Made by a program: the position numbers and the translations under genes
NCBI GenBank assembly: GCA_028715295.1
Contig: JAQUSD010000003.1
Span: 1-52,378 of the forward strand
Direction of reading: 5' to 3'
From: Candidatus Nanoarchaeia archaeon
GTDB lineage: Archaea; Nanobdellota; Nanobdellia; JAQUSD01
DNA: 52,378 nt
In this document: one piece after another, positions 1 to 52,378 of the stretch
Position numbering within the stretch: the first letter of the stretch is position 1
Layout: each line of letters begins with the position of its first letter
The notes under the pieces: model-generated
The model's input: only the letters and a program-made list of their open reading frames with translations
The model's database searches: none
What the model was told of the DNA's origin: nothing

Positions 1-751
1 GAGTTTTATTTTTTGAAATACTTGTAGATATATAACTCGCCTGTGAAGGGCCTAAACCAGGAACAAAACCAAGTATAACAGACGCAAGAACACCCGAAAA
101 AAGACTTTTTACAACCACACTTCTTTTAATATCCACAGCAACATTTTTCATCTGCTTTGGAAAATCAACTTTTTTACTTATGTTTGATATCACTGAACTC
201 AACCCAAAGAGTCCTGTAAGTAGGGCAAGCAGAGGCTGCTTCAATAAATCATTTGTTAGAACAGCAAAACCAAGAACTCCCGAAAGCATAAAAACAAAAA
301 AACTTTGTTTCGGCCTGTCAGCAAAAATCATATTCGCCGATATAAATATTAAAAACATCTTTACAAACTGTTTAAGATTTAATTGAAGAAATTTTATAGT
401 TTCTGAAAGAAAAAACAAAGCAACCATGCACAGAAGCAGAGCACCAAGGCTTCCAATACTTGTAAGCTTTAATGCTTCTATAATCCTGCCTTCATAAAGA
501 AAACTCGACGTTTTTGCAGAAGCAAGTTCACTTCCATCTTCAGGTATATTTAATAAAAGTGCAGGTATAAACTCAAAAAAATTATGCGAAACAGCCATAG
601 CAGTTATAAAACAAATCCAAAAAAGACTGTTTTCTGAAAAAGCAAAAAAAATCAGAAAAGAAGCAACTAAATTTATATGTATTCCAGGGATAACCCCCGT
701 AACAATACCAGAAAAACATCCTAAGATAATCCCTATCAGGACACTAATCAT
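1..751 (-). CDS. TctA/DUF112-family archaeal multi-pass membrane protein, 3' end runs off the window
   Basis: Not in the ORF track. ATG at 751 (plus-strand CAT 749-751) reads MISVLIGIILGCFSGIVTGVIPGIHINLVAS...SHNFFEFIPALLLNIPE; GxxTGxxPGIHxN is typical of this family. Confidence 0.75.
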   Translation of the reverse strand, partial: MISVLIGIILGCFSGIVTGVIPGIHINLVASFLIFFAFSENSLFWICFITAMAVSHNFFEFIPALLLNIPEDGSELASAKTSSFLYEGRIIEALKLTSIGSLGALLLCMVALFFLSETIKFLQLNLKQFVKMFLIFISANMIFADRPKQSFFVFMLSGVLGFAVLTNDLLKQPLLALLTGLFGLSSVISNISKKVDFPKQMKNVAVDIKRSVVVKSLFSGVLASVILGFVPGLGPSQASYISTSISKNKT

Positions 752-785
752 ATTTTTATATAAAATAACTAAAAGTTAATAAAAA

Positions 786-1334
786 CTAGTTAAAATAGGT
801 AAACCTTATTTTTGTTTTATAAGATACATACCCTCTTAAGAAGAAATAAAGCACAGACATGGTAATAAACGCAAACATATTAGACATTAATCCTTCCTGA
901 ACCAAAATTCCAAGAGTTGAAAGAACAACACACATTATAATATCATTTGTAACCCACATTTTTTTCCATATCCTCCATACATCCTCTTTCATGACTTTAT
1001 ACTCAATATACGTTGAAACAGCATCTATTAAAAAGAAAAAGGCAAAAGCTATGTAAAAAGCATAAGATTCAAGAACAGCAAAGTAAACCGTTGAAAAAAT
1101 AAGAACAATAACACCAAAATCAATGAAAAGTTCATAATCATCATGCTTTTCCTTACCTTTTGAGCTGTTTGTTTCAAACCAGTAGTCAATAAAAATCAAA
1201 TAAATAACAGCAAACTGTACATAACCCCAAAAACTGCTGGAATTTGCTATGAATTGTATGCTCAAAGCAAGTATAATTATGAAAACAACATCAATAAATC
1301 TGATTTTGAACTTATTTTTTTCAGGCGTTTTCAT
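786..1334 (-). CDS. Multi-pass membrane protein, weak TMEM175/DUF1211-like N-terminus
   Basis: About 5-6 hydrophobic segments; RFIDVVFIIILAL and IFIDYW. ATG 1334 preferred over GTG 1349. Confidence 0.6.
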   Translation of the reverse strand: MKTPEKNKFKIRFIDVVFIIILALSIQFIANSSSFWGYVQFAVIYLIFIDYWFETNSSKGKEKHDDYELFIDFGVIVLIFSTVYFAVLESYAFYIAFAFFFLIDAVSTYIEYKVMKEDVWRIWKKMWVTNDIIMCVVLSTLGILVQEGLMSNMFAFITMSVLYFFLRGYVSYKTKIRFTYFN

Positions 1335-1357
1335 AGTTAATAATAGCACTTGTTTGG

Positions 1358-1669
1358 TTAAATAAGTTTATGTCCTTTTATTTCAATCTCACCTTTGTAA
1401 AAATCAACTCTACCGCAAACAGTAATGTCTGTAGATTTGTTAACAAAAATATCTCTAAAGAAAACAACCTTAACATTTGAAATATTATTCAATAAATTGA
1501 ATAAGACATAACCCTCCCCGTTGTATACATTTTTAGCATAACCATTAACACACACATTAGAACCAACATCATTTTTATTCAGAACATCCATTTCTTTGTA
1601 TTGGATATTATTCGAAAGAAAAAAGATTAGCAGAATGCCAGCAACAGAAAAAATAACTAATTTCTTCAT
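1358..1669 (-). CDS. Small OB-fold protein with N-terminal membrane anchor/signal
   Basis: Hydrophobic residues 4-19, then VCVNGYAKNV...VKVVFF...ITVCGRVDFYKGEIEI, the G-x-V-x-x-Y/F-x-G-x-x-E-I pattern of OB nucleic-acid-binding folds. Confidence 0.65.
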   Translation of the reverse strand: MKKLVIFSVAGILLIFFLSNNIQYKEMDVLNKNDVGSNVCVNGYAKNVYNGEGYVLFNLLNNISNVKVVFFRDIFVNKSTDITVCGRVDFYKGEIEIKGHKLI

Positions 1670-1672
1670 GTG

Positions 1673-2824
1673 TTATAACCTTTTTTCAAGAGCAATAAGA
1701 TTATGTAATTTGTTATTTTTAATAAGCAGGGTATCTTCAACCCGGATTCCATATCTGTTTGGGAAATATAATCCCGGCTCAACAGCAAAAATCATGTTAT
1801 TTTTAAAAGTTTCATTATTGAACATTCCAATACTTGGGTTTTCATGTATGTCCAAGCCAACACCATGTCCAAGCTGATGTATAAACCCCTCTTTAGTTTT
1901 CTCATCCTTCCTGTAAGTCATATGTCCTTTTGATTCAAAAAATGAACACGCCCCATCAAAAACGTCCTTTATCTGTACATCTTCAAGTATCTTATCGGCA
2001 ACATAATCGTATGTGTTTATAACATCACTGTAGACTTTTCTGACTTCTTTATCAACATTACCTATTACAATTGTGCGGGTCATGTCTGTAAAATAAAGGC
2101 TTTCATGACAACGAGGATATAAATCAATAACTATTGGTGAATGAGATTTAATAGGAACACAATCATCTCCTTTATAGTGCATATTCGAAGATTTTGGGCC
2201 TGAAGCAACAATCATATCGTCCGTATTTTCAAGCCCTTCAATAACCATGTTAATCTTGATGTATTTTTTGACATCGCCAACAGTAACCTTTTCATTGTTT
2301 TTATAAACAAAATTAGAATCTGTCTTAGAGTCTTTGAAGTAGTCAATTGTTTTCTGCATAACTTTTGAAGTTCTTTTTGCTGTATCCTTCATAAATGATA
2401 TCTCCTCATCATCTTTTGTAGCCCTCGCAATAGAGACGGGATTTATTTCAGGATAATCAATACCTATCCCATTAGACTTCATCCTGTCAAATAATTTTCC
2501 TGGAACAGAACCAAACGCAGAAAATTTTTCAATGCCCTCCTCTTCCATTATTCTTTTAATACAATTCATATAAGCGTCTATTCTGCCAAACTCCCTTGTT
2601 TTTGAAATTATATCATAATCAGTATAGTATCTTACATCACCGGAGTACTCTTTTTCAGGCCATGTAAGAAGCACAGGTTTTTTACCAATAGTTTTTATAA
2701 CAAATGAAGAAGAAGTTACCTTGTTCTTTGTGAGGTAATATATATTTGTATCATTGAACTTTCCATGGAGGATAATAGCTTCAACACCCATCTGCCCCAT
2801 AAACTCATCAAGTTCTTTTAACAT
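1673..2824 (-). CDS. Xaa-Pro peptidase, M24B family
   Basis: Metal ligands in DLYPR, TDMTRT, HQLGHGVGLDIHE, EPGLY, RVED. Confidence 0.92.
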   Translation of the reverse strand: MLKELDEFMGQMGVEAIILHGKFNDTNIYYLTKNKVTSSSFVIKTIGKKPVLLTWPEKEYSGDVRYYTDYDIISKTREFGRIDAYMNCIKRIMEEEGIEKFSAFGSVPGKLFDRMKSNGIGIDYPEINPVSIARATKDDEEISFMKDTAKRTSKVMQKTIDYFKDSKTDSNFVYKNNEKVTVGDVKKYIKINMVIEGLENTDDMIVASGPKSSNMHYKGDDCVPIKSHSPIVIDLYPRCHESLYFTDMTRTIVIGNVDKEVRKVYSDVINTYDYVADKILEDVQIKDVFDGACSFFESKGHMTYRKDEKTKEGFIHQLGHGVGLDIHENPSIGMFNNETFKNNMIFAVEPGLYFPNRYGIRVEDTLLIKNNKLHNLIALEKRL

Positions 2825-2876
2825 ACAGATAAAAGTGATAATAAACTTAATAAAACTATGTTACACACAAAGTAAC

Positions 2877-3686
2877 ATGAATAGAATAATTGACTTTCAC
2901 ACTCATTTAGCATTGCAAGCTGAAACATACTCCAAAGTTCTGAAAAAATATAATATAGAAACAGCAGTATGCATACCTTATGACTTTGGAGAGTTTACAT
3001 TCGAACAACTCCTTCATGAATTAAATAATAAACCTGAAGAGTGGGCAAATGGAGTACTCCCAAAATCAGGAAATTACATCAAAAATGTTCTGCAAAGACT
3101 CATCAATATAAATCTTAGATTTCTTGGAGAGATAAAATCCAAAAAAAATATTATCCCAGCGCCATGGATTAGCCCTGAATGTGATGGGCTTGAAGATTTT
3201 ATTGAAAATCCAGAAATCAAAATAATAAAATTTATTCCTGTGCTGGATAATGCAACAAAAGATTATTACACACAAAAAATAATTCCTTATGTTAAACATG
3301 CGGTTGATAATGATAAACTAATAATGATACACACGGGATGGAGGGCAAAAGTAAAACCAATAAGCAAACTGGCCGAACAGTTCCCCCAAGGAAAATTTGT
3401 AATAGCACATATGAAAGAAGACGATGACTTTATGGGACACGATAGGTTCGCTGTTTTAAAGGATAATAAAAATGTATATGTTGAAACATCTTATGGACAA
3501 GGGCCTCATAGAATAGAAACGTATGTTAAGGAGGGTTTTGGTAAAAGAATATTATTCGGTTCAGATTTCAGAACATCAACATCTTCTCTTGAATGGCAGA
3601 TTGGGATGATTAACCTTTCAGAAATAAGTGAAGAGGAAAAACAAGACATATTATACAACAACGCAAAGAAACTTCTAAAAATCTAA
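2877..3686 (+). CDS. Amidohydrolase-family (TIM-barrel) metallohydrolase
   Basis: IDFHTH, IHTG, AHM, ILFGSDF. Start moved to ATG 2877. Confidence 0.85.
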   Translation: MNRIIDFHTHLALQAETYSKVLKKYNIETAVCIPYDFGEFTFEQLLHELNNKPEEWANGVLPKSGNYIKNVLQRLININLRFLGEIKSKKNIIPAPWISPECDGLEDFIENPEIKIIKFIPVLDNATKDYYTQKIIPYVKHAVDNDKLIMIHTGWRAKVKPISKLAEQFPQGKFVIAHMKEDDDFMGHDRFAVLKDNKNVYVETSYGQGPHRIETYVKEGFGKRILFGSDFRTSTSSLEWQIGMINLSEISEEEKQDILYNNAKKLLKI

Positions 3687-4210
3687 ATCTTTCCTATCCA
3701 GTCAACAAAGCCGTATTTAGGACTCTTTAAACCTTTTAACGCTTTTTCAAGAGTTTCTTTTTGTGTCCCCGTTGTTATAATTTCACACGCACGGTGTTTT
3801 TTTTCAAGAGCTTCTATTAAACAAACATCAACAGCCTCAGCCTCAACATTCACTTTTATTTTTGCAGAAGAATAACCCCTCTTAAATAATCTTTTTCTCA
3901 ATATATCAGGAGAACATCTTGTTACAAAACAAATATCAACATATTTTTTATTTATATTGTGAATCAAATGAGAAGAAACCACCAGTTTGTTTTTTGATTT
4001 TTTAATTAAATCCTCAACCTTTTTTTTGAATTTATTAATATCAATAACATCACAATCCCCCAAAAAATCCCTTTTTATAATTAATACTTTATTCTTTTTG
4101 ATAAAATCGTGGATATCAATAAAATCATATTTTAATTTTTTAGCAAGATTTTTTCCAAGAGTTTTCTTTCCTGTGCCCGGGGTTCCTGTTATTATAATCG
4201 CTTTCATCAT
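3683..4210 (-). CDS. Archaeal adenylate kinase, AK6/Fap7 family
   Basis: ITGTPGTGKKT P-loop, SSHLIH, LRKRLFKRGY, NVEAE. Confidence 0.85.
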   Translation of the reverse strand: MMKAIIITGTPGTGKKTLGKNLAKKLKYDFIDIHDFIKKNKVLIIKRDFLGDCDVIDINKFKKKVEDLIKKSKNKLVVSSHLIHNINKKYVDICFVTRCSPDILRKRLFKRGYSSAKIKVNVEAEAVDVCLIEALEKKHRACEIITTGTQKETLEKALKGLKSPKYGFVDWIGKI

Positions 4211-4815
4211 ATATCTATAATAACCCCATTCTTACCTACATTTATTATTTTTGTTCTTCCTATCCTATCTGTAAGTCCGGCGGTTTCGTGTATGTGTCCG
4301 CATAAGCATAAATCAGGCTGAAGTTCTTCAATGGCCTCTCTAACACCTTCACTCCCAGCAGGAACTCCCAAATCATCAACCTTTGTATCAAAAGGAGGAG
4401 CATGAGTCACCATTATTTTTTTATTAAGATTTTTTATTATTTCATGGCTGTATTTTAATTTATTTTTTGTATATGCATCATCAAGCTGGAACAAACCAAT
4501 ATTCGCCCCTCCGCACCCAAAAAAACCAACATCATTTTTTACATGTGTTTTGCAGTGAATGTTTTTGATTAAAGGTTTGTATAATGCTGAAAGAAATTCA
4601 ACAGTAGCGTCAGTTTCATGATTTCCTGGAATGATAAGGGTTTCAATACCATTGTCAGCAAGAAGTCCAACCATGTTGTCAGCATCAAAATCACTCAAAA
4701 GAATATCACCGCAGAGAACTACTACATCAACTTTATTCTCCCCGGCTCTTTTTACAATCCGCTCTATTGCTTTTCTATCTCCATGAATGTCGCTTGCAGC
4801 TAATATCTTTGTCAT
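4207..4815 (-). CDS. Metallophosphoesterase (Icc/calcineurin-like)
   Basis: SDIHG, CGD, GNHE, THAPP, GHIHE. Confidence 0.9.
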   Translation of the reverse strand: MTKILAASDIHGDRKAIERIVKRAGENKVDVVVLCGDILLSDFDADNMVGLLADNGIETLIIPGNHETDATVEFLSALYKPLIKNIHCKTHVKNDVGFFGCGGANIGLFQLDDAYTKNKLKYSHEIIKNLNKKIMVTHAPPFDTKVDDLGVPAGSEGVREAIEELQPDLCLCGHIHETAGLTDRIGRTKIINVGKNGVIIDI

Positions 4816-4840
4816 TTTAAAAGCACCTTCTGTTATGTTT

Positions 4841-6130
4841 TTAAGCTTTTTGTTTATTTTTTAATTTGACTTCTTTAATACCCAACATATATTCCTGAAG
4901 AACTTTTGGTATTCTAAAACCCTCATTTGTTTGATAATTTTCAATAATACAGCATATTGTTCTTTGTATTGCAACAGCAGTAGCATTAAGTGTGTGTATA
5001 TATTCAGATTTTAAATGAGGCTCGGGGCGGTACTTTATACCTGCTCTTCTAGACTGATAATCAGTGCAGTTGCTACATGAACAAAGTTCTCTATATTTCC
5101 CCTGCCCAGGAAACCATCCCTCTAAGTCATATTTTTTAGAAGCAACAACACCCAAATCCCCAGTACATATATTCACAATCCTGTAAGGTATTTTAAGGGC
5201 TTTGTAAAGTTCCTCGGCATTGTTTATCAATTCTTCATGAAACGTCCAGGAATCTTCTGGTTTTGAGAAAATAAACTGTTCGATTTTATCAAACTGGTGA
5301 ACCCTGAATATCCCTTTTGTATCCTTCCCATGAGAGCCAGCTTCTTTTCTAAAACAGGGACTCACACCCGCGTATTTAAGAGGAAGCTTTTCTTTTTCAA
5401 TTATTTCATCCATATGCATTGAACCAAGTGGATGTTCAGCAGTTGCAATAAGATGCAAATCCTCTCCTTCTACTTTGTATATTACATCTTCAAAATCAGA
5501 CAGCGGAACCATACCCTCCATAGCTTTTCTTTTAATCATGAAAGGAGGCTCAATAAGTTCATAGCCCTTTTTGAATAAATGTTCAAGAGCAAATCTCTGC
5601 AGAGCCAAATTGAGAAGCACAAGTTCATTTTTAAGATAATAAAATCTTGAACCGGAAACCTTTGCAGCCCTTTCAATATCAGCAATCCCCAGACCTTCAA
5701 GTATTTCAGTACTGCTTTTTGGATTAAAATCAAATTCAGGAAATTTACCCCATTTTCTTATTTCAACATTTTCACTGTCATCAGAACCATAAGGAACACT
5801 TTCATGGATCAGATTTGGAAGAAGCTTTCTAAGTTCATTTACCCTCTCCTCAAATTTTACAACCTTAATCTCTATTTTATTTATTTTATCTGTAATCTCC
5901 CTTGTTTCCTTTATTTTTGCTTCTTTATCTTTTTGGGAAACACCTCCAAGACTTCTTGAAATAGCATTTCTTTTTGCTTTGAGTTTTTCAGCTTCCTGCA
6001 AGGCGACTCTCCACTTTTTATCATAATCAAGCAAATCATCAAGCATTTTTATTATTGAAGGATTTTTTCTTCTTTCAAAATTAGCTCTCACAAAATCTGT
6101 TTTATCTCTTATTAAGTTCATGTCCAGCAT
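4841..6130 (-). CDS. serS: Seryl-tRNA synthetase
   Basis: N-terminal coiled coil; LIATAEHPL, FRKEAG, GIFRVHQFDKIE, ELCSCSNCTDYQSRR, HTLNAT. Confidence 0.98.
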   Translation of the reverse strand: MLDMNLIRDKTDFVRANFERRKNPSIIKMLDDLLDYDKKWRVALQEAEKLKAKRNAISRSLGGVSQKDKEAKIKETREITDKINKIEIKVVKFEERVNELRKLLPNLIHESVPYGSDDSENVEIRKWGKFPEFDFNPKSSTEILEGLGIADIERAAKVSGSRFYYLKNELVLLNLALQRFALEHLFKKGYELIEPPFMIKRKAMEGMVPLSDFEDVIYKVEGEDLHLIATAEHPLGSMHMDEIIEKEKLPLKYAGVSPCFRKEAGSHGKDTKGIFRVHQFDKIEQFIFSKPEDSWTFHEELINNAEELYKALKIPYRIVNICTGDLGVVASKKYDLEGWFPGQGKYRELCSCSNCTDYQSRRAGIKYRPEPHLKSEYIHTLNATAVAIQRTICCIIENYQTNEGFRIPKVLQEYMLGIKEVKLKNKQKA

Positions 6131-6278
6131 ATTAAAGAAATAACAGACATCAAGATTTATATGTTTTCACATTAAGCCTTTGAAATTGTTCCTGTAAATA
6201 TATCTGTTAGTAGATAAACCAATTAGTTTATCTTCAAATTAACCTATTCTTAATAAGTTCTTAAAATAGAATAATTGT

Positions 6279-7145
6279 ATGCTGAAAGAAAACCGTTTAA
6301 ATTATAATCCAAACGTGTGGGTGGAGGTTCATGTGGCTCCGGTTAATACCCTTCAGGTTTTTATTACAAATAAATGCAATCTAAGATGCGAAGGGTGTTT
6401 TTATGAACATGGATTGGGAAAAGAAGAAATGTCTGTTGAGGAATATAAAGGAGTTATACTTAATTATAAAAATTTTATCCAGAAGGTTACTTTGCTTGGC
6501 GGAGAACCAACTCTGCATGAAAACCTTGAAGAACTAATTGATTTTAACAACAAAAAAAATCTCAGAACCACAATATACACAAATGGGGCAGGGATTAAAC
6601 GTCTTGAAAAAGTTAATTTATTAAACACAAGTGTAAGGATCGGTGTTTATGGTTCTTATTCAAGTGAAAAACCCCTTTCAAAAGTCAAAAAAGTCAATTT
6701 CCCACTAACAGTGCTTTATATGCTAAGAAAAGATAATATTGACGAACTTATGGAAACTGCCCTAATGGCTGAGAATTACAGCTGCGAAAAGTTCTTTATA
6801 TCCAGCATCAGAGATGTTGCTGACACTGGAAGTTATTGGAAAGACAATGATTCAACAATTCCTTTGGAAGAATACGCAAGTGTTATTCAGGATTTTGTTA
6901 ATAATTATAACGGAAATATAAAAGAATTGCATATCTCAAACAGAGGGGTGATATACGGAAAAAACAAGGAACAAATACCTGAATGCAGGTTTCTCAGTAT
7001 TTTTCCAAATAAAAAAGAAATTATCTGTCCCTTTGATATATCTCTTGAAAAATATTCAAAAGGGTTTGCTTTTGATTACACTCCAAGAAAATGTGATAAA
7101 CATACTTCCTGTTTGCTTTCAAAAATGGTTTTGAGAAGGAGATAA
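6279..7145 (+). CDS. Radical SAM protein with Cys-containing C-terminal domain
   Basis: CNLRCEGC (CX3CX2C), GGEPTLH, YTNG; C-terminal CRF...CPF...CDKHTSC. Confidence 0.88.
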   Translation: MLKENRLNYNPNVWVEVHVAPVNTLQVFITNKCNLRCEGCFYEHGLGKEEMSVEEYKGVILNYKNFIQKVTLLGGEPTLHENLEELIDFNNKKNLRTTIYTNGAGIKRLEKVNLLNTSVRIGVYGSYSSEKPLSKVKKVNFPLTVLYMLRKDNIDELMETALMAENYSCEKFFISSIRDVADTGSYWKDNDSTIPLEEYASVIQDFVNNYNGNIKELHISNRGVIYGKNKEQIPECRFLSIFPNKKEIICPFDISLEKYSKGFAFDYTPRKCDKHTSCLLSKMVLRRR

Positions 7146-7176
7146 TCTTTTATTGTTTCATATGCTTATACTACTC

Positions 7177-7527
7177 GTGTCATTAAAAGAAGTTCAGGAT
7201 AGGGTTGATAACTGGGTTAGACAATATGAGGTGGGCTATTTTAAGCCGTTTGAATGCATTGCATGCTTAACAGAAGAAGTTGGCGAGTTATCAAGGGAAA
7301 TCAGCCATCTTCACGGTTCAAAAAAGAAAAAACCAACAGAGGATAAAAAGGAATTAAGTTCAGAAGTAAGCGACGTTCTTTTCGCTTTAATATGTATAGC
7401 TAATTCAATGGGTATTGATATGGATGAAGCGTTTAATGAAACAATGAATAAGCTTGAAACAAGGGACAAGAATAGATGGGAGAAGAAAAATGAGAGCGTT
7501 CATAGCAGTGGATGTTCCTGTAAATAA
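7177..7527 (+). CDS. MazG-like nucleotide pyrophosphohydrolase (YpjD type)
   Basis: LTEEVGELSRE and EVSDVLFALICIAN. Start uncertain (TTG 7153, ATG 7162 or GTG 7177). Confidence 0.88.
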   Translation: MSLKEVQDRVDNWVRQYEVGYFKPFECIACLTEEVGELSREISHLHGSKKKKPTEDKKELSSEVSDVLFALICIANSMGIDMDEAFNETMNKLETRDKNRWEKKNESVHSSGCSCK

Positions 7528-8008
7528 TGAAATTAAGTCTGTAATTGAAAATCTCAGAAATATTGATACTTCACTTAAACTAGTTGCAGAAGGGAGTTTA
7601 CATATTACTCTTGCATTTCTCGGAGAAATCTCAGAGTCTCAGAAAGATGAGATTTTGCAGTTATTAAACGAAATCAACCACAACACCCTTTTTCAGGCAG
7701 AAATGAAAGGTTTGGAAGCAATAAGTCCTCAGTTTTTAAGAGTAATCTCTGTAGCTATAAATTCAGAAGAACTTGAAAAAACAAGAACAGAACTCGTTGA
7801 AAAGTTAAATAATTTAAAAATTAAAGCAGATAGTCATCCAGCACATTTAACATTAGCAAGAACGAGAACGCAGTTAAAGAAAAAAGAACTATTGCAATAT
7901 ATCAACGACAACAGGAACAAGTCATTCGGAACATTTCAGATAAGTAAATTAAGTTTAAAGAAATCAACATTAACACCTAAAGGCGCAATATACAAAGATT
8001 TGAATTAA
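7490..8008 (+). CDS. thpR: RNA 2',3'-cyclic phosphodiesterase (2H phosphoesterase)
   Basis: MRAFIAVD, HITLAFLG, HLTLAR, STLTPKGAIY. Start at ATG 7490; overlaps the MazG gene by 38 nt. Confidence 0.92.
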   Translation: MRAFIAVDVPVNNEIKSVIENLRNIDTSLKLVAEGSLHITLAFLGEISESQKDEILQLLNEINHNTLFQAEMKGLEAISPQFLRVISVAINSEELEKTRTELVEKLNNLKIKADSHPAHLTLARTRTQLKKKELLQYINDNRNKSFGTFQISKLSLKKSTLTPKGAIYKDLN

Positions 8009-8069
8009 AGATATATACAGCATTTCTGTCAAAACATTTAAAAATACGATTAAAATCAATAGATTATCT

Positions 8070-10160
8070 ATGAAACTTATTGTGTCAGAAAAAGTTATGG
8101 CCGGAGAAAAACTGTCAGAGTTCTTAAGCCAGAATAAGGCAAAAAAAACAAAAGAAAAAGAGGTTCCTGTCTGGACCCATAAGGATTGGGTTATAGTTCC
8201 TATGAGCGGACACATACTAAATTATGATTTTTCAGAAGATTTTTCAGACTGGTCAAAAACAGATATGGAAGAGTTGGTTAACTCTGAAAAAATAATAACA
8301 AAAACCCTCCCAAACGTCTGTGACTTAATTGCAAAATACGCAAAGAAAGCTGATGAACTCATAATAGCAACAGACTATGACCGGGAAGGAGAAGCTATTG
8401 GGTATGAGGCTGTTGATATTGCTGTTGAAAAAAACCCAAAAATAAAATTAAAAAGAGCAAGGTTTTCAGCATTAACGAAAGACGAGATAATCGCATCTTT
8501 TGAAGATAAAAATCTTGTAATCCCTGATAAAAACTTGAGCGACGCAGCAAATGCAAGAAGGGAAATAGATTTGTATTGGGGGGCCGCACTTACCAGATTG
8601 ATTTCAGTCATAGCTCAGCGATTAGGGAGGATGTACCTCTCTGTTGGAAGGGTTCAGTCTCCAACACTGGCAATAATAACTGACAGGGAAAAGGAAAGAA
8701 TGGTATTCAAACCAGAAAGATACTGGGAAATATCAGCAAATCTGGGATTTAGTAAAAATAAATTTACTGCAAAACATAACCCTTTTAAAATCAAGAAAAA
8801 AGAAGAAGCACAAAGAATACAGAATCTTAAAGAAAAAACAGCAAAAGTCATTGAAATAGAAAAAAAACAGGAGCGGACAAAACCGCCAGCGCCATTTAAT
8901 ACAACCTCATTTTTAAGCGCTGCATCAAATATAGGTTTTTCAGTTGCAAATGCAATGAGGCTTGCAGAATCACTTTATCTAAAAGGACTTATTTCATATC
9001 CAAGAACCTCAAATACTGTTTACCCAGAAGCAATAAAATTAAGAGAACTACTTCAGGAACTCTCAAAACAAAGTACATTAGGAAAGTTTGCAAAAGAAAT
9101 TCTTGAGAAAAAGGAAATTATACCTACAAGAGGCAAGAAAAAAACGACAGACCACCCTCCAATTTATCCAGTGGCGCCAGCAGATAAGTCAAAACTTTCA
9201 CAGCAGGAGTGGAAGTTGTACCAACTGGTTTTCAGAAGATTTATAGCAACACTTTCAGACACATCTCTTGAGGAAAAAGCAAGGATGCTTTTTGAAGCAG
9301 GAAAGGAAATATTCTCAATTAATGGATTCAGGGTAATTGAACCAGGATGGAGAAAATATTACAAATACAGTTCCAAAGAAGAAGTTGAAATTCCTAACTT
9401 AAAGAAAGGAGACCTTGTTGAAATTTTGAAAATTAACAGCAATGAAAAAGAAACACAGCCACCTAGAAGATATGGACAAGGTTCATTGATTAAATTAATG
9501 GACGATTTAAACTTAGGGACAAAAGCAACAAGGCACGATATTCTTAAGAAACTTATTTACAGAGGTTATGTTCTTGCAACAAATATGGAACCGACAAATA
9601 TAGCAATGGCGTTAACAGAAGTTATGAAAGAATACGCACCAAAAATAACAAAGCCGGAAATGACAGCACAGCTGGAAGAGTATATGGATGATATTGAACA
9701 GGGAAAGAAAACCCTAAGTGAAGTTGTTAAAACCTCAAAGGAACTTCTTTTAGAAGTTATAAAAACAATTGAAAATCAAAAGGAAGCAGTAGGTGAAAAA
9801 TTAAGAGAAGCCCTTATTCAGGACAGGATAGTTGGCCCATGCAATAAATGCGGGGAAGAAATGATTATCGTGCGTTCAAAAGGAAGTAGAAAGAGGTTTA
9901 TAGCATGCAAAGGATATCCAAAATGTGAGAACAGCTATCCTCTGCCACAAACAGGAAAGCTCCTTGTTTTATCCTCAAAATGCGAAGGATGCAATACAAA
10001 CTACATATCTGTTATTATGTTTGGAAAGCGTCCATGGAAATTCTGCCCTAATATTGACTGTCCAAAAAGACAGGAAGAAGAATATATTATTGAGCTTAAA
10101 AAGAAAAAAGCTGAAGAAGAGAAACTAAAAACACTCAAAGAAGAAAAAACTATTAACTAA
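8070..10160 (+). CDS. topA: DNA topoisomerase I (type IA)
   Basis: Toprim LIVSEK and ATDYDREGE; SVGRVQSPTL; catalytic ISYPRT; HPPIYP; C-terminal zinc ribbons. Confidence 0.97.
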   Translation: MKLIVSEKVMAGEKLSEFLSQNKAKKTKEKEVPVWTHKDWVIVPMSGHILNYDFSEDFSDWSKTDMEELVNSEKIITKTLPNVCDLIAKYAKKADELIIATDYDREGEAIGYEAVDIAVEKNPKIKLKRARFSALTKDEIIASFEDKNLVIPDKNLSDAANARREIDLYWGAALTRLISVIAQRLGRMYLSVGRVQSPTLAIITDREKERMVFKPERYWEISANLGFSKNKFTAKHNPFKIKKKEEAQRIQNLKEKTAKVIEIEKKQERTKPPAPFNTTSFLSAASNIGFSVANAMRLAESLYLKGLISYPRTSNTVYPEAIKLRELLQELSKQSTLGKFAKEILEKKEIIPTRGKKKTTDHPPIYPVAPADKSKLSQQEWKLYQLVFRRFIATLSDTSLEEKARMLFEAGKEIFSINGFRVIEPGWRKYYKYSSKEEVEIPNLKKGDLVEILKINSNEKETQPPRRYGQGSLIKLMDDLNLGTKATRHDILKKLIYRGYVLATNMEPTNIAMALTEVMKEYAPKITKPEMTAQLEEYMDDIEQGKKTLSEVVKTSKELLLEVIKTIENQKEAVGEKLREALIQDRIVGPCNKCGEEMIIVRSKGSRKRFIACKGYPKCENSYPLPQTGKLLVLSSKCEGCNTNYISVIMFGKRPWKFCPNIDCPKRQEEEYIIELKKKKAEEEKLKTLKEEKTIN

Positions 10161-10729
10161 CCCAATACACTGTTAATTTCATAGACAAGAACAGTTGCAA
10201 TTGTAAAAAAATTGAATTTCTCCTCAGAATTATAATTTAGCAAATCAACTTCTTCACCCTCCAAAGCTTTTAAAAAATCAATATAAACTTTAAGAAGATA
10301 ACCTGAATCCGTAAAATTTCTTTTTGGGTTTATAAAATGAATTCTTGGAGAACCCTTGTATATACTTAAAATTAGTTTAGGGGCGTAATCATCGTCTAAA
10401 GTGGCCATGTCCTGTTCTAAATTTAATCTTGAATTTAATTTTTCTTCAAGAGAACCATTAAGCAAATCTTCCTCAGCTATTGATTTCATGTTAAAAAGCT
10501 TTTCAAATAAATTTTCAGGCTCTCCTAATGCTTTTATTTTCTCAAGCAAATTTTCCGTTTTAAGCATTTCAATGTACGCTTTGTAACCCACTTTTATAAA
10601 CTCAGAAACAAAATTATTAGAATAAGATTTAAACTCTTCATCGTTCATTCCGTTCAGCTCTTCATTAGAAACACCATAATATTTACTAAGCGTTGCTGTC
10701 AATCCCCCTCTAAAAAGGTTTATGTTCAT
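10157..10729 (-). CDS. Hypothetical protein
   Basis: 190-aa acidic ORF filling the gap between topA and map; no recognised motif. Confidence 0.65.
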   Translation of the reverse strand: MNINLFRGGLTATLSKYYGVSNEELNGMNDEEFKSYSNNFVSEFIKVGYKAYIEMLKTENLLEKIKALGEPENLFEKLFNMKSIAEEDLLNGSLEEKLNSRLNLEQDMATLDDDYAPKLILSIYKGSPRIHFINPKRNFTDSGYLLKVYIDFLKALEGEEVDLLNYNSEEKFNFFTIATVLVYEINSVLG

Positions 10730-10759
10730 AGAATTAATTTCAACATAAAAACTTTAAAA

Positions 10760-11647
10760 TCATTCTGTTGTAATCTCAACACCCTCTTTTTTAACAATCA
10801 TGGTGTTTTCAGCCTGACTTATAAAACCCCCCATTCTGTCTTTGAGAACAGCATAGTTGTGAAGTATCTCGGCTTTCTCAAGGTAATTCATAATAAAATC
10901 AATATTCCCAAATTTTTTATAAAGCCAGGTTTTTGAAAAAGGAAGTGTAGAGTAGTTTTTTTCAATGTAATCTAAAATCTGTCTGGCTTTTGCTACTCTT
11001 ATCGGTTTTCTTTGGAGTAATTTATATATGGCACCTTTTCTTGTATCAATAACAAAGCCCGCCCCTGTGCTTGCAAAGGGTTCTACAGCAACCACGCTGT
11101 TTTCCTCAAAAATCGTTTTTGAACCATTTGCGTAATTAGGTATGTTTTCTGCATAACCATGGAGTTCATTTTGGCTTAATACGTGTCCGCTTAAATTTTT
11201 AACCGGAACAAAACCATATTTTCTAATAGATTCCTGTATAACAGAACCAACGCCCCCATACGTTGCCCCCAGCTTTATCATTTTTTGGGATTTTTCAAGA
11301 GCCTCTCTGCTGGATTCAATAAGTTTTGAATGTTCATTTGAACCAACCTCAATAGTATAAGCTGTATCAGCAATATACCCTTTAACATGAACACCAATAT
11401 CTATTTTCACAACATCTCCTTTAATTAGTGTTCTTTTGTCTTCTGGATAGGCAGTATCATGAGCAGCAATTTCATTTACAGATATATTAACAGGAAATCC
11501 AATCTCGCCTCCCAAGAATTTTATTTTAGATTCAATTTTTTCAGCGAGTTCAGAATAAGAAACATTGTTCTTAACCAGAAGTTTAGAATATTCTTTTGCT
11601 TCTTTTGCTATTTTGCCGGCTTTTCTGTAATAATCAAAACTGTCCAT
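10760..11647 (-). CDS. map: Methionine aminopeptidase, type II
   Basis: FPVNISVNEIAAHDT, DIGVHVKGYIADTA, NLSGH, AVEPFAS, type II helical insert. Confidence 0.96.
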   Translation of the reverse strand: MDSFDYYRKAGKIAKEAKEYSKLLVKNNVSYSELAEKIESKIKFLGGEIGFPVNISVNEIAAHDTAYPEDKRTLIKGDVVKIDIGVHVKGYIADTAYTIEVGSNEHSKLIESSREALEKSQKMIKLGATYGGVGSVIQESIRKYGFVPVKNLSGHVLSQNELHGYAENIPNYANGSKTIFEENSVVAVEPFASTGAGFVIDTRKGAIYKLLQRKPIRVAKARQILDYIEKNYSTLPFSKTWLYKKFGNIDFIMNYLEKAEILHNYAVLKDRMGGFISQAENTMIVKKEGVEITTE

Positions 11648-11713
11648 GTTATAATCACATCAAAATAACCAATATAAAACTATTCATCAAAAAAAAATGA
11701 TAAGTTAATACAA

Positions 11714-12178
11714 CTAATTTAGAGCAGTACAGAAGGATGAGCCAGCAACACTTCCTGGAAGAGTAATTTCCATTGAATATGTCCTACCATGTTCTAAATT
11801 AGCTGCTGTTGTGAAGTTGTATTGATATAAGGCTGAAACGGAAAGTTCAGGCCAGCTTGTTTCAATAACAGAATCCAGAACTTCTCCGCCCCTTTTTATT
11901 ACAATTACTGCATTTCCAGCGAGAATTCTTGAGTTTCCATCATTAAAAAATGTAAGCTCTACACCCTCTGATGTTGAATTGCATTCTGCTTTTAGAACAC
12001 TAAATCTCGAGCCAGTCTGCCTCTCTAAGTCAGTAATATCCCCTTCTGCTCCTCCACGGCCTCTTTCACTCAATGAAGATATCCATATAAAAGCTGTGCC
12101 AGCAAGAGCAATTGTTATCATAAGCATAAGTATTATGCTTACAATAGGAGTTACTCCCTTTTTAGAGAATTCGATCAT
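11714..12178 (-). CDS. Archaeal type IV pilin-like protein (class III signal peptide)
   Basis: SKKG|VTPIVSIILMLMITIALAG prepilin cleavage motif plus hydrophobic helix. Start ATG 12178 or 12217. Confidence 0.88.
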   Translation of the reverse strand: MIEFSKKGVTPIVSIILMLMITIALAGTAFIWISSLSERGRGGAEGDITDLERQTGSRFSVLKAECNSTSEGVELTFFNDGNSRILAGNAVIVIKRGGEVLDSVIETSWPELSVSALYQYNFTTAANLEHGRTYSMEITLPGSVAGSSFCTALN

Positions 12179-12256
12179 ACAGCTGTAAAGGACTTTTTTA
12201 TTTATAACTGTTTCCATAGGTTAAATTATTAAGTTAATCTGCTTAAGTAAGATATA

Positions 12257-14257
12257 ATGAAAAAAGGAGAAATGTCATCTTTAGATTTAATGGCTGTAAT
12301 AAATGAAATTAAAGAACTGCTTACAGGAGCAAAGCTCCAAAAGGTATATCAGTCTGAAAAAGGAGAATTTTATTTTTACTTTTATAAACAAAGAGAATAT
12401 GTTCTGCATATAATATCAGGAGAGATGATGCATTTAACCAATTATAAAAAAGAATTCCCGCAAGTACCCCCACATTTTTGCATGTTCTTAAGAAAATATC
12501 TAAAAAACGCAGTCCTTTTGAAAATAGTCCAGCCAAAATCCCAAAGAATTGCTGAACTTCATTTTAAGACCTCTAATGAAGAACCATACATCTTAATTTT
12601 TGAACTTTTTTCAAAAGGCAACATAGTTTTATGCGATTCTAATCACATAATAATACAACCTTTGTTATTCCAGAAATGGGCAAGCAGAACAATAAAGCCA
12701 AAGGAAAAATATATTTACCCTCCAACCACAACGCCTGATTTAAGAAGTCTTGACGAAGCAAAATTCATAGAACTTATGTCAAAATCAGAGAAAGCAGACG
12801 CAGTGCGTTTTTTAGCAATAGATATTGGGTTGGGAGGTGTTTATTCTGAATTTATTCTTTCAATTTCAGGAATTGACAAGTATGAATTACCAGATAAAAT
12901 TAACAAAAAAACAGCTTCAAAGCTTTACAATGAACTTATGAAACTTGTTGTAAAAATCGCAACAGGAGATACTGAACCAAACATAATACACTCAAATGGG
13001 TTGCCGTTGTTCGCATCACCAGTTTATCTTGGAAAAACAAATTTAACCGAGTTTAATTCATTTAATGATGCAGTAGACGAATTTTTTGCAAAAGATGAAA
13101 AAACAAAAGAAAATCTAGAAAAAACAAAAAAAACCAATTTAAGGGTAAACGAGTATGTTAAGAGATATGAAGAACAGAAAAAAACCGTTGAAGAATACGA
13201 AAAAAAATCAAAAGTGATGAAATCAGAAGCCGAACTTCTCATGAGAAACAAGTTTGTAATCCAGAATATAATAAGCAAGATACTTTCTTCAAGAAAAAGC
13301 GGATATTCATGGGAAGATATATTACTTAGAGTAAAACAGGAAAAAGAAGCGGGTGTTGATGAAGCCCAAATTATTAAACTAATTGAACCCCATCTCGGGA
13401 AAATAATTATTGATGTTGAAGGAAAAGACCATGAATTTGATTTGCACGATGATGTTGGGTATGTAATAAATGAAAAGTATGAAGATTCTAAAAAATTAGA
13501 AGCAAAAGTTGAAGGGGCCAAATCAGCAATGCTTGAAACTAAAACAAAAATAGAACAGATAAAAAAAGAAGAAGAATCTTCTCCAGTAAAAGAATCTTCG
13601 CTTAAAAAAATAGAGAAAAAAACACCAGCAAGATGGTATGAAAATTATAGGTGGTTTATTTCAACAGACAATTATTTGGTAGTTTCAGGAAAAGATGCTT
13701 CACAAAACGAAATTTTAATAAGAAAATATATGGAATTAAATGATAAAGTGTTCCATGCGGACATCCACGGTTCCCCATTTACAATTGTGAAATCAAAAGA
13801 AAAAAAAATACCTGAAAATACCCTAAAAGAAGCAGCAATACAGACTGCCTCTTATTCAAAAGCGTGGAAAGAGGGGCTAGGAAATGTTGATGTTTATTGC
13901 GTTGAGCCCATACAGGTTAAAAAAAGTGGACCTTCAGGGGAGTATCTTGCAAGAGGCTCTTTTATGATACATGGCAAGAAAAATTATTTTAATAATACTG
14001 TGCTTGAAATAGCTGTTGGTGTACTTATAAAAGACAGCAAATACCAGATTATCTCAGGTCCTTATGAAGCTATAAAAAAACATTCAAGATATTTTGTCAG
14101 GCTTTCTCCTGGACAACAAGACGCTAAAATCCTTGGTTCTGAGGTTTTAACTAAATTAAAGCTTAAGGTTTATGGGAATGATGCGGGCGTCTTAGAGATG
14201 ATTAAGCCTTCTGATATAGAGCCGTTTATTCCAGGAGGCTCAAGATTATTATCCTGA
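12257..14257 (+). CDS. rqcH: NFACT-family ribosome quality control protein (RqcH/Rqc2)
   Basis: SSLDL, FCMFLRKYL, ELFSKGNIVL, long coiled coil, WYENYRWF, GKDASQNE, FHADIHGSP, GEYLARGSFMIHG. Confidence 0.93.
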   Translation: MKKGEMSSLDLMAVINEIKELLTGAKLQKVYQSEKGEFYFYFYKQREYVLHIISGEMMHLTNYKKEFPQVPPHFCMFLRKYLKNAVLLKIVQPKSQRIAELHFKTSNEEPYILIFELFSKGNIVLCDSNHIIIQPLLFQKWASRTIKPKEKYIYPPTTTPDLRSLDEAKFIELMSKSEKADAVRFLAIDIGLGGVYSEFILSISGIDKYELPDKINKKTASKLYNELMKLVVKIATGDTEPNIIHSNGLPLFASPVYLGKTNLTEFNSFNDAVDEFFAKDEKTKENLEKTKKTNLRVNEYVKRYEEQKKTVEEYEKKSKVMKSEAELLMRNKFVIQNIISKILSSRKSGYSWEDILLRVKQEKEAGVDEAQIIKLIEPHLGKIIIDVEGKDHEFDLHDDVGYVINEKYEDSKKLEAKVEGAKSAMLETKTKIEQIKKEEESSPVKESSLKKIEKKTPARWYENYRWFISTDNYLVVSGKDASQNEILIRKYMELNDKVFHADIHGSPFTIVKSKEKKIPENTLKEAAIQTASYSKAWKEGLGNVDVYCVEPIQVKKSGPSGEYLARGSFMIHGKKNYFNNTVLEIAVGVLIKDSKYQIISGPYEAIKKHSRYFVRLSPGQQDAKILGSEVLTKLKLKVYGNDAGVLEMIKPSDIEPFIPGGSRLLS

Positions 14258-14355
14258 AAGTCTCAAAGTCTCACTAAAATTTGAGACTTTTGAGACTTTG
14301 ATAAAAAGAAAGTCTCAAAGTCTCACTAAAATTTGAGACTTTTGAGACTTTGATA
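14256..14355. repeat. Two identical 48-bp units (period 52 bp), each an imperfect palindrome of four AGTCTCA/TGAGACT motifs
   Basis: GAAAGTCTCAAAGTCTCACTAAAATTTGAGACTTTTGAGACTTTGATA at 14256-14303 and 14308-14355, separated by AAAA. Confidence 0.98.
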
Positions 14356-14363
14356 CCTTACAA

Positions 14364-14380
14364 CAGAAAGCAATATATAT
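14364..14380 (+). promoter_or_regulatory. Putative BRE/TATA promoter of the wHTH gene
   Basis: CAGAAAG-C-AATATATAT ending 22 nt before ATG 14402. Confidence 0.6.
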
Positions 14381-14401
14381 CCTTGATTCATTTATTTTTT
14401 T

Positions 14402-14887
14402 ATGAGTTATGAAGAAGCTGAAGAACAAAAACAAAAAAAGACTGAGATACACCTACACCAAAGTGATTTAGGAAGCCTTTTCTCGCACATATCAAAACAA
14501 CTAAGTCTTATGGATGAAAAGCAAAAAATGCTAATGGAAGGCCAGATAAATATGATTGAACATCAAATAATGACTATTTCTGCGCTTAAAAAACACGACG
14601 AAAAGATAAATACAAACGTTTCAAATGTCAATAAAAATGTTTTATCTGGGTTTGAAGCCTTGGAAAACCTTTCAAATCTTAAAAACAAAGTTGAAAAAGA
14701 ATTTAAGAGCGAATTGGGTAAGCAAATGCTTGAGATTTTAAATCAAAAAAAAGAAATGACAACCTCTGAAATAATTGAAGCCTTTAAAAAATATGCTTCA
14801 AGAGCAACAATATTCAGAACTTTAAGCGAATTAACAGAAAGAAACCTTGTGGAAAGAGTTCACGGAAAGATTTTAATCAAAAATTGA
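14402..14887 (+). CDS. Coiled-coil + C-terminal winged helix-turn-helix DNA-binding protein
   Basis: Helical heptad-like residues ~25-100; C-terminus MLEILNQKKEMTTSEIIEAFKKYASRATIFRTLSELTERNLVERVHGKILI fits the wHTH pattern. Confidence 0.8.
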   Translation: MSYEEAEEQKQKKTEIHLHQSDLGSLFSHISKQLSLMDEKQKMLMEGQINMIEHQIMTISALKKHDEKINTNVSNVNKNVLSGFEALENLSNLKNKVEKEFKSELGKQMLEILNQKKEMTTSEIIEAFKKYASRATIFRTLSELTERNLVERVHGKILIKN

Positions 14888-15327
14888 ACACACATAATGA
14901 TAAAAATAGACATTTTGAAATTTCTACAAACGAAAAATATAATTAATAGTTCACCCAAAAAATAAATCATATCTTTGAAAAATCATAATTAAAACATTTA
15001 ATTTTAAAAATATCTGCCCCAAAATAAAATCATGAATAATATCCCACTAAAATTAAAATTTATTTATTGGATATATTAAAAATAAAATAAAATATTTTTT
15101 TCATAATTATTCAGAATAAAACCATAATTTAATTGATAATAATGATTTTAAACACACCGCATAAGTTTTTTAAATAAAAATAAATAATCCAGTTAAAAAA
15201 TAATAAACTTTTAAAAGAAGAATATCAAAATATTTTATTATTTGAGTTTGATGGACAAAGAAAAAACATAAAAGTAATAATCACTATTACCTAAGAACGA
15301 CTTTTAAAATTTTTAAATTAAATTTAA
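14888..15327. other. 440-bp extremely AT-rich non-coding tract between convergent genes (candidate DNA-unwinding element)
   Basis: Hand count 73 G+C in 440 nt (~17%); 31-nt pure A/T run at 15071-15101; no ORF in the supplied track. Confidence 0.7.
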
Positions 15328-18015
15328 TTAATTTTTCCAAAATTCCCTCGTCCTCAAATAATTTTTCTCTCTCCTAATTATCTCTTTAATCAATTCGTCT
15401 TCATTTTCATAATCTCTGCATAGAATTCTATAAGCATTTGTCGCCCCAACACCCACACCAGCAAAAATTAAACAGGTTTTTTTGCCGTGTGATAAATATA
15501 AATGTGCTTTTTTTTCTAAATCTTTAGCTATTTTGATATCTTCACCAATAATTTTTTTATTTTTTACGATTTTTTTAACTATTTTTTCAAAATCTTTATA
15601 TTCAGGGAAGAAGGTTATCAATCCCGAATCACATTTTATACAGTTTATCTTATCTTTTGCAGAAATATAAGTATTTTTTCCAAGGTATTGTCCACATTTT
15701 ATACAATAAAACCTAAACACTTTATTTTTTAATCGGTTTTTTACATGTTCTACCACTTCCTTGTAAGCATTTTCAGGGTTTACAAATTCATTTAAATGGA
15801 ATTTTAATGAAAATTCACCAAATGGAGAGACATTACCATCATTTCTTTCAACCTTTATCAGCTTTTTCCTAATTTTTTCAAGTATTTTCTCAGAATTTTC
15901 AATATCCATATGCTTTTTTATTTCTTCATTGAAGCTTTCTTCATAAACTATGCTGTCTTTATAAATTTCTATCAGCTTTTTCACAATCCTCTTATTGATT
16001 TCAGCATTTTTTTTCAATACCCCGCAACGTTTTGCAACATTTACAAAAGTCCAGTTAAAATTTGAATTGTTTTTTAGAGACAGCTTCAAAATCTCTTTAA
16101 GCCACCCTTCACCTATGTTTAAAAGTGAGGCATTAATAGCATCAAAATTTCTGTCAGGGAGTCTGATTACAGCGCCGTAAGCATCAGATTTCAAAGCGAT
16201 AGAAATTCCGTATTTTGATGATAGAAGTGCTGTAAGAGCTGTATAGAGCGTTTTGTTGATTTTAGTTCCAAAAGATGAATGGACTACTAAATATTCCCCA
16301 TTTATCTCTAAAAAAATTCTATCAACGGAGTGAAGGAAATATTTTTTTTGTCTATCAATGAACTCGTCTTTAATTTTGCTTCTTAATTCATCTGCTGTTT
16401 TTGCTATCAAATATGGAACAGGAATATTTTCTCCATCCCACACAGGAATATTATTGCTTGTTGCACCAATTCTTATTACAAATATCCTATCTCCATCAAG
16501 CTTTGTGACTCTCCAAGGCTCCCCTCTACATACAAACTGCTTTCCAAGTTCAATATTCTCTGCTACAAACTCTTCGTCTAAAACACCTATTTTTGAGTTA
16601 TTCTGCTCATTTATAACAAAATATGTTTTTATTGAGGGAATCATGCTTAAATTGTCATAATAATACAACATGCCTTTTCTTGTTTTGCCAATAACATCCC
16701 CAAATTCTCCAATTAGATTAACCTGTTTCATGAAATCAAGAATTTTCCTAAATTCTTCTTTAGACAAATTCCTATAAACATGAGATTTTTTTACTGAGTT
16801 ATAAACAAACTCTATTTTTGGGTCTCTGAAATCCATACAATATCCTACAATCCCATGGATAAGCACATCATACGGCTTTTCAATAATCTCAAGAGTCTCA
16901 AGATTTTTGAGATTTTGGACAATTGAAACAGCTTCAAGGTAATCATGCGTATTGGTTGTTAATAAAATCCCTTTTGAAACCCTGTCTTTTGAATGTCCTG
17001 AACGTCCAACCCTTTGAATCAAACGCGTAACTTCTCTTGGTGAAGTAAACTGGACAACAGTTTCTATATCTCCCACATCAATACCTAATTCCATAGAAGA
17101 AGTGCAGACTATTGCTTTAATTTCTCCTTTTCTAAACCCGTCTTCTGTTGAAAGCCTACTCTCTTTACTCAGGCTTGAATGATGAACTTCTACTTTTTCA
17201 TTTATCCTTTTGAGTTTTGAACCTAAAAGCTCAGCAGTCTGCCTTGTATTTACAAATACAAGGGTTGATTTTGAGCAGTTTATTATTTCATTTATCTTTC
17301 TAACAGCCCACGCAACTTCTTTACCAACCCCTTGTTTTTCAGCATATTCTAAATCCTCTCCTTCAGGATTTGCTTTAAGAACTTCAATGTCATACTTCTT
17401 GTCAGCATCAAGTCTTACAGTCTCACAGTTTTGAGACAAATAATCCCTTACACCGGAAATATTGCTCACAGTTGCTGAAAGCCCTATTTTCTGGAAGTTT
17501 GGAGATAAAAGTCTCAATCTTTCCAATCCAATGCTTAATTGGGCCCCTCTTTTATCCCCAGCCAATTCGTGAATTTCATCTATAATAACATACTTCAGCT
17601 TTTTCAGATGTTCTCTAAGCCGTTTTCCAATCAATAATGCCTGTACAGTTTCAGGAGTTGTAATCATTATTGAGGGAGGATTTTTACTTTGTTTAACTCT
17701 CTCGCTTTGTTTTGTATCCCCATGCCTGACATCAATTTTAATACCCAATTTTACTCCCCATTGAACAATCCTGTCAAATATGTCTCTGTTGAGAGCTTTA
17801 AGTGGAGTAATATAAAGGCATTTTATACCTTCTTCCTTATCATTTATTAAGTCATTAAACACCCCAATCATACTGGCTTGTGTTTTTCCATAACCTGTCG
17901 GAGCAGTGATAAGAACATCCTTCCCTTCATGGACATGTTTAAATGAGACTTTCTGGTACTCAAATAAGTCCCCATATTCTTCTCCAATTATTTCTGTGAT
18001 TTTAGGATGTAACAT
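15328..18015 (-). CDS. lhr: Lhr-core ATP-dependent DEAH/DEIH helicase
   Basis: APTGYGKT, DEIH, GLSAT, HHSSLS, CTSSMELGID, QRVGRSGH; C-terminal CxxC...CxxC. Confidence 0.95.
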   Translation of the reverse strand: MLHPKITEIIGEEYGDLFEYQKVSFKHVHEGKDVLITAPTGYGKTQASMIGVFNDLINDKEEGIKCLYITPLKALNRDIFDRIVQWGVKLGIKIDVRHGDTKQSERVKQSKNPPSIMITTPETVQALLIGKRLREHLKKLKYVIIDEIHELAGDKRGAQLSIGLERLRLLSPNFQKIGLSATVSNISGVRDYLSQNCETVRLDADKKYDIEVLKANPEGEDLEYAEKQGVGKEVAWAVRKINEIINCSKSTLVFVNTRQTAELLGSKLKRINEKVEVHHSSLSKESRLSTEDGFRKGEIKAIVCTSSMELGIDVGDIETVVQFTSPREVTRLIQRVGRSGHSKDRVSKGILLTTNTHDYLEAVSIVQNLKNLETLEIIEKPYDVLIHGIVGYCMDFRDPKIEFVYNSVKKSHVYRNLSKEEFRKILDFMKQVNLIGEFGDVIGKTRKGMLYYYDNLSMIPSIKTYFVINEQNNSKIGVLDEEFVAENIELGKQFVCRGEPWRVTKLDGDRIFVIRIGATSNNIPVWDGENIPVPYLIAKTADELRSKIKDEFIDRQKKYFLHSVDRIFLEINGEYLVVHSSFGTKINKTLYTALTALLSSKYGISIALKSDAYGAVIRLPDRNFDAINASLLNIGEGWLKEILKLSLKNNSNFNWTFVNVAKRCGVLKKNAEINKRIVKKLIEIYKDSIVYEESFNEEIKKHMDIENSEKILEKIRKKLIKVERNDGNVSPFGEFSLKFHLNEFVNPENAYKEVVEHVKNRLKNKVFRFYCIKCGQYLGKNTYISAKDKINCIKCDSGLITFFPEYKDFEKIVKKIVKNKKIIGEDIKIAKDLEKKAHLYLSHGKKTCLIFAGVGVGATNAYRILCRDYENEDELIKEIIRREKNYLRTREFWKN

Positions 18016-18113
18016 AAGTTGTTTTAGATATATGCCTTTATTTATAAAGGTTATCCAAAATAAAAACCTCCAAAAACCTAATCTTTTTATTCAGCCAAGC
18101 TGAATAATATGTT

Positions 18114-19394
18114 ATGGAATATGATGAGGTTTTTAAAAGAGTTCTGAAAGAGATTAATCCAAAACAATCAGAGATAAAAAAAGCAAACCAGGTTAGCATA
18201 GAACTTAAAAAAATTCTTGAAAAATCCGCAAAAGAACTTAAGATTGATTGTGAGATTTTTCTTGGCGGTTCAATTGCAAAGGGAACCTGGCTTTCAGGAA
18301 AGCACGATATCGACTTTTTCATACGCCTTAACTCAAAATACAATGATTTATCACAATACGCAGGTATGGTGATTTCCAATGCATTATCAACCAAAAATTC
18401 AAAATTCATTATTTCAAAAGTCCATGGCTCAAGAGATTATTATAAGATGGATTACAGGGGTTTTGAAGTTGAATTTGTTCCTGTACTCAAAATCTCAAAA
18501 GTCTCAGACTTTTTAAATATAACAGACGCCTCGCCCTTCCATGTTAAATATGTTCAGAAAGAACTAAAAAAGAACCCTAAACTAAAAGAAGAAATACTTC
18601 TGCTCAAGCAGTTTTCAAAAGCAAACGGCTTTTATGGGGCTGAAACATGGATTTCCGGTTTTTCAGGTTATGTTACAGAACTTTTGATACTCCATTACGG
18701 TTCTTTTTTTAATCTTCTTAAATCAGCATTAGGATGGAAGGGAAAGATTTACATTGATACAAAGAAGTATTACAAAAGTCTTGGAGAAGCTATTAAGAAG
18801 CTGGACAAGTCAAAAACACGAGGGCCTTTAGTTTTAATTGATCCCGTACAAAAAGAAAGAAATGCAGGAGCGAGCATAAATCAAAAAGCACTTGATAAAT
18901 TCATAAACTCAGCTGAAAAATTCCTTGAAAAACCTTTGGAAAACATGTTCAAAAAGGAAAAGATAACAATAAAAGACTTAGAAAAAACAGCAGAAAGCAA
19001 TAACCATGAGCTGATATATTTAGTTTATAAAATTAAAAGCAAAGCAAAAAAAGATGTTTTCTTTGCAAAAATGCAGAGAAATTTAAGAAAATTCAGCGCA
19101 TTTATTGAAAAAGAGAATGTAAAAGTGTATAACAAAGGAATTCTGCCGTCTGAAACTAACCTTTATTTGTGGCTTGAAACAGAAAAAATAACCTCTCTTA
19201 AACCTTATGTTCAGATTGGGCCTTCAGAAACCCGCAAAGATGCGGTCAAAAACTTTAATTTAAAATGGAAAAACCATCCAAGAACAATCAAGGGACCGTA
19301 TATTAAAGACGGAAAAGTCTGCTTTGATGTAAAACCAAGATATAGAATCTTAGACACCTTAATAAAAGAAGCAAAAAAATTCTCTAATTTATAA
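18114..19394 (+). CDS. cca: CCA-adding enzyme, archaeal class I
   Basis: GSIAKGTWLSGKHDIDFF, SPFH, YGAE, GFSGYVTELL, LIDPVQKERNA. Confidence 0.96.
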   Translation: MEYDEVFKRVLKEINPKQSEIKKANQVSIELKKILEKSAKELKIDCEIFLGGSIAKGTWLSGKHDIDFFIRLNSKYNDLSQYAGMVISNALSTKNSKFIISKVHGSRDYYKMDYRGFEVEFVPVLKISKVSDFLNITDASPFHVKYVQKELKKNPKLKEEILLLKQFSKANGFYGAETWISGFSGYVTELLILHYGSFFNLLKSALGWKGKIYIDTKKYYKSLGEAIKKLDKSKTRGPLVLIDPVQKERNAGASINQKALDKFINSAEKFLEKPLENMFKKEKITIKDLEKTAESNNHELIYLVYKIKSKAKKDVFFAKMQRNLRKFSAFIEKENVKVYNKGILPSETNLYLWLETEKITSLKPYVQIGPSETRKDAVKNFNLKWKNHPRTIKGPYIKDGKVCFDVKPRYRILDTLIKEAKKFSNL

Positions 19395-20078
19395 TTAAAG
19401 CATTTTAGTTAAGTCAAGAAGCAGAACCTCTTTAATATCTACGTGCTTCATAAACTTTTCAGTTGATTCTCCCGCCCCCCCAACAAGTTCATTGAATGCT
19501 GGGACAAGAATAATCTTCTTCTTTACACCATGAAACTCGCACTCACCAATAAACCACGCTTTATTTGGGGTTATTGATTCAACCCGGTCCCTTAACTTGT
19601 ATTCCGGGTGCACATGTCCAGCAATTATAATCTTCACTTTACTCATCATTTCCTTGCTTGGGAATGCATGTCCATGTATAAATCCAAAGCCACCCAGAGC
19701 CTGCTCCTTGATTATTTTAACTTTGACTTTTTCTTTCCTTGCTAAGTCTTCAAGCCCGGCATCATGGTTGCCTCTTACAATAATTATTTCTTTGAAAACG
19801 CTTGAAAGCTTTTCAATGAAAAAGGGGATTTCATTCTGCTCCTGCCAGCTTATCAAGGGTATGCTGTGTTTAAAGTCTCCAAGTATCATGAGACTTTGAG
19901 ACTTTGTTCTTTTACCTATTTTAATGAGTTTTTCAAGCATTTTAGAGGTTTGAGACACAACCGTTATGCCTCTACGTCTTAATTCTTTCTCAACACCAAT
20001 ATGCATGTCAGCAACAATAAGGGTTTTTCCTATACAAAAGGAAGCAGTATTTTTGTTAAATCTTACCTTCATAATCAT
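19395..20078 (-). CDS. Metallophosphoesterase, COG1407-like (Lhr-associated MPE type)
   Basis: ADMHIG, LGDFKH, GNHD, HGH, GHVHP, PAFN. Confidence 0.9.
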   Translation of the reverse strand: MIMKVRFNKNTASFCIGKTLIVADMHIGVEKELRRRGITVVSQTSKMLEKLIKIGKRTKSQSLMILGDFKHSIPLISWQEQNEIPFFIEKLSSVFKEIIIVRGNHDAGLEDLARKEKVKVKIIKEQALGGFGFIHGHAFPSKEMMSKVKIIIAGHVHPEYKLRDRVESITPNKAWFIGECEFHGVKKKIILVPAFNELVGGAGESTEKFMKHVDIKEVLLLDLTKML

Positions 20079-20377
20079 ACATATCTCAGGACAAGTTTTC
20101 TTGAAAACTCACAGTCCTCTTTTGAAACCCTGCCCTTTTCAAGAACAATGTTTAGGATAACACCAATTCTTTTTATCTCGTCTTCTGTAAACTTATAACC
20201 GCTTGCTTCTGAAAGATGTTTAAAGTCTTCTAAATCAGAAATTACTCCTGTTTTCTCAGCCATCTTAATTTTTAATGTTTTTAAATACAGGAAACTCGCA
20301 GAAGTATATTTTTTAGCTTTAAAATATTCTTCAGCCATTGCAAAATAATCAACATTTTTATTTTCAATATCTTCCAT
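20075..20377 (-). CDS. Small helical hypothetical protein (TPR- or HEPN-like first helix pair)
   Basis: YFAMAEEYFKAKKYTSASFLYLKTL; ATGA overlap with the downstream phosphoesterase. Confidence 0.6.
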   Translation of the reverse strand: MEDIENKNVDYFAMAEEYFKAKKYTSASFLYLKTLKIKMAEKTGVISDLEDFKHLSEASGYKFTEDEIKRIGVILNIVLEKGRVSKEDCEFSRKLVLRYV

Positions 20378-20431
20378 ATCTTTTTCTAACCAAGCAATAT
20401 CTATTAAATCTTTTGTTATTATTTATTTTTT

Positions 20432-20935
20432 ATGGATTTAGAGCTGATGTGCACTTCAGGTAAATGTGGAATTTGCTGTTTTTATTATTACAAAAACAAA
20501 GGATACCATATTGCTTTTGAAAAAACAGCAAATACAGACAAAAAATTAAGTGAATTTATAGAAAAAAACAAAGACAAGATAATGGAAAACATTTCAGAAA
20601 TTGGGACCAAATCTTATTTTACAGCAATAAGAAAAGACGCTTATATTCTAACAAAACACGGGGAACGCTTTTATCCATGCTCTTTTTTAGACATAACTAG
20701 AAATGAAAACACAAAAACAATTGAAACCATCCTGTGTTCAATACATGAAAGTGATTACCGTCCGGATGTATGCAAAAACAAAGAAACTTCTAAAAACAGC
20801 CAAATTGAACCTTGCTGGGCTTTATTTTTCAAGGAGATTGCATGTATTGTTGTGAGTAAAAAACTATACAAATTAAATGACAATTTAATGGATTTATGCA
20901 GGTACTACGCGCATCTTTATGAAACATTTAAATAA
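20432..20935 (+). CDS. YkgJ-like CxxCxxCC Zn/Fe-chelating protein
   Basis: CTSGKCGICC ... PCSFL ... CSIH ... RPDVC. Confidence 0.72.
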   Translation: MDLELMCTSGKCGICCFYYYKNKGYHIAFEKTANTDKKLSEFIEKNKDKIMENISEIGTKSYFTAIRKDAYILTKHGERFYPCSFLDITRNENTKTIETILCSIHESDYRPDVCKNKETSKNSQIEPCWALFFKEIACIVVSKKLYKLNDNLMDLCRYYAHLYETFK

Positions 20936-20958
20936 ATCAGTATTATACCTTGTAATTT

Positions 20959-21507
20959 ATGACAGAAGAACAGCAGTGTCCATTTTGTGCAATAGCGTCG
21001 GGAAATATTCCCTCAAAAGTCCTTTACGAAGATGATGCTGTTGTGGCTTTTCTTGATATAAATCCCGCAAATGCAGGACACACAATTATTATCCCAAAGA
21101 AGCACTACGCTTTTCTTTATCAGGTTCCAACTGAAGAAATGGTTAAATTATTTGCAGTAGCAAAAGCTCTTTCAGTTGCTGTTGTTCAGGCGGGCGGTGC
21201 ACAGGGCATGAATATGATTTATTCAATGGGCCCTGCAGCAGGACAGAGGGCCCCCCACATGATGATTCATTTAATTCCTAGGTTTGAAAACGATAAAGTG
21301 GTTATTTCATGGGATTCTGCACCAGCAAGCGAGGAAAACCTGGTAAACATGGCTGATAAAATAAAGTCAACTTTAAGAAGCGGGGGAGTATCAACCCCAG
21401 AAACAATTGAAGCACCAAAACCAGAGCCCAAGCCTTCTGAACCTGAAAAACAAGATGAAGAAGAAAAGCCAAAAATCACATGGGTCCCTCCAAAAAGAGT
21501 CCCTTAA
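20959..21507 (+). CDS. HIT-family protein with degenerate triad and Pro/Glu-rich tail
   Basis: CPFCAI, FLDINP, GHTIIIPKKH, GQRAPHMMIHLIPR. Confidence 0.9.
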   Translation: MTEEQQCPFCAIASGNIPSKVLYEDDAVVAFLDINPANAGHTIIIPKKHYAFLYQVPTEEMVKLFAVAKALSVAVVQAGGAQGMNMIYSMGPAAGQRAPHMMIHLIPRFENDKVVISWDSAPASEENLVNMADKIKSTLRSGGVSTPETIEAPKPEPKPSEPEKQDEEEKPKITWVPPKRVP

Positions 21508-21598
21508 ACTAAAAAAAGTTTTAATATAATTGGATAATTTTTGACATTATGAATGGTACTAAAAAGCATTAAAAATCTTTCACACGTCTAAAATTATA

Positions 21599-22528
21599 AT
21601 GACAAATTACCTTGTAACTGGAGGAGCTGGATTTATTGGTTCTAACCTTGTTGACGAACTAATCAAAAGAGGTTATAATGTTATAACTATCGACAATTTT
21701 GATGATTACTATTCGGAGGATTACAAACTTAAAAATCTAAACCCAAAAGCTAAACTTTACAAAGGGGATATAACAAATTACGAATTTCTTAAAGTTGTTT
21801 TTGACGAAAACAAAATAGACGGGGTTTTTCATTTAGCAGCAAAAGCAGGAGTAAGGGCATCTGTTGAAAAACCAGGAGAATATTTTAATGCAAATGTTGT
21901 AGGAACAGCAAACCTTCTTAAGTTATGTTCTGAAAGAAAGATAAAAGTTGTATTTGCTTCATCAAGTTCAGTATATGGGGAGGTAGAATACATCCCTACT
22001 GATGAAAACCATCCTAAAAATCCAATATCTCCCTATGCGTTGTCAAAACTGCACGCAGAACAGCTTTGTGAATTTTATATGAACCAGTATGATTTTCCTG
22101 TTGCATGGACAAGATTTTATACAGTTTATGGGCCAAGAGGGCGTCCGGACATGGCCATTGCAAAATTTACAAAAGCAGTTCTTAAAGGGGAACCAATAGA
22201 AATATATGGGAATGGAGAACAGCTCAGGGATTTTACTTATGTCAGTGATATTGTTCAGGGACTTACAAAAGTCATGCAGCTTGGAGCAAGAGGGTGTTTT
22301 AATCTTGGAACAAGCCAAAAAGTAAGCGTTAATGACTTAGTAAAGTATATAGAAGAAATAGCAAACAGAAAAGCAAATGTTATTTACACTGATAAAAAAG
22401 AAGGGGATGTTTCAAGAACCATGGCAGATATAACAAAAGCAAGGGAACTAGTGGGTTATAATCCAGAATACACAATACAGTCAGGAATTAAGGAGTATAT
22501 GTCCTGGTTTGTAAAGAACAGTGATTAG
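21599..22528 (+). CDS. NAD-dependent sugar-nucleotide epimerase (UDP-glucuronate 4-epimerase-like)
   Basis: GGAGFIGS, HLAAKAGVR, SSSSVYG, YALSK, YGPRGRPDMA. Confidence 0.92.
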   Translation: MTNYLVTGGAGFIGSNLVDELIKRGYNVITIDNFDDYYSEDYKLKNLNPKAKLYKGDITNYEFLKVVFDENKIDGVFHLAAKAGVRASVEKPGEYFNANVVGTANLLKLCSERKIKVVFASSSSVYGEVEYIPTDENHPKNPISPYALSKLHAEQLCEFYMNQYDFPVAWTRFYTVYGPRGRPDMAIAKFTKAVLKGEPIEIYGNGEQLRDFTYVSDIVQGLTKVMQLGARGCFNLGTSQKVSVNDLVKYIEEIANRKANVIYTDKKEGDVSRTMADITKARELVGYNPEYTIQSGIKEYMSWFVKNSD

Positions 22529-22531
22529 ATT

Positions 22532-22741
22532 TTATTTTAGCCCTTCTAATACATTAAGAAGGTCTTCTTCAGTCAACATATCCTTTTTAGGATTCTTTTT
22601 TGATTTTTTGTATGCTTTTGAAACAATACCCTTAATCTCATTTTCTAAAACATCAATTTTTTCAGCAGTTACTTCTCCTTCTTGCTGTGCAACAAAATCG
22701 TAAATTTTTTTCCTTACATCCAGCCAGTTAATATAACTCAT
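22532..22741 (-). CDS. Probable histone-fold protein (short-alpha2 type), 69 aa
   Basis: MSYINWLDVRKKIYDF...EVTAEKIDVLENEIKGIVSKAYKKSKKNPKKDMLTEEDL; start at ATG 22741 supported by a promoter. Confidence 0.6.
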   Translation of the reverse strand: MSYINWLDVRKKIYDFVAQQEGEVTAEKIDVLENEIKGIVSKAYKKSKKNPKKDMLTEEDLLNVLEGLK

Positions 22742-22766
22742 ATAATTTTTATTTGTTAGGTATAAT

Positions 22767-22780
22767 ATTATAAATTTTTC
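22767..22780 (-). promoter_or_regulatory. BRE/TATA promoter of the histone-like gene
   Basis: Minus strand GAAAAA-TTTATAAT, 26 nt upstream of ATG 22741. Confidence 0.7.
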
Positions 22781-23967
22781 TAGAACACGCATCCGCTAAT
22801 CATAGTGTTGCATTCAGTTTTCATTCCAATTCCTATCTTGGAATCAGAAAGAATACGGCATTTTCCTGCAATAAATGCATTTTCACCAATAACAGAACAG
22901 GAACCTATCTCAGCATTTTCCATTATTTTTACATTGCTTGAAATTATGCTTGATTTTAACTCACAATCTTCTTTTATTTCACAGTTTTCAAATATTATTG
23001 AACTGTTTATTGTGCATTTATTGCCGATATTAACATTATCAAGTATCATTGAATAAGGAGTTATAAGGCAGTCATTTCCGATTTCCACATTTTTTCCAAT
23101 AACAACAGGAGCAAGGAGTTTTGTATTTTCTCCTATTTTAGTATTATCACCAATAATTATTCCTTCACCAACAAGAACACCACGATTCAGGAAGTTTTCT
23201 CCTATTTTTTTTATTTTTTTATTTTTAAGTTCATTCATAACACCTTTGTTGGCTTCAAGATATGTTTTTGGAGTGCCAATATCATACCACTCTTCTGAAA
23301 ACTCAAAACCATAAAGCCTGCATTTTCCAAGAAGATAAGTAAAAAAGTCACCAAGATTGTCAGCTTTTTTAACATCATTTATGAATTTAGGCAGAAGTTC
23401 GGTAATAACTCTTTTATTAAGAAAATAACATCCCGTGCTTGCAAGAGTTGAGGGGGGCTCTTTTGGTTTTTCAATAAAATGTATAATTTCTTTTTTATTA
23501 TTGATTTCAGCTATACCGTACAGTTTTGCTTTTTCTAAGTCTCCTAGATTATAAAGGGCGACAGTAGCTTCAGACTTGTTTTTTACATGGAATTCAGCAA
23601 ACTTTTTCGTGTCAAAGTTAATTATATTGTCCCCAAGCATTACAATACATTCTTCATTTATACCAGATTTTTTAACAGCGTAATCCATTGCTCTTACAGC
23701 ACCTAGTTTTTGATTGTTGTCCTCAGAACCCTCAATAACATATGTAAAATTAACATTATTATACATTTTATCAGTATAATTTTTTATTTCCTCATAAAAA
23801 ATCTTATTTGTGCATATCGCAATGTCTTTTAAGCCAATTTCAAGGATTTTATCAATACTATACGCAATAACCGGCTTTGAAGCGACAGGAAGCATATTTT
23901 TCGACTTTGTTTTTGTAAGCGGTTCAAGTCTTTTTGCAAATCCACCTGCCATTATTAAAGCCTTCAT
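22780..23967 (-). CDS. Sugar-phosphate nucleotidyltransferase with C-terminal hexapeptide (LbH) repeats
   Basis: MAGGFAKRLEPLT, LGDN, EKP, WYDIGT, then I/V-G-x-N/x hexapeptide repeats. Confidence 0.92.
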   Translation of the reverse strand: MKALIMAGGFAKRLEPLTKTKSKNMLPVASKPVIAYSIDKILEIGLKDIAICTNKIFYEEIKNYTDKMYNNVNFTYVIEGSEDNNQKLGAVRAMDYAVKKSGINEECIVMLGDNIINFDTKKFAEFHVKNKSEATVALYNLGDLEKAKLYGIAEINNKKEIIHFIEKPKEPPSTLASTGCYFLNKRVITELLPKFINDVKKADNLGDFFTYLLGKCRLYGFEFSEEWYDIGTPKTYLEANKGVMNELKNKKIKKIGENFLNRGVLVGEGIIIGDNTKIGENTKLLAPVVIGKNVEIGNDCLITPYSMILDNVNIGNKCTINSSIIFENCEIKEDCELKSSIISSNVKIMENAEIGSCSVIGENAFIAGKCRILSDSKIGIGMKTECNTMISGCVF

Positions 23968-25295
23968 TTTTCAATCTCCTCTTTAATTATTGCAGAATAC
24001 TTTTCTTTTAGTTCTTTTAGTCTTATATCATTTTCAGCTTCTATACAAAGACATATTTCTGGATTTGTGTTGCTTTTTCTAAGCATAACCCATTCAATAT
24101 CATTAAGGAAAAATTTTATTCCGTCTTCTTTTGAAGCTCTTGGTTCATTCTCAAATCTTTTAACAAGATGTTCTATTGCATTATTCTTATTTTCCTCATT
24201 TTTACAGTGAAAATATTCTTTATATGTTGGATGAAGTTCAAGAGAATCAACAATTTCCGAAAGTTTTTTATCAGCGTTGCTTAGAAATTCAGCCATTTTT
24301 AGTCCTGTTATAAGTCCGTCTGAAAATGGATACAAGCCAAACCCATAAAAATGAGAACTCTGCTCTCCGCCAAACACAGCATTGTTTTTGTAAACAGCGT
24401 CTTCTATAAAGCCATGTCCTACTTTTATCCATATTACCTTAGCACCCATTTTTTTAGCTTTAATTTCTATTTCACTTGCACAGTCAAGAGTGGCTACAAT
24501 GGGTTTCGTATCTTTTCCAAGAAAATGCTCCATTAAAACCATTATAGTAATACTTCCTAACATTTCACGTCCTTTGTCATCAACAAGAACTCCCCTGTCC
24601 GCATCACCATCAAAAGCAATACCAAAATCAGCGCCTTCTTTTATTACAGTTTCTTTAAGTAAGTTTAGTTCCTCTCCTTTTGGCTCAGGACGTACCCCCC
24701 CGAAATCACCAAGAGGGGTGTCTCTTAGAGAAACAACATTAATCCCACAGCGTTTATATAAATTTTCAGCAATAGTTCCTGCAGTTGCATTCATGCAGTC
24801 AATTACAACTTTGACAGGCATTCTTATAATTGTTTTTGATTTAACAAAATCAGAATAAAGTTTTAAGCCATCATCTTTTTCGAGAGTTCCATACCCTCTA
24901 AGAAATTCGCTGTTTTTTACAATTTGTTTTATCTCTGAGTATTCTTCAATGTAAGAAACCCCTGTGGGCCGGATTAGTTTAAATCCATTGTATTGCGGAG
25001 GATTGTGGGAAGCAGTAACCATGACACCGTTAATTTTTTTGTTAAAAGCATAAAAATAAGCAACAGGGCTTGGAACAGCACCAATGTCTATTACATCAAT
25101 TCCAGTTGAGAGCAAACCATTAATTAAAGCCTCACTTATTGGTTTTGAAGATGTTCTTGAATCATAACCTACAACAACTTTTCCAGCCTTTAGAAATGTG
25201 CCAAGCGCCTTTCCTATTATTTCTGCACCATTGTCATCAAGCTGTTCAGGATAAATACCCCTTATGTCATAGGCTTTGAATATTTCAAAGTCCAT
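23964..25295 (-). CDS. Phosphomannomutase/phosphoglucomutase
   Basis: FKAYDIRG, TASHNP, FDGDADR, GEQSSH, RKSNT. Confidence 0.95.
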   Translation of the reverse strand: MDFEIFKAYDIRGIYPEQLDDNGAEIIGKALGTFLKAGKVVVGYDSRTSSKPISEALINGLLSTGIDVIDIGAVPSPVAYFYAFNKKINGVMVTASHNPPQYNGFKLIRPTGVSYIEEYSEIKQIVKNSEFLRGYGTLEKDDGLKLYSDFVKSKTIIRMPVKVVIDCMNATAGTIAENLYKRCGINVVSLRDTPLGDFGGVRPEPKGEELNLLKETVIKEGADFGIAFDGDADRGVLVDDKGREMLGSITIMVLMEHFLGKDTKPIVATLDCASEIEIKAKKMGAKVIWIKVGHGFIEDAVYKNNAVFGGEQSSHFYGFGLYPFSDGLITGLKMAEFLSNADKKLSEIVDSLELHPTYKEYFHCKNEENKNNAIEHLVKRFENEPRASKEDGIKFFLNDIEWVMLRKSNTNPEICLCIEAENDIRLKELKEKYSAIIKEEIEK

Positions 25296-25296
25296 T

Positions 25297-26139
25297 TTAA
25301 TAACCTATTTTTCCACTGTCAAAATCTTTTAACGCTTCTTCATAAGACTCAAGTGTTCCCAAATCCTTCCAATAACCTTCAAAAGGATAACCGCACAGCT
25401 TATTTCTAGAAGCTATTACAGGGAAAACATCAGTTTCTATTTTTGAAAATCCTTCTGGTATTAAATCCAGAGCTTCAGGTTCAAGGATATAAACACCGGC
25501 ATTTATTAAGTTTGATTCCCATCTTTGAGGTTTTTCCAAAAATTCAATTATTTTTGCCCCATTCATCCTTGTAACCCCATACCTTGAAGGGTCCTCAACA
25601 GCTGTTAAAGCAATTGTAGCTGAGGCGTTCTCTTTTTTGTGGAATCTGTACATCTGCACCAAATCCAGATTAAAAACATTGTCTCCATTAAGCATAAGAA
25701 ATGTTGTATCAAGCATTTTTCTAGCAAGTTTTAATGGGCCTGCTGTCCCCATCGGTTCTTTTTCTTCAATGTAATGTATAGTAACCCCAAATTTTGAGCC
25801 GTTGCCAAAGTATTCCTTTATTTTTTCACCCAAATAACCTATTGAAATTATAATTTCCCTTATATCATACTTCCTTAACAGGTTTATTGTGTGTTCAAGA
25901 AGAGGACGCCCCTTTATTGGTATCATTGGTTTTGGAATTTCATATGTTATTGGACGAAGCCTTGTGCCCTGCCCCCCAGCAAGTATAAACGCTTTCTTAG
26001 GCATATTCGCCCTAATTGCTTTTGAAACTAAAAGTTCCATTGCATGCGAACGGTTTCTTACATTTATCCCGTCAATAGTAGAATCTATTTTTTTAATTAT
26101 ATCCTCATCAATTGTTAAGGAAAGCCTCATTTTACTCAT
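25297..26139 (-). CDS. Ribbon-helix-helix domain fused to nucleotidyltransferase
   Basis: MRLSLTIDEDIIKKID...NRSHAMELLV (RHH), then ILAGGQGTRLRPIT...PKPMIPI, NGDN, WKDLGT. Confidence 0.88.
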   Translation of the reverse strand: MSKMRLSLTIDEDIIKKIDSTIDGINVRNRSHAMELLVSKAIRANMPKKAFILAGGQGTRLRPITYEIPKPMIPIKGRPLLEHTINLLRKYDIREIIISIGYLGEKIKEYFGNGSKFGVTIHYIEEKEPMGTAGPLKLARKMLDTTFLMLNGDNVFNLDLVQMYRFHKKENASATIALTAVEDPSRYGVTRMNGAKIIEFLEKPQRWESNLINAGVYILEPEALDLIPEGFSKIETDVFPVIASRNKLCGYPFEGYWKDLGTLESYEEALKDFDSGKIGY

Positions 26140-26164
26140 AATACTACAAAGTAATACAAAAGAC

Positions 26165-26202
26165 TATTTAAATCCTTTGACACACCATGATTATTTTTAA
26201 AT
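26165..26202. promoter_or_regulatory. Divergent archaeal promoters of the two sugar-nucleotide operons
   Basis: Minus strand AAAGGA-TTTAAATA (26165-26178), 26 nt before 26139; plus strand TTTTAAAT (26195-26202), ~27 nt before 26229. Confidence 0.55.
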
Positions 26203-26228
26203 GTTTTATCATTATAGTTAAATTAGTA

Positions 26229-27500
26229 ATGAACATTGCTGTTTTTGGTTCAGGATATGTGGGGCTTGTTACTGGCAACTGTTTTGCAAAGCTTGGAAAT
26301 AAAATTGCCTTTGTAGATGTTGATGAGAATAAAATTAATATGATTAGGGAAGGGGTTTGCCCCATTTATGAAACAGGGCTTCCTGATTTAATGGCTGATA
26401 ATCATGAAAACAAAAGAATATCAGCAACACTTGATTATGTTTCAGCTGTAAAAAACAGCGAAATAATATATATTTGTGTTGGAACCCCTTCAAATGAAGA
26501 CGGTTCTATAGATTTAAAATACATTTATTCAGCATCAAGGAATATTGGGCAAGCAATCAAGGAAAAAAATGATTATTGTGTTGTTGTTGTAAAAAGCACT
26601 GTTGTTCCAGGAACAACTGACGAAGTTGGAAAAATAATTGCAGAAACATCAGGAAAAAATTTAGGAAAGGATTTTGGTTTGTGCATGAATCCCGAGTTTC
26701 TTAGGGAAGGAAGCGCTATAAAAGATTTCATTAACCCTGACACAGTTGTGCTTGGTTGCGTGGATGACAGAACTTTTGAAAAAATGTCTGAACTTTACAA
26801 CCAGTTTAATGATAAGATATACAAAACAAACACAAGAACAGCTGAAATGATAAAATATGCAAAGAATTCATTTTTAGCAACTAAGATATCTTTTATAAAT
26901 GAAATAGCAAACATTTCTGAAAAACTTGGTGTTGATGTTGGCGCTGTTGCTGAAGTTATTGGAAGAGACCCAAGAATAAGCCCAAGTTTTCTTTTAGCAG
27001 GTGCTGGTTTTGGGGGCTCATGCTTTCCAAAAGATGTCAAGGCATTGATTGCAAAGGCAAAAGAAAACAATTACACTCCTGTTGTTCTTGATTCTGTTAT
27101 AAAATTAAATGAAAAACAGCCATTAAGACTTTTAGAGCTTGCAGAAGAATTTGAATATAAAAAAGCGGGAATTCTTGGTATTGCATTTAAGCCGAATACA
27201 GATGATATAAGAGAAGCACCAGCATTAAAATTAATCGACGCCTTAATAAAAAATGAAAAAGAGATTTTTGCTTATGACCCAAAAGCAATGGAGAATGCAA
27301 AACAAATTTTCCCTAACATAAATTACTGTTCAAATATGGACGAGGTTGTTAAAAATTCAGACATTATATTTGTTTTAACAGACTGGGATGAATTTAAAAA
27401 GCTTGAGAATTATACTATTGAAAAGCCGATTATATTTGGGAGAAAAATGTTTAATCCAAGGCCAAATATGAAGCTGATTGGATATGGAGTGAAAAAATGA
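26229..27500 (+). CDS. ugd: UDP-glucose 6-dehydrogenase
   Basis: GSGYVG, CVGTP, KSTVVPGT, NPEFLREG, catalytic FGGSCFPKD, FKPNTDDIREAP. Start ATG 26229. Confidence 0.95.
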   Translation: MNIAVFGSGYVGLVTGNCFAKLGNKIAFVDVDENKINMIREGVCPIYETGLPDLMADNHENKRISATLDYVSAVKNSEIIYICVGTPSNEDGSIDLKYIYSASRNIGQAIKEKNDYCVVVVKSTVVPGTTDEVGKIIAETSGKNLGKDFGLCMNPEFLREGSAIKDFINPDTVVLGCVDDRTFEKMSELYNQFNDKIYKTNTRTAEMIKYAKNSFLATKISFINEIANISEKLGVDVGAVAEVIGRDPRISPSFLLAGAGFGGSCFPKDVKALIAKAKENNYTPVVLDSVIKLNEKQPLRLLELAEEFEYKKAGILGIAFKPNTDDIREAPALKLIDALIKNEKEIFAYDPKAMENAKQIFPNINYCSNMDEVVKNSDIIFVLTDWDEFKKLENYTIEKPIIFGRKMFNPRPNMKLIGYGVKK

Positions 27501-28336
27501 TAGGAGTTATACCTGCTGCTGGAGAAGGAACCAGAATGTATCCCTGGATAAGGGCAGCGCCTAAAGAGATGATTTTATACGGACATAAACCCGTTTTAGT
27601 TCATTGTTTAGACATACTCAAGGACTGTGGCGTAAATGAGGTTTGTATAATTACTGGACACCAGAAAGGCGCTCTTATGGACTATATTGGAAACGGAGAA
27701 AACTGCGGACTGCATGTTGATTACACCTTTCAGGTTGAAAGAAAAGGACTCGGACATGCGATATTGTGTTCTGAAAAAAGAGTCATGGGAAGCAGTTCAG
27801 ATTCCTTTATTGTTTTTTTAGGTGATACTTTTGTTGAACCTGATAATGATATTAAAAAACTTATCCAAAACCACAATGATAAAAAACCAATCGCATCAAT
27901 AATTGTTGAGCCGGTAAGTGATCCATCCAAATATGGCATTGTTAAATTAGAGAATATCAATAATGGAATTGCGGATATTGTTGATTTGTTTGAAAAGCCT
28001 AATGAAGAAGAAAGAAAGCCTTTTGAAATAGAGGGTAAGTATTATGTTATTGCAGGTGTTTATGTTCTTAATAAAAAAATGTTTGATTATCTTAAAAGTA
28101 CAAAACCCGGTTATGGAGGAGAAATACAGCTTACAGACGCTTTAAAACTTGCGCTTTCAAACAACGAAAAAATGAACGCTGTTATTTTGTCAGGTAGAAG
28201 GCTTGATTTTGGAAATTGGCAGAATTATCTTAAGATGCAGAAAGAATTCTTTACAAGAATATCTGAAGAAGAACTTAAAAAAATATCAGAAGAACTTAAT
28301 TCTCTCGCAGAAAAATACAGGAGCAATGGAAAATGA
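27497..28336 (+). CDS. Sugar-phosphate nucleotidyltransferase (GalU/RfbA-like)
   Basis: IPAAGEGTRMYP, PKEM, GLGHAIL, LGD, EKP, GEIQLTDA. Confidence 0.92.
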   Translation: MIGVIPAAGEGTRMYPWIRAAPKEMILYGHKPVLVHCLDILKDCGVNEVCIITGHQKGALMDYIGNGENCGLHVDYTFQVERKGLGHAILCSEKRVMGSSSDSFIVFLGDTFVEPDNDIKKLIQNHNDKKPIASIIVEPVSDPSKYGIVKLENINNGIADIVDLFEKPNEEERKPFEIEGKYYVIAGVYVLNKKMFDYLKSTKPGYGGEIQLTDALKLALSNNEKMNAVILSGRRLDFGNWQNYLKMQKEFFTRISEEELKKISEELNSLAEKYRSNGK

Positions 28337-29271
28337 ATGTTTTAGTTACGGGAGGCGCTGGTTTTTTAGGAAGCTGGCTATGTGAAAAGCTTGTACAAAA
28401 AAAATACAATGTTTACTGTCTTGATAATTTATCATCTGGAAAAACAACAAATATAGACTCATTAAGGAAAGAAAAAAACTTTGAGTTTATAAGACATGAT
28501 ATAATATCTCCTTTTGGAACCGAGGAAAAATTTGACATAATTTATCATTTAGCATGTCCGGCAGCACCTTTCCAGTACCAAAAAACACCAGTCAATACTC
28601 TTTTAACTAATTCAGCAGGCTCGCTTAATGTTCTTGAACTCGCAAGAAAAAATGACTGTCCTGTGTTTATATCATCAACCTCAGAGGTTTATGGTGACCC
28701 TGATATTGTACCAACTCCGGAAACGCATAGAGGGTATGTTTCTCCAATTGGAATACGCTCCTGTTATGATGAGGGAAAAAGATATTCTGAAGCATTGTTC
28801 AAAGCTTATGAAAGACAGTATGGGATTGATACAAGAATTGTAAGAATATTCAATACTTATGGACCAAAAATAAGGGGGGATGGCATGTATGGAAGAGTTA
28901 TACCTAATTTCATAAGACAGGTTCTGAAAAATGAAGATATAACTATTTATGGGGATGGAAACCAAACAAGAAGCTTTTGTTATGTTGAAGACTTAATAAG
29001 AGCGTTTATCCTTGTTGGTGAATCAGAGATTGCAAGAGGCGAAATTTTTAACATTGGAAACCCTCACGAAATCACGGTAAACGAACTAGCAGACACCATG
29101 ATTGAGATTACAGGAGCGAAATCAAAGAAAATCCATCTCCCTCTGCCTGAAGATGACCCTAAAAGAAGATGTCCTGACATTAATAAGATAACACAGACAT
29201 TCGGATGGAAACCCGAAGTTAGTCTAAAAGAAGGGTTACAAAGAACAATTGAGTGGATTAAGACAAATTGA
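28333..29271 (+). CDS. uxs: UDP-glucuronate decarboxylase (UDP-xylose synthase-like)
   Basis: GGAGFLGS, HLACPAAP, STSEVYGDP, RSCYDEGKR, QTRSFCYVEDL, DDPKRRCPDI. Confidence 0.9.
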   Translation: MNVLVTGGAGFLGSWLCEKLVQKKYNVYCLDNLSSGKTTNIDSLRKEKNFEFIRHDIISPFGTEEKFDIIYHLACPAAPFQYQKTPVNTLLTNSAGSLNVLELARKNDCPVFISSTSEVYGDPDIVPTPETHRGYVSPIGIRSCYDEGKRYSEALFKAYERQYGIDTRIVRIFNTYGPKIRGDGMYGRVIPNFIRQVLKNEDITIYGDGNQTRSFCYVEDLIRAFILVGESEIARGEIFNIGNPHEITVNELADTMIEITGAKSKKIHLPLPEDDPKRRCPDINKITQTFGWKPEVSLKEGLQRTIEWIKTN

Positions 29272-29306
29272 TAATAAATATAAATGTGGTTGTTTTTTTA
29301 CAAGAT

Positions 29307-30749
29307 ATGACTGATGTTATTCTAATACAGCCGGGGAATATATTCCCAAACGAAGGTTTTGAATTTAAACGAGCAGGAGGATTGTGGACTGGAACCCCTC
29401 CACTTGGTTTGGCTTATATGGCCGCGTATATAAGAAAATCAGGACATAGCGTTAAGATAATAGATTTAAACAAGGAGTATAAGACTGTCGAGTTATTTTT
29501 AAAATTTATATCCATAGAATCTCCTATTGCAGTGGGCATCACATGTGTAACTGCAACAGCACCGTATGTTAAGAAAATTGCTGAAATATTAAAGGAAAAT
29601 TTTCCAAAAATTAAAATAATAATTGGGGGGCCACATGTGAATGCAGTTAAGCATAATATTTTTGATGAGATAAAAGATTCAGATTTTTTTGTTTTGGGTG
29701 AAGGGGAGCACACGTTAAACGAAATTATTTTAAATATTAAAAACAAAAAACCTCTTGACAAGATAAAAGGAACTATCTATAAAAAAGGCAAAAAAATAAT
29801 AATAAATGAATTAAGAGAAACCATCAAAAATCTTGATGAACTTCCCTTCCCTGCAAGAGATTTGCTCAATCTAGATTATTATATTAATCCACTTAACATA
29901 TTGACAAGCAGGGGTTGCCCTTATGGATGCATTTATTGTGACCAAAGCACATTTGGATTAAAGTGGCGCCCAAGGAGCGCCGAAAATGTTTACGAAGAAA
30001 TTAAGCATATTTCTGAAAATTATACAAAATATTTGCCACGCGGAATTGATATCGCCGACGACAGCTTTAATATAGATATAAACAGGGCTAAAAAAATTCT
30101 TGATTTAGTTTACGAAAATAATCTGGGGGTAAAACTAAATTTTGGGAATGGTTTGAGGATGAATACAATAGATGAGGAGTTTCTAACAAAACTTAAAAGA
30201 AACGGTTCGGAAACAGTTTTCTATGGGATTGAATCTCTTGATGACGATGTTCTGCTAAAGGCACACAAGGGACAGAATTTTTCAATAATTAAAAGAGTTA
30301 TTGAACTTACCAAAAAATCAAAAATAAAGGTTGGCGGGTTTTTTATAGTGGACTTGCCTGGGATGAATGATGAAAAAGCCAAAATCACAATAAAAAGATT
30401 GAGTGGGCTTAATCTAGATTACTATGGGTTTTCATTTGCAACCCCTTACCCAGGAACAGAACTCCATAGGTTAATAAATACTGAGGAAAATTATAACGTC
30501 CTTCATGAAGACCTTTCAATAGATAAGGACCAGCCATTTTACGAATCAAAAGATTTCACAAAAGAAGAAAAGATAGCGTTATACAATAAGATGTGTTCTG
30601 TTAGAAATAAGCTAATACTTAAGAGATATTTAACTCCAAAAGCAATATCACAAAAATTGGTTAGCATAAGGTCTTTAAAGGATGTTAAGAGGATATGGAG
30701 ACATTTTTATAACCTTGTTTCTAACACGAAAAAAAGGTATATAAATTAA
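29307..30749 (+). CDS. B12-binding domain radical SAM protein
   Basis: PPLGLAYMAA, IGGPHV, GEGE, SRGCPYGCIYC, GIES, TPYPGT. Start ATG 29307. Confidence 0.92.
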   Translation: MTDVILIQPGNIFPNEGFEFKRAGGLWTGTPPLGLAYMAAYIRKSGHSVKIIDLNKEYKTVELFLKFISIESPIAVGITCVTATAPYVKKIAEILKENFPKIKIIIGGPHVNAVKHNIFDEIKDSDFFVLGEGEHTLNEIILNIKNKKPLDKIKGTIYKKGKKIIINELRETIKNLDELPFPARDLLNLDYYINPLNILTSRGCPYGCIYCDQSTFGLKWRPRSAENVYEEIKHISENYTKYLPRGIDIADDSFNIDINRAKKILDLVYENNLGVKLNFGNGLRMNTIDEEFLTKLKRNGSETVFYGIESLDDDVLLKAHKGQNFSIIKRVIELTKKSKIKVGGFFIVDLPGMNDEKAKITIKRLSGLNLDYYGFSFATPYPGTELHRLINTEENYNVLHEDLSIDKDQPFYESKDFTKEEKIALYNKMCSVRNKLILKRYLTPKAISQKLVSIRSLKDVKRIWRHFYNLVSNTKKRYIN

Positions 30750-31855
30750 TCATTCGCCTTCCCACCTAGATTTTTTATGTGCTTTAAATAAAAGATGAAT
30801 GCAATAGCCCCAAATAAGAAAGTGTTGTAAAATAAACCAAGCATTCTTACTGTAATTATGTCGGAAGCAGCAACACCAACAAGAGAGAAAAGCAGGATAT
30901 TTACAGCATCTCCAGTACCTAGCCCTTGTATTGATATTGGTATAAGTGAAACTAAAACAGCCAATGATGAAAACGCAATAACATGGAGAGGAGAAATACT
31001 TATTCCAATAGCCATAAATAAAACCCAGCTACTAAAAAAACTTATCAACCATAAAAAAATACTGAAAATAAAAAGCCAGCTTAATTTTTTAATGTTCTTT
31101 TTTAGCAGGGAAACAGCTTCAAAAGCATTGTGGGTTATCTCTCCAACCCGGGGCTTGTATTTTTTAGGCAGTAACTTAAGCATAAAGGATATTGAACGCC
31201 TCGCAAATTTTTCACTGTATAGAACAAAAAATGAAAGTAAAAGAATTACACCGGAAAAAATAGAAAAGATGTACATCTCCGGAAGAAAATTAATTCCAAT
31301 CCATATTGAAGAAAAAAAACTGATTAAAATCATTGAAATAAAATCAAAAAGCCTGTCAGTAAATTGAAGAACCATGCCCTTGCTTTTAGGTATGTTAAGT
31401 TCTTTTTTAAAAGAAATAACCTTCATAAAATCGCCTAATCTTCCGGGTGTTGTTGATGCTAAAAAAAAACCAAACATCCAAACCTCAATAGCTTTTTTAA
31501 TTGAATAAGCTTTACCCTGTGTTTTAAGCAGAAAGTTCATCCTTACTGCTTTTGGAATACTTGTTAAAACAACCAGCCCAGTATATGAAAGACATAACCC
31601 AATATTCGCCTTTAGAACCCCTTGTATTATTGAATCAATGCCAATATGATATATAAGGTAAGCAAAAAGAAATATCCCTATAAAAATGAACACCGATTTT
31701 TTAATAAAAGACATAACTGATTTTAATCTAAAAAGCAAGTAAACACCACTTACCAGGGTTAAAATAAGGTATATATGAGAATAATCAACAAAAATACCAA
31801 ACAATGAAATAATGAATATAATTATTGAAATAGTGTCAAGTATTTTTAAACCCAT
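30746..31855 (-). CDS. Lysylphosphatidylglycerol-synthase-TM (UPF0104) flippase-like membrane protein
   Basis: TPGRLGDFMK, DRLFD, LIPISIQGLGTGD; multiple TM segments. Confidence 0.85.
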   Translation of the reverse strand: MGLKILDTISIIIFIISLFGIFVDYSHIYLILTLVSGVYLLFRLKSVMSFIKKSVFIFIGIFLFAYLIYHIGIDSIIQGVLKANIGLCLSYTGLVVLTSIPKAVRMNFLLKTQGKAYSIKKAIEVWMFGFFLASTTPGRLGDFMKVISFKKELNIPKSKGMVLQFTDRLFDFISMILISFFSSIWIGINFLPEMYIFSIFSGVILLLSFFVLYSEKFARRSISFMLKLLPKKYKPRVGEITHNAFEAVSLLKKNIKKLSWLFIFSIFLWLISFFSSWVLFMAIGISISPLHVIAFSSLAVLVSLIPISIQGLGTGDAVNILLFSLVGVAASDIITVRMLGLFYNTFLFGAIAFIFYLKHIKNLGGKAND

Positions 31856-31892
31856 AAGTGAATACTACCTCACATTAATATATAAATCTAAT

Positions 31893-32528
31893 TTATTTTT
31901 GAACAATAACAGAAATGTGACTATAACATCTGTCCTTGCCAAAGTCTAATTTTTTTGATGTTCTAAGCATTGTTTTAAGTATTGTTTTATTAATATTCTT
32001 TAGCAGTTTTGGTTGGTTGTGTGTAATTGGAACCAACCATGAAATAAAAGTTGAAAAAACACCTGGACAAACTTTTTCAGTTTTCAGTATCTTAAATTTT
32101 TTATTTTTAAGCAGATTTTCAATGCCCTGGATTGTATATCTAGTGTAATCCGCCCAGTCGTGCCTGAAATAAACAAAAGGAACTACAACCACAGCAATGC
32201 CACCTGTTTTTATAACTCTATACATCTCCTCAACAGCTTTTTCAGGATTATCAACATGTTCAAGTAAGGAAAGGCATAGAACTGTATTGAAGCTTCCATT
32301 TTTAAACGGCAGTAATTTTGCATCCCCAACAACTGAAGGATTACAGTCTGGATTAAAATCAAGCGAATAATATTTTTTATTAGGGAACTGGTGTTTTCTT
32401 GAAAAATAGCTTGAGCCAACATCCAGTATTGGGGAATGTATCATGTCAAATGGGAGCTTATCATCTTCAAAAGCATCCCGTTCTATGATTTTTATTTTTA
32501 ATTTTTCTGAAGGTTTCATTTTATGCAC
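31893..32528 (-). CDS. Class I SAM-dependent methyltransferase
   Basis: ILDVGS, GDAKLLPF, LEHVDNP, LIKTGG-like EMYRVIKTGG, DYTRYT. Confidence 0.88.
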   Translation of the reverse strand: MHKMKPSEKLKIKIIERDAFEDDKLPFDMIHSPILDVGSSYFSRKHQFPNKKYYSLDFNPDCNPSVVGDAKLLPFKNGSFNTVLCLSLLEHVDNPEKAVEEMYRVIKTGGIAVVVVPFVYFRHDWADYTRYTIQGIENLLKNKKFKILKTEKVCPGVFSTFISWLVPITHNQPKLLKNINKTILKTMLRTSKKLDFGKDRCYSHISVIVQK

Positions 32529-33697
32529 CTGTAAAGTTTTTCTATCTTGTCAACCACAACACCGATAGAATTATTTTTTAATATACTTTTCACAGCATTA
32601 TTACCTAACCTGCCAGACTTTTTATTGTTAATTAAGAAACCTATTTTATTCTTAAGTTCGTCAGAATTACCAGCACTGAAAAGCAGACCGTTCCAGTTAT
32701 CCTTTACAAACTCCTTTATTGTAGTTATATTAGCAGATATGCAAGGCTTTCCGCAAGACATTGCTTCAAGAAGACTATTTGGATTTGGATCAAAATAGCT
32801 AGGGTGGATATAAATATCACAAGAATTTATGTAATCATTTATTTTTTCATGTGGTATAGAATTAACAAAAGCAATGTTTTTATCAGCCATTGACTTAAGG
32901 CGTTCTTTATAAACCCCATCACCAATAACAATAAGATATACTTTTCCATTAAGTTTTTTTACAGCGTCAATGGCAGTTTCTATGCCTTTCCAAGGAACAA
33001 GCCTTGATATTGTAATTGCAACAATCTTATTGTAATCTTTAAAAAGAAATTTTCTCATAGGTTTAAATTTTTGAGTATCAATGGGGTTTCTGACAATTTT
33101 TATTTTTTTGTTAACCTTCATTTCATTTTCAAGAAGCCACTTCCCATATTCACTATTCGAATAAACAAGAGCATAGTGGTTTATCATTTTTTTCTCAAGA
33201 ATAAAGAATATTCTGCTTAAAATGTGGCTAAATTTCCAGCTCGCAAGATATCCTTTTTCAGGAAGCCATCCTTTTGGTTTTATTGTACCAAGAACCTCAT
33301 AAACCAAGTCTCCCCCATATTTTAAAACCGTTTTTCTTCTTTTGTTTTCTTTTCCATAAGTATACATAAAAACAGCAGAGTTTCCTATTGTCACTTCATG
33401 TGAATGTATAATGTCATAATTCTCATTTTTATCCAATTCTTTAATCTTATCAGAAATTTTCTTCGCAGTCTTATAAAAATTAATTAATCCCGTTTTACCT
33501 GAACTAAAGGGGGTTTTAACTCTGAATATTTTTAAACCCGTTTTCTCCTCAAAGTCCTTTTCTTCATTATTGAATTTTTGTGTAATTATGTGGACTTCAT
33601 GCCCCCTTTTAATAAGTTCCATTGATATTATTTCACAGGAAGAACCAGCGCCTCCAGAAATAGGGGGGAATGTACTCAAAACCATAGCAATTTTCAT
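32516..33697 (-). CDS. Glycosyltransferase family 4
   Basis: FPPISGG, SRLVPWKG, LLEAMSCGKPCI. Confidence 0.92.
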   Translation of the reverse strand: MKIAMVLSTFPPISGGAGSSCEIISMELIKRGHEVHIITQKFNNEEKDFEEKTGLKIFRVKTPFSSGKTGLINFYKTAKKISDKIKELDKNENYDIIHSHEVTIGNSAVFMYTYGKENKRRKTVLKYGGDLVYEVLGTIKPKGWLPEKGYLASWKFSHILSRIFFILEKKMINHYALVYSNSEYGKWLLENEMKVNKKIKIVRNPIDTQKFKPMRKFLFKDYNKIVAITISRLVPWKGIETAIDAVKKLNGKVYLIVIGDGVYKERLKSMADKNIAFVNSIPHEKINDYINSCDIYIHPSYFDPNPNSLLEAMSCGKPCISANITTIKEFVKDNWNGLLFSAGNSDELKNKIGFLINNKKSGRLGNNAVKSILKNNSIGVVVDKIEKLYRCIK

Positions 33698-33699
33698 TT

Positions 33700-34377
33700 T
33701 TAATCCGATTTCATTTTTATTATTGTGTCCAATATCCTATACCCCACCCTAAGGGGGCTTAGTTTTGTTTCCCCGCCCCTTTTGCTGTATTTTATTGGGC
33801 AATCTTTTATTTTCCCTATCCTCGAAAGAAGAATTGTCATTTCAGTTTCAGTGCTGAACCCCTCAGCTTTCATATAAGGGAGAATTTTTTTTACAGCATA
33901 AACATCAAATATTTTTAACCCCGAAAGAATGTCCTGAGTACCTGTTTTATGAAGCAAGTTTGCAAAACCATTTAGAAATTTATTTCCAATAAAATTCAAT
34001 TTTGTCATGGCGCCCTTTTCCATCATTTTATTTAATCTTGAGCCATTTACCATCACAACGCCTTCTGAAAATGAATTGACAAGCGAAGGTATATCATGCA
34101 CGGGGTAAGTTAAATCTCCATCAATCATAGCTATATACTTATATTTTGGATATTTTTTGATTATATACTTAAATGCCTGAATAACAGCACTGCCCTTTCC
34201 CTTTCCATTCTGAATAATAACCTCAGCACCGCCACGCTTTGCAAATTCAACAGTTCTATCCTTTGAATTTCCATCAATAACAATAGATTTTATTTTTATT
34301 TTTTTTGCTTCCTGAAGTATTGTGCTTATGTTCATTTCTTCATTTAGTGTGGGGATTAAAAGTATTGTATCTTCCAT
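33700..34377 (-). CDS. GT2 polyprenol-phosphate sugar synthase-like
   Basis: IPTLNEE, DGNSKDRT, GKG, IDGDLTYP, ETEMT, YSKRGGETKL. Confidence 0.9.
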   Translation of the reverse strand: MEDTILLIPTLNEEMNISTILQEAKKIKIKSIVIDGNSKDRTVEFAKRGGAEVIIQNGKGKGSAVIQAFKYIIKKYPKYKYIAMIDGDLTYPVHDIPSLVNSFSEGVVMVNGSRLNKMMEKGAMTKLNFIGNKFLNGFANLLHKTGTQDILSGLKIFDVYAVKKILPYMKAEGFSTETEMTILLSRIGKIKDCPIKYSKRGGETKLSPLRVGYRILDTIIKMKSD

Positions 34378-34413
34378 GTTATAATTATTGTTCAGATAGA
34401 TTTTAAAACGTTT

Positions 34414-35112
34414 TTAAAGAAATCTTATTTTAAAGACATCAAAAAATATCTTTATTGGGTCAGTTATTCTCATTTTTGAGTCGTCTTTATGCGCCCATTC
34501 AATAGGAAGTTCAAATATGGTGTAATTGTTCTTTTTAGAATTATTTAATATCTCAACATCAAATGTCCAGCGTTTAGTTTTTATATTGGAAAATACCTTC
34601 TTTGCTACGTCTTTTCTGAAACCCTTAAATCCGCATAGAAAGTCCTGCACCTTAACCCCCAACAGTATGCTGACATATTTATTAAAACACCAGCTCGCAA
34701 ATCTTCTTGATAAAGGCTGTGGGTTATCTATCTTTGAAGAAGCGGTTTTTCGGTTCCCGATAACAACATCATATTTTTTAAGATATTTAACCATAACGCC
34801 AATCTCCTCCGGTTTTATTGAACCGTCAGCGTCAATAAAAACAACCACATCGCCATTTGCATCATTAACCCCTGTTTTTACAGCATGCCCTTTTCCTTTG
34901 TTTGGGGAATAATCTATTATTTTTGCTTTCAGCGCTTTACTCTTTTTTATAACCTCATTTACAACATCGACAGTTTTATCCTTGCTACCGTCATTCACGA
35001 TTAATATTTCAAAATCATCAAGATTTTTTTTAGAATAATTAATAAGTTCCTCTAAAAAAACAGGTATTCTTTTTTCTTCATTATACGCTGGAACTATAAT
35101 GCTTGTCTTCAT
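34414..35112 (-). CDS. GT2 dolichyl-phosphate glucosyltransferase-like
   Basis: VPAYNEEKRI, DGSKDKT, NKGKGHAV, DADGS, DFLCGFKGF, WTFDVE. Start ATG 35112. Confidence 0.92.
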   Translation of the reverse strand: MKTSIIVPAYNEEKRIPVFLEELINYSKKNLDDFEILIVNDGSKDKTVDVVNEVIKKSKALKAKIIDYSPNKGKGHAVKTGVNDANGDVVVFIDADGSIKPEEIGVMVKYLKKYDVVIGNRKTASSKIDNPQPLSRRFASWCFNKYVSILLGVKVQDFLCGFKGFRKDVAKKVFSNIKTKRWTFDVEILNNSKKNNYTIFELPIEWAHKDDSKMRITDPIKIFFDVFKIRFL

Positions 35113-35143
35113 TTTTAATTTTAACAAGGTTTATTTTAAAAAC

Positions 35144-36910
35144 CTATGTAATTTTTATGATTTCTGTTTTGTTACTATATACAATTTCACACGAGTTATT
35201 TGTGTGGCAGTAATTAATGACACTGCTATACTCATCAATGTTGTCGGAAGAAATGAAGATATAATCAATGCCTTCCAAACCAGATATTTTTTCAGGATTT
35301 TCTTTTAAAGATTCAATAGTTTCAACATACCCAGAATAATCATATCCCTGGGTTATAGCAATCATCTTTGAACAGTAATACATATTGTTTTTTGTAAGCG
35401 CTGATAAAGGACAAAAAACAAAATTTTTGTAATAACTTACAATAAAGGTTTTTGATTCAATTTGATTATTATTAATCCAGTTATAAGCGTCTATGTCATA
35501 TTTAGAAACTTTGTCCTCTGTGAAATCCATTTTTACAAAAGCGTTTGCACTTTCTTTTAGAACACCGTAGAGATGATATGAGCCTAAAACAATAAACATT
35601 GATATTACAAAAACAGAAATTTTCTTTTTATTATGTTCTTTAAAAAGCTCTGAAAGTCCAAATACAAGCACAAACGCATACATTCTCTCAAGCTTTACAG
35701 CGTAAAACATCTTTGTTCCAAAAGCCATGTAAATAACTTCAAGAAGAACACAAAGCATCCCAATTTCCGCCCATTTTGATTTTTTAAAAGCCAGAAGAAT
35801 TAAGTTTCCGCTTATAAGCAAAAGCAGGGATATAGAAATCCAGTGTACTTTAAAAAGGCTTAAAATTCCCCATAAAGCGAAAATGATTAAATAGTGTAGG
35901 TTGTTCTTCAGCATACGCTTTCTATAAAATAGGATAGTTATAACCAATACCCAAAAGATAAAAAATCCAAACCTGTACATTGTCTGGAGATTTACCGGAT
36001 TAACTTCACTTATGTAATTATCATAATTGGATAAAATTAACAGTAGCCAAGGAAGTGAAAGTGACAAGGTAATTGCTGTAAAAATTAACGCGTTTTTTGT
36101 ATTCTTATTTTTAAGAAGGTAAATAAAGTAAGCAAAGCTGAAAAGTATTGTAAGGGGCAGGTACTGGAATGCCATAACCCCATTTAGGAAACCGATTTTT
36201 TTTACATCCACATCATCTTTCTGTATGAGCATGTTGAGGATAATCAAAAATGTAATATGTCCAATAGTCCACGAAACCCATCCGGCAAAAGAAGCCATAT
36301 GTGCCATTGTTCCTGAAAAAACCAAAAAAAGCAGGAAATTCTTTTTTGAAGTGCTTATTGATGAAAATGCGTTAAGAATCAGAATTATAAAAATAAATCT
36401 TGAAAACGGGAAAATAATCTTAAACACATCATAAGGTGAAGCACCCGTTACTTTTGAAAAGAAAGCAACAACAAGCTCTGGAGAAAGCGAATAAACAACT
36501 TTTTTATCTTGCATATAAGGGTCGTTAATAGGGATATTTTTTGAAACTAAAAGCTGATTTACATATGAAACGTGCTGTGTTCTATCAGATTCAGAATAAA
36601 AATTTCCTTCAGCATCCAGCCAGCCATTTTGAACATTCCAAAAAAGATTTGGGACTAAAAATAAAATAACAGCAACAGTAAGTTGCCAAATTTTAATTTT
36701 CCATTCAATTTGGGTATTGAATTTCTTTAAGATAAAGTATGTTGTTGCAAATGAAACCACTATTGAAAGTAGAAGGGGGTAAGAAACAGAGGTGAGGTAT
36801 TCAAAAACAAGGTAAGCAAGGGGGAATACGAAAAACAAACCAATTACAAATAGGTTAATTAGAGTGTTGAATCTCCTGCTTTGCATACCAGAAACAATTT
36901 TATTATACAT
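35144..36910 (-). CDS. Large multi-pass membrane protein, GT-C-like architecture
   Basis: More than 10 TM segments, external loop ESDRTQH...NDPY after the first TMs, soluble C-terminal domain. Confidence 0.6.
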   Translation of the reverse strand: MYNKIVSGMQSRRFNTLINLFVIGLFFVFPLAYLVFEYLTSVSYPLLLSIVVSFATTYFILKKFNTQIEWKIKIWQLTVAVILFLVPNLFWNVQNGWLDAEGNFYSESDRTQHVSYVNQLLVSKNIPINDPYMQDKKVVYSLSPELVVAFFSKVTGASPYDVFKIIFPFSRFIFIILILNAFSSISTSKKNFLLFLVFSGTMAHMASFAGWVSWTIGHITFLIILNMLIQKDDVDVKKIGFLNGVMAFQYLPLTILFSFAYFIYLLKNKNTKNALIFTAITLSLSLPWLLLILSNYDNYISEVNPVNLQTMYRFGFFIFWVLVITILFYRKRMLKNNLHYLIIFALWGILSLFKVHWISISLLLLISGNLILLAFKKSKWAEIGMLCVLLEVIYMAFGTKMFYAVKLERMYAFVLVFGLSELFKEHNKKKISVFVISMFIVLGSYHLYGVLKESANAFVKMDFTEDKVSKYDIDAYNWINNNQIESKTFIVSYYKNFVFCPLSALTKNNMYYCSKMIAITQGYDYSGYVETIESLKENPEKISGLEGIDYIFISSDNIDEYSSVINYCHTNNSCEIVYSNKTEIIKIT

Positions 36911-37463
36911 TTTTAAATTGTTTTCTTTCTGCTAAGTATTTTGATTGTAGTATATAATAACTGTGGAGATCTTTCGGGTCCCCATATTTTAGTTCTTCTT
37001 TGATCTTTATCCCCTCAAAACAAAAACCATTTTTTTCAAGAACCTTTTTTGAACCAATATTTTCCTCAAAAACAGTCGCGTATATTTTATGGAGTCCCAT
37101 ATTTTCAAAACCATATTTAAGAACAAGTTTTATTGCTTCTGTGGCATAACCCTTGCCCCAGTGTTCTTTTCCAATCCAATACCCTATCTGAGCGTTTTTA
37201 TTGATCCAGTCTATTGAAGAAAGATTAATAACCCCAACAGCTTTTTTAACATTGATAGGGGCTATTACAAAATATTTTCGTCTTCCTGATAAAAAATCAG
37301 CTAAAAAATCAATTGTTCTTCTAAATCCCTCAGAATCCGCGTTTGGGTGCTTGAATATACTAACTGATTTAAGTATATCATCACTTCTTATGTCTTTTTG
37401 AAGGTTTTTATAGTCAAATATACTTGGACTTTTTAGTGTTATTTTTTCTCCTTTCAGCTTCAT
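36903..37463 (-). CDS. GNAT N-acetyltransferase (RimJ/RimL type)
   Basis: IGYWIGKEHWGKGYATEA, NIGSKKVLEKNGF. Start moved to ATG 37463. Confidence 0.9.
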   Translation of the reverse strand: MKLKGEKITLKSPSIFDYKNLQKDIRSDDILKSVSIFKHPNADSEGFRRTIDFLADFLSGRRKYFVIAPINVKKAVGVINLSSIDWINKNAQIGYWIGKEHWGKGYATEAIKLVLKYGFENMGLHKIYATVFEENIGSKKVLEKNGFCFEGIKIKEELKYGDPKDLHSYYILQSKYLAERKQFKNV

Positions 37464-37524
37464 TTTAATGAAATTTAACTGTACCTTAAGATTTATATGC
37501 TTTGATATCGGCATGGAAATTGCA

Positions 37525-38436
37525 ATGGAATTAACCGCGGTTGTAATTGCAAGGAACGAAGAGAAAAACATCGAGTCGTGTATAAAGTCTCTTTTTAAAT
37601 GCGGACTAAATAAAAAACAGTTGCAGATAATTCTTGTTGACAGCAATTCAAGCGACAGAACAATAGAAATAGCGTCTAAATACCCTATAGAGATTTACAG
37701 GCTTGACAAGCCTTCAATTGGTTCAGCACTTAATATAGGCATTGATTTTTCAAAAGCAAAGCACATATTAAAGGTAGATGGGGATTCAACAGTACCCAAT
37801 AATTTTGTTAAAATTGCTTTGAAAATGTTTGAAAAAAACAAAAAAGTTGGGTTGGTAACAGGGATAAGAAAAGAAAAAAACCCGAATACTAAAATAGGTT
37901 CAATTTATTCAAGAAGGTTCCAGGAATCAGACAAGCCAGGATACATAACTAATCTTGGGGGGAACTTCATATTTGATAAAGAGGCTGTTAAAAAAACGTT
38001 AATTAAGTTTCCTGATGATCACTGCAGGGAAGAAACCTTACTGTGCAAAGCACTCAATAAACATGGGTATAAATGTTTGAGATTGAACACGGTTTCAATG
38101 GTGCATGACAGCACCTTTGATTCCTGTGAAAAGCCGAATTATCTTAAAAAAAACAAATTCTACGCCTACGAAAATGCTGTTTATCTTAAAAGAATGGGGA
38201 TTTCAACAGCATTAAAAGAGCCACACATAATTCTTTTGTTTTATCTTTTTGGAACAACCGCCTTATCCTTTTTAAATCCATTGTTTTTTTTAGGAATGTT
38301 ATTGCCATTTTTCGGCGTTATGCTAATTAAAAAATCGGCTTCAGAAGCGGTTTATTTTTATTATAGGGCTTTTCATTTGATGTACTATCTTTTTTCTTCA
38401 GGAAAAAAGAAAGTCGGTTTCAAAAAAATAAAGTAA
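37525..38436 (+). CDS. Glycosyltransferase family 2 with C-terminal TM segments
   Basis: VIARNEE, DSNSSDRT, VDGD. Start ATG 37525 (or 37513). Confidence 0.88.
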   Translation: MELTAVVIARNEEKNIESCIKSLFKCGLNKKQLQIILVDSNSSDRTIEIASKYPIEIYRLDKPSIGSALNIGIDFSKAKHILKVDGDSTVPNNFVKIALKMFEKNKKVGLVTGIRKEKNPNTKIGSIYSRRFQESDKPGYITNLGGNFIFDKEAVKKTLIKFPDDHCREETLLCKALNKHGYKCLRLNTVSMVHDSTFDSCEKPNYLKKNKFYAYENAVYLKRMGISTALKEPHIILLFYLFGTTALSFLNPLFFLGMLLPFFGVMLIKKSASEAVYFYYRAFHLMYYLFSSGKKKVGFKKIK

Positions 38437-38477
38437 TTACAAACATTTTATAAAATTAACATATATTTTGATATAAG

Positions 38478-39596
38478 ATGAAAGTTCCTCCAGTTAAAAT
38501 CTGTTTTTCAGAACAAGACAAAGCAAATATTAAAAATGAAATAGACGAAGTTCTCTCAAGTGGAATGCTCACCCTCGGGAAGCATAATAAAAGATTTGAA
38601 GAAGAATTTTCAAAATATACTGGTTCAAAGCATGCAATTGCAGTAAACAGCGGAACATCATCACTTGAAATACCTTTGAGAATAACAGGTGTAAAAGGTA
38701 AAAACGTAATTGTTCCTACAAATACATTTTTTGCAACACCCGCGTCTGTTGTTCATGCAGGTGGAAATGTAAAATTTGCAGATGTGGATGTAGAAACATT
38801 ATCAATTAATGCTGAAACTGTAAAAGAGCTTGCTGATGAAAACACAACAGCCATGATGATGGTTCATATAGGTGGGATAATTTCTCCTGAAGTTGAAAAA
38901 ATTCAGAAATTTTGCAGAGAAAATAATATCACCCTTATAGAAGATGCGGCTCATGCACACGGATGTTCAATAAACGGAAAAAATGCAGGAACTTTCGGTA
39001 AGGCGTCATCATTTTCATTCTATCCTACAAAAGTTATAACAAGCGGAGAGGGGGGCATGATAATAACAGATGACGATGAAATTGACAGAAGAGCAAGAAT
39101 ATTCAGAGACCAGGGAAAAGCCAGTTTTACAACAAACGATGCTGTAGAAATGGGCTATAACTGGAGAATGAGCGAAGTTCACGCTATAATCGGATACCAC
39201 CAGCTCAAAAGACTTGATGAGTTTATAGAAAATCGGAACAAAATAGCACAAATTTACAATAAGGAACTTAATGATGTTGATAAAATACAACCATTAAAAT
39301 TGCCTGAAAACAGCAGGTGCAATTATTACAAATATATTGCTGTTTTGGACAGTTCGGTTAACAGAGATGTGTTTAAAAAAACACTAAAAGAAAATTATGA
39401 GGTTTCATGCAGTGGCGAGGTTTATGATAAACCATGTCATCTCCAGCCGGTTTTTTCATATTTAGGCTATAAAAAAGGAGATTTACCGGTTTCAGAGGAT
39501 TTGTGTTCAAAACATGTGTGTCTCCCAATATTCCCTGAAATGACAGATGAACAGGCAGTCTATGTTGCTGACAGTATAAGGAAGGTGCTTAAATGA
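38478..39596 (+). CDS. DegT/DnrJ/EryC1/StrS sugar aminotransferase
   Basis: NSGTSSL, EDAAHAHG, SFYPTKVITSGEGGM (PLP lysine), GYNWRMSE. Confidence 0.95.
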   Translation: MKVPPVKICFSEQDKANIKNEIDEVLSSGMLTLGKHNKRFEEEFSKYTGSKHAIAVNSGTSSLEIPLRITGVKGKNVIVPTNTFFATPASVVHAGGNVKFADVDVETLSINAETVKELADENTTAMMMVHIGGIISPEVEKIQKFCRENNITLIEDAAHAHGCSINGKNAGTFGKASSFSFYPTKVITSGEGGMIITDDDEIDRRARIFRDQGKASFTTNDAVEMGYNWRMSEVHAIIGYHQLKRLDEFIENRNKIAQIYNKELNDVDKIQPLKLPENSRCNYYKYIAVLDSSVNRDVFKKTLKENYEVSCSGEVYDKPCHLQPVFSYLGYKKGDLPVSEDLCSKHVCLPIFPEMTDEQAVYVADSIRKVLK

Positions 39597-40495
39597 TTGT
39601 TGTTACTGGAGGTTCTGGATTTATAGGAAGCCATGTTGTTGACAAATTAAAAGAAGCAGGACACGAAGTAAGAGTTTTTGATGTTACGCCCCCAAAACAA
39701 AGTGATGTCGAATTTGTAAAAGGGGACATAACAAATATTGATGATTTAAAATCAGCACTTAAGGATGTTGAAGCAGTATACCACCTTGCAGCAGTTTCAA
39801 ATGTTAATTCTGCTTTTGAAAACCCCTTAATGAATAACAACTTAAATATTATGGGAACGGCAAATGTTCTTGAAGCAGTAAGACAGACTAATGTAAAAAG
39901 AATGCTTTTTGCAAGCACAGTCTGGGTTTATGGTGCTTGCAGAGATGAGCAGGTTTATGAGGGGAGCCCATTTTATATGCCTGGAGCAGGGCATGTTTAC
40001 ACTTCAAGCAAGATAGCAGGTGAACTTCTTTGTCATGATTATCAGAAACTTTATGGAACAGATTTTACAGTTTTTAGATACGGAATCCCTTATGGGCCAA
40101 GAGCAAGAGGAGCAACAGTTCTCCCTATTTTTGTTGAAAAAGCCATGAAAGGGGAACCTCTTACAATCCAAGGAGATGGTTTACAGCACAGAGAGTTTAT
40201 TTATGTTGAAGATTTGGCTGATGGAAATGTTGCAGGACTAAAAGACGCTGGAAAAAACCAAACTTATAACCTGTGCGGAGACGAGCCAGTTACAATAAAA
40301 GAAATGGCTGAAACTGTAAGAAAACTTTTTGACAATAAAGTAGACATAATCTATCAAGAAGCACGTCCAGGCGACTTTAAGGGAAAGCTTATTTCAAACA
40401 GGAAAGCAAAAGCTGAACTTGGATGGAAACCAAAAGTTTCTTTTGAAGAAGGAGTCAGGAGATACATACAATGGCTGAAAGAGAACAAGACTTAA
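39593..40495 (+). CDS. NAD-dependent epimerase/dehydratase
   Basis: GGSGFIGS, ASTVWVYG, YTSSK, YGP. Confidence 0.92.
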   Translation: MIVVTGGSGFIGSHVVDKLKEAGHEVRVFDVTPPKQSDVEFVKGDITNIDDLKSALKDVEAVYHLAAVSNVNSAFENPLMNNNLNIMGTANVLEAVRQTNVKRMLFASTVWVYGACRDEQVYEGSPFYMPGAGHVYTSSKIAGELLCHDYQKLYGTDFTVFRYGIPYGPRARGATVLPIFVEKAMKGEPLTIQGDGLQHREFIYVEDLADGNVAGLKDAGKNQTYNLCGDEPVTIKEMAETVRKLFDNKVDIIYQEARPGDFKGKLISNRKAKAELGWKPKVSFEEGVRRYIQWLKENKT

Positions 40496-41439
40496 TTAAA
40501 AATCAAAATGTCTGTGTAATAGGCGGATGCGGTTTTATTGGTTCAAACATAGCCGAGGAATTATGCATAAATAATAAGGTAAGAGTAATAGATAATCTTT
40601 ATTCAGGAAATACAAAAAATATAGAACATTTTAAGGATAAGGTGGAATACATTCAGAAAGACATAAGAGAAAAAGACGTTGATTCTGTTCTAAAGGACAC
40701 AGATATTATTTTTCATACAGGAGCAAATGCATTTATAGATAAATCAATCGAAAATCCTGGTTATGATGCTGAAGTCAATATAATAGGAACAATAAATCTT
40801 CTTGAAGCGTGCAGAAAAAATGATATTAAAAAAATAGTGCTATCTTCAACTTCAGCTGTTTACGGAGAACCTGTTTACCAGCCAATTGACGAAAAGCATC
40901 CCGTTAACCCAGACTCTCCTTATGCAATATCCAAGCGTTCATGCGAACTTTATATGCAGCTTTACAAAGAACTTTACGGAATCAAGGCTGTTAATCTAAG
41001 ATACTTTAATATATATGGAAACCGGCAGGCGACAAACGCAGGCGTTATATCAATATTTATAGATAGAATTTTGAGAAACCAGATGCTATGTATTTTTGGA
41101 AATGGAACTCAGACAAGAGATTATGTTCATGTGAGCGATGCTGTAAAAGCAAATATTCTTGCTGTAACTCAGCATGGGGTTGCGGGAAAAATCTTCAATA
41201 TTGGAACAGGGAAATGCTATAGTATAAATGACTTGATTGAAATACTTAAAAAAATAAACCCAAATGTGAAAGCAGTGTATAAAGAAAAAAGACTTGGCGA
41301 TCCTCTTGACAGTGTTGCTGACACATCTCTATCTGAAAAAGAACTTGGTTTTAAATACAGTGTTGAATTTGAAACAGGGGTTAAAGACACTTATGGATAT
41401 ATGAAAAAGTATTATAACTACCCTTCCCAACATATTTAA
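40471..41439 (+). CDS. NAD-dependent epimerase (UDP-glucose 4-epimerase-like)
   Basis: GGCGFIGS, STSAVYG, YAISK, RYFNIYG, QTRDYVHV. Confidence 0.92.
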   Translation: MAEREQDLIKNQNVCVIGGCGFIGSNIAEELCINNKVRVIDNLYSGNTKNIEHFKDKVEYIQKDIREKDVDSVLKDTDIIFHTGANAFIDKSIENPGYDAEVNIIGTINLLEACRKNDIKKIVLSSTSAVYGEPVYQPIDEKHPVNPDSPYAISKRSCELYMQLYKELYGIKAVNLRYFNIYGNRQATNAGVISIFIDRILRNQMLCIFGNGTQTRDYVHVSDAVKANILAVTQHGVAGKIFNIGTGKCYSINDLIEILKKINPNVKAVYKEKRLGDPLDSVADTSLSEKELGFKYSVEFETGVKDTYGYMKKYYNYPSQHI

Positions 41440-41464
41440 AAAACAGACATTTTTCTTAATTATC

Positions 41465-42241
41465 ATGACTGTAACAGTATGTATTACATGTGATATTGAC
41501 ACTGAATTAAGAGACAAAAACTATCTAAAGAAATATCTGATGCTTCTTGATAAAAAGAAAGTAAAAGCTACCTTTTTCGTTAATAATGAAATTATAGAAA
41601 AAAACCCAGGGCAAGCCTCTTTACTTAAAAAAACAAAACATGAAATTGGAGCACACGGTGACACACACACCCCTTTTTATGGCAGTTACAGTGAACTTTG
41701 TAAAAGGCTTAAAAAAAATAAATTAACTCTCGAAGAATTTTATAAAACAAAAATAATGGGATTTAGAGCGCCCATGCTTAAATATAGCAAGGAGTTATAT
41801 GAAGCACTGCGGGAAAATGGTTTTAGGTATAGCAGTAATTTCCATAGGAGGGAATTAATTTCTTGGGTCCCTTTTTTTGGTTTTACATATGAATTAAGTT
41901 TTTTCAGTAAAATAAAACCCTTGCTTAAATCATTGGCAGATTTGGTTTATGTTAAAAAACCTAAACCTTACAAAATCAAAGGTGTGCTTGAGATACCTGT
42001 TACAACCCCCTGTGATTGGTTTTTAGTTGACTTTGTGAAAACAAAAAGAATTTATGAAACATGGAAAGACATTTTTGATGACATGGCTAAAAAAAATGGT
42101 GATTTTGTTTTTGTTGTCCTCACCCACCCGCAGTATATCTCCAATGGGCACTTGGTTGAGTTATCAAGATTTATTGATTATGTAAAGATGAAAAATGCAG
42201 AATTAAAAACCTTAAATGAAATTACCTCTTCGTATAGTTAG
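41465..42241 (+). CDS. Polysaccharide deacetylase family protein
   Basis: TCDID, HEIGAHGDTH, GFRAP, EIPVT, LTHP. Confidence 0.88.
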   Translation: MTVTVCITCDIDTELRDKNYLKKYLMLLDKKKVKATFFVNNEIIEKNPGQASLLKKTKHEIGAHGDTHTPFYGSYSELCKRLKKNKLTLEEFYKTKIMGFRAPMLKYSKELYEALRENGFRYSSNFHRRELISWVPFFGFTYELSFFSKIKPLLKSLADLVYVKKPKPYKIKGVLEIPVTTPCDWFLVDFVKTKRIYETWKDIFDDMAKKNGDFVFVVLTHPQYISNGHLVELSRFIDYVKMKNAELKTLNEITSSYS

Positions 42242-42273
42242 ATTTAATAATTATTTGAATTTAAGGTGTATGT

Positions 42274-43557
42274 ATGGACGTGCTATTGCTGTTTCCACCG
42301 AAGTATGACGATTCAAATTATGTGTTGAGAGAGGTTGGATGCGACCAACTAGATCCTTATCTCAGAAATTCAACGCTTTTAGCATCCTTAATTGGTGTTA
42401 TAAAACCAACTAAAGTTATAGACTGCCAGATTGAAGGAAAAACATACGAAGAATTAAAAGGTATAAAAACAGACATTCTGGTTTCAATGAATAATCTTTC
42501 TGATTATAAGAAATCATCAAAAGTGTTTGAATTAATTGAGGCAAAAAAGAAAATCTGCATTTTTTTGCCGTTTATACCAGATAAAAAAATTATGGAAGAA
42601 GTCAAGAAATCATACGCTAAAGACATTATTTTTGTTAATGATAGAGATGTTCCTGAGGTAAAAGCAAGCAATATTATTTATGGGAAAAAAGAAGAGTTAA
42701 CTTTTTCAGAACTTCCGGCTCCGGTTCATTCAATTCTTTCTGTAAAAAAATCAAAAATCCCTTCAATTGAGATTGGGAGGGGTTGCCCATTTAATTGCAG
42801 TTTCTGTACAATGGCAAGAGCAAAAGTCGGGTTTAAGCCAATAGATATAATAATAGAAGAAATGAAATTTTTTAGTGATAATGGAGTAAAACATGTGGAT
42901 TTAGTTGATAATAATTTTACACTAAACAAAAAGAGGGCTCTTGAACTCTGTGAGAAAATAAAAAAACAGAATTTTAAAATGACTTGGGAAACCTCAACAA
43001 GATTTGAACTAGTTGATGGAGAACTACTTAAGGCGATGAAAGAAGCGGGTTGTGAGCAGATAAAATACGGAGTTGAAAGTCTTTCTGATAAAAGTATGGA
43101 AAAAAACTGGAAAAACTGCAACTTAAATGAAATGATTGAGAAAACAAAGCTAACTCATGACATGGGCATAAAATCAGTTCTTTATTTGATAATAGGTTTG
43201 CCTGGAGAAGATGGGGAGTCAATAAAAAAGATTTGCAGAATGATCGAAGAAGTTAAACCATATAGGATCATGGTTGCAAGCTTCAAGCCGTTTCCAGGAA
43301 CACTTTACTCAAAAGAAATTTTTAATGAAAACGAATCTCCAGAAAATATGATAAATTTCTACCAAAAAAGTCTTTTAGAACCTGTAGATTTTAATTACAT
43401 AAATTCAGAACAGATTAAAAATTATAGGGATGCCATCATGAAATCTTTTATAAAAATGAAGCTTAAAACAAGGGATTTAAAATTTATACTTTTTGCCGTT
43501 AAAAAAGAAGGTTTTAAAGAATCCCTAAAACACATAAAATATCTCTTTAGTTTTTAA
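42274..43557 (+). CDS. Radical SAM protein with degenerate B12-binding-like N-terminus
   Basis: GRGCPFNCSFC, DNNF, GVES, IGLPGE, PFPGT. Confidence 0.9.
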   Translation: MDVLLLFPPKYDDSNYVLREVGCDQLDPYLRNSTLLASLIGVIKPTKVIDCQIEGKTYEELKGIKTDILVSMNNLSDYKKSSKVFELIEAKKKICIFLPFIPDKKIMEEVKKSYAKDIIFVNDRDVPEVKASNIIYGKKEELTFSELPAPVHSILSVKKSKIPSIEIGRGCPFNCSFCTMARAKVGFKPIDIIIEEMKFFSDNGVKHVDLVDNNFTLNKKRALELCEKIKKQNFKMTWETSTRFELVDGELLKAMKEAGCEQIKYGVESLSDKSMEKNWKNCNLNEMIEKTKLTHDMGIKSVLYLIIGLPGEDGESIKKICRMIEEVKPYRIMVASFKPFPGTLYSKEIFNENESPENMINFYQKSLLEPVDFNYINSEQIKNYRDAIMKSFIKMKLKTRDLKFILFAVKKEGFKESLKHIKYLFSF

Positions 43558-45100
43558 CAAGTTTTATAGAATCACATGAATACAGGGTAAAATCTTTTGA
43601 ACTATCAACCCCAGGTGTTATGTTGTAATTTCTTCCATCTTCAGTCCTAAATAGTTTATATAAACGCTCCATTATGAGCTCGGTTTCGTTTATTTGTGAT
43701 GGAAGGTCAATAAGCGAAGAATACACAAACGGGGTTTTAGCCACTGTTTTTTCAAGAAGGCAGAACTCAACACCCAAAGAACTCTCACCAACAGCATTTC
43801 TAAAATCAGACACTTCTAAGTAAAATTCGCTTGGTAATACAGAACCCCGGGATATTGAAAATCCAACATAACCTAATCCAAAGAGCAGGTGATATAATAT
43901 CAATGAAGTGTAAACAAAAGCCCCAAATTTTTTATTTCTTAACAACTTTAATTTTCCAAAACCAAAAATACATACAATTGCAGCCGGTTGCATGAATGTG
44001 TAGAAAAATTTAACAACCATATAAAACCCCTTTAGGGAAACAGCAGAATCAGTTCTTAACTGTATAAATAAATTAATACACAACATAATCGTTATAAAAG
44101 CGAAAAAAATCAGGTAAGTGTAAACCCACTTTTTAAGAAAAATTAAATTGGCTTCTTTGAGCAAAGCCTTCAGTCCTAAAATTAACATAAAACCAATTAC
44201 AAATAGCATAAATGGATTTGGGTTTAGTATGCCCCCCATTAATATTGTATAGCCCGCCAAATTTGCGATATTGCCAGTCCTTTCAATAACACTTAAAACA
44301 TGTCCTATAAAAAGAGGGATTAATTCAAACAGGGAAAATAAAACCCCCAAAAAAAATGTTTTGTAATATTTTTTATTTTTCGACAAAAAAACAAAAATAA
44401 GTATCAGTAACCCAAAATGAGGGTATACTATAAATGTGCCAGCAGCGAAAAAGGAAGCAAGGATAAGAAGTTTGTTGTTTTTGAAATTTTCATACTCTTT
44501 TATTGCAAGCATAAATACAATGAAAAAAAAACTACCGAATAAGAATGGGAGATATCCCTGTTCAATTATCCAAAATGGAAAAATAGAAAGACCGTATAAA
44601 AAAAGCGGTTTTAAAGACGGCTTTTTTGTTATAGCAACTGTAATCTTATATAAGACAACATAGTTAAGATACATTAACACTATTGAAAAAATGAATACAA
44701 CAAAGACAAAATACTTCTGAAAAGGCTGTATCATAAAAGAAATAATTGCATCAACGCCTGCAGGATATTCATAACTCCTTGAAACTATCGCACTTTGTTC
44801 AGCCCATAATTTTCCTGCTGAAAACCTTGTATACCAGTCAAGCCCCATATCCGGAAGTACAAAATTAAGGGAAACAAATATTGTAATCACGGGCAATAAA
44901 AATAAAAAAGCAAAAAAATACGCCTTTTTTTCAGTTTCTCCTGTTATTATCTTACTGCTTAAAATGTAAGTTGTTGCAATAGATAGCCCCAAAATTAAAT
45001 AAAAGTTAAGCAAGCCAAAATAACCGAATATAATTGAGAAAGAGGTTACAAAAAATAAAAATAACGCAATTATATAAATAGTCCTCGAAATGTATGTCAT
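43547..45100 (-). CDS. Multi-pass membrane protein, GT-C-like architecture
   Basis: More than 10 TM segments, loop DMGLDWYTR...YEYPAG, soluble C-terminal tail. Confidence 0.55.
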   Translation of the reverse strand: MTYISRTIYIIALFLFFVTSFSIIFGYFGLLNFYLILGLSIATTYILSSKIITGETEKKAYFFAFLFLLPVITIFVSLNFVLPDMGLDWYTRFSAGKLWAEQSAIVSRSYEYPAGVDAIISFMIQPFQKYFVFVVFIFSIVLMYLNYVVLYKITVAITKKPSLKPLFLYGLSIFPFWIIEQGYLPFLFGSFFFIVFMLAIKEYENFKNNKLLILASFFAAGTFIVYPHFGLLILIFVFLSKNKKYYKTFFLGVLFSLFELIPLFIGHVLSVIERTGNIANLAGYTILMGGILNPNPFMLFVIGFMLILGLKALLKEANLIFLKKWVYTYLIFFAFITIMLCINLFIQLRTDSAVSLKGFYMVVKFFYTFMQPAAIVCIFGFGKLKLLRNKKFGAFVYTSLILYHLLFGLGYVGFSISRGSVLPSEFYLEVSDFRNAVGESSLGVEFCLLEKTVAKTPFVYSSLIDLPSQINETELIMERLYKLFRTEDGRNYNITPGVDSSKDFTLYSCDSIKLVKN

Positions 45101-45160
45101 TTAATCACACCTTATCTAAGTTACATAATATTTTTAAATATATATAACAAGTTTTACATT

Positions 45161-46078
45161 ATGGTTTATTTCAGTGCTATCATACCCACACTTAATGAAG
45201 AAAGAATAATTGAAGATTGTATTTTAAGTTTTAGAAAAAATAAAGATGTTGAAATAATAGTGATAGACTGCGGTTCATCAGACAAAACAGTTGAAATAGT
45301 TAAAAAATACCCTTATGTTAAACTTCTGCATACCGAGAGAAAGGGGCATTTCCACCAGAAAAATGTGGGTGTGAAGCATGCAAAAGGGAAAGTGCTTCTT
45401 TTCATGGATGCTGATATTATCCTTAGCCAAGATTTCTTCAAAAATATGAAGCAGGATTTTAAGGGTAAAAATGTAGGTATGGTAATGGCAAATGTTATTC
45501 ATGATTTTCCTGAAAAAGGTTTTAGTGCAATAAGAAAGAAAATCCATGATTATCAATACCGTCCAATTAAAAGTCCTGTTGTAAGGCAGACTAAAAATTG
45601 GAAGGATGTCGGCTCAGTTTGTTTGTGTGTCAAAAAAGAAATTTTCCAGCCGTTTGACGAACGTTCATATTATGGGTTTGGCGACTGGGAATTTTGCTCA
45701 AGAATGACAAAATACTGCAATGAAAATGATATAAAAATTCTTGTTGATGAAAGAGCAGACGCGGTTCATTTTCTTGATGATAGTATAAAGCAATATTTTA
45801 AAAAAATAAGAAGGGCCTGGTATTTTGATGGGGTTCTTGTTGTAAAGAACAAAATGTATAACAGATTCAGAGGCAGGATAATACGTTCTATTTTATCTCC
45901 CATTTTAGTTTTTCCAGCAATATTCAAATATTTTTATGAATCATCAAAAGCAAAACTAACTTTTAGAGAGACTGCTGTCTATGTTCCTGTGGCATGTTAT
46001 AGATACCTATATGGCTCATATTATTTTATAAAAGGAGTATTGAAAGAGAAATATGGAAATGCTTTTGATTTCAAATAA
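45161..46078 (+). CDS. Glycosyltransferase family 2
   Basis: IPTLNEE, DCGSSDKT, NVG, MDAD, GDWEF. Confidence 0.9.
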   Translation: MVYFSAIIPTLNEERIIEDCILSFRKNKDVEIIVIDCGSSDKTVEIVKKYPYVKLLHTERKGHFHQKNVGVKHAKGKVLLFMDADIILSQDFFKNMKQDFKGKNVGMVMANVIHDFPEKGFSAIRKKIHDYQYRPIKSPVVRQTKNWKDVGSVCLCVKKEIFQPFDERSYYGFGDWEFCSRMTKYCNENDIKILVDERADAVHFLDDSIKQYFKKIRRAWYFDGVLVVKNKMYNRFRGRIIRSILSPILVFPAIFKYFYESSKAKLTFRETAVYVPVACYRYLYGSYYFIKGVLKEKYGNAFDFK

Positions 46079-46080
46079 AA

Positions 46081-47184
46081 TTATTTTTTGAACTTAAGTT
46101 TCTTTTTTATGACTATTGCTTTTTTAGGACACATTTCATGACAGCAGTAGCAAAGAATGCATTTTTTATAATCAAAGTTGGGGTACTCATTCATTGTTAT
46201 TGCTTCAGCAGGACACTGAATAGCGCACTTGCCACATTTTATACAACTACTTTTATCAACATCAACATAACTTGAAAATATCGCGTTGAAAATCTTTTTT
46301 ATAATGCCCTCATTCTGCGAGTAAGTAATAGGTTTCTTGAAACTCATTTTTAAATCCTCAATGCTGCCACCCACAACTTCAATATCCGCGGGGATAAATT
46401 TACCTTTTTCAATACTTATCCTGATTGTTGGTATTTTCATAGGATCAAAACCCATTATTTTTGCAGCAACATAATCAAGAGCAAAAGCGTTAGTGCTTGC
46501 AAGCATAACATTGGCTTTGATAACCTCGCCTGCAGAAGGTCCGTTTCCTTCCATAGCAAGAATCCCATCCATTATATTTAATTGAGGGTTTATTTTTGAG
46601 TGTAAATCAACAAGAAACTCTGAAAAACCATCAACATTTTTTTTAGGTGATTTTGCATAACCATATCTTATATGTGCCATTTTTTTCTGACTTCCATAAA
46701 GGCACCCAAACGTGTTTTTAACAGCACCAGTCATTATTGTAAGAACGTGGGTTTTTAGTTTACATAAGTTAATTACTAAATCAGCCTCACTTATTTTTTT
46801 ACCTATAAGGATTTTTTTAATATCTTTATTATCAAGTCCAACCCTTTCGTAATCCTCATCAAAATTTGTAAATTCAGCTAAACCCTTAACAGCGTCTTTT
46901 ATACCTGTTTTTTCAAAAGTTGTAAGTGTTTTTTCAGGAGTCTTGCCTCCAGAGCCGTCACCGACATAAATTTTAACGCCTTTTTTAGAAAAATAATTCG
47001 CAACAGCCTTTACAATCTCAGGATGAGTTGTCACCGCCTTTTCAGGACCATATGGGTCAAGCATATTTGGTTTAAGAAGTATTTTTTTACCAGGAGTCTT
47101 AAAATCAAGAAGCTTAATTAATCTTTCAACACATTTCTTACTTTCAGAGTAGTCCTCTGCTTTAATCAATGCAACTTTAATCAT
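46081..47184 (-). CDS. DUF362-domain protein with C-terminal 2x[4Fe-4S] ferredoxin
   Basis: LLKPN, TTHPE, KLKTH, TGAVKNTFGC, MEGNGP; CIKCGKCAIQCP and CILCYCCHEMCP. Confidence 0.92.
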   Translation of the reverse strand: MIKVALIKAEDYSESKKCVERLIKLLDFKTPGKKILLKPNMLDPYGPEKAVTTHPEIVKAVANYFSKKGVKIYVGDGSGGKTPEKTLTTFEKTGIKDAVKGLAEFTNFDEDYERVGLDNKDIKKILIGKKISEADLVINLCKLKTHVLTIMTGAVKNTFGCLYGSQKKMAHIRYGYAKSPKKNVDGFSEFLVDLHSKINPQLNIMDGILAMEGNGPSAGEVIKANVMLASTNAFALDYVAAKIMGFDPMKIPTIRISIEKGKFIPADIEVVGGSIEDLKMSFKKPITYSQNEGIIKKIFNAIFSSYVDVDKSSCIKCGKCAIQCPAEAITMNEYPNFDYKKCILCYCCHEMCPKKAIVIKKKLKFKK

Positions 47185-48334
47185 GTTTTATCATAACTTT
47201 TGAGCATCTTACGCATGCAGGGAACATTTTTTGTTTTCTAAGCTGTTTTCTGAAGTATTTCATGTTTTTGTTGTTCCATATATCCATAAAGCTTTTTTCT
47301 TTTAAATTCCCAATGTGGTAATTAACTCTGGGGCAGGATACAACATCACCATTAGGCTTCACCCTTGCTGAGAAATATGGTTGAACACATTTCCCAATTG
47401 ATATGTCATCTGCACCAGAATACCACCTTTGTAAATCATTTAGTTCGCATAGCCCATAAGGGTAATAGGATACATTTACCCCCTTTTCTTTTGCTTTCTG
47501 TTTTACTAAAGTCATTTTTTTAGTAAGCATTTCAACATCAGGAAGCTCTTTATGCTGGATTAAATAACCTCTCCAATGAGGAGTTTGTATGTTGAATGTT
47601 TTTAAAAGCTCTTTCTCGTGTTTTTCAAGAACTTCCGGGAGCACAAAAATAAGATTTTGGTATATTAAGTTTGTTTTAAGCTCGTGTGCAATATCAACAA
47701 CCTTATCAAGACAATGTATATTTTGTTTAGAGATTGTACATCCTATAGTTATCTTTGGGGGTTTTGAATATTCTCTAGCTTTTTGAAGTAATTTTATATT
47801 TTTTATTACTTTTTTAAAATTACCCTCGCCTCTTATTTTGTCATAAGTCTTTTCATCACCATCAATGGAGATGTCTATTGAATCAAGTCCTGTTTCAACA
47901 ACTTTTTCAGGATCAAATGGGATACCATTCGTTATAACCTCGCAGTACATTCCTTTGCTTTTTATATATTTGATTATGTCGTATATGTCCTTCCTTACAA
48001 ATGGTTCCCCGCCAGTGATTACAAATCTAGGATTATATTTTGAAACACCATCAACGAAGTTTTTGATTTCTTCAAAAGTCATTTCTTCATTAAGGAATTT
48101 CTCACTTTTTGTACCCTCTTTTCTCCACCACCAGCATGTTGAACATCTCAGATTGCACCGGTGGGTTATTTCAAACATTATATTTTTAGGAGCAAAATTA
48201 TAGCCATTTGCAAAAAAATGGTATGCTATTGAATTTTTTGAAGGTAAATTTACTTTACTTAGACTTTTCAAAGTTTTTTTTATAGCCATAGTCATTTCTA
48301 AAACCATATTATTATTTAAGGGTTGCTTCATCAT
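47177..48334 (-). CDS. Radical SAM protein with SPASM/Twitch domain
   Basis: CNLRCSTC, TGGEP, TNG, SIDG; C-terminal CVQPY...GDVVSCP...IGNL...CVRC. Start uncertain. Confidence 0.92.
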   Translation of the reverse strand: MMKQPLNNNMVLEMTMAIKKTLKSLSKVNLPSKNSIAYHFFANGYNFAPKNIMFEITHRCNLRCSTCWWWRKEGTKSEKFLNEEMTFEEIKNFVDGVSKYNPRFVITGGEPFVRKDIYDIIKYIKSKGMYCEVITNGIPFDPEKVVETGLDSIDISIDGDEKTYDKIRGEGNFKKVIKNIKLLQKAREYSKPPKITIGCTISKQNIHCLDKVVDIAHELKTNLIYQNLIFVLPEVLEKHEKELLKTFNIQTPHWRGYLIQHKELPDVEMLTKKMTLVKQKAKEKGVNVSYYPYGLCELNDLQRWYSGADDISIGKCVQPYFSARVKPNGDVVSCPRVNYHIGNLKEKSFMDIWNNKNMKYFRKQLRKQKMFPACVRCSKVMIKHD

Positions 48335-49643
48335 CTCTTTTTCTTAAAGCCCTTCTAATCAAAAAATAGCTTTCTTTTATATCCCTCAACCTAATTACAT
48401 AATCAATATTAAATCCTTGTTTTTTTGCAATTAAAGCAAGAACCAAAGCAGACGAAAAAGAAACAAGAAGTATTGTAAGTCCATAACCTATTGTACCAAA
48501 ATTTAAAATAAGCAACCAACCGCCAATAAGATAAGACATAAAGGTGATGATTCTGTTAAGTATACACAAATCCATCCTTTCCTTTGCAGTAAAAAGTATT
48601 ATTATTGCTCTAAAATCAAAAATAGAGGCTATTGTTATCAAAAGAGCAATAGGATAAGTCTGTGAAAATCCTTCAAAGAGAATATCTATTACCATTTGCC
48701 CAAAAATAATAACAATAACTGTTGTTAGTATGGCAGTTAATATAGTCATTTTTATTGAAGCACTCACATATCTTTCAACTCTTTTTTTATCGTCTGCAAA
48801 TTCAGAAATTACTGGGTAAAGGGTTTGTGAAACCGAATCACGAATATTACCTAATATTATTGTTGCTTTATCAGCAAGCATAGCATACCCAAGCTCAAAT
48901 GGAGAAAGAAAAGCACCATATATGAACATAAAAATCCAAGAGCCAAACTGTTTTAGCGTATTATTTATGTATGAAAGGGTTATGAACTTACCGGCCCTCT
49001 TTTTTCCAACGCCTTCAGAATAATCTTTAAAAGGTAGCTTTTTCACATTGATTAACATAATCACCACAATCGCCGAATATGAAATAAGAGTCGTGATAAT
49101 AAGTCCCTCAATCCCCATATTAAAGCCAAAAAATAAAATCATTACAAGTCCGAGAGAAATTAATTTTTGTAATATGTGGTATGTGGCCATATTTTTGAAT
49201 CGTTTAAAGCTCCCCAAAACCGCATGCAGGATGTCATGGAGGGGTACAAAAACAACAACAGGGGAAATAACCTGGATAAGGAAAGTTATGTTTTTACCTA
49301 TTGTTAATGAAATTAAATCACTTAAAAATAAAAGAAAAAACATAACCGGGAATACAATCGCAAGTGATATTAAAAGAAGACGTTTAAAAACAGCCCGGCT
49401 TCTTTTTTCAGAAAGAAATCTTGTCATTGCACTTGTTATTGAGTCAATGCCCATAAATCCAGGGATGGTTATTATCAAACCCAGAGTATAATTAAACACA
49501 CCATATCTGTCTGGGCCGAGATAATTTGCACATACATAAGTGAATAAAAATGAAAGAATCACAAGGATTATTTTTGAAAAAGTAAGGTATCCTATCCCCT
49601 TTAGAAAAATAAGCTTGTTCTGGTCTGATTTGATTACATCCAT
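48312..49643 (-). CDS. Oligosaccharide flippase (Wzx/MOP family)
   Basis: About 12 TM segments; YLGPDRYGVFNY, YPVISE. Start moved to ATG 49643. Confidence 0.88.
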   Translation of the reverse strand: MDVIKSDQNKLIFLKGIGYLTFSKIILVILSFLFTYVCANYLGPDRYGVFNYTLGLIITIPGFMGIDSITSAMTRFLSEKRSRAVFKRLLLISLAIVFPVMFFLLFLSDLISLTIGKNITFLIQVISPVVVFVPLHDILHAVLGSFKRFKNMATYHILQKLISLGLVMILFFGFNMGIEGLIITTLISYSAIVVIMLINVKKLPFKDYSEGVGKKRAGKFITLSYINNTLKQFGSWIFMFIYGAFLSPFELGYAMLADKATIILGNIRDSVSQTLYPVISEFADDKKRVERYVSASIKMTILTAILTTVIVIIFGQMVIDILFEGFSQTYPIALLITIASIFDFRAIIILFTAKERMDLCILNRIITFMSYLIGGWLLILNFGTIGYGLTILLVSFSSALVLALIAKKQGFNIDYVIRLRDIKESYFLIRRALRKRDDEATLK

Positions 49644-49728
49644 TTTTAAATCAAAAACGTATGCATATATAATGTTTTTTAACTCTCGCCAAAAATCTTT
49701 TAAAACCTGTTCAGTAAACCTATAAGCA

Positions 49729-50853
49729 ATGAGATTGAAGATATTGATGGTATGTTGGGATTTAAGTGCAAATTCTCTTGTAAGAACGTATCCTTTTGCA
49801 AAGTTTCTTTCAAAGGAACATGACGTAAAGGTTATTGGATATTGTAGCAAAGATATTTTTTCATACTACAAAGATGATAAAGATATAAAGTATATCCCAA
49901 TCAAAAATAAGAAAAAAGTTATACCAGAGGTCATAAAACATGCAAGGGATAGTGATATTATCCATTGTTTTAAATTTGTGCCCGGAAGCTTTATGCCCTC
50001 GGTTATTGCTAAATTGTTGACTCGTAAGAAATTGGTTCTTGACATTGAGGATTATGAGTCCGCATGGAATAAATCTCTATGGATGAAATTTTGGGAGAAA
50101 ATGACATTTATAGCTGACAGAAAAATAGTTTCCACAAGTTTTCTTAAAAATAAATTTGGAGGAACTTATATCCCAACGGGCATAAATACGGAATTATTTA
50201 ATTCAACCAAGTATAATCCTAATGGGTTTAGGAAAAAGAATAATATTAAGCCGGACGAAACCGTTGTAATGTTTACAGGGACTTTTAAATTTTACAAGGG
50301 TTGTGGTGAATTAATTGCGGCATGTGAAGAACTTGTATCAGAAGGTGAGAAGATAAAATGTATCTTTGTTGGGAATATAGAAGAACGTCATAAGGATGTT
50401 GTTAGTTCAATTTATCCACAGCTTAAATCTGTTGTTTTTATGAAATCAGTAATGTTTGATGAACTCCCCAAAGTAATCTCAGGAGCAGACATTATTGCAG
50501 TTCCACAGACACAGGGCGTGGGAGAGCAGGCACAAATTCCCGCAAAAATTTTTGATGCAATGGCTATGGCAAAACCAATAATTGCAACAAAAGTGGGAGA
50601 CATACCTAATGTGGTAGCAGACGCCGGTATAATAGTTGATGATTTTACTCATGAAAACAAATCTGAATGGGTTAAAAAAGAAACACTTAGCAGAAAAGGA
50701 ATTGATGGAATAAAAGAAGCAATTAAAAAATTAGCATATTCCCAAAAATTAAGAAAAGAACTTGGTAAAAAAGCAAGGATAAGATGCGTTGAGAATTATA
50801 GCTGGGAAATTATGAAAAATAAAACACTAGAAATTTATAATTCACTCTTTTAA
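49729..50853 (+). CDS. Glycosyltransferase family 4
   Basis: TGTFKFYKG, PAKIFDAMAMAKPIIATKVGD, YSWE. Confidence 0.92.
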   Translation: MRLKILMVCWDLSANSLVRTYPFAKFLSKEHDVKVIGYCSKDIFSYYKDDKDIKYIPIKNKKKVIPEVIKHARDSDIIHCFKFVPGSFMPSVIAKLLTRKKLVLDIEDYESAWNKSLWMKFWEKMTFIADRKIVSTSFLKNKFGGTYIPTGINTELFNSTKYNPNGFRKKNNIKPDETVVMFTGTFKFYKGCGELIAACEELVSEGEKIKCIFVGNIEERHKDVVSSIYPQLKSVVFMKSVMFDELPKVISGADIIAVPQTQGVGEQAQIPAKIFDAMAMAKPIIATKVGDIPNVVADAGIIVDDFTHENKSEWVKKETLSRKGIDGIKEAIKKLAYSQKLRKELGKKARIRCVENYSWEIMKNKTLEIYNSLF

Positions 50854-51902
50854 ATACTTGAAAGACATTCAAATATTTGTGAAGTATAATACAAATCTTT
50901 AACAATTTTATTCCTTTCAATAAAATTTCTTTTAAACTTTCTTTTCATCCTAACCAATTTCTGTCTAAAAGTAAATTCATCATTTGTTATTTCAGATAAG
51001 ATATTTTTGGTAGATTGACTAAAACTTCCTTTATGGAACCGATTAAAAGAACCATCATCATTCTGAATTTTTCTAAGTATTCTTATACAGGTTTCAAATT
51101 CATTTCGAAATTTCATTTTATTAAAACAATAAGCAGCATAACCATAGGCGCCAGTTACACCGATTGAGAATATTAGATTTGATTTTTCCCATTTAAAAGA
51201 ATCTTTACTAAGTGATTCAGCAAGCCACTTAACAGCTTTTTCAGCACTTATTTTTAGATATCTATTCTTAAGTTCTGGATCAGATTTCAATAAAAAATAT
51301 AGTGTTAAGGCATGATAGTGTATATCTTTAACATCAAGCCCCCACTCATAAGGAAATGTTCTTGTCTCAGAAGAATAAGGATACGCCCCATCCTTGAACT
51401 GATATCTTACAACATTAAATATTGCCCTGTCCCTTGCTTCAAGGTATTTTTTATTTTTTGTAATAAGGTAAAGTTTATACAAAAAGGAAGCACAAGTTGC
51501 ATTTACATTAAGAACATCAGCATAATGTCTATATGATTTAATAAAATACCCCGGACTGAATTCTTTTGATAGAATATAATTGCCTGCTTTAAGTATATTT
51601 GTTCTTAACAAATTACTTTTTATTTTAAAATAAAGTTCAGAAATCATATCCCCAACAACAGCGGTTTCAACACAGCTTTCTTCGTCTAAATCTGGGTGAA
51701 TCTCGTTCCAGCTCCCATTTGGGTTTTGGGATTTTAAAATCCATTTCATTGTTTTTTCAGTTTTTTTAGGGAAATCAAGAGATTTTATTATCTCACAAGC
51801 AGAACGCGGTCTAAATAGGCCAGTATTAGGGTCTTTATATCTGCCCTCTTTGTCCGTCATTGTTAAAAAATACTCTTTTAGTTTTTTAGTTATGTCGTTC
51901 AT
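50850..51902 (-). CDS. Alpha/alpha-toroid (prenyltransferase/six-hairpin-like repeat) protein
   Basis: Repeats SQNPNGSW, YQFKDGAY, IQNDDGSF spaced by helices. Confidence 0.65.
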   Translation of the reverse strand: MNDITKKLKEYFLTMTDKEGRYKDPNTGLFRPRSACEIIKSLDFPKKTEKTMKWILKSQNPNGSWNEIHPDLDEESCVETAVVGDMISELYFKIKSNLLRTNILKAGNYILSKEFSPGYFIKSYRHYADVLNVNATCASFLYKLYLITKNKKYLEARDRAIFNVVRYQFKDGAYPYSSETRTFPYEWGLDVKDIHYHALTLYFLLKSDPELKNRYLKISAEKAVKWLAESLSKDSFKWEKSNLIFSIGVTGAYGYAAYCFNKMKFRNEFETCIRILRKIQNDDGSFNRFHKGSFSQSTKNILSEITNDEFTFRQKLVRMKRKFKRNFIERNKIVKDLYYTSQIFECLSSI

Positions 51903-52378
51903 TTTTAATTAAACTCCATCCTCCAACTTTAATAATCTGTTTTTCCATATCTTTTTTAATTTTGCCTAAAACCCTTAATAGCGGGTATTCGTTTATTTTA
52001 GCTTTAACTCTTTTTTCCCATTCTGAACATAGTTCACCCATTGTTGCTTTCCACAATCCCTCTTTATTACAGTTTCTTAGAAATTCAACTAACCCAATGG
52101 CATTAACATTTGGGTGGTACAAACCCACAATACAGCAATTAAGATTTATCAGTTCTTTTACGCTTTGTTTTATCTCCATTTTAGAAAAACATTCAAAGTG
52201 GGTTACAGGGATTTCAATTATGTCTTTATTAAGTGGTTTAAAAGGAACTGAGATATTGTTAATGCTTAACCACTTTTTCCCATATTTTCTTTTTTCTCCA
52301 TTTATGGATAATTCCGGTTATAATTAAGAATCACAACAAATACCAGATTTTTTAATCTCGTCAAAAGTGTCCGGTATA
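51886..52378 (-). pseudogene. C-terminal part of a polysaccharide deacetylase-like gene with two in-frame TAA stops (pseudogene or sequence error)
   Basis: One frame reads IPDTFDEIKKSGICCDS*L*PELS...PFKP...EIPVT...GLYHP...WKATMGEL; stops at 52324-52326 and 52318-52320. Confidence 0.55.

Follow-up and report, generated by a model that had tools for sequence, protein, structure and literature searches.

SegB, ParB and the omega repressor have strong binding sites next to their own genes and, in addition, weaker sites inside genes. The heptads of the omega repressor (pSM19035), like the met-boxes of MetJ, are tandem 7-8-bp subsites in mixed orientations that are bound by ribbon-helix-helix dimers, and the omega arrays serve both as operator and as centromere. 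Phage P4 has octamer iterons at ori/crr that its alpha protein reads through a winged-helix domain; the rep-ori modules of SaPIs are, as P4 ori/crr, iteron-type origins of primase/helicase replicons. The extra origins of archaea are thought to derive from captured elements. As to the DPANN archaea, with their genomes of less than 1 Mb and mostly uncultured, to our knowledge almost nothing is known about chromosome organisation, replication, segregation or the targeting of orphan regulators. The SegB protein, a ribbon-helix-helix protein that is paired with the ParA-like SegA, recognizes the motif TCTAGA-S-TCTAGA; its strong sites are palindromes located upstream of segAB, and of the remaining sites about 83% fall within genes (bioRxiv 10.1101/2025.02.07.637068).

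Here we describe an array of short palindromic motifs in a stretch of 52,378 nucleotides (hereafter, the window) from the genome of a Candidatus Nanoarchaeia archaeon. The first-pass annotation had reported two identical 48-bp units with a period of 52 bp, eight AGTCTCA/TGAGACT motifs, two direct ones facing two inverted ones in each unit, and a potential hairpin of 17 bp with one bulge and an 8-nt loop per unit; tandem-repeat and repeat searches, motif counting and folding all lead to the same picture. Specifically, positions 14256-14355 are a perfect tandem repeat as judged by TRF (period 52, 1.9 copies, 100% matches, score 200). Unit 1 (14256-14303) reads G-AAAGTCTCA-AAGTCTCA-CTAAAATT-TGAGACTTT-TGAGACTTT-GATA and comprises two direct and two inverted octamer/nonamer motifs; it is followed by an AAAA spacer (14304-14307) and by the 48 nt of unit 2 (14308-14355), which in the repeat search are 100% identical to unit 1. 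At the junction of the units, both the hairpin scan and the inverted-repeat search reveal a third palindrome with 11-bp arms (14289-14319, TTTGAGACTTT-gataaaaag-AAAGTCTCAAA). The 7-mer AGTCTCA/TGAGACT, a motif of the GAGAC type, is present in eight copies inside the array and in 16 copies in the whole window, against an expectation of 4.5 +/- 2.2, with none of 100 shuffles reaching 16. As single-stranded DNA, each unit folds into the stem described above at -13.8 kcal/mol (z = -5.5), and the RNA fold of the complete array is at -45.4 kcal/mol (z = -7.4). The earlier suggestion that the repeats present the same face of the DNA is valid for the 52-bp period of the units but not within them: inside one unit, successive motif centres are spaced by 8, 15 and 9 bp, which turns each motif to another side of the helix than its neighbour. 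For winged-helix dimers, adjacent sites on different helix faces are unusual, and tandem 7-9-bp subsites are more typical of ribbon-helix-helix proteins, a point against the binder proposed below.

Several routine identifications of such a structure were tried. A CRISPR array was rejected, the two 48-nt units being separated by only 4 nt (AAAA), without unique spacers; similarly, a 69-bp repeat on contig C11 was rejected as CRISPR-like since its "spacers" are mutually similar, which makes it a degenerate minisatellite. At gathering thresholds, there is no Rfam match to the array or to the 440-bp gap downstream (see below), and at E <= 1 only sub-threshold generic hairpins, i.e. plant miRNA precursor models, are retrieved. 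No tRNAs were found in the window, and in the literature the repeat sequences retrieved nothing but oligonucleotides for human PRDX1.

The array is placed precisely between two genes, and both of its borders are where the first-pass annotation had put them. On the left, it begins within the stop codon of the ribosome quality-control gene rqcH of the NFACT family (12257-14257, plus strand; from the ORF list, with Pfam NFACT_N at 1.6e-50 and NFACT-R_1 at 2.2e-36), the last two bases of the TGA (14255-14257) being shared with the array start. On the right, about 9 nt separate its end from the A-rich BRE of the next gene, which codes for a winged helix-turn-helix (wHTH) protein. The predicted BRE (AGAAA, -37 to -33) and TATA box (cAATATATa, about -31 to -23) of this gene lie at 14365-14379 on the plus strand, as assigned by a genome-wide profile of positions relative to the ATG that was derived from 361 upstream regions of this genome. 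By this profile, the array covers -146 to -47 of the predicted promoter, so that symmetric sites stand next to the own promoter of a putative regulator, as in an operator; the predicted distance of BRE and TATA box to the ATG implies a leaderless wHTH transcript.

The wHTH gene itself (14402-14887, plus strand) encodes an orphan protein of 161 aa, the candidate binder of the array, with a Pfam HTH_DeoR match (1.3e-7) over the cut-off. The protein consists of a long N-terminal helix (residues 3-115) and a C-terminal winged helix-turn-helix (about 103-156); a single-sequence AF2 model contains one 113-residue helix with a pLDDT of about 90, whereas the C-terminus is unresolved and the pTM is 0.39. 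It carries neither an ATPase nor a primase domain and shows no sequence relation to ParB, SegB or AspA; in NCBIfam, only sub-threshold matches to GlpR, Sta1 and Lrs14 are seen. Homologues were found neither in 60 genomes of the same class, nor among 5.8 billion clustered proteins (word-indexed search), nor among 1.84 billion representative proteins (exhaustive HMMER) or PDB sequences. With a palindrome upstream of the regulator's BRE/TATA and weak Sta1-, Lrs14- and GlpR-like matches, the locus resembles the operators of Lrs14, Sta1, TrmB and Lrp-type regulators. Unlike simple archaeal wHTH operators, the array has eight motifs over 100 bp, is accompanied by intragenic satellites, and lies wholly upstream of the BRE rather than over the TATA box or the start site.

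The array and the wHTH gene are both lineage-specific and occupy a single variable slot, flanked by rqcH and lhr. A scan of the 777-kb genome finds the array only once and no second palindromic cluster (about 6% of the genome is unassembled), and the exact architecture of the array is absent from genome and metagenome contig collections, in which only a relaxed core pattern retrieved the bacterial family described below. In the nearest relatives, with 43% RqcH identity, the rqcH-lhr slot is occupied by other genes and contains no palindromes; the small ORFs in the syntenic slot are unrelated to the wHTH protein. The search for arrays beside homologues of 14402-14887, which the first-pass annotation had proposed, yielded neither the gene nor the site in related genomes. 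An apparent third member of the RqcH 90% cluster (P0109 on L009) was rejected as an unrelated sequence.

Downstream, the wHTH gene converges with lhr, the gene of the large helicase-related protein (15328-18015, minus strand; Pfam DEAD, Helicase_C, WH_Lhr and DEAD_assoc). The non-coding gap between the two (14888-15327, 440 bp) is the fourth longest of 134 convergent gaps, the median of which is 0 bp, and includes the 300-bp segment with the highest A+T content of the genome (14951-15250, 15.7% G+C, rank 1 of 15,311 segments). This tract, which is more AT-rich than the canonical oriC and has the composition of an unwinding element, is about 600 bp away from the array, with the gene in between.

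Beyond the array, five or six degenerate copies of its grammar occur inside coding DNA, not more than 7 kb away. When up to two mismatches are allowed, the double motif has six extra sites, five of which are no farther than 7 kb from the array, as compared to about 0.2 sites per genome in 30 composition-matched controls. These satellites are found in a LigT-like gene (7626-7655, AAATCTCA-GAGTCTCA-gaaaga-TGAGATTT); twice in lhr, namely at 16885-16914 (AATCTCA-ag-AGTCTCA-agatttt-TGAGATT) and, at an indel in a poorly conserved position of the protein, at 17410-17438 (AAGTCTTA-CAGTCTCA-cagttt-TGAGACAA); in the gene of the CCA-adding enzyme (18490-18511, AAATCTCA-AAAGTCTCA followed by an overlapping inverted half-site AGACTTT); and in a metallophosphoesterase gene (19873-19904, AAGTCTCc-AAGTaTCA abutting TGAGACTT-TGAGACTT). 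The last one is a near-perfect, loop-less copy of the full unit, with one arm being an exact 16-mer. In lhr, single motifs are present at 17510 and 17944 as well. Even with the array masked, no 12-kb stretch of the genome has a higher motif density than this zone, and nine loci in such a span are reached by this 7-mer only, among 1,156 comparable 7-mers; the clustering of the single 7-mer without the array is significant only at p of about 0.005 (empirical null). The satellites are in different reading frames and affect non-conserved residues, and the orthologous genes of relatives carry 0-1 motif. As in centromeres of the ParABS/SegAB type, the sites are clustered and many are intragenic: five multi-motif satellites occupy coding sequence from 7.6 to 19.9 kb.

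A relaxed search with the core pattern showed that GTCTCA-octamer palindromes of the same layout recur in many bacterial phyla. In particular, at 30 bacterial or mobile-element loci the palindrome directly follows a RepA-type gene (AAA_25, with or without prim-pol) that carries HTH or wHTH domains. These loci have a GTCTCA core and a layout, with two direct and two inverted copies, that are identical to those of the archaeal array, and the direct copies act as true octamer units. In one unit of about 4.2 kb (L040), 18 of the 20 hexamers crowd into a single patch of 270 nt at the rep 3' end. In the bacterial family, the hexamer is accompanied by different DNA-binding domain types, HTH_7/HTH_23-like and TrmB-like wHTH, so that its reader may be a factor other than the neighbouring domain, or its role may be structural. 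In the analysis of neighbouring genes, "Cluster 2" was rejected as an antisense shadow of the Rep genes in high-GC DNA. No mention of the GTCTCA-octamer palindrome was found in the open literature; we regard it as a candidate origin or iteron signature of mobile elements, which could help to annotate the replication modules of uncharacterised ones.

How can the array be explained? Tentatively, and with slightly less than even confidence, we propose that it is a lineage-specific, cooperative platform of the iteron/operator type with eight binding sites, the candidate binder being the adjacent wHTH protein. The long, coiled-coil-like helix of this protein would allow dimers or higher oligomers to form, each winged helix would read one AAGTCTCA octamer, and two direct plus two inverted motifs, present twice, would permit the cooperative loading of four to eight subunits. 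A complex at -146 to -47, i.e. 9-10 bp upstream of the BRE/TATA, could exert at least a feedback on its own transcription and, being located at the 3' end of rqcH, could also block read-through. As to the perfect duplication, it probably arose recently by slippage from one ancestral palindrome; given the tendency of this genome to carry perfect 40-61-bp tandem repeats, some of which start at stop codons, neither the duplication nor the period of 52 bp need be functional or reflect a designed spacing. In addition, a centromere-like or origin-like nucleoprotein domain may assemble locally, with the strong site as its nucleus; such a domain is suggested by the intragenic degenerate copies and the most AT-rich tract of the genome, if these are functionally linked to the array. 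The first-pass annotation had seen here an iteron/centromere-like array for a dimeric protein. Geometry, uniqueness, the promoter, the satellites and the design shared with Rep loci speak for this notion, in which the binding is itself predicted; on the other side, there is no Orc1 or Rep to go with the array, and no protein of the ParA/SegA/MinD type was found by Pfam in ORFs of at least 100 aa between 0.8 and 28 kb (excluding a 103-aa ORF at 1358-1669).

The array, the orphan wHTH protein, the AT-rich tract and the one-sided halo of intragenic sites might even make up a new DPANN cis-element, either an Orc1-independent second origin or a ParA-less centromere-like centre. We consider this rather unlikely; if true, the GTCTCA-octamer palindromes would represent an undescribed cross-domain class of iterons, with a grammar common to the putative origins of RepA/prim-pol elements.

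It is, in our opinion, unlikely that the array functions as RNA, with hairpins in the 3' UTR of rqcH serving as a stabiliser of the 3' end, as an aid to pausing or termination, or as an insulator from the downstream gene. The start inside the rqcH stop codon would fit this function, as would the stability of the 60 nt past the stop, which fold at -21.9 kcal/mol and rank third among 794 gene ends. Furthermore, the first T5+ run after the rqcH stop begins only 137 nt downstream (genome median, 40 nt), that is, past the array, so that transcription probably continues through it and makes it the 3' UTR of rqcH; the segment with this run (14391-14401 on the plus strand, TTTATTTTTTT) is a candidate archaeal terminator for rqcH read-through. 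In the bacterial family, some members (L136) start before the preceding gene has ended, within its final codons, and T-runs come after a few of them (L045, L061). However, archaeal termination needs oligo-T rather than hairpins, gene ends of this genome only exceptionally have stable hairpins (mean -5.7 kcal/mol), and the array differs from an intrinsic terminator, with its hairpin and U-tract, in having just TTT after each hairpin; in the family, too, an adjacent T4+ run is found at only 14 of 179 sites. Besides, a role as RNA leaves unexplained the octamer sub-structure, the exclusive pairing with an orphan wHTH gene, and the intragenic satellites.

Also unlikely is that we deal with a selfish or neutral repeat, a REP/MITE-like GTCTCA palindrome that was gained horizontally, duplicated by slippage, and has no function in the host. 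The GTCTCA palindromes are indeed multi-copy in several bacteria and often located near integrases, and, like REP, BIME and MITE elements, the array is an imperfect palindrome in tandem just past a stop codon. The perfect identity of the units implies a very recent duplication, and this assembly has several other perfect tandem repeats of 40-61 bp, two of which begin at stop codons. Against selfish origin, there is one locus in the genome and none in any related archaeon, and the window contains no transposase or integrase, nor a RAYT. Since the array is unique and its 7-mer has only the median abundance of 7-mers genome-wide, a dispersed selfish repeat is disfavoured, and the REP/BIME/MITE type, with one intergenic locus only (about 6% of the genome being unassembled), was rejected. 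Finally, the satellites are in-frame coding sequence of housekeeping genes, which cannot be insertions, and are statistically tied to the position of the array.

We find it still less probable, and quite improbable, that the locus is a non-canonical or captured origin, in which octamer iterons, an origin-binding wHTH protein and an AT-rich unwinding element would have come from an extrachromosomal element into the rqcH-lhr slot. Clustered direct and inverted short repeats, as in iterons, are there (eight octamer/nonamer motifs in 100 bp), together with the wHTH gene and the 300 bp that are lowest in G+C genome-wide, in a slot that is variable among relatives; the 30 palindromes directly after RepA-type genes, the hexamer patch at the rep 3' end of L040, the octamer iterons of phage P4, and the derivation of archaeal extra origins from captured elements could all be quoted in favour. 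Like archaeal oriC with ORB or mini-ORB repeats, the locus has dyad repeats near a very AT-rich tract. Yet the canonical origin is elsewhere: orc1 on contig C25 is accompanied by five ORB repeats (CCCCTTGATTTCCAGTGGAAC type, TTTCCAnTGGAA core) at 19877-20331 of that contig, and Cdc6_C is matched just once genome-wide, at C25:21220-21498, and not in the window. An ORB-type origin at the array was rejected, the motif AAGTCTCA being unrelated to ORB, and a genome of 0.78 Mb needs only one origin. No Orc1, MCM-loader, primase, Rep or integrase is encoded nearby; the adjacent gene is not a cognate Rep (helicase or primase) gene but codes for the 161-aa coiled-coil and wHTH protein. In the whole genome, tblastn with 8 Rep proteins gave P-loop-level noise only and no homologue of the bacterial Rep family. 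Moreover, the genes converge on the AT-rich tract, and the skew at fourfold sites has no sign change at 15 kb, although the same test also missed the canonical origin.

It is very improbable that the array is the precursor of a small RNA whose hairpin arms pair with the satellites in the lhr, cca, phosphoesterase and ligT mRNAs and thereby co-regulate repair and quality-control genes. The satellites are up to 16/16 complementary to the array arms, their hosts (LigT, Lhr, CCA-adding enzyme, metallophosphoesterase) are functionally related, and the array is probably transcribed; but very stable intramolecular stems keep the arms paired, no Rfam family is matched, and the targets of a trans-acting RNA need not sit within 7 kb.

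An assembly artefact, with a single palindrome in reality, is in our view extremely improbable: three other perfect tandem repeats do stand at contig ends of this assembly, but the array, with its 100 bp, is short enough for single Illumina reads to span, and in an independent Logan assembly (k=31) of run SRR22315506 there is a contig end at window position 14285, with the last 31-mer that belongs to the left context of unit 1 alone, and a contig start at 14326, with the first 31-mer that takes in the first base unique to the right context of unit 2, these positions being the in-branch and the out-branch of a repeat with at least two copies in the de Bruijn graph, where one copy would give no branch.

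The binding platform that we favour offers a testable pair, one orphan DNA-binding protein and an eight-site target with graded weaker sites in the neighbouring genes. If binding is confirmed, this would be a first cis/trans module for such an organism, and it would show whether intragenic satellites around a nucleation site, as in SegB and ParB, are a wider archaeal principle. With respect to architecture, the array is like the sites of omega and MetJ in having contiguous 8-9-bp direct and inverted subsites for which we propose cooperative reading; unlike with these ribbon-helix-helix dimers, its neighbour is a winged helix, and both organism and sequences are unrelated. Phage P4 ori/crr, the SaPI rep-ori modules and the AAA_25 RepA-like loci share with it the 8-9-bp direct and inverted units, the HTH or wHTH gene and the AT-rich tract. 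Unlike in iteron-type Rep origins, neither the neighbour nor the genome has a helicase/primase Rep match, the array precedes the wHTH gene rather than following a rep gene, and the host is an archaeon with its Orc1/ORB origin elsewhere; compared with archaeal oriC, there is no orc1/cdc6 near the array, and its sequence is unrelated to the ORB repeats of the genome. The locus departs from SegB in its orphan wHTH protein, its different motif, the lack of ParA/SegA in the zone, and satellites that are confined to about 12 kb; what it has in common with SegB of Sulfolobales and with ParB-parS is the arrangement as such, namely strong palindromes directly upstream of the gene of the candidate binder and weaker sites mostly in coding regions.

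In the array at 14256-14355, a 48-nt unit, G-AAAGTCTCA-AAGTCTCA-CTAAAATT-TGAGACTTT-TGAGACTTT-GATA, occurs twice without a single difference, with AAAA between the copies. The first-pass annotation had described two identical units with a 52-bp period, eight AGTCTCA/TGAGACT motifs, and a 17-bp hairpin with one bulge and an 8-nt loop in each unit, and all of this holds: TRF reports a score of 200 with 100% matches, and an independent repeat search finds the same two copies; exact 7-mers number 16 in the window against 4.5 expected, with 8 of the 16 inside the array; and a single unit folded as single-stranded DNA yields that very hairpin (-13.8 kcal/mol, z = -5.5). A third palindrome lies across the unit junction. 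As also proposed, the array starts in the stop codon of rqcH (the TGA of this NFACT/RqcH gene, 12257-14257, + strand); it ends 46 nt 5' of the ATG of a 161-aa ORF (14402-14887, + strand). Since the cluster is single in the genome and its 7-mer is of median abundance, a dispersed REP or MITE element is rejected. A CRISPR array is rejected too, and so is a known RNA family, none having been matched.

The 161-aa protein appears to be an orphan: no homologues were found among 5.8 billion clustered proteins, in an exhaustive search of 1.84 billion representatives, or in the PDB. Its AF2 model contains one long confident helix (residues 3-115), its C-terminus is a winged helix (Pfam HTH_DeoR, 1.3e-7), and there are weak Sta1-, Lrs14- and GlpR-like matches. 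In the positional profile of 361 upstream regions, an A-rich BRE lies at -37..-33 and TATA at -31..-24 from the ATG, which implies that most transcripts in this genome are leaderless. The predicted promoter of the orphan gene (AGAAA, then cAATATATa) matches this profile exactly, thus placing the array at -146..-47. As the reading with the best support, we tentatively propose, with a little less than even confidence, that the array is a cooperative, multi-site iteron- or operator-type binding array for the adjacent orphan protein. Bound there, the protein would at least autoregulate its own gene, and the complex would stand at the end of rqcH.

The genome (777 kb in 42 contigs, of which the window is C2; approximately 94% complete, 33% G+C) shares only the class with its closest relatives in the species collection. 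The top RqcH homologues, at most 43% identical, are labeled Woesearchaeota or Nanoarchaeota, pointing to a DPANN-type archaeon. The order rqcH(+), variable slot, lhr(-), cca(+) (12257-19394) is kept in the two nearest relatives (43% RqcH identity), and the slot contents differ wholly among genomes: YjbQ, a histone-fold protein, a cupin or an Fe-S assembly protein in the relatives; the array, the orphan gene and a 440-bp gap here. No palindromes were found in the slot of these two relatives. A supposed independent copy of the locus (ENA contig k141_5071491), whose 57-aa protein is filed with RqcH in one 90% cluster, is rejected as an unrelated contig and spurious cluster member. Divergent from rqcH is a 167-aa ORF (11714-12217, - strand) that bears the signal of an archaellin/type IV pilin at its N-terminus (TIGR02537, 1.3e-9) and has weak UpsA and UpsB matches. 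On the other side (15328-20078), lhr shares its neighborhood with a small metallophosphoesterase gene, from which cca and an orphan 123-aa ORF separate it; this recalls the bacterial lhr-mpe gene pairing.

The array is surrounded by an unexpected halo of degenerate, intragenic copies. When two adjacent direct motifs are sought with at most 2 mismatches, six further sites appear in the genome, five of them between positions 7.6 and 19.9 kb in the window, as against 0-1 match per genome for thirty composition-matched patterns. These satellites follow the same grammar as the array: AAATCTCA-GAGTCTCA-N6-TGAGATTT at 7626; AAGTCTTA-CAGTCTCA-N6-TGAGACAA at 17410; AAATCTCA-AAAGTCTCA at 18490, followed by the overlapping inverted half-site AGACTTT; AAGTCTCc-AAGTaTCA, then TGAGACTT-TGAGACTT, at 19873; and AATCTCA-AG-AGTCTCA-N7-TGAGATT at 16885, which was added by eye from outside that search. 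All lie inside coding DNA (a ligT-like gene, lhr, cca and the metallophosphoesterase gene), in differing reading frames and at poorly conserved residues, one of them at an indel; the orthologous 11 kb of the relatives contains 0-1 exact motif. Even with the array masked, no other 12 kb of the genome is as dense in motifs as the satellite zone, which holds 8 exact 7-mers where 0.54 would be expected. Among 1,156 7-mers of similar abundance, the array 7-mer alone reaches 9 loci in 12.3 kb; without the array, its 7 loci are matched by 5 of 1,155 others (p ~0.005). The only exact double motif outside this contig (TGAGACTTTGAGACTT, C29:3460-3475 of the same genome) has no inverted partner and lies within what reads by eye as a coiled-coil-like protein-coding sequence.

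The follow-up also uncovered a class of GTCTCA-octamer palindromes across phyla, for which no description was found in the open literature and no family in Rfam. With its 24 fixed bases, the relaxed core pattern GTCTCA-NN-GTCTCA-N0-16-TGAGAC-N2-3-TGAGAC should, by a rough estimate, match less than once by chance; it finds at least 120 contigs in metagenomes and 61 in genomes spanning many bacterial phyla, plus one Methanofollis MAG, and among viral contigs it has 5 matches (against 0, 1 and 0 for three composition-matched control hexamers). In 169 distinct sites, the flanking base is common to neighboring direct copies in 67% and 54%, which makes the unit a true octamer. In the family, 2-9 direct copies face an equal number of inverted ones, many sites having 3-9 copies per arm; examples among family loci L016-L201 are L040:3003-3278, L150:2161-2681, L136:2880-3010 and L045:1250-1320, and arms identical to those of our array occur in L039, L041, L045, L061 and L139. 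In 30 loci, the palindrome directly follows a RepA-like AAA_25 gene and usually lies at 1.01-1.08 of the ORF length; these genes end in an HTH or TrmB-like wHTH, and some are fused to prim-pol/PriCT_2 or DnaB-N domains. In L040, where a unit of ~4.2 kb is tandemly repeated, 18 of the 20 hexamers in the unit are packed into a 270-nt patch at the 3' end of rep. Further family members sit close to tyrosine integrases or follow ordinary genes.

The array might instead act at the RNA level, as a 3' hairpin of rqcH, which we consider unlikely. As RNA, the full array folds at -45.4 kcal/mol (z = -7.4), and only 2 of 794 gene ends fold better than that of rqcH. The first T5+ run comes 137 nt past the rqcH stop (genome median, 40 nt), beyond the array and just 5' of the orphan ATG, so the array is probably transcribed as rqcH 3' UTR. 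Gene ends of this genome do not as a rule have hairpin terminators, and a T-run adjoins the family palindrome at only 14 of 179 sites, so that most such palindromes are not canonical intrinsic terminators.

It is similarly improbable that the array is a selfish palindrome enlarged by slippage. The family is multi-copy in Enhydrobacter aerosaccus, Reyranella, Asaia and Acidobacteria; here the cluster is unique. Further perfect tandem repeats of 40-61 bp (2.2-3.7 copies) occur in the assembly at C24:12671-12826, C34:12035-12123, C10:11710-11887, C30:21120-21307 and C17:1-136. Three are at contig ends, one beginning in an apparent tRNA gene 3' end (read by eye) and one taking in a start codon; the two internal ones begin in a gene's last codons or stop codon, as the array does. 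These repeats suggest frequent slippage or minisatellites, or else assembly weakness. Recent slippage thus seems to be a common event here, and the 52-bp spacing is not necessarily functional. Separately, a 69-bp repeat is present six times, at 77-81% identity, downstream of a 594-aa ORF (C11:10927-11333); the variable halves of the copies are alike, so this is a degenerate minisatellite and not a CRISPR.

A captured or non-canonical origin is rather doubtful. The gap between the convergent genes (14888-15327) ranks 4th by length among 134 convergent intergenic gaps (median 0 bp) and matches no RNA family. It holds the 300-bp stretch with the lowest G+C in the genome (15.7%), against 20.7%, in rank 4, for the canonical origin. 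That origin lies outside the window, at C25 19877-20331, where five classical ORB repeats (CCCCTTGATTTCCAGTGGAAC; four direct, one inverted) occupy an AT-rich gap of 455 bp, 5' of the sole orc1/cdc6 in the genome, and a 520-aa ORF comes next; an Orc1/ORB origin is therefore rejected for the array. No homologue of the family Rep proteins was found in this genome, and no ParA/SegA, Orc1, Rep, integrase or transposase genes in the satellite zone. Fourfold-site skew, which does not pick up even the canonical origin and is therefore uninformative, has no sign change at 15 kb. An sRNA precursor is very unlikely.

That the duplication is an assembly artefact is hardly credible, given the independently assembled Logan contigs (k=31) of run SRR22315506, possibly also the source run of the assembly. 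The locus is present in them, differing by at least one SNP. One contig stops at 14285, where the 31-mers specific to the left context of unit 1 run out, and another begins at 14326, with a first 31-mer whose final base is the first to be specific to the right context of unit 2. These breaks are the exact in-branch and out-branch of a de Bruijn graph for a tandem repeat, whereas a single copy would give no branch; at least two copies are thus supported.

Taken together, the first-pass idea of an iteron- or centromere-like binding array is supported in part. The satellites, along with the AT-rich tract, hint at a local nucleoprotein role on a larger scale, and the locus offers a clean protein-and-site pair, with putative binding, in an uncultured DPANN archaeon. 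The locus lacks at least one defining feature of each candidate family, and it therefore resembles them in mechanism, not as a family member. Octamer iterons that are read by a winged helix have their closest analogue in phage P4, in the alpha protein with ori/crr. For strong sites beside the gene together with intragenic sites, the nearest documented analogue is SegB, which has strong sites beside its own gene plus intragenic ones (bioRxiv 10.1101/2025.02.07.637068).

Follow-up and report, generated by a model that had tools for sequence, protein, structure and literature searches.

A possible centromere-like or chromosome-organising locus around an orphan winged-helix gene in a Candidatus Nanoarchaeia archaeon

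What is the role of a repeat array that lies beside a small winged helix-turn-helix (wHTH) gene, next to an AT-rich tract and a run of related sites inside neighbouring genes? The question was raised by a 52,378-nucleotide window from a Candidatus Nanoarchaeia archaeon of the DPANN group, for which a sequence-only reading had proposed, in order, a wHTH-initiator origin, a segregation or chromosome-organisation site, or an autoregulated transcription factor. The four observations behind these proposals were all real. The array is composed of 48-bp units, the wHTH scores 31.7 bits against HTH_DeoR, the tract falls to 15.5% GC and, of 19 exact copies of the 9-mer AAAGTCTCA in the 777-kb assembly, 13 lie within 14257-19905 (5.7 kb). 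We favour, with a probability of roughly 40%, a bridging DNA-binding protein that regulates itself and marks a segment near the origin, a role that would be centromere-like or chromosome-organising and not that of a replication origin.

The array and the orphan winged-helix protein

The array begins on the stop codon of the NFACT gene (rqcH) and repeats with a period of 52 bp. Each unit carries four AAAGTCTCA half-sites in the order ++-- (eight in total), with core-centre spacings across the array of 8, 15, 9, 20, 8, 15 and 9 bp. The complete identity of the two units suggests a recent duplication. A TATA-like box lies 20 bp beyond the array, and its position implies that the wHTH gene probably yields a leaderless transcript, with the array at about -50 to -150.

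Table 1. Features of the wHTH locus and its associated sites (window positions; offsets from gene starts).
Feature	Position	Strand	Details
Primary array	14256..14355	.	Two 48-bp units, 100% identical, 14256-14303 and 14308-14355
TATA-like box (putative)	14373..14381	+	AATATATAT; sequence reading; ~21-29 bp 5' of ATG 14402
Orphan 161-aa protein	14402..14887	+	Pfam and AF2 single-sequence model
Decayed UPF0047/yjbQ pseudogene	14914..15294	+	Profile, Pfam, tblastn, synteny
Auxiliary composite site ++- in LigT-like gene	7627..7657	.	~+173; AATCTCA-GAGTCTCA-N6-TGAGATTTT; degenerate, left of array
Auxiliary composite site ++- in Lhr	16886..16916	.	~+1100
Auxiliary inverted pair in Lhr	17417..17437	.	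AGTCTCA-N6-TGAGAC; ~+580
Single exact 9-mer in Lhr	17508..17516	+	~+500
Single exact 9-mer in Lhr	17944..17952	-	63 nt 3' of start codon
Auxiliary tandem site in CCA-adding enzyme gene (CCA)	18489..18512	.	AAAATCTCA-AAAGTCTCA; ~+375; overlaps palindrome AAAGTCTCAGACTTT
Auxiliary 34-bp ++-- palindrome in metallophosphoesterase gene (MPE)	19872..19905	.	+173 to +206
Core hexamer TGAGAC only	19951..19956	-	Weak, possibly chance

The array also folds strongly (-28.7 kcal/mol, z = -8.2) and is cruciform-capable. Taken with its start on the NFACT stop codon, this could mean that two 48-nt hairpins terminate or stabilise the NFACT mRNA at its 3' end, or that the array is a cruciform or recombination hotspot, the wHTH gene being unrelated. 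We consider this very improbable. Neither a U-tract or terminator call nor an Rfam match was obtained for the array, and a hairpin role leaves unexplained the half-site and partial-palindrome satellites found on either coding strand of other genes.

The AF2 single-sequence model of the 161-aa protein places a single long, coiled-coil-like helix of ~113 residues (3-115) at the N-terminus, with pLDDT of 73-96 per 10-residue block and 84-96 up to residue 80. The C-terminal residues 107-156 form a DeoR-like wHTH (E = 1.3e-7, exceeding the Pfam cut-off) with recognition helix ASRATIFRTL; this DNA-binding domain resembles the wHTH of DeoR/GlpR, Lrs14 or Sta1, a transcription-factor type. Pfam revealed no ligand-sensing domain, Pfam-A returned a generic wHTH only, with Orc1/Cdc6 and Cdt1 domains unmatched, and phmmer found no match among PDB chains. 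Known from one metagenome-assembled genome, the protein has no paralogue there, and the strict helix motif SRA[TSQ]x[FY]R occurs in that genome only in this protein. No homologue was detected among 15 billion proteins; libraries of 5.8e9 and 1.8e9 proteins gave self-matches only.

The flanking gene order is kept in at least 11 relatives without the wHTH gene and the motif. Thus, judged by synteny, array and gene form an insertion of ~640 bp, specific to this lineage, between rqcH and a dead yjbQ. Gene and motif co-occur only at this locus: the syntenic DNA of 16 relatives (346 kb) contained three exact 9-mers and no wHTH gene. The flanking genes bear out the earlier view of the region as chromosomal rather than mobile; the cassette itself is an insertion.

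A captured iteron and DNA-binding module of a plasmid-like element, now neutral or selfish or else acting as a secondary wHTH-dependent origin, would account for such an insertion and for its identical units. In small plasmid-like contigs from bacteria (L010, L011, L021, L023, L025, L028, L031, L044 and others), one of them a 4.2-kb circular concatemer, Toprim/AAA_25 Rep genes carry AGTCTCA octamer arrays at their 3' ends, and the HTH at the C-terminus of the Rep proteins shares the SRATxFR helix. The likeness to these iteron origins comprises an identical AGTCTCA half-site core, octamers in tandem-plus-inverted arrays, and an SRATFFR or SRATYFR helix, SRATIFR here, encoded within a few hundred bp of the array. 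However, their proteins are replication ATPases or primases with arrays at the rep 3' end, whereas the cassette has no replication enzyme and its array lies 5' of the gene. Alignment by hhalign of the 161-aa protein with the Rep HTH was limited to the 17-residue recognition helix, leaving common ancestry unsupported. No gene for Rep, a helicase, a primase, an integrase or a partition protein was detected with the cassette, IMG/VR, PLSDB and INPHARED gave no matches, and the selection of satellites within core host genes (see below) argues for a host-level function. A mobile remnant is therefore improbable.

The AT-rich tract and the canonical origin

No 400-bp window of the assembly is poorer in GC than the AT-rich tract (14933-15332); the mean is 33.5% (sd 3.6) and, apart from an N-gap artefact, no other window falls below 20%. 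A profile built from five relatives aligns here over positions 5-132 of 134 despite many stops and a frameshift, Pfam PF01894 matches 15166-15288 (E = 1.1e-3, two stops; its sole match in the genome), and tblastn identity is 37-43%. Relatives have an intact yjbQ at the syntenic position. On these alignments the tract is a decayed UPF0047/yjbQ in its ancestral place, outside the binding system, which rules it out as an unwinding element; the tract therefore drops out of the four coinciding observations as an unrelated feature.

A canonical oriC was located at C25:19.9-20.3 kb, with ORB-like repeats (four direct, one inverted) and an AT-rich spacer followed by orc1/cdc6 and PolD. Split PolD-L and 400-aa genes, together with a 243-bp overlap at 99.6% identity, order the contigs as C25, C5, C2 and set the array ~21 kb from oriC. 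The sequence-only reading had correctly found neither orc1/cdc6 nor a ParA-type gene in the window; elsewhere in the genome, orc1/cdc6 with ORB repeats is on C25, among these adjoining contigs, and a MinD/ParA-type ATPase gene is on C29. With the origin mapped elsewhere and the supposed unwinding element a pseudogene, its first hypothesis is not supported, and a wHTH-dependent origin at the array, primary or secondary, is improbable. Likeness to Orc1/Cdc6-ORB origins and to Sulfolobus oriC3/WhiP extends to repeats that have a winged-helix gene and AT-rich DNA beside them, but the true ORB, orc1/cdc6 and PolD origin is that on C25.

In seven relatives the Lhr block lies 16-48 kb from orc1. The origin-proximal position of the array is inherited from this flanking block and could be coincidental; the chance of a random spot falling within 28 kb of oriC is ~7%. 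This position also bears on a replication-fork barrier, that is, a Tus/RTP-like Ter cluster with the binder gene beside its primary site. The layout is like that of Bacillus subtilis rtp, in which the gene for a small winged-helix dimer lies just 3' of an autoregulated inverted Ter pair, with extra sites nearby. A barrier would be expected at the terminus and not ~21 kb from oriC, the sites are palindromic, and no orientation switch occurs across the array, making this the least probable of the readings.

Sites within genes and a second cluster

Exact copies of the 9-mer number 13 in the window against 0.79 expected (at least 13 in 0 of 100 shuffles). Outside the array, Lhr, CCA and MPE together carry five, compared with 0.154 expected when their proteins are recoded using genome codon usage (at least five in 0 of 1000 simulations), and these sites draw on two rare codons, CTC (5.7% of Leu) and GTC (6.9% of Val). 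Selection on the intragenic sites acts on the DNA itself. Array and satellites have a common grammar on either coding strand, in which half-sites step by 7-9 bp when in tandem and by 13-15 bp when inverted; the composite site at 16886 in Lhr repeats the grammar of the LigT site on the opposite coding strand. The MPE palindrome is a copy of an array unit minus its 8-bp central spacer that encodes KSQSLMILGDF, its inverted repeats I1 and I2 being 83-85% complementary to the array.

Defined as two or more RTCTCA within 22 bp, composite sites number 10 genome-wide, six of them in C2:7628-19905. The cluster, previously described as one-sided, is so for exact 9-mers but not once the degenerate LigT site is included. 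Genome-wide, the exact 9-mers comprise the 13 at the wHTH locus, three on C29 and only three singles beyond both clusters, where composition predicts ~10-12; the remaining 377 long ORFs contain none (~3.4 expected). The C29 sites, which reach ~+1100 and ~+1660, lie within the gene for a 1032-aa coiled-coil protein (three against 0.07 expected, P < 0.0005). Two genes away is the MinD/ParA-type ATPase gene; C29 is unplaced, and no SegA/ParA-type gene adjoins the wHTH locus.

The 161-aa protein would form dimers or tetramers by means of its long N-terminal helix and read AAAGTCTCA half-sites with recognition helix SRATIFR. A link between helix and site is suggested by bacterial plasmid-like and regulatory proteins: those ending in the SRA[TSQ]x[FY]R helix are encoded right next to AGTCTCA arrays, and a looser version of the helix shows 11-fold enrichment in the 400 bp around such arrays. 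By occupying the eight half-sites 5' of its own TATA box it would set its own level, while the coiled coil might bridge to the weaker composite sites in LigT, Lhr, CCA and MPE, which extend ~7 kb leftwards and ~6 kb rightwards, and to the second cluster on C29. This would create a looped nucleoprotein mark close to the origin, with SegB-, RacA- or ParB-like logic.

Plain autoregulated transcription factors account for most small wHTH genes that have palindromes upstream, and segregation systems are usually conserved, unlike this cassette; both points count against a segregation role, as do the lack of an adjacent ParA/SegA gene and a link to the MinD-like ATPase gene that goes no further than a site-bearing gene two positions away on an unplaced contig. 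Autoregulation, the third of the earlier hypotheses, explains the array but not the satellites. A broader local regulator would also employ the sites within genes, as auxiliary operators or as roadblocks, co-regulating the end-repair genes LigT, Lhr, CCA and MPE by DeoR/GlpR/LacI-style looping. The array's place just upstream of the TATA box and the type of DNA-binding domain favour it, as do the several sites within the first 60-600 nt of genes; moreover, LigT, Lhr, CCA and MPE encode proteins that all work on the ends of nucleic acids, a common RNA/DNA end-processing theme that fits a local regulon instead. DeoR and GlpR themselves use distant and intragenic operators. However, the satellites all lie outside promoters, sites occur as deep as +1100 in Lhr and deeper still on C29, the intervening TopoIA, MAP and NFACT genes have no sites, the distances (up to 6.6 kb, and a separate contig) exceed those of known looping operators, and a ligand-sensing domain is absent. 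This leaves local regulation the strongest rival, though unlikely.

A segregation or chromosome-organisation site, the second of the original hypotheses, is the best surviving reading because of the DNA-level selection, the origin proximity, the long coiled coil, the C29 cluster and the parallel with SegB. Binding of the sites by the 161-aa protein, their bridging and the segregation or organisation role itself are what we infer from this pattern.

Comparison with known systems

The protein resembles DeoR/GlpR repressors in its HTH_DeoR match, and multi-operator looping, intragenic operators included, is known in that family. Its wHTH is C-terminal and not N-terminal, however, and the coiled coil replaces the DeoRC sugar-phosphate sensor domain.

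RacA/ram of B. subtilis and MatP/matS of E. coli each pair a small protein, with one DNA-binding domain and a coiled coil, with short palindromes that are scattered, largely intragenic and confined to one defined chromosomal region, which is origin-proximal for RacA. This combination of domains and of intragenic palindromes in one region is also seen here. RacA has its domains in the opposite order, homology to either protein is absent, the region spans ~12 kb as opposed to hundreds of kb, and a dense eight-site array stands at the protein's own promoter.

SegB of SegAB, a chromosome segregation system of the Sulfolobales, differs in its motif (TCTAGA-S-TCTAGA, against AAAGTCTCA here), and phmmer against PDB chains found no sequence relationship. 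The present protein is a lineage-specific orphan and not a member of a conserved family, it has no adjacent SegA-type ATPase, and its sites form only two clusters in a 0.78-Mb genome. SegB nonetheless has sites at its own promoter, and 83.7% of its sites are intragenic; 16 peaks fall within 50 kb around segAB and oriC1, and clsN, an SMC-like gene, contains one (Kabli et al., bioRxiv 10.1101/2025.02.07.637068). In common, therefore, are a putative site-specific binder with palindromic sites at its own promoter (the high-affinity ones for SegB), further discrete and mostly intragenic sites clustered within tens of kb of its own locus and of an oriC, a site in the gene for a long coiled-coil (SMC-like) protein, and proposed bridging or looping. 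The likeness to SegB, RacA and ParB would thus be one of site pattern only, and not of ancestry.

The array and the orphan wHTH protein

The assembly (777 kb in 42 contigs, 33% G+C, completeness 94%) is a single metagenome-assembled genome without close relatives, with the gene content of a DPANN-type archaeon. Each unit of the array reads GAAAGTCTCA-AAGTCTCA-CTAAAATT-TGAGACTT-TTGAGACTTT-GATA and carries four half-sites in the orientation ++--. From the 3' end of the array it is approximately 20 bp to a TATA-like AATATATAT and 47 bp to the ATG of the wHTH gene. The position of the array, at the promoter of the wHTH gene itself, implies that this gene is autoregulated. No Rfam or tRNA match was found in the window. 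The array matched nothing among plasmids, phages and IMG/VR, where two IMG/VR control patterns likewise matched nothing, so that this comparison carries no weight, and a literature search on the motif returned primer sequences only, with no relevant description.

Pfam analysis of the encoded protein identified a DeoR-type winged HTH at residues 107 to 156 (PF08220, score 31.7 bits, cut-off 21), the remaining matches being to generic wHTH families only (DeoR, MarR, TrmB and others). NCBIfam returned weak GlpR/DeoR, Sta1 and Lrs14 matches confined to the HTH stretch, with GlpR/DeoR far below the cut-offs. In a single-sequence AlphaFold (AF2) model, generated with no alignment, residues 3 to 115 (~113 residues) were predicted to form one long helix, with block-mean pLDDT values of 84 to 96 up to residue 80 and 73 to 77 thereafter; values for the wHTH part were 50 to 66. 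Searches of 5.8e9 clusters and 1.8e9 representatives (the latter read whole by HMMER) recovered only the protein itself. Comparison with its own genome and 60 relatives revealed no paralogue and otherwise only generic wHTH proteins (the Orc1 winged-helix domain and a membrane regulator), and a sequence search of PDB chains gave no match. Judged by these searches, the orphan status of the protein is genuine.

Features of the array locus, the mapped origin and the second site cluster (C2 is the window; C25 and C29 are other contigs of the assembly).
Feature	Contig	Position	Remarks
LigT composite site	C2	7627-7657	near-identical 30-mer to Lhr composite
NFACT/rqcH gene	C2	12257-14257	array start overlaps its stop codon
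Array	C2	14256-14355	two 48-bp units, 100% identical, 52-bp period
Orphan wHTH ORF	C2	14402-14887	161 aa, single wHTH
Lhr composite site	C2	16886-16916	coding strand opposite to that of LigT site
Exact 9-mers in Lhr	C2	17508, 17944	
Exact 9-mer in CCA-adding enzyme gene	C2	18498	
Metallophosphoesterase (MPE) site	C2	19872-19905	array-unit copy minus the 8-bp spacer
Exact 9-mers in MPE gene	C2	19889, 19897	
oriC	C25	19874-21534	ORB-like repeats, AT-rich spacer, orc1/cdc6
ORB-like direct repeats CCCCTTGATTTCCAGTGGAAC	C25	~19888, 19933, 19962, 20015	inverted copy ~20187; whole set 19888-20220
orc1/cdc6	C25	20333-21534	ORB-like repeats upstream, PolD small subunit gene downstream
C29 locus	C29	914-5434	MinD/ParA-type ATPase gene (266 aa), HIT gene, then divergent 1032-aa ORF
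AAAGTCTCA in 1032-aa ORF	C29	3460, 3468, 4020	sole cluster outside C2

Clustered sites and their constraint within genes

The window contains 13 copies of the 9-mer AAAGTCTCA, where 0.79 would be expected, and the genome total is 19, with 13 of the 19 falling within 14257-19905. Eight of these clustered copies reside in the array and five within genes. When Lhr, CCA and MPE were recoded with their proteins kept (1000 runs, genome codon usage), a mean of 0.154 and a maximum of 2 sites were obtained, compared with the five seen; the intragenic 9-mers are built from the rare codons CTC and GTC. Outside both clusters, only three single copies are found against approximately 10 to 12 expected from composition, and the other 377 long ORFs contain none against approximately 3.4 expected. 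The motif cluster is real and under selection. A lineage-specific predicted binding protein can, it appears, impose DNA-level constraint on essential genes.

The genome contains 10 composite sites, each defined by two or more RTCTCA cores in a stretch of 22 bp, and six of them lie between C2:7628 and 19905. They share a common grammar, with a tandem step of 7 to 9 bp and an inverted step of 13 to 15 bp. The LigT and Lhr composites are alike on opposite coding strands, and their likeness is therefore at the level of DNA rather than protein. The sequence-only reading had described the cluster as one-sided; the clustering stands, whilst its one-sidedness is not strict, as the LigT composite lies to the left of the array.

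Within their genes the satellites are positioned from +63 to +1130 (approximately +1100 and +1660 in the C29 gene), outside promoters, making a classical regulon a poor fit. This also counts against a regulator acting on the end-repair gene block by local looping or as a roadblock, for which the common theme of LigT, Lhr, the CCA-adding enzyme and MPE, namely nucleic-acid end processing, would speak. We rank such a regulator next after the bridging complex discussed below and consider it rather unlikely.

The second cluster resides in the C29 ORF, an all-coiled-coil protein with no Pfam family (three exact 9-mers against 0.07 expected, P < 0.0005). One HIT-family gene stands between this ORF and the MinD/ParA-type ATPase gene. 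ParA/MinD-superfamily genes number three in the genome, on C29, C31 and C32, with none in the window. Placement of C29 against C2 was considered and rejected, there being no end overlap and no synteny support; C29 is unplaced.

The block flanking the array is kept in at least 11 class-level relatives, all of which lack a wHTH gene between NFACT and Lhr, and 346 kb of the relatives' syntenic DNA contain three exact 9-mers, a background density. Gene, array and satellites therefore co-occur here only. When the syntenic regions of 16 relatives were scanned de novo for k-mers, no comparable array-plus-satellite pattern was detected; one relative instead has a genome-wide 10-mer. Judged by gene order, the wHTH cassette is an insertion.

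The conserved block itself (window 7454-21507) comprises LigT, TopoIA, MAP, NFACT (RqcH), Lhr, the CCA-adding enzyme, the metallophosphoesterase and HIT; it includes several RNA/DNA end-processing enzymes, and the block remains together in an origin-proximal position across families of the class. In many relatives (contigs L092, L093, L094, L095, L096, L098 and L100), a conserved gene of 55 to 64 aa (e.g. MANLIVKKACKDAVKSLGKRCPDSTIDALD...NNRKTL...DL) adjoins the 3' end of Lhr, and its product is read from sequence alone as histone-fold-like. This gene is absent from the corresponding position in the present genome. In G024 (contig L103), a class-level relative of 0.9 Mb, the G+C-rich 10-mer TCTGGAGCGG is an over-represented word across the genome, with 148 copies compared with one of the reversed control. 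The copies lie on both strands and are largely intragenic, with eight within approximately 6 kb around orc1 (C2:162.3-168.4 kb of that genome).

The mapped origin and the AT-rich tract

The sequence-only reading had placed a wHTH-initiator origin first among its explanations. The sole orc1/cdc6 gene of the genome was located on C25 (Cdc6_C match at C25:21220-21498) together with ORB-like repeats; no ORB-like repeats were found at the array locus. A small PadR-like wHTH gene (C25:19559-19873) lies upstream of oriC and is kept in relatives. The gene order of relatives runs orc1, PolD-S, PolD-L, X, the genes of left C2, LigT, TopoIA, MAP, NFACT, a variable gap, Lhr, CCA, MPE and HIT, and in seven relative genomes orc1 and Lhr are separated by 16 to 48 kb on one contig. 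Here, two genes are interrupted by contig boundaries: that for the PolD large subunit runs from C25 into C5, and one of 400 aa runs from the end of C5 into the start of C2. In addition, the terminal 243 bp of C5 recur at the start of C2 (window 1-243) with 99.6% identity. Taken together, these give the order C25(+), C5(+), C2(+).

The array is thus approximately 21 kb from oriC, and the sites on C2 span about 14.5 to 27 kb from it. In a genome of 0.78 Mb, two origins 21 kb apart are unlikely, and the locus can no longer be regarded as the replication origin given orc1/cdc6 and its ORB repeats on C25. Nor does Pfam place the orphan protein with Cdt1/WhiP initiators, giving generic wHTH families only. 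GC skew over the joined C25-C5-C2 tracks gene orientation and is uninformative about origins. A second origin or mobile-module remnant, an RNA hairpin and a fork barrier all trail behind the bridging and regulatory readings; for the fork barrier, the origin-proximal position excludes a terminus role.

The AT-rich tract downstream of the wHTH gene had been taken as a possible unwinding element. It contains the 400 bp of lowest G+C in the assembly (14933-15332, 15.5%), the sole rival being an N-gap artefact. The NFACT-Lhr gap of relatives holds several genes, typically with yjbQ/UPF0047 directly after NFACT. A tblastn search with the relatives' yjbQ proteins matched 15151-15288 at 37 to 43% identity, and a profile built from five relatives' yjbQ aligned over positions 5 to 132 of 134 across 14914-15294, with many stop codons and a frameshift. 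Pfam UPF0047 gave one match in the whole genome, within the tract and containing two stops; there is no intact copy in the genome. AT-drift in a UPF0047/yjbQ pseudogene, a decayed gene rather than a non-coding unwinding element, accounts best for the tract. That such a pseudogene forms the tract of lowest G+C shows that unselected DNA here drifts fast to A+T. Together, these results correct an attractive but mistaken origin call by mapping the real oriC, putting three contigs in order and recognising the genome's most AT-rich tract as a dying gene.

Recognition helix, candidate function and relation to known systems

One line of evidence that the orphan protein may read the word comes from outside this genome. 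The pattern AGTCTCAAAGTCTCA-N(4-12)-TGAGACT was found on 14 GTDB contigs and 39 metagenome contigs, apparently all bacterial (G+C 33 to 72%), and always as part of longer arrays of direct and inverted octamers. Many of these arrays are found where a gene for a Toprim/AAA_25 Rep-like or another P-loop protein has its 3' end, and these proteins finish in an HTH domain whose helix reads SRATFFR, SRATYFR, SRAQYFR or SRASVFR; further arrays adjoin sigma-54-type AAA+ proteins with the helix SRATLYR. A looser helix pattern, [RK][AGPS][STQ]x[FY]R, is enriched 11-fold at no more than 400 bp from arrays. The strict pattern occurs once in the present genome, as SRATIFR of the orphan protein. That the orphan wHTH shares ancestry with the HTH domains beside the bacterial arrays is unproven; profile comparison aligns the recognition helix only, and we treat the likeness as a shared recognition code rather than proven ancestry. 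The AGTCTCA array and SRATxFR helix hint at a portable protein-DNA recognition pair across bacterial plasmid-like elements, which merits testing.

Among these elements, L023 (MWVW01000565.1, 8191 bp) consists of a 4.2-kb circle concatenated head to tail, the circle encoding a Rep of 704 aa in which Toprim and AAA_25 are combined with a wHTH at the C-terminus; L025, L029 and L051 are kin elements. The 3' end of its rep ORF crosses AGTCTCA/TGAGACT arrays, and the protein tail reads ...ESLKVS...SLNETNET.... In two Thermoanaerobaculia MAGs (G061 and G062; contigs L013 and L014), AGTCTCA-N-AGTCTCA reaches 75 and 647 copies per genome, with 0 and 25 (15 forward and 10 reverse) for the reversed control. 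These elements are dispersed and palindromic, with 3 to 7 alternating AGTCTCA/AGTCGCA octamers, a spacer of 15 to 40 bp and the inverted set. This is a REP/MITE-like repeat family made up of the AGTCTCA word.

To our knowledge, only SegAB and a few other segregation systems have been described in model archaea, and we know of no account of chromosome organisation or segregation in DPANN archaea. A site pattern similar to that at this locus is found with bacterial RacA/ram and ParB/parS. SegB binds at its own promoter and at sites of which 83.7% are intragenic, with 16 peaks no further than 50 kb from segAB and oriC1, one peak inside clsN and distant sites looped (10.1101/2025.02.07.637068). 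The long predicted coiled coil, the clustered intragenic sites near oriC, the scarcity of the word elsewhere and the C29 cluster match the SegB pattern, and we therefore favour, at a probability of roughly 40%, a complex in which the orphan protein would bridge its sites to mark the origin-proximal chromosome; its binding, bridging and function we infer. The candidate is compact, comprising a single small protein, a single 9-bp word, the primary array and approximately 10 secondary sites with selection visible in codons.

It is less probable again than the regulator, though it deserves mention, that the locus represents the first candidate centromere-like (chromosome-marking) DPANN system and a new molecular type, combining an orphan label, ATPase/coiled-coil coupling and a captured plasmid module. 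In such a system, the orphan coiled-coil and wHTH protein would label the region about 14 to 27 kb from oriC through sites placed by selection in essential genes, the word being avoided elsewhere. Its coupling partners would be the only MinD-like ATPase of the cell and the giant coiled-coil protein whose gene has the second cluster. The helix and AGTCTCA pair recurs in Rep proteins of bacterial plasmids, which suggests a DNA-recognition module of plasmid origin that has been captured and put to new use on the host chromosome.

Comparison with known systems reveals both differences and likenesses. Relative to an Orc1/Cdc6-ORB origin, the locus lacks ORB repeats, an adjacent orc1/cdc6 and an unwinding element that is non-coding by origin; relative to the WhiP/oriC3 origin, no initiator homologous to Cdt1/WhiP was found by Pfam. 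Unlike a Tus/RTP terminator, the locus is origin-proximal, with palindromic sites and no orientation switch. Tandem-plus-inverted AGTCTCA octamers are shared with iteron-plus-Rep origins of the AGTCTCA-array class, whereas the orphan protein has no AAA_25/Toprim replication ATPase or primase fused to its HTH. An HTH_DeoR domain is present, as in DeoR/GlpR, but there is no DeoRC match and the HTH is C-terminal, behind the ~113-residue helix, rather than N-terminal. The protein has no ParB-type domain (Pfam) and the motif is unrelated to the 16-bp parS. As regards SegAB, two protein libraries and PDB chains revealed no SegB kinship, and no ParA-type SegA ATPase gene adjoins the orphan gene. On the defining features tested, the system is thus not a member of the SegAB, ParABS, DeoR proper or ORB-origin families; what it has in common with SegAB is the placement of its sites, at its own promoter and, mostly intragenic, near the locus and oriC.

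Follow-up and report, generated by a model that had tools for sequence, protein, structure and literature searches.

An orphan winged-helix gene, a double AGTCTCA palindrome and a yjbQ pseudogene in a small archaeal genome

The window analysed here is the whole of a 52.4-kb contig (C2) from a genome of 0.78 Mb (777 kb), 33.5 % G+C and about 94 % completeness. The nearest NFACT homologues of this genome are labelled Woesearchaeota and Nanoarchaeota, which makes the host a DPANN-type organism; in the genome collection used for comparison every listed relative belongs to the same class, same-order relatives being absent. Housekeeping genes run in the order topoisomerase I, methionine aminopeptidase, a pilin-like protein, NFACT/RqcH, the orphan gene that concerns us, a convergent Lhr helicase, the CCA-adding enzyme and a metallophosphoesterase, and Rfam and tRNA scans of the window gave no matches. 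A second assembly of the same sample is identical over 14326-15316 (0 mismatches), and its contigs are broken inside the array described below, as expected because the array is a repeat. The features around the orphan gene are the following.

12257 to 14257, plus strand: NFACT/RqcH gene (Pfam NFACT_N, 1.6e-50; NFACT-R_1, 2.2e-36), whose TGA stop at 14255-14257 overlaps the start of the array.
14256 to 14303, no strand assigned: array unit 1, GAAAGTCTCAAAGTCTCA-ctaaaatt-TGAGACTTTTGAGACTTTGATA (repeat family D2), 100 % identical to unit 2.
14308 to 14355, no strand assigned: array unit 2, an exact copy of unit 1 at a 52-nt period.
14365 to 14379, plus strand: predicted core promoter of the orphan gene, a putative BRE (AGAAAGC) and the TATA box AATATATA, assigned from the sequence and the genome-wide TATA peak.
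14402 to 14887, plus strand: orphan ORF, open, 161 aa, in DNA of 30 % G+C.
14402 to 14713, plus strand: N-terminal part of the orphan (residues 1-104), an acidic start followed by one or more long amphipathic helices of heptad-like periodicity.
14714 to 14887, plus strand: C-terminal winged helix-turn-helix (residues 105-161 and stop), matched by Pfam HTH_DeoR and weakly by the NCBIfam GlpR, Sta1 and Lrs14 HTH models.
14914 to 15290, plus strand: yjbQ (UPF0047) pseudogene with at least 2 frameshifts and many in-frame stops, filling the AT-rich tract.
15328 to 18015, minus strand: Lhr-type helicase gene (Pfam DEAD, Helicase_C, WH_Lhr, DEAD_assoc), convergent with the orphan.

The orphan is very probably a real gene, given its open frame, an HTH_DeoR match above the cut-off, a TATA box at -30 and typical codons. 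The TATA-like AATATATA lies at -30 to -23 from the ATG, and TATA-like hexamers peak at -31 to -29 across 616 long ORFs of the genome, so that leaderless transcripts are the rule in this host; from the same distance the orphan mRNA is predicted to be leaderless, and the purine-rich AGAAAGC before the TATA box is its putative BRE. Codon usage is native-like and typical for the genome: synonymous codon use falls at the 18th percentile of long genes, and GC3 is 0.273 for a genome mean of 0.262.

The protein had been called an orphan in an earlier note on this DNA, and the searches bear this out. A word-indexed search of 5.8 billion clustered proteins and an exhaustive HMMER search of 1.84 billion representatives each recovered the protein itself only, and no homologue was found in viral contigs or in plasmids. 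Six-frame searching of 400 same-class genomes gave generic matches centred on the C-terminal helix-turn-helix, none of them reaching N-terminal of residue 58; the best (G025 and G040) come from winged-helix proteins that are anchored in the membrane and whose N-terminus is unrelated to that of the orphan.

The architecture proposed in that note, a helical heptad-periodic N-terminus followed by a C-terminal winged helix and no sensor domain, likewise agrees with structure prediction, periodicity analysis and the Pfam and NCBIfam searches. Residues 107-156 match Pfam HTH_DeoR (PF08220) at E 1.3e-7, with 31.7 bits for a gathering cut-off of 21, and about 15 further winged-helix families, including MarR, TrmB, Penicillinase_R, FUR and ArsR, match below their own cut-offs. 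The NCBIfam models stay far below theirs (Lrs14 19.8 bits, cut-off 90; Sta1 20.8 bits, cut-off 80; GlpR-type models 18-23 bits, cut-offs at least 300). No ligand-binding or sensor domain, DeoR_C included, was found by Pfam or NCBIfam, and these searches together with the AlphaFold2 model gave no ribbon-helix-helix signature either. N-terminal of the winged helix, AlphaFold2 run without an alignment predicts a single helix over residues 3-115 (pLDDT about 73-96). A hydrophobicity period of 3.5 residues is strong over residues 20-104 (power 67.6, with 34.5 at 3.6 and at most 13.1 at the other periods tested), and proline is absent from the whole protein. A long helix, a 3.5-residue hydrophobic period and the lack of helix breakers are what a coiled coil calls for, and residues 1-104 are presumed to be an oligomerisation domain of this type. 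The corresponding DNA carries an internal 51-nt (17-aa) imperfect repeat at 14614-14641 and 14665-14692 (repeat family D5). The C-terminal domain is less well served by structure prediction: in the full-length model, again without an alignment, the winged helix is not confidently formed next to the long helix, and the domain modelled alone gives three helices in helix-turn-helix arrangement with no wing. Top Foldseek matches of the C-terminal model are all helix-turn-helix regulators (Lrp/AsnC, Fur/PerR and ArsR-type), none of them significant (E > 0.6). Sequence searches of the PDB found nothing for the full protein, and for the C-terminal domain E > 0.3 throughout, the nearest entries being archaeal Lrp/AsnC and Lrs14-like regulators.

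Upstream of the gene stands the array, at the position that the earlier note had given it. Each unit is a 48-nt imperfect palindrome laid out as AAAGTCTCA-AAGTCTCA, an 8-nt loop and TGAGACTT-TTGAGACTTT, so that it holds two direct and two inverted AGTCTCA heptads on arms of 17 and 18 nt with one bulge. Eight of the 47 AGTCTCA copies of the genome fall inside these 100 bp. The array spans -146 to -47 from the orphan ATG and its last heptad ends at -53, about 16 bp from the putative BRE; BRE/TATA and start site are outside it, while at the other end unit 1 begins within the NFACT TGA stop. Folded as RNA, 14240-14401 has a predicted energy of -47.7 kcal/mol (z-score -7.07), each unit forming a strong hairpin, as it would also do in single-stranded DNA. 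The genome has only 26 perfect palindromes with a stem of at least 11, and the array stems exceed them all; the array is unique in the genome, not multi-copy like REP or MITE elements.

Exact-pattern scans of genome and metagenome collections retrieved no relatives of the locus, only unrelated bacterial palindromes; in viral contigs the array pattern had zero matches, as did the control pattern, and the only literature matches to the motif were human PRDX1 shRNA sequences. The bacterial palindromes are built on AGTCTCA with 2 to 4 heptads per arm, and are intergenic, with differing neighbours and no orphan-like protein. Three homologous loci are Gemmatimonadales-like, and the one that was read (L013) is flanked, by its translated ORFs, by ribD-like and giant repeat-protein genes; one from Thermoanaerobaculia lies between genes resembling pyrR and pyrB, again by reading of translated ORFs; the others are a mobile-element-like locus in Bdellovibrionota and one metagenome contig. 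By our estimate a pattern with 30 specified bases should be matched at random about 3e-5 times, a figure that these loci far exceed; however, tandem-octamer hairpins are low-complexity objects.

The motif is also scattered nearby. Outside the array, exact AGTCTCA occurs 7 times at 16.8-20 kb, with 0.13 expected (Poisson P about 1e-10); 11 of the 17 convergent half-site pairs of the genome lie within 7.5-19.9 kb of the contig; and five of the six best non-self genome matches of an nhmmer search with one unit fall within 7.6-19.9 kb, or 1.6 % of the 777-kb genome. The individual satellites score weakly (nhmmer E 0.04 to 55), and several copy the plan of the array, with two direct heptads, a 6-8-nt loop and one or more inverted heptads. 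The principal ones are listed here, none with a strand assigned.

7627 to 7654: satellite mini-palindrome AATCTCAgAGTCTCA-gaaaga-TGAGATT, inside a LigT-like gene.
16885 to 16914 and 17411 to 17438: satellite mini-palindromes in lhr found by motif scans, with single heptads at 17510 and 17944.
18491 to 18510: satellite AATCTCAAAAGTCTCAGACT, inside the CCA-adding enzyme gene (cca).
19872 to 19905: top satellite AAAGTCTCCAAGTATCATGAGACTTTGAGACTTT, in the metallophosphoesterase gene, with an exact array-arm 17-mer (nhmmer E 0.039, best non-self genome match).

These sites lie within coding regions and off promoters, often at variable protein segments; those in lhr fall in Lhr segments that are variable or gapped among relatives. 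A further exact 17-mer is found on contig C29, inside the gene of a 1024-aa coiled-coil protein, at a distance of 1.8 kb from the gene of a MinD/ParA-like ATPase. The local clustering of satellites is real; it may stem from selection of secondary sites for binding or from a neutral process that acts locally.

Directly downstream of the orphan gene, also as the earlier note had placed it, lies a tract of 440 bp (14888-15327) with 16.6 % G+C, within which lie the 300 nt richest in A+T of the whole assembly. Another AT-rich candidate, on contig C32, was a run of N and was rejected as an artefact. Homology searches find yjbQ in this tract. With the YjbQ of a relative as query against the whole genome, tblastn returned two collinear pieces in the tract in different frames (E 4.5e-5), in one of which IIQLKNNKLLKEEYQNILLFEFDGQRKNIKVIITI is aligned to ILPIKNNNLVRGIWQNILFLEFDGPRISRKVNIYV. 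The sole genome match of Pfam UPF0047 (PF01894) is in the tract as well (E 1.1e-3, 2 TAA inside), and an HMM built from the YjbQ of three relatives aligns its positions 4-129 to 14914-15288 across multiple stops (E 3.4e-7), its second-best match in the six-frame genome having E > 2. Read in the appropriate frames, the tract can be seen to have both the N-terminal and the central conserved YjbQ motifs. Three independent relatives, whose NFACT is 37-43 % identical, have yjbQ directly 3' of NFACT on the same strand, the two genes overlapping by 1 nt at the closest and lying 44 nt apart at the widest; Lhr and the CCA enzyme are found beyond them and, in one relative, topoisomerase I and methionine aminopeptidase stand upstream as in the window. 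Judged by homology and gene order, the AT-rich tract is a dead yjbQ drifting towards AT, and not a designed unwinding element.

In the relatives the place between NFACT and Lhr is taken by small unrelated genes: yjbQ and the genes of a 70-aa histone-fold-like protein, of one zinc-ribbon, one cupin and one DUF59-like protein, of a prenyltransferase and of a tRNA synthetase. The three syntenic relatives have neither a winged-helix gene nor an array there, and an AGTCTCA cluster is absent in both relatives scanned for the motif, so that gene and motif are lineage-specific together; this joint specificity, a single case (n = 1), lends weak support to the orphan as the binder of the array. Array and orphan gene (about 630 bp), standing between the ancestral NFACT-yjbQ pair in the host lineage only, read as an insertion, around which sequence reading found no boundaries, target-site duplication or flanking repeat.

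What the orphan protein does at this array can be read in several ways, and the one we prefer, tentatively and in the knowledge that it may well be wrong, is that of a winged-helix factor, oligomerised by its coiled coil, that binds the AGTCTCA array and autoregulates its own gene. We infer the oligomerisation, the array binding and the autoregulation, the binding from adjacency. The N-terminal 100 or so residues would form a coiled-coil-type helical domain giving dimers or higher oligomers, the C-terminal winged helix-turn-helix would recognise AGTCTCA half-sites, and the two 48-bp units upstream of BRE/TATA would be the main operator of the gene. In each unit, the 2+2 half-sites could then be filled by winged helices linked in an oligomer, with a feedback on transcription of the gene by activation or by an architecture-dependent repression, both of which are possible because the sites are upstream of the core promoter and not over it. 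The weaker mini-palindromes in neighbouring genes might act as secondary sites. As for its history, array and gene would have been inserted between NFACT and yjbQ, and yjbQ would then have decayed into the AT-rich tract.

Several observations argue for such an autoregulator. The array is unique, with a sixth of all AGTCTCA copies (8 of 47) in 100 bp, exact unit copies and stems longer than those of any perfect palindrome in the genome; it stops just before the putative BRE of the orphan; and orphan, array and motif cluster occur together here, while orphan and array are missing in the syntenic relatives and the cluster in the two of them scanned for it. Adjacent regulator genes are otherwise lacking, and judged by the Pfam content of the neighbours the orphan is the only DNA-binding candidate adjoining the array. 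Against this, a spacing of 8-9 bp between half-sites is seen more typically with ribbon-helix-helix proteins (MetJ, omega, ParG) than with winged-helix binders, and the array, being off BRE/TATA and start site, does not occupy the position of a classical repressor site. The structure models are weak as well, with no alignment behind them, the wing missing and fold matches at E > 0.6, and unrelated bacteria have AGTCTCA palindromes of a similar kind and no protein like the orphan. Nevertheless, a palindrome upstream of its own gene is standard for autoregulated winged-helix proteins, and is also found with AspA and SegB (PMC5120986).

The most serious alternative, though we hold it to be unlikely, is that the array is an RNA- or DNA-structure element that works without the orphan, either as hairpins at the 3' end of NFACT/RqcH (a stabiliser or an aid to termination) or as a selfish palindrome, the orphan having other targets. 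That the array starts in the NFACT stop codon and encodes two strong RNA hairpins is a point against the autoregulator and for such an element, which could serve the NFACT transcript instead. Since the first T-run of at least 5 is the T7 at 14395-14401, read-through NFACT transcripts would carry both hairpins; stability is predicted to be very high for this fold (-47.7 kcal/mol, z -7.07). The intergenic AGTCTCA palindromes of unrelated bacteria, with their differing neighbours, would also fit an element that is independent of any particular protein. However, archaeal transcription termination does not require hairpins, and hairpin terminators are no feature of this genome, which has only 26 perfect palindromes with stems of at least 11. 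The mismatches of the satellites, by our reading of the sequence, are not consistently G-U-compatible on the transcribed strand, the array is not multi-copy in the genome as a REP or MITE would be, and it is lineage-specific together with the orphan gene.

Less probable still, in our view, is an architectural or centromere-like role, in which the orphan would nucleate on the array and its coiled coil would bridge or spread to the satellites over about 12 kb (7.6-19.9 kb), the resulting nucleoprotein domain serving chromosome organisation or segregation and autoregulation being a by-product. It is the satellites that speak for this reading: they cluster strongly (7 copies with 0.13 expected, 11 of 17 pairs, five of six nhmmer matches), and they are inside genes and away from promoters, which argues against a plain regulon. 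The exact array-arm 17-mer on C29, in a coiled-coil gene near the MinD/ParA-like ATPase, points the same way, and AspA, likewise a winged-helix protein, sets a precedent by nucleating on the palindrome that lies upstream of aspA and then spreading (PMC5120986). On the other side, no ParA-type ATPase, ParB or SegA is encoded in or near the locus, whose neighbours are NFACT, the yjbQ pseudogene and Lhr, and the orphan is thus in no operon with any of them; AAA_31/ParA-MinD-like genes are found in the genome only on contigs C31 and C29. The satellites are singly weak, and a synonymous-recoding test of them gave small P values that we discount because the sites had been chosen for their motif match, which biases the test. 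A neutral distance-dependent process, for example short-patch templated conversion from the array, could cluster the sites too. It is more doubtful again that the orphan and its AGTCTCA sites (one double palindrome, at least 5 weaker ones in housekeeping genes over about 12 kb, perhaps the one on C29) make up a new chromosomal system, centromere-like or domain-organising, that works without ParB in a reduced archaeon of DPANN type.

The earlier note had set the locus in a frame of origins, initiators and centromeres, after WhiP, Rep and AspA, and this frame is not supported, with a tract that is a dead yjbQ, an origin elsewhere, no ParA or ParB nearby and a single winged helix in the protein. 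The genome has one orc1/cdc6 gene, on contig C25, and the 455-bp gap upstream of it contains four 26-nt ORB-type repeats (ACCCCTTGATTTCCAGTGGAAC...), an inverted mini-ORB and an AT-rich core; by these features the classical ORB-type origin of the genome sits there, beside orc1/cdc6, whereas a motif search found no ORB-like motif in the tract or near the orphan locus. With the yjbQ pseudogene and the origin on C25 taken together, the WhiP/oriC3 and Rep/iteron analogies lose what mainly supported them. A secondary origin derived from an extrachromosomal element, with the orphan as initiator, the array as iterons and the tract as unwinding element, is thus very improbable: the order of array, winged-helix gene and most AT-rich 300 nt looks superficially like an iteron replicon, and array and gene are lineage-specific in a variable slot, but the tract is collinear with the intact yjbQ of relatives, a canonical four-ORB origin exists on C25, codon usage is native-like, and a 161-aa protein with one winged helix resembles none of Cdt1/WhiP, Orc1 and Rep and has no plasmid or viral match. 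What probability remains falls to an orphan without specific DNA binding, or to something that we have not considered.

The solid results are mostly corrective, in that the tract is a pseudogene and the true origin lies elsewhere, and the orphan is most simply read as an ordinary, though family-less, autoregulated winged-helix factor. If it does bind the array, the locus would show in clean, minimal form how a DNA-binding protein that is newly arisen, or at least without a family, emerges together with its site in a very small archaeal genome, and would be an insertion caught coinciding with the loss of the neighbouring yjbQ. Of greater interest would then be the weaker sites clustered in the housekeeping genes close by, since they hint at local chromosome organisation; to our knowledge, segregation and chromatin organisation are almost unknown in the archaeal group of the host.

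Among known systems, DeoR-type, Lrs14 and ArsR-type winged helices are alike in the domain itself, the C-terminal 55 residues of the orphan matching HTH_DeoR above its cut-off. These families, however, carry the winged helix at the N-terminus, followed by a sensor or dimerisation domain, whereas that of the orphan is at the extreme C-terminus behind about 100 coiled-coil-like residues without homologue. Full-length DeoR regulators have about 250 aa, with an N-terminal helix-turn-helix and a DeoR_C sugar-phosphate sensor, and the orphan, with 161 aa and no DeoR_C, is not one of them; nor is it a member of Lrs14/Sta1, whose NCBIfam cut-offs of 80-90 bits it misses by far with about 20. WhiP, the Cdt1-like protein of Sulfolobus oriC3, and the iteron Rep proteins have two winged-helix domains and are encoded beside a functional AT-rich unwinding element. 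The likeness lies in a winged-helix protein encoded next to repeats, which are binding sites in WhiP and Rep and candidate sites in the orphan. It ends there, for the orphan has one winged helix to their two, its AT-rich neighbour is a pseudogene and the ORB origin lies on another contig, and Pfam, NCBIfam, PDB, plasmid and viral searches found no similarity to WhiP, Cdt1 or Rep beyond the generic winged helix. In geometry, the AGTCTCA array appears closest to the operators of ribbon-helix-helix proteins, the metboxes of MetJ, the omega heptads and the ParG tetramer boxes, which are arrays of direct and inverted 7-8-bp units near promoters; the orphan differs from their binders in having no ribbon-helix-helix signature. 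SegB also binds DNA through a ribbon-helix-helix.

This leaves the archaeal centromere binders. SegB and HpaB bind imperfect palindromes that precede their operons (PMC5120986), and resemble the orphan in being lineage-restricted small proteins. HpaB is reported to bind DNA by a ribbon-helix-helix motif (PMC13722703), and the characterised archaeal binders, SegB, AspA and HpaB, are all co-transcribed with a ParA-type ATPase (PMC5120986; PMC13722703), which the orphan is not. SegB and HpaB are always encoded downstream of that ATPase and use a ribbon-helix-helix, and the orphan has neither; aspA overlaps parB and parA in one cassette, whereas the orphan has no adjacent ParB or ParA, and no sequence similarity to AspA was detected. 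Their sites differ as well, a single 23-bp palindrome for AspA and a 2 x 48-bp heptad array for the orphan. Even so, AspA of the Sulfolobus plasmid pNOB8, which oligomerises or spreads on DNA and has a palindromic site upstream of aspA (PMC5120986), is like the orphan a small protein with a winged helix whose gene is preceded by a palindrome, the array at -146 to -47 being the candidate counterpart of that site.

The AT-rich gap between the orphan coiled-coil and winged-helix gene and lhr is filled by a remnant of yjbQ (UPF0047), broken by frameshifts and many stops; yjbQ is intact immediately 3' of NFACT in three relatives, and no second copy was found elsewhere in this archaeal genome. Gene content between NFACT and Lhr varies among relatives, the occupants being a 70-aa histone-fold-like (DUF1931-type), a cysteine-rich zinc-ribbon-like, a cupin or a lysine-rich DUF59-like protein. 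The orphan itself carries an imperfect 51-nt (17-aa) repeat inside its helical domain (NVSNVNKNV... vs NLSNLKNKV... at the protein level), which suggests that an internal duplication lengthened its coiled-coil region.

Window 14914-15290, + strand: yjbQ pseudogene
Window 14614-14641 and 14665-14692: orphan internal repeat
L018:6108-6320 (-), L018:6424-6834 (+) and L020:5402-5761 (+): small genes of relatives' NFACT-Lhr slot

Degenerate mini-palindromes resembling the AGTCTCA array upstream of the orphan lie nearby, all within genes (LigT-like, lhr, cca and metallophosphoesterase), and of the six best matches to the array palindrome in the whole genome, the array itself aside, five lie in this 12-kb satellite zone. 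A 17-nt stretch of the array arm, AAAGTCTCAAAGTCTCA, recurs without mismatch on contig C29 (L024), inside a coiled-coil protein gene and at a distance of 1.8 kb from the gene of a MinD/ParA-like ATPase.

Window 7627-7654, 16885-16914, 17411-17438, 18491-18510 and 19872-19905: mini-palindromes
C29:3460-3476, - strand: array-arm 17-mer
C29 2363-5437: its host gene (1024 aa)
C29 911-1687: MinD/ParA-like ATPase gene

Palindromes with two to four AGTCTCA heptads per arm also occur in unrelated bacteria, beside differing genes (Gemmatimonadales, Thermoanaerobaculia and Bdellovibrionota MAGs, and metagenome contigs), and are conspicuously low in G+C against a 71 % G+C genome background.

L010:4556-4616, L013:1922-1985, L015:1141-1205, L011:4489-4566, L012:5818-5867 and L014:1259-1313: bacterial AGTCTCA palindromes

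In a genome-wide set of 616 ORFs (150 aa or longer), TATA-like hexamers show a sharp peak at -31 to -29 from the ATG, and most genes are therefore probably transcribed as leaderless mRNAs. A canonical replication origin is found on contig C25 (19886-20331; L005:167-612), directly upstream of the genome's single orc1/cdc6, where an AT-rich core is accompanied by four ORB-type repeats of 26 nt (ACCCCTTGATTTCCAGTGGAACATAT) and by a mini-ORB in inverted orientation.

Follow-up and report, generated by a model that had tools for sequence, protein, structure and literature searches.

What occupies 440 nucleotides of extremely AT-rich DNA between two genes that both end there? The question arises at positions 14888-15327 of contig C2, which in its full length of 52,378 nucleotides is the stretch of DNA analysed here (the window). 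The contig is part of a 777-kb assembly of 42 contigs that is 94% complete and has a G+C content of 33.5%. Genes for an archaeal CCA-adding enzyme, NFACT, Lhr and Orc1/Cdc6 suggest that the host is a DPANN-type archaeon with a small genome. The genome collection holds no close relatives of this host, and the nearest genomes in it share only its class. The original prediction, drawn from the letters of the sequence, proposed that the gap is an unwinding element (DUE), with a decayed AT-rich gene or a non-coding RNA as alternatives. Here, we describe why the gap is very probably a unitary pseudogene, the nearly full-length but eroded remains of a UPF0047/YjbQ gene of ~135 codons that lay on the + strand at roughly 14893-15294.

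The AT-rich gap and its flanking genes

The gap is bounded by two converging stop codons. Its left edge is the TGA stop of a + strand gene (14402-14887) that encodes a 161-aa wHTH protein with a C-terminal DeoR-like HTH, and its right edge is the stop of a - strand gene (15328-18015) for an Lhr-type helicase of 895 aa, whose best homologues are 45-47% identical. The wHTH protein is an orphan: it is matched only by generic HTH models (DeoR-like, 31.7 bits), and a search of 5.8 billion proteins returned zero homologues. Upstream of its gene, just 5' of the leaderless-looking wHTH promoter, lies a palindromic GAGAC-type repeat array (14256-14355). It consists of one palindromic unit in two perfect copies and contains eight TGAGACT/AGTCTCA words. 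The array is preceded by a + strand gene of the NFACT family (12257-14257), the RqcH-like family of ribosome quality control. Across the window the TGAGACT/AGTCTCA word occurs 16 times, compared with 4.8 expected, and 0 times in the AT-rich gap. Seven more exact copies are clustered in lhr, cca and a phosphoesterase gene (window 16894-19903).

The size and composition first reported for the gap, 440 bp at ~17% G+C between convergent genes, are confirmed: it measures 440 nt from stop to stop and has 16.6% G+C (A 220, T 147, C 46, G 27). The 31-nt pure A/T run at 15071-15101 is present as described, and a second such run, of 35 nt, is found at 15302-15336. The gap was also said to be the largest non-coding stretch of the window, and it is indeed the longest ORF-free interval there. 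At the scale of the genome, C2:15035-15334 is the 300-nt window with the lowest G+C content in the whole 777-kb assembly (14.7%), a near-tie on contig C32 being an artefact of 100 N. Of the ~144 convergent junctions in the genome, 70 abut or overlap and 74 leave a gap with a median length of 69 nt; none leaves a longer gap than this one.

Duplex stability was calculated from nearest-neighbour energies in 100-bp windows. The least stable 100 bp of the gap stand at 97.1 kcal/mol, third in the genome, for which the mean is 123. On this scale, the one that matters for a DUE, the gap is not unique: about ten genome sites fall within 2 kcal/mol of this value, including the DUE of oriC (97.8), and low duplex stability does not discriminate between the hypotheses considered here. 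Among the long spacers of the assembly, the one at C23:3374-3763 comes second in AT content; it lies between divergent genes and is 390 nt long, with 22.6% G+C and a 300-nt minimum of 17.3%.

Homology of the gap to UPF0047/YjbQ

We compared the translations of 24 small genes from the NFACT-Lhr interval of relatives with window positions 14258-15400. Significant matches were obtained with only three of the 24 queries, all of them UPF0047 proteins (PF01894) of 132-140 aa. In these tblastn comparisons, residues 100-134 of the three proteins match the + strand at 15184-15288 with composition-adjusted E-values of 9e-7 to 2e-5, and the gap translates there as IIQLKNNKLLKEEYQNILLFEFDGQRKNIKVIITI, aligned to a 35-residue UPF0047 segment of the relatives. 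Residues 60-91 match the + strand in a different frame at 15063-15161, a stretch interrupted by a TAA; the gap translates there as ...NHNLIDNNDFKHTA and the relatives have ...RHDKIDDNAASHIA.

The other genes of the NFACT-Lhr interval that were tried as the relic's parent gave no match in the gap. They included a TyrRS/TrpRS-type synthetase, a prenyltransferase, a GAPDH-like gene, and genes for a zinc-ribbon protein and a 57-aa basic protein.

A six-frame search of the whole 777-kb assembly with Pfam PF01894 yielded a single candidate, at C2:15166-15288 on the + strand (18.4 bits, E 1.1e-3), and its score lies under the Pfam gathering threshold of 27, as expected for a wrecked gene. We also used a lineage profile of 136 positions, made from 29 UPF0047 proteins of class relatives. 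On this profile the gap reaches 36.2 bits (E 4e-9 for 19,032 six-frame genome windows). No other site in the genome exceeds 9.4 bits, and 2000 dinucleotide-preserving shuffles of the gap yield 8.9 bits at most. Minus-strand frames of the gap obtain negative scores. Neither PF01894 nor the lineage profile found an intact UPF0047 gene in the 42 contigs of this 94% complete assembly.

The lineage profile aligns to the gap in three colinear + strand pieces that run from position 5 to position 134 of 136. The first (S1, 14905-15021) corresponds to the N-terminal third of the family (profile 5-44) and contains three in-frame stops; at 4.0 bits the match is weak, so its placement rests mainly on colinearity and the exact 5' boundary of the relic is uncertain. 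The second (S2, 15036-15173; profile 50-94; 8.4 bits) represents the middle third in a frame that differs from those of S1 and S3. It carries five in-frame stops and keeps HNLIDNN..KH, compared with HDKIDDNAAAH in the family consensus. The C-terminal third gives the strongest match (S3, 15163-15291; profile 92-134; 31.3 bits), with two in-frame stops followed by 36 open codons, and it keeps YQNILLFEFDGQRKNIKVIITI, for which the consensus is TWQEILFLELDGPREERKVIVKI. Right after profile position 134 the alignment ends on a TAA (15292-15294), presumably the original stop of the dead gene, and a 33-nt spacer separates this codon from the Lhr stop.

Taken together, S1, S2 and S3 represent 130 of the 136 profile positions in 387 nt, so that the relic fills ~91% of the gap and is near its original length. 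Its reading frame is broken by 10 stops and at least two frameshifts, and no start-to-stop ORF of at least 20 aa is present over S2 and S3. The three pieces total ~44 bits, compared with 98-210 bits for intact relatives.

Gene order in class relatives

The flanking genes were searched in 60 class relatives. NFACT (+) and Lhr (-) form an old convergent pair that is conserved across the class; the 0.3-6 kb that separate the two genes hold variable cargo. Class relatives supplied 29 UPF0047 loci, and at 12-13 of these, spanning at least 8 families, an intact UPF0047 gene (~135 aa) follows NFACT directly on the same strand. The distance from the NFACT end to the UPF0047 start in those loci is between -59 and +101 nt, often as a 4-nt stop/start overlap, which makes NFACT the immediate upstream partner of UPF0047. 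Lhr converges on intact UPF0047 or on other cargo in relatives, just as it converges on the relic here, and in G050, G011 and G018 it does so 0.25-0.8 kb beyond UPF0047. The gene order NFACT, dead UPF0047 and converging lhr is the same as in these relatives.

The tract is thus colinear with syntenic intact UPF0047 genes, an alignment that the original prediction had itself named as speaking against a DUE. Since relatives keep an intact gene at the same spot, the gap is a case of ordinary gene decay and not a replication origin. It is the decayed AT-rich gene, earlier listed as an alternative, that is borne out by UPF0047 homology, colinearity, synteny, and stops and frameshifts, all of which are observed, as is the neutral composition of the relic. 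UPF0047 was not found in 32 of the 60 sampled relatives, which indicates that the gene is often lost.

An AT-rich gap like this one is absent from the lhr 3' end and the NFACT-Lhr interval of the ~20 loci examined in relatives. ORF-free gaps there reach at most 130 nt within the interval and at most 271 nt after lhr, the latter with an ordinary G+C content (0.32). In the host, ~635 nt (14258-14892), containing the array and the wHTH gene, separate NFACT from the relic. Because relatives have only -59 to +101 nt between NFACT and UPF0047, we infer that the array and wHTH segment is a lineage-specific insertion that split the pair.

Base composition and a proposed course of decay

The G+C content of the gap (16.6%) is close to that of fourfold-degenerate sites in long genes (18.7%; z -1.1) and far below that of ordinary intergenic DNA (26.8%; z -4.8). 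The composition of the gap has relaxed to the neutral expectation. The direction of change can be read by simple arithmetic on the mean coding-strand composition of the genome (A.372, C.144, G.197, T.286). Turning the lost G into A and the lost C into T predicts A.508 and T.325, and the gap has.500 and.334. The extreme AT content and the A-richness of the + strand thus follow from a purine-rich coding strand whose G mostly became A, and the same G-to-A and C-to-T arithmetic accounts for the AAATAAAA tracts as decayed coding sequence rich in Lys, Asn and Glu.

In relatives, the G+C content of intact UPF0047 genes differs from that of the host by no more than ~0.06, and mostly by no more than 0.04; their GC1 clearly exceeds their GC2. 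The relic retains no more than a faint residue of GC1 above GC2 and GC3, and the 3-nt codon periodicity of the gap is not significant.

From these observations we propose the following history. The ancestral UPF0047 gene would have stood directly 3' of NFACT, often overlapping its stop, and would have faced the 3' end of lhr. Insertion of the array and the orphan wHTH gene may have cut UPF0047 off from its upstream partner, and this is a possible cause of its inactivation. The function of UPF0047 would then have been lost in this lineage and the DNA never deleted, while AT-biased mutation would have brought the sequence to a neutral base composition and introduced the stops and frameshifts. 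The insertion would have preceded the decay on this account, or it may have come later. The tract most likely has no sequence-specific function today, and its present role is at most that of a spacer or terminator zone for two converging genes. Against the pseudogene, one has to count that decayed DNA has persisted over nearly its full length, ~400 nt, in a streamlined genome.

Alternative explanations of the gap

Under the DUE proposal, DNA would be unwound at the tract to start replication, either at a second origin of the chromosome or at that of an integrated iteron-type replicon, with initiator sites in the array and the wHTH protein as the initiator. The most AT-rich 300 nt of the assembly are found here, their least stable 100 bp match the oriC DUE, and an orphan wHTH gene and a repeat array adjoin them. 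Initiators of the wHTH class beside AT-rich tracts do exist, as in Sulfolobus WhiP and the RepA/RepE class of iteron plasmids. We nevertheless consider this proposal highly improbable. A decayed ancestral chromosomal gene, located outside the inserted cassette, fully explains the AT-richness. Genes converge on the tract and do not diverge from it. The array is 530 nt away, beyond the wHTH gene, and its palindromic, promoter-proximal arrangement is operator-like, and the ~20 loci of relatives mentioned above have nothing comparable at the same junctions.

The gap also lacks the features that an origin might be expected to display. There is no ORB or mini-ORB in it, and no ORB anywhere on contig C2; the array motif is absent from the gap even when one mismatch is allowed. 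Direct and inverted repeats are not in excess over dinucleotide shuffles (lowest P = 0.037, for 8-mer inverted repeats in six tests), and repeat pairs are at the level expected of low-complexity AT-rich DNA. Helical phasing of A-tracts (10-11 bp) is not significant in the gap, and reading it by eye for a dif-like recombinase site revealed no convincing palindrome. Since the 42 contigs are unordered, a cumulative skew of the whole genome carries no meaning; skew along contig C2 tracks gene orientation, with no global extremum at 15 kb. No Orc1/Cdc6-class initiator gene is found beside the gap, the homologues being located on C25 and C6.

Archaeal oriC regions have an AT-rich DUE flanked by ORB and mini-ORB elements, next to orc1/cdc6 (PMC5333045, PMC1904270). 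The gap shares with them only its AT-richness and low duplex stability, and differs in having no ORBs, no neighbour of the Orc1/Cdc6 class and convergent genes. By contrast, the sequence of C25:19880-20230 identifies it as a textbook archaeal oriC. Four ORB boxes with the sequence CCTTGATTTCCARTGGAA lie in one orientation at C25:19889-20033, and a mini-ORB in the other orientation, with a G-rich string after it, is found at C25:20191-20220. Boxes and inverted mini-ORB flank a 157-nt DUE of 15.3% G+C within the 455-nt region upstream of orc1/cdc6 (C25:20332-21537; TIGR02928 match at 20383-21474, 432.9 bits). The cluster at C25:19889-20202 is the only ORB/mini-ORB cluster in the genome. This canonical origin suffices for a 0.78-Mb genome, and the DUE first proposed for the gap is not supported, the tract being eroded UPF0047 and the canonical oriC residing on another contig. 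A second Orc1/Cdc6-like gene is present on C6 (181 bits, just below the TIGR02928 cut-off), and the 564-nt gap upstream of it (C6:41755-42318) has an ordinary G+C content of 31.9% and contains no ORB-like repeats.

A pseudogene and an origin could in principle be combined: the dead UPF0047 gene, together with the array and wHTH cassette, might have been co-opted into a non-canonical second origin or a partition locus, in which it would be the part that unwinds. We give this, too, a very slim chance.

The probability that a non-coding RNA or small protein is encoded in the tract is practically negligible. Its length would suit an sRNA, and ORFs of 36 aa (- strand, 14860-14970) and 22 aa (+ strand, 14897-14965) can be read in it. 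Rfam, however, gives no match at gathering thresholds or at E<=1, and no tRNA was found. Predicted folds have z-scores of +0.64 (+ strand) and +1.51 (- strand), no better than shuffles, and 16.6% G+C is far under what a structured RNA needs. The non-coding RNA offered as an alternative in the original prediction thus finds no support, either from Rfam or from folding. The small ORFs are of the size expected by chance at the composition of the gap, with an estimated ~0.1 stops per codon, and the hydrophobic 36-aa frame just reads the strand opposite A-rich DNA.

Alternatively, the tract may act in transcription termination, as a 3'-UTR or as a topological buffer, and its length may be maintained because it insulates the converging wHTH and lhr transcripts. 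Archaeal transcription terminates at oligo-T, and suitable runs are present on both strands: on the T-rich - strand, oligo-T runs occur no more than ~60 nt from the lhr stop, and on the + strand the wHTH stop is followed by T7 (15095-15101) and T6 (15167-15172). Some termination surely takes place in the tract. As an explanation of its size, though, we hold this very unlikely. The other 143 convergent junctions of the genome manage with a median gap of 69 nt or with none, and the same junctions in relatives measure 0-130 nt. The relic accounts for both length and content, which leaves termination as a by-product role.

Comparison with known systems

Degraded gene remnants are described as forming long intergenic regions in Rickettsia prowazekii and Buchnera, according to the summary in PMC3899985, which cites Andersson & Andersson (2001) and Ogata et al. 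(2001). The UPF0047 relic resembles these remnants in being a long spacer in a small genome of the host-dependent type, with the ancestral gene intact at the same position in relatives, and in its stops, frameshifts and drift toward the mutational base composition. It differs from them in that its host is a DPANN-type archaeon and not a bacterium, and in that it is near its full original length despite complete compositional equilibration. In the absence of a close relative, the relic was recognised by a family profile and by deep synteny, with flanking proteins at ~40% identity, and not by DNA alignment.

Members of the UPF0047/YjbQ family complement thiE mutants and show a weak thiamin-phosphate-synthase activity, according to Morett et al. 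(2008), as reported in PMC3020362. The relic shows traces of the H-x-x-I-D-x-N...H and W/YQ-x-I-L-x-x-E-x-DG-x-R blocks of the family. Unlike a functional member, it has an unrecognisable HxTxA-type block near profile positions 45-49, as well as stops and frameshifts.

Significance of the relic

Identifying the most AT-rich stretch of this genome as an old pseudogene, and not an origin, a centromere or an RNA gene, removes a false lead. The tract provides no independent support for a model of a non-canonical origin or centromere around the neighbouring array and wHTH gene, and the true oriC can be placed confidently on contig C25. The phenomenon is well known, and the tract adds a new and clear case of ongoing gene erosion from a deep-branching lineage, in a DPANN-type archaeon. 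The relic also reads out the mutational equilibrium of the lineage, at ~17% G+C and with G-to-A changes dominant on the former coding strand.

Conservation of the NFACT-UPF0047 pair across the class suggests that UPF0047, a family still poorly understood, is functionally linked to NFACT, and the pairing may hint at the cellular role of UPF0047. The pair is present in at least 12 genomes of the class and is seen at loci L046, L047, L055, L057, L066-L070, L073 and L074. A conserved basic protein of ~57 aa, which has no Pfam match, also recurs in the NFACT-Lhr interval of several relatives. Its pattern reads …KSKAKA.AK…RFPDKAV.EL…AAKRAKANKRKTI..EDF, and its genes are found at L041:2861-3034(-), L042:1656-1829(-), L043:5896-6069(-), L016:1235-1414(-) and L040:2224-2391(+).

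Follow-up and report, generated by a model that had tools for sequence, protein, structure and literature searches.

Clustered copies of an array motif within lhr, cca and a phosphoesterase gene of a Nanoarchaeia genome: candidate auxiliary sites for an orphan winged-helix protein

The array locus

The window considered here is a 52,378-nucleotide stretch of DNA from a Candidatus Nanoarchaeia archaeon, whose assembly consists of 42 contigs, with the array locus (C2) and oriC (C25) on separate ones. The central features, with the searches or domains that define them, are:

14256..14355, no strand assigned: master array of two identical 48-nt units with a 52-bp period (TRF, repeat search)
14402..14887, + strand: gene for an orphan 161-aa coiled-coil-like/wHTH protein, the candidate motif binder (Pfam, structure prediction)
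14888..15327, no strand assigned: non-coding gap of 440 bp between convergent genes (composition, ORF and Rfam searches)
15328..18015, - strand: lhr, Lhr-type helicase, 895 aa, containing five hexamers (Pfam DEAD, Helicase_C, WH_Lhr, DEAD_assoc)
18114..19394, + strand: cca, archaeal class-I CCA-adding enzyme, 426 aa (Pfam tRNA_NucTransf2, NTP_transf_2, CAA_C)
19395..20078, - strand: MPE gene (mpe), calcineurin-like metallophosphoesterase, 227 aa (Pfam Metallophos; alignment with 10 relatives)

Each array unit reads AAAGTCTCA-AAGTCTCA, 8 nt, TGAGACTT-TTGAGACTTT, giving eight perfect half-sites across both units. The array starts within the stop codon of rqcH and ends 16 bp before AGAAAGCAATATATA, a BRE/TATA-like sequence of the wHTH gene, which is monocistronic and begins 46 bp downstream of the array. 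As single-stranded DNA the array is predicted to fold at -28.7 kcal/mol (z = -8.2), and it is the only one of its kind in the genome.

The wHTH protein has a helical (coiled-coil-like) N-terminus of about 100 aa, modeled by AF2 as a long helix (residues 3-115), and a C-terminal winged HTH. Its sole detectable Pfam domain is HTH_DeoR (E=1.3e-7, residues 107-156); there are weak HTH matches to GlpR, Sta1 and Lrs14, with NCBIfam GlpR at 23 bits against a cut-off of 300, and no homologues among either 5.8e9 proteins or 1.8e9 representatives. DeoR/GlpR regulators combine an N-terminal HTH_DeoR with a C-terminal DeoRC sugar-phosphate-binding domain; here Pfam finds no DeoRC and places the HTH_DeoR match at the C-terminal rather than the N-terminal end, so the protein does not belong with them.

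Downstream, the 440-bp gap includes the most AT-rich 300 bp anywhere in the assembly (14.7% G+C; an apparent rival on contig C32 is a run of N), together with a 12/13 copy of the array center at 15042-15054. It contains no ORF above 36 aa and matches no Rfam family, and it is uncertain whether it is part of the array/wHTH system.

Satellite copies of the motif

An earlier note, made by eye from the sequence, described copies of GTCTCA/TGAGAC inside lhr, cca and the phosphoesterase gene, gene identities that Pfam upholds. The sites now recognized, with distances measured from the start codon of the host gene, are:

7549..7571, no strand assigned: degenerate inverted pair AAATCTCA-7 nt-TGATACTT, two 1-mismatch octamers, in a LigT-like 2H-phosphoesterase gene
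7626..7656, + strand: composite AAATCTCA-GAGTCTCA, 6 nt, TGAGATTTT, tandem plus inverted; 2 mismatches in 18 core nt
16885..16916, + strand: composite AATCTCA-AGAGTCTCA, 7 nt, TGAGATTTT; lhr, +1100; 2 mismatches in 18
17410..17437, + strand: composite AAGTCTTA-CAGTCTCA, 6 nt, TGAGAC; lhr, +579; 1 mismatch in 18
17509..17516, + strand: single exact octamer AAGTCTCA; lhr, +500
17944..17951, - strand: single exact octamer (TGAGACTT on the + strand), 65 nt inside lhr and closest of all to the lhr/cca divergent promoter
18251..18258, - strand: 1-mismatch octamer (AAATCTCA); cca, +138; weak, possibly background
18489..18512, + strand: tandem pair AAAATCTCA-AAAGTCTCA, running into the palindrome AAAAGTCTCAGACTTTT; cca, +376; 17/18 to the array right arm
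19872..19906, no strand assigned: four-half-site composite, AAAGTCTCC-AAGTATCA abutting TGAGACTT-TGAGACTTTG without the central spacer; MPE gene, +173
19951..19956, - strand: single hexamer TGAGAC; MPE gene, +121; arises from Val-Ser-Gln codons

Every hexamer coordinate of the earlier note proved exact (16895, 17420, 17432, 17511 and 17944 in lhr; 18501 in cca; 19889, 19897 and 19951 in the MPE gene), as did its three claims about architecture: positions 19889-19905 are an exact 17-nt reverse complement of the left arm of the unit, 18489-18506 agrees with the reverse complement of the right arm at 17 of 18 positions, and both 17410-17437 and 16885-16916 are tandem plus inverted. Three things had been overlooked: the composite at 7626-7656 with the degenerate pair at 7549-7571, an octamer with one mismatch at 18251, and a further locus, on contig C29.

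The half-site architecture of the array is kept in the satellites. In four of them, two tandem half-sites spaced 8-9 bp precede an inverted one, which comes after 6-7 nt in three composites; at 19872-19906 the inverted half-sites come at 0 and 8 nt, and there the exact copy of the array left arm is accommodated with no indel relative to homologues. Most satellites are degenerate, and these use ATCTCA, a variant that the array lacks. They are spread over a zone of about 13 kb around the array (contig positions 7.5-20 kb), with the auxiliary composites 2.5-6.6 kb away on either side, but are not centered on it: the 2.4 kb nearest the array is free of them, and their median position is 17944, beside the lhr/cca divergent promoter. 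All lie within the first 41% of their host genes, and none in the promoter regions of lhr/cca or the mpe operon, every one being intragenic. They show no consistent polarity.

The motifs occur on coding and template strands and in all three frames, encoding unrelated peptides, which argues for a constraint on DNA rather than on protein or mRNA. Amino-acid match to relatives is 60% at satellite codons and 59% in the rest of the genes: satellite codons are thus no more diverged, and there is no sign of a protein-level cost.

Motif counts and clustering

A computed scan of both strands found 19 copies of GTCTCA/TGAGAC in the window: eight in the array, nine in 16895-19956, and only two elsewhere (7636 and 51364), as the earlier note had counted. 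The 777-kb assembly holds 98 (about 0.126/kb), and no other stretch of 3,072 bp contains more than three. When the 90 non-array hexamers were placed at random, nine or more never fell together in 20,000 trials (the usual maximum was 3-4, with 7 reached once). Codon-preserving shuffles of lhr, cca and mpe gave a mean of 1.85 (sd 1.29, maximum 8), and none of 20,000 reached the observed nine; in these genes the exact octamer AAGTCTCA occurs five times, where the shuffles average 0.41 (P=5e-5). The genome has 12 tandem half-site pairs (spacing 8-9, no more than 1 mismatch), compared with about 2 in Markov-3 simulations, and 10 of the 12 are on the array contig between 7.6 and 19.9 kb. In a genome-wide search, composites with no more than 2 mismatches over 18 core positions occurred only on that contig; those with 3 mismatches are at chance level elsewhere. 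Composition, codon usage and amino-acid sequence all fail to explain the clustering, which is non-random; neither uniform density nor the shuffle, the two outcomes that the earlier note had named as fatal to its local cluster, accounts for nine copies.

Its accompanying claim of scarcity elsewhere holds in a milder form. With the clusters removed, 77 copies remain where 111-260 are expected, depending on Markov order, which places GTCTCA in the lowest 3-4% of hexamers, far from GATC and CTAG, the most avoided words of the genome.

Relatives and other contigs

The order of rqcH followed by lhr-cca-mpe-HIT is kept across families of the class, and topA and mazG also lie near the satellite host genes. 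In relatives, the junction occupied here by the array and wHTH gene holds other genes; their orthologous lhr-cca-mpe blocks contain one or two GTCTCA, a background level, and no AAGTCTCA, array or wHTH gene. The satellites therefore arose together with both in this lineage, and the putative system of array, wHTH protein and satellites is, by sequence comparison, lineage-specific. In an unbiased hexamer test GTCTCA was by far the most enriched word of the block (9 against 0.17). The closest Lhr among 5.8 billion proteins is 45% identical; for MPE no relative is closer than 48%.

On contig C29 there is a second perfect 18-nt tandem site with a third exact octamer, all within 570 bp and 1.1-1.7 kb inside the gene for a 1,032-aa coiled-coil protein. 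This gene is 1.7 kb from one for a MinD/ParA-like ATPase, one of two AAA_31/ParA-MinD matches in the genome (the other is on C31). There is no ParA/SegA-type ATPase gene beside the wHTH gene or anywhere on the array contig. The genome has a textbook oriC on C25, directly upstream of its only orc1/cdc6, with four ORBs, a DUE and an inverted mini-ORB with G-string; all five ORB copies and the single orc1/cdc6 fall within C25:19890-21500, and neither ORB elements nor orc1 are present at the C2 array locus.

Possible roles of the satellites

The leading possibility, which we hold tentatively and at somewhat less than an even chance, is that the satellites are selected, lower-affinity putative binding sites for the protein that occupies the array, with a positional role. 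Adjacency, the single ground for this choice, indicates that the binder is most probably the orphan coiled-coil/wHTH protein. It would oligomerize through its long N-terminal helix and load cooperatively on the array, where it would probably autoregulate its own gene, since the array lies just upstream of the wHTH promoter; eight perfect half-sites by the binder's own promoter are the usual build of partition sites and autoregulators (ParR/parC, omega/heptads, AspA, SegB). From there we infer that it may bridge the array to the auxiliary composites 2.5-6.6 kb away on both sides, gathering about 13 kb of chromosome (contig positions 7.5-20 kb), and perhaps the C29 locus too, into one nucleoprotein body, whose most likely use would be positional, as a centromere-like or chromosome-organizing landmark. 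That all satellites are intragenic and avoid promoters fits position-agnostic structural sites better than classical operators. Also counted in favor were the mild avoidance of GTCTCA elsewhere in the genome and the nearness of the C29 sites to a MinD/ParA-like ATPase gene, and counted against, the lack of a ParA/SegA-type ATPase gene adjoining the wHTH gene, the off-centre position of the satellites, the unraised amino-acid divergence at their codons, and the occurrence of the octamer array in unrelated bacteria that have no homologue of the protein. The stronger proposal, that protein, array, satellites and C29 cluster form a new DPANN partition or chromosome-organizing system independent of ParB, SegB and MatP, with the satellites as a centromere loading or bridging zone, seems less likely than not.

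Local regulation is nearly as likely as the positional reading, and a distinct possibility in its own right: the wHTH protein would be an autoregulated repressor with auxiliary operators in the 5' parts of the ligT-like gene, lhr, cca and mpe, acting by looping, among themselves or with the array, or as transcription roadblocks, and co-regulating a cluster of nucleic-acid repair and quality-control genes. The array abuts the wHTH promoter, the HTH is DeoR-like, and operators of an auxiliary, intragenic kind are well known (lac O2, gal OI, deo). The divergent promoter of lhr and cca has satellites on both sides, at -65 (17944) and at +138/+376 (18251, 18489); the off-centre distribution of the satellites, with its median by this promoter and every site in the first 41% of its gene, favors such a role, as do the functional theme of the host genes (LigT-like 2H phosphoesterase, Lhr helicase, CCA-adding enzyme, MPE, with rqcH, topA, mazG and HIT near) and the conservation of lhr-cca-mpe-HIT as a block. 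It is harder to reconcile with the complete absence, the array apart, of sites from promoters and intergenic DNA, the cheapest places for operators to evolve, with sites that lie as far as 1.1 kb into lhr and some 430-500 bp beyond the mpe-operon promoter, or with those on C29, 1.1-1.7 kb inside a coiled-coil gene of no evident repair function; eight perfect half-sites would also be excessive for an ordinary operator.

It is improbable that the satellites are functionless by-products, whether a chance cluster or the result of template switching (templated mutation) or short-tract conversion with the palindromic array as donor. Chance is excluded by three nulls (codon shuffle, tandem/composite counts and random placement). 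Copied tracts could account for the 17-18-nt exact identities to array arms (at 19889 and on C29) and the 12/13 array-center fragment in the AT gap; amino acids at the sites are no more diverged than elsewhere, and the closest relatives are too distant for a conservation check (45% identity for Lhr). However, known template-switch events span tens of bases, not 2.5-6.6 kb or different contigs, most satellites are degenerate yet keep the geometry, including a variant (ATCTCA) that the array does not have, and no frameshift or indel accompanies their placement in three different reading frames. Slightly less probable again is a different reader, such as another DNA-binding or restriction-type enzyme (GTCTC being type IIS-like), or a hairpin RNA from the array pairing with satellites in mRNAs. 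Strong hairpins are predicted if the array is transcribed, GTCTCA is mildly under-represented genome-wide, and identical octamer arrays occur in bacteria without the wHTH protein; but action by a diffusible RNA or enzyme would not explain why the targets lie no more than 6.6 kb from the array, several half-sites with spacers of varying length typically reflect protein oligomers and not base-pairing, satellites are on sense and antisense strands of genes, no Rfam family was found, and GTCTCA is avoided far less than GATC or CTAG. Least probable of all, and very much so, is an Orc1-independent origin or integrated iteron replicon, in which the array would supply the iterons and the wHTH protein the initiator, unwinding would take place at the 440-bp AT tract, and the satellites would act in copy control or handcuffing. 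What would suit it is that the array, a small gene for a DNA-binding protein and the assembly's AT-richest stretch are neighbors and form a lineage-specific module at a junction that holds other genes in relatives. An origin here is nevertheless unlikely because there is a textbook ORB/orc1 oriC on C25 and no ORB at this locus; in addition, the 161-aa protein with its single wHTH resembles no Rep, Cdt1/WhiP or Orc family, the whole wHTH gene separates the AT tract from the array, motif sites lie on one side of the tract only, and one origin is enough for a genome of 0.78 Mb.

The earlier note likened the satellites to positional sites of the parS/matS type. What stands is a non-random set, with half-site architecture kept on both strands and in different frames, in a zone of about 13 kb plus one small second locus; on the other side, the protein is outside the ParB, SegB and MatP families, no ParA-type partner adjoins it, and local regulation fits almost equally well.

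To our knowledge, how minimal-genome archaea organize and segregate their chromosomes is unknown, and we know of no centromere described for DPANN archaea; SegAB is restricted to some archaeal lineages. The hypothesis that the locus offers is compact and completely specified, involving a single 161-aa protein, a 100-bp array and some eight defined auxiliary sites. If the positional proposal is true, a partition or organizing system would have evolved independently of ParB, SegB and MatP in a DPANN archaeon; if the sites are auxiliary operators, their long-range, purely intragenic placement, controlling a conserved lhr-cca-mpe repair block, would be unusual for archaea. Under either reading, this would be a clean case of a motif inscribed in housekeeping genes, in three frames, by selection acting on the DNA itself.

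Comparison with known systems

The same octamer and layout, (AAGTCKCA)3-4, loop, (TGMGACTT)3-4, occur as REP-like palindromes in intergenic DNA of Thermoanaerobaculia, with 213 and 972 13-mer matches in two MAGs. These bacteria have hundreds of dispersed copies in genomes of about 70% G+C, whereas in the archaeon there is one array, accompanied by satellites inside genes. Thermoanaerobaculia proved to have no homologue of the wHTH protein, so the motif is not unique to this protein. REP/BIME-like palindromes, with many dispersed intergenic copies per genome, do not describe the archaeal case, with its single array.

Archaeal origins have ORB/mini-ORB repeats flanking an AT-rich DUE next to orc1/cdc6; at the array locus there are no ORBs and no orc1, all being on C25. 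Iteron replicons encode a Rep initiator with tandem winged helices (WH1-WH2) and have direct iterons adjoining the DUE; here the protein has 161 aa, a single wHTH and no Rep family match, and its gene lies between array and AT tract. The looping operators lac O2, gal OI and deo O1/O2/OE are weaker, intragenic operators flanking a promoter and cooperating with the main operator through an oligomeric repressor; they differ from the present sites, which are 2.5-6.6 kb from the main array, with none in a target promoter and no DeoR C-terminal effector domain in the protein.

RTP of Bacillus subtilis is a small, autoregulated winged-helix protein with a coiled-coil dimerization helix, and has paired inverted Ter sites immediately upstream of its gene and more in the surrounding chromosome, some of them in genes. 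RTP has an N-terminal winged helix and 122 aa, however, and its Ter sites form two opposed groups, a polarity not seen at the array locus; this is a resemblance only, and a terminus role is not supported. The arrays of ParR/parC (R1) and omega/heptads (pSM19035) consist of 7-11-bp half-sites in contiguous direct and inverted repeats, 8-10 per array, that overlap or abut the promoter from which the binder is itself expressed; this binder is a small dimer and polymerizes on them. ParR and omega differ: they are RHH proteins, belong to plasmids, share an operon with a motor gene, and are not known to have satellites inside neighboring host genes. MatP, an RHH protein with a coiled coil, binds the 13-bp matS (GTGACRNYGTCAC) over a Ter macrodomain of about 800 kb; it was rejected on fold, motif and scale (13 kb rather than hundreds of kb).

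The closest likenesses are to clustered parS and to SegB sites, and would be functional only, as protein and motif are unrelated. Caulobacter has seven parS sites within about 10 kb (Tran et al., 2018, as cited in PMC12284271), and here too motif copies are mostly inside unrelated genes, on both strands, in a zone of about 10 kb, and rare or avoided elsewhere; membership in ParABS was rejected, the protein having no ParBc CTPase domain and only a C-terminal DeoR-like HTH, with no 16-bp parS palindrome and no adjacent parA. SegB of the Sulfolobales SegAB system is a small site-specific binder that compacts and bridges DNA; it is a ribbon-helix-helix protein whose gene is transcribed together with that of the ParA-type SegA, and it recognizes the 13-bp palindrome TCTAGAsTCTAGA (PMC12284271, PMC8682754). 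Membership in SegAB was likewise rejected: the wHTH protein is not RHH, the motif is different, and words containing CTAG are among the most avoided in this genome. The protein here is instead an orphan, monocistronic coiled-coil/wHTH with no adjacent ATPase, and the half-site is one of 8-9 bp, in tandem and inverted. By ChIP-seq, SegB sites lie upstream of segAB, where the protein has its strongest ones, with most others near the locus and about 83% intragenic (PMC12284271); the distribution seen here, an array upstream of the candidate binder's own gene and other sites mostly near and intragenic, matches this pattern, as a functional resemblance.

Clustering of the Array Motif

The hexamer GTCTCA/TGAGAC, the core of the array half-site, occurs 98 times in the whole genome (0.126/kb); nine of these copies lie within 3,072 bp in lhr, cca and mpe (a metallophosphoesterase gene), and no other genome window of equal size holds more than three. 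The earlier note had located such satellite copies by eye, and had matched two of them to the array arms at 17/17 and 17/18 nucleotides: its hexamer coordinates and both matches are exact. When the 90 copies outside the array were placed at random, nine or more never fell together in 20,000 trials (the maximum, seven, was reached once), and codon-preserving shuffling of lhr, cca and mpe, the check proposed in that note, gave a mean of 1.85 (sd 1.29), with none of 20,000 shuffles reaching the observed nine. Motif density is not uniform, nor does the shuffle null explain the cluster.

For the exact octamer AAGTCTCA, the same shuffle gives 0.41 copies vs. five observed (P = 5e-5); genome-wide there are 28, eight in the array, five between 17509 and 19904, three on another contig of the assembly (C29), and 12 scattered over ~720 kb. 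In the lhr-cca-mpe block, no other hexamer comes close to GTCTCA in enrichment over the remainder of the window (nine vs. 0.17 expected). Composition or codon bias as a cause is ruled out by dinucleotide shuffling, Markov expectations, the codon-preserving shuffle and random placement; a REP-type dispersed repeat within the archaeal genome is also ruled out. The clustering is confirmed and extended.

Word usage in this genome has other peculiarities. Words that include GATC or CTAG are extremely depleted genome-wide (AGATC 122 vs. 1,516 expected from dinucleotides), and GCAGC and GCCGC fall short even of third-order expectations; both depletions probably reflect restriction-modification pressure.

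The Array and Its Neighborhood

In the assembly of this small-genome archaeon (777 kb, 42 contigs), the window corresponds to contig C2; homolog names point to a Nanoarchaeia-type DPANN member. The features around the array are:

14256-14355: the array, a perfect 2x52-bp repeat with 48-nt units
14402-14887 (+): wHTH ORF, 161 aa, with a long helical N-terminus and a C-terminal winged HTH
14888-15327: non-coding gap of 440 bp, toward which the wHTH gene and lhr are both transcribed

Each unit consists of AAAGTCTCA-AAGTCTCA, an 8-nt spacer and TGAGACTT-TTGAGACTTT, that is, a tandem pair of half-sites opposed by an inverted pair, so that the whole array holds eight perfect half-sites. Its 5' edge lies inside the stop codon of the NFACT/RqcH gene (rqcH), and its 3' edge 16 bp upstream of a BRE/TATA-like AGAAAGCAATATATA, itself ~25 nt before the ATG start codon of the wHTH ORF.

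The C-terminus of the wHTH protein matches Pfam HTH_DeoR (E = 1.3e-7), with weak GlpR, Sta1 and Lrs14 matches; Pfam and other family-profile matches place it outside the ParB, SegB, MatP, Rep and full DeoR families. A single-sequence AF2 model has one long helix (3-115) and a low-confidence HTH. Searches of 5.8 billion clustered proteins, 1.8 billion representatives (full phmmer) and 40 same-class genomes recovered only the protein itself, and PDB sequences gave no match; on these searches it is a true orphan. A mobile or viral origin was rejected: viral contigs gave no match, and the PHROG matches are weak and of generic HTH type.

In the gap downstream lies a 300-bp stretch with 14.7% G+C, the most AT-rich of the assembly and exceeding the oriC DUE in AT. 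The gap holds no ORF longer than 36 aa and no Rfam match, and carries a 12/13 copy of the array center (15042-15054, TCCCACTAAAATT); compared with known RNAs, array and gap gave only sub-threshold miRNA-like hairpin matches. Another apparent AT-rich region, C32:67607-67706, is a scaffold gap of ~100 N with ~140-bp duplicated flanks that mimics one in composition scans; it was set aside as an assembly artifact, not biology. Past the 440-bp gap lie lhr (-), cca (+), and mpe (-).

Architecture of the Satellites

Several satellites resemble the array in layout as well as in sequence. A scan for half-sites paired in tandem (8 or 9 apart, like those of the two array arms, with at most one mismatch in 12 core positions) found 12 genome-wide vs. 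~2 in Markov-3 simulations: five in the array, five elsewhere in the window (7628, 16886, 17412, 18492, 19889), and one each on C29 and C6. Composites, defined as two tandem half-sites, a 0-10 nt gap and one inverted half-site, are found genome-wide with at most two mismatches in 18 solely in the array and at 7628, 16886, 17412, and 19875; the three 3-mismatch composites elsewhere (C16, C25, C30) are in line with the simulated chance level of 2.7. The gap before the inverted half-site is 8 nt in the array and 6-7 nt at 7628, 16886, and 17412, and at 19872-19906 inverted half-sites follow after 0 and 8 nt, giving a full four-half-site unit without the central spacer. The earlier note had overlooked the composite at 7626-7656, in a LigT-like phosphoesterase gene that also carries a degenerate inverted pair (7549-7571); with it, the satellites extend from -6.7 to +5.7 kb relative to the array.

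The satellite motifs occur on sense and antisense strands and in all three frames, and the peptides encoded there (for example EISESQKDEIL, QNLKNLETLEI, LSQNCETVRL, KISKVSDF, TKSQSLMILGDF) are unrelated. A shared peptide motif is ruled out because peptides, strands, and frames all differ: the constraint acts on DNA, not protein. An idea that satellites displace conserved residues (lhr KDGWLE to KN--LETLE; cca EAKN to DFLN) is not borne out by the count, satellite codons matching relatives at 60% vs. 59% for the remaining codons of these genes (P = 1).

Lineage Specificity

The gene order rqcH/lhr<->cca, mpe, HIT (12257-21507) is shared with three other families of the class (L059, L060, L061), with a variable rqcH-lhr junction occupied in those relatives by unrelated genes (YjbQ-like, DUF59-like, DUF1931 histone-like, aminoacyl-tRNA synthetase, UppS); in these syntenic relatives, neither the array nor the wHTH gene is found there. 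Their lhr-cca-mpe blocks contain GTCTCA once or twice (background) and no AAGTCTCA; satellites, array and orphan gene thus arose in one lineage. This shared appearance is the strongest indirect link among the three. The closest Lhr is 37% identical in a metagenome scan and 43-45% among 5.8 billion proteins, and the closest MPE match 48%. The lhr and mpe pairing resembles a bacterial lhr-mpe operon, cca lying between them in the archaeal block.

Related Sites on Another Contig and in Bacteria

C29 carries a second mini-cluster: an exact 18-nt copy of the array left arm, GAAAGTCTCAAAGTCTCA, on the minus strand at 3455-3480, and 560 bp from it a third exact AAGTCTCA (4021-4028), both within the gene for a 1,032-aa coiled-coil protein (2339-5437). 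A MinD/ParA-like ATPase gene (911-1711) is 1.7 kb away. This is loosely compatible with a positional or centromere-like role, and no proof of one.

When 185,579 species genomes were scanned for the exact pattern, bacteria too turned out to carry this octamer, arranged in tandem and inverted copies as in the archaeal array: (AAGTCKCA)3-4, a loop and (TGMGACTT)3-4. The bacterial arrays are:

L012: 506-575
L014: 395-468
L013: 3690-3740
L009: 4550-4620
L011: 5815-5870

Two Thermoanaerobaculia MAGs (~70% G+C) carry it as an intergenic palindrome dispersed in high copy number (213 and 972 13-mer matches), apparently a REP-like element not described before; a Gemmatimonadales MAG and a Bdellovibrionota MAG have a single array each. 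The first matches, with Ku, LigD-PE and DinG neighbors, had suggested a DNA-repair regulon, which was dropped, the bacterial arrays being high-copy dispersed repeats. None of these bacterial genomes encodes a homolog of the archaeal wHTH protein. The likeness may reflect coincidence, convergence on a favorable DNA shape, or a shared mobile array origin.

Possible Roles of the Satellites

The most economical reading is that one protein would occupy both the array and the weaker composites cooperatively, and would bridge them into a single local nucleoprotein complex. This is suggested by the closeness of the satellites to the array, their multi-half-site geometry with flexible spacers and their indifference to gene structure, and also by the adjacent wHTH protein, oligomer-prone and with its own promoter abutting the array. 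A positional or centromere-like role for the satellites ranks first, as a tentative choice at somewhat under even chances; the parS/matS-like reading offered in the earlier note is plausible and has good archaeal precedent, with a regulatory one nearly equal. Local gene regulation, the main rival, is possible if rather unlikely. Every satellite lies in the first 41% of its host gene, the median one (17944) only 65 nt inside lhr; this site and 18251/18489 flank the divergent promoter of lhr and cca on either side, and the host genes share a theme of nucleic-acid repair and quality control. Against this reading, promoters contain no satellite, some satellites are over 1 kb into their genes, and the theme does not extend to the C29 sites.

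Other explanations are less probable. That the satellites are a mutational by-product is improbable. In-frame insertion footprints are ruled out for mpe, where the satellite segment is gap-free and partly conserved (TKS..L.ILGD) with no indel, and the sole satellite coinciding with an indel is lhr 16885-16916 (residues 367-377), which has a 2-aa deletion, lacking the GW of K(D/K)GWLE present in 3/3 aligned relatives. A slightly slimmer chance is that something other than the wHTH protein reads the motif; its octamer layout in bacteria without a wHTH homolog calls for caution in treating it as exclusive to the adjacent protein. A second replication origin is very improbable. The array locus has no ORB elements and is not the Orc1-type origin; an origin there was dropped as the leading idea once a canonical oriC had been found on C25. 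Directly upstream of the genome's sole orc1/cdc6, C25:19890-20230 (L008:167-520) combines ORB elements in four direct copies (ACCCCTTGATTTCCAGTGGAAC) with an AT-rich DUE and a single inverted mini-ORB that runs into a G-string, and is a textbook archaeal oriC.

The satellite-site hypothesis is sharply defined and could be tested in vitro with synthetic DNA. What is new is the orphan protein and its neighboring motif; the layout, a nucleation array with nearby intragenic auxiliary sites, is of a known kind. The closest described pattern is that of SegB in Sulfolobales, with sites upstream of its own operon, further sites mostly near the locus, and ~83% of all sites intragenic, and with both short-range compaction and long-range bridging by the protein (PMC12284271); the clustered intragenic parS sites of bacteria form a similar pattern.
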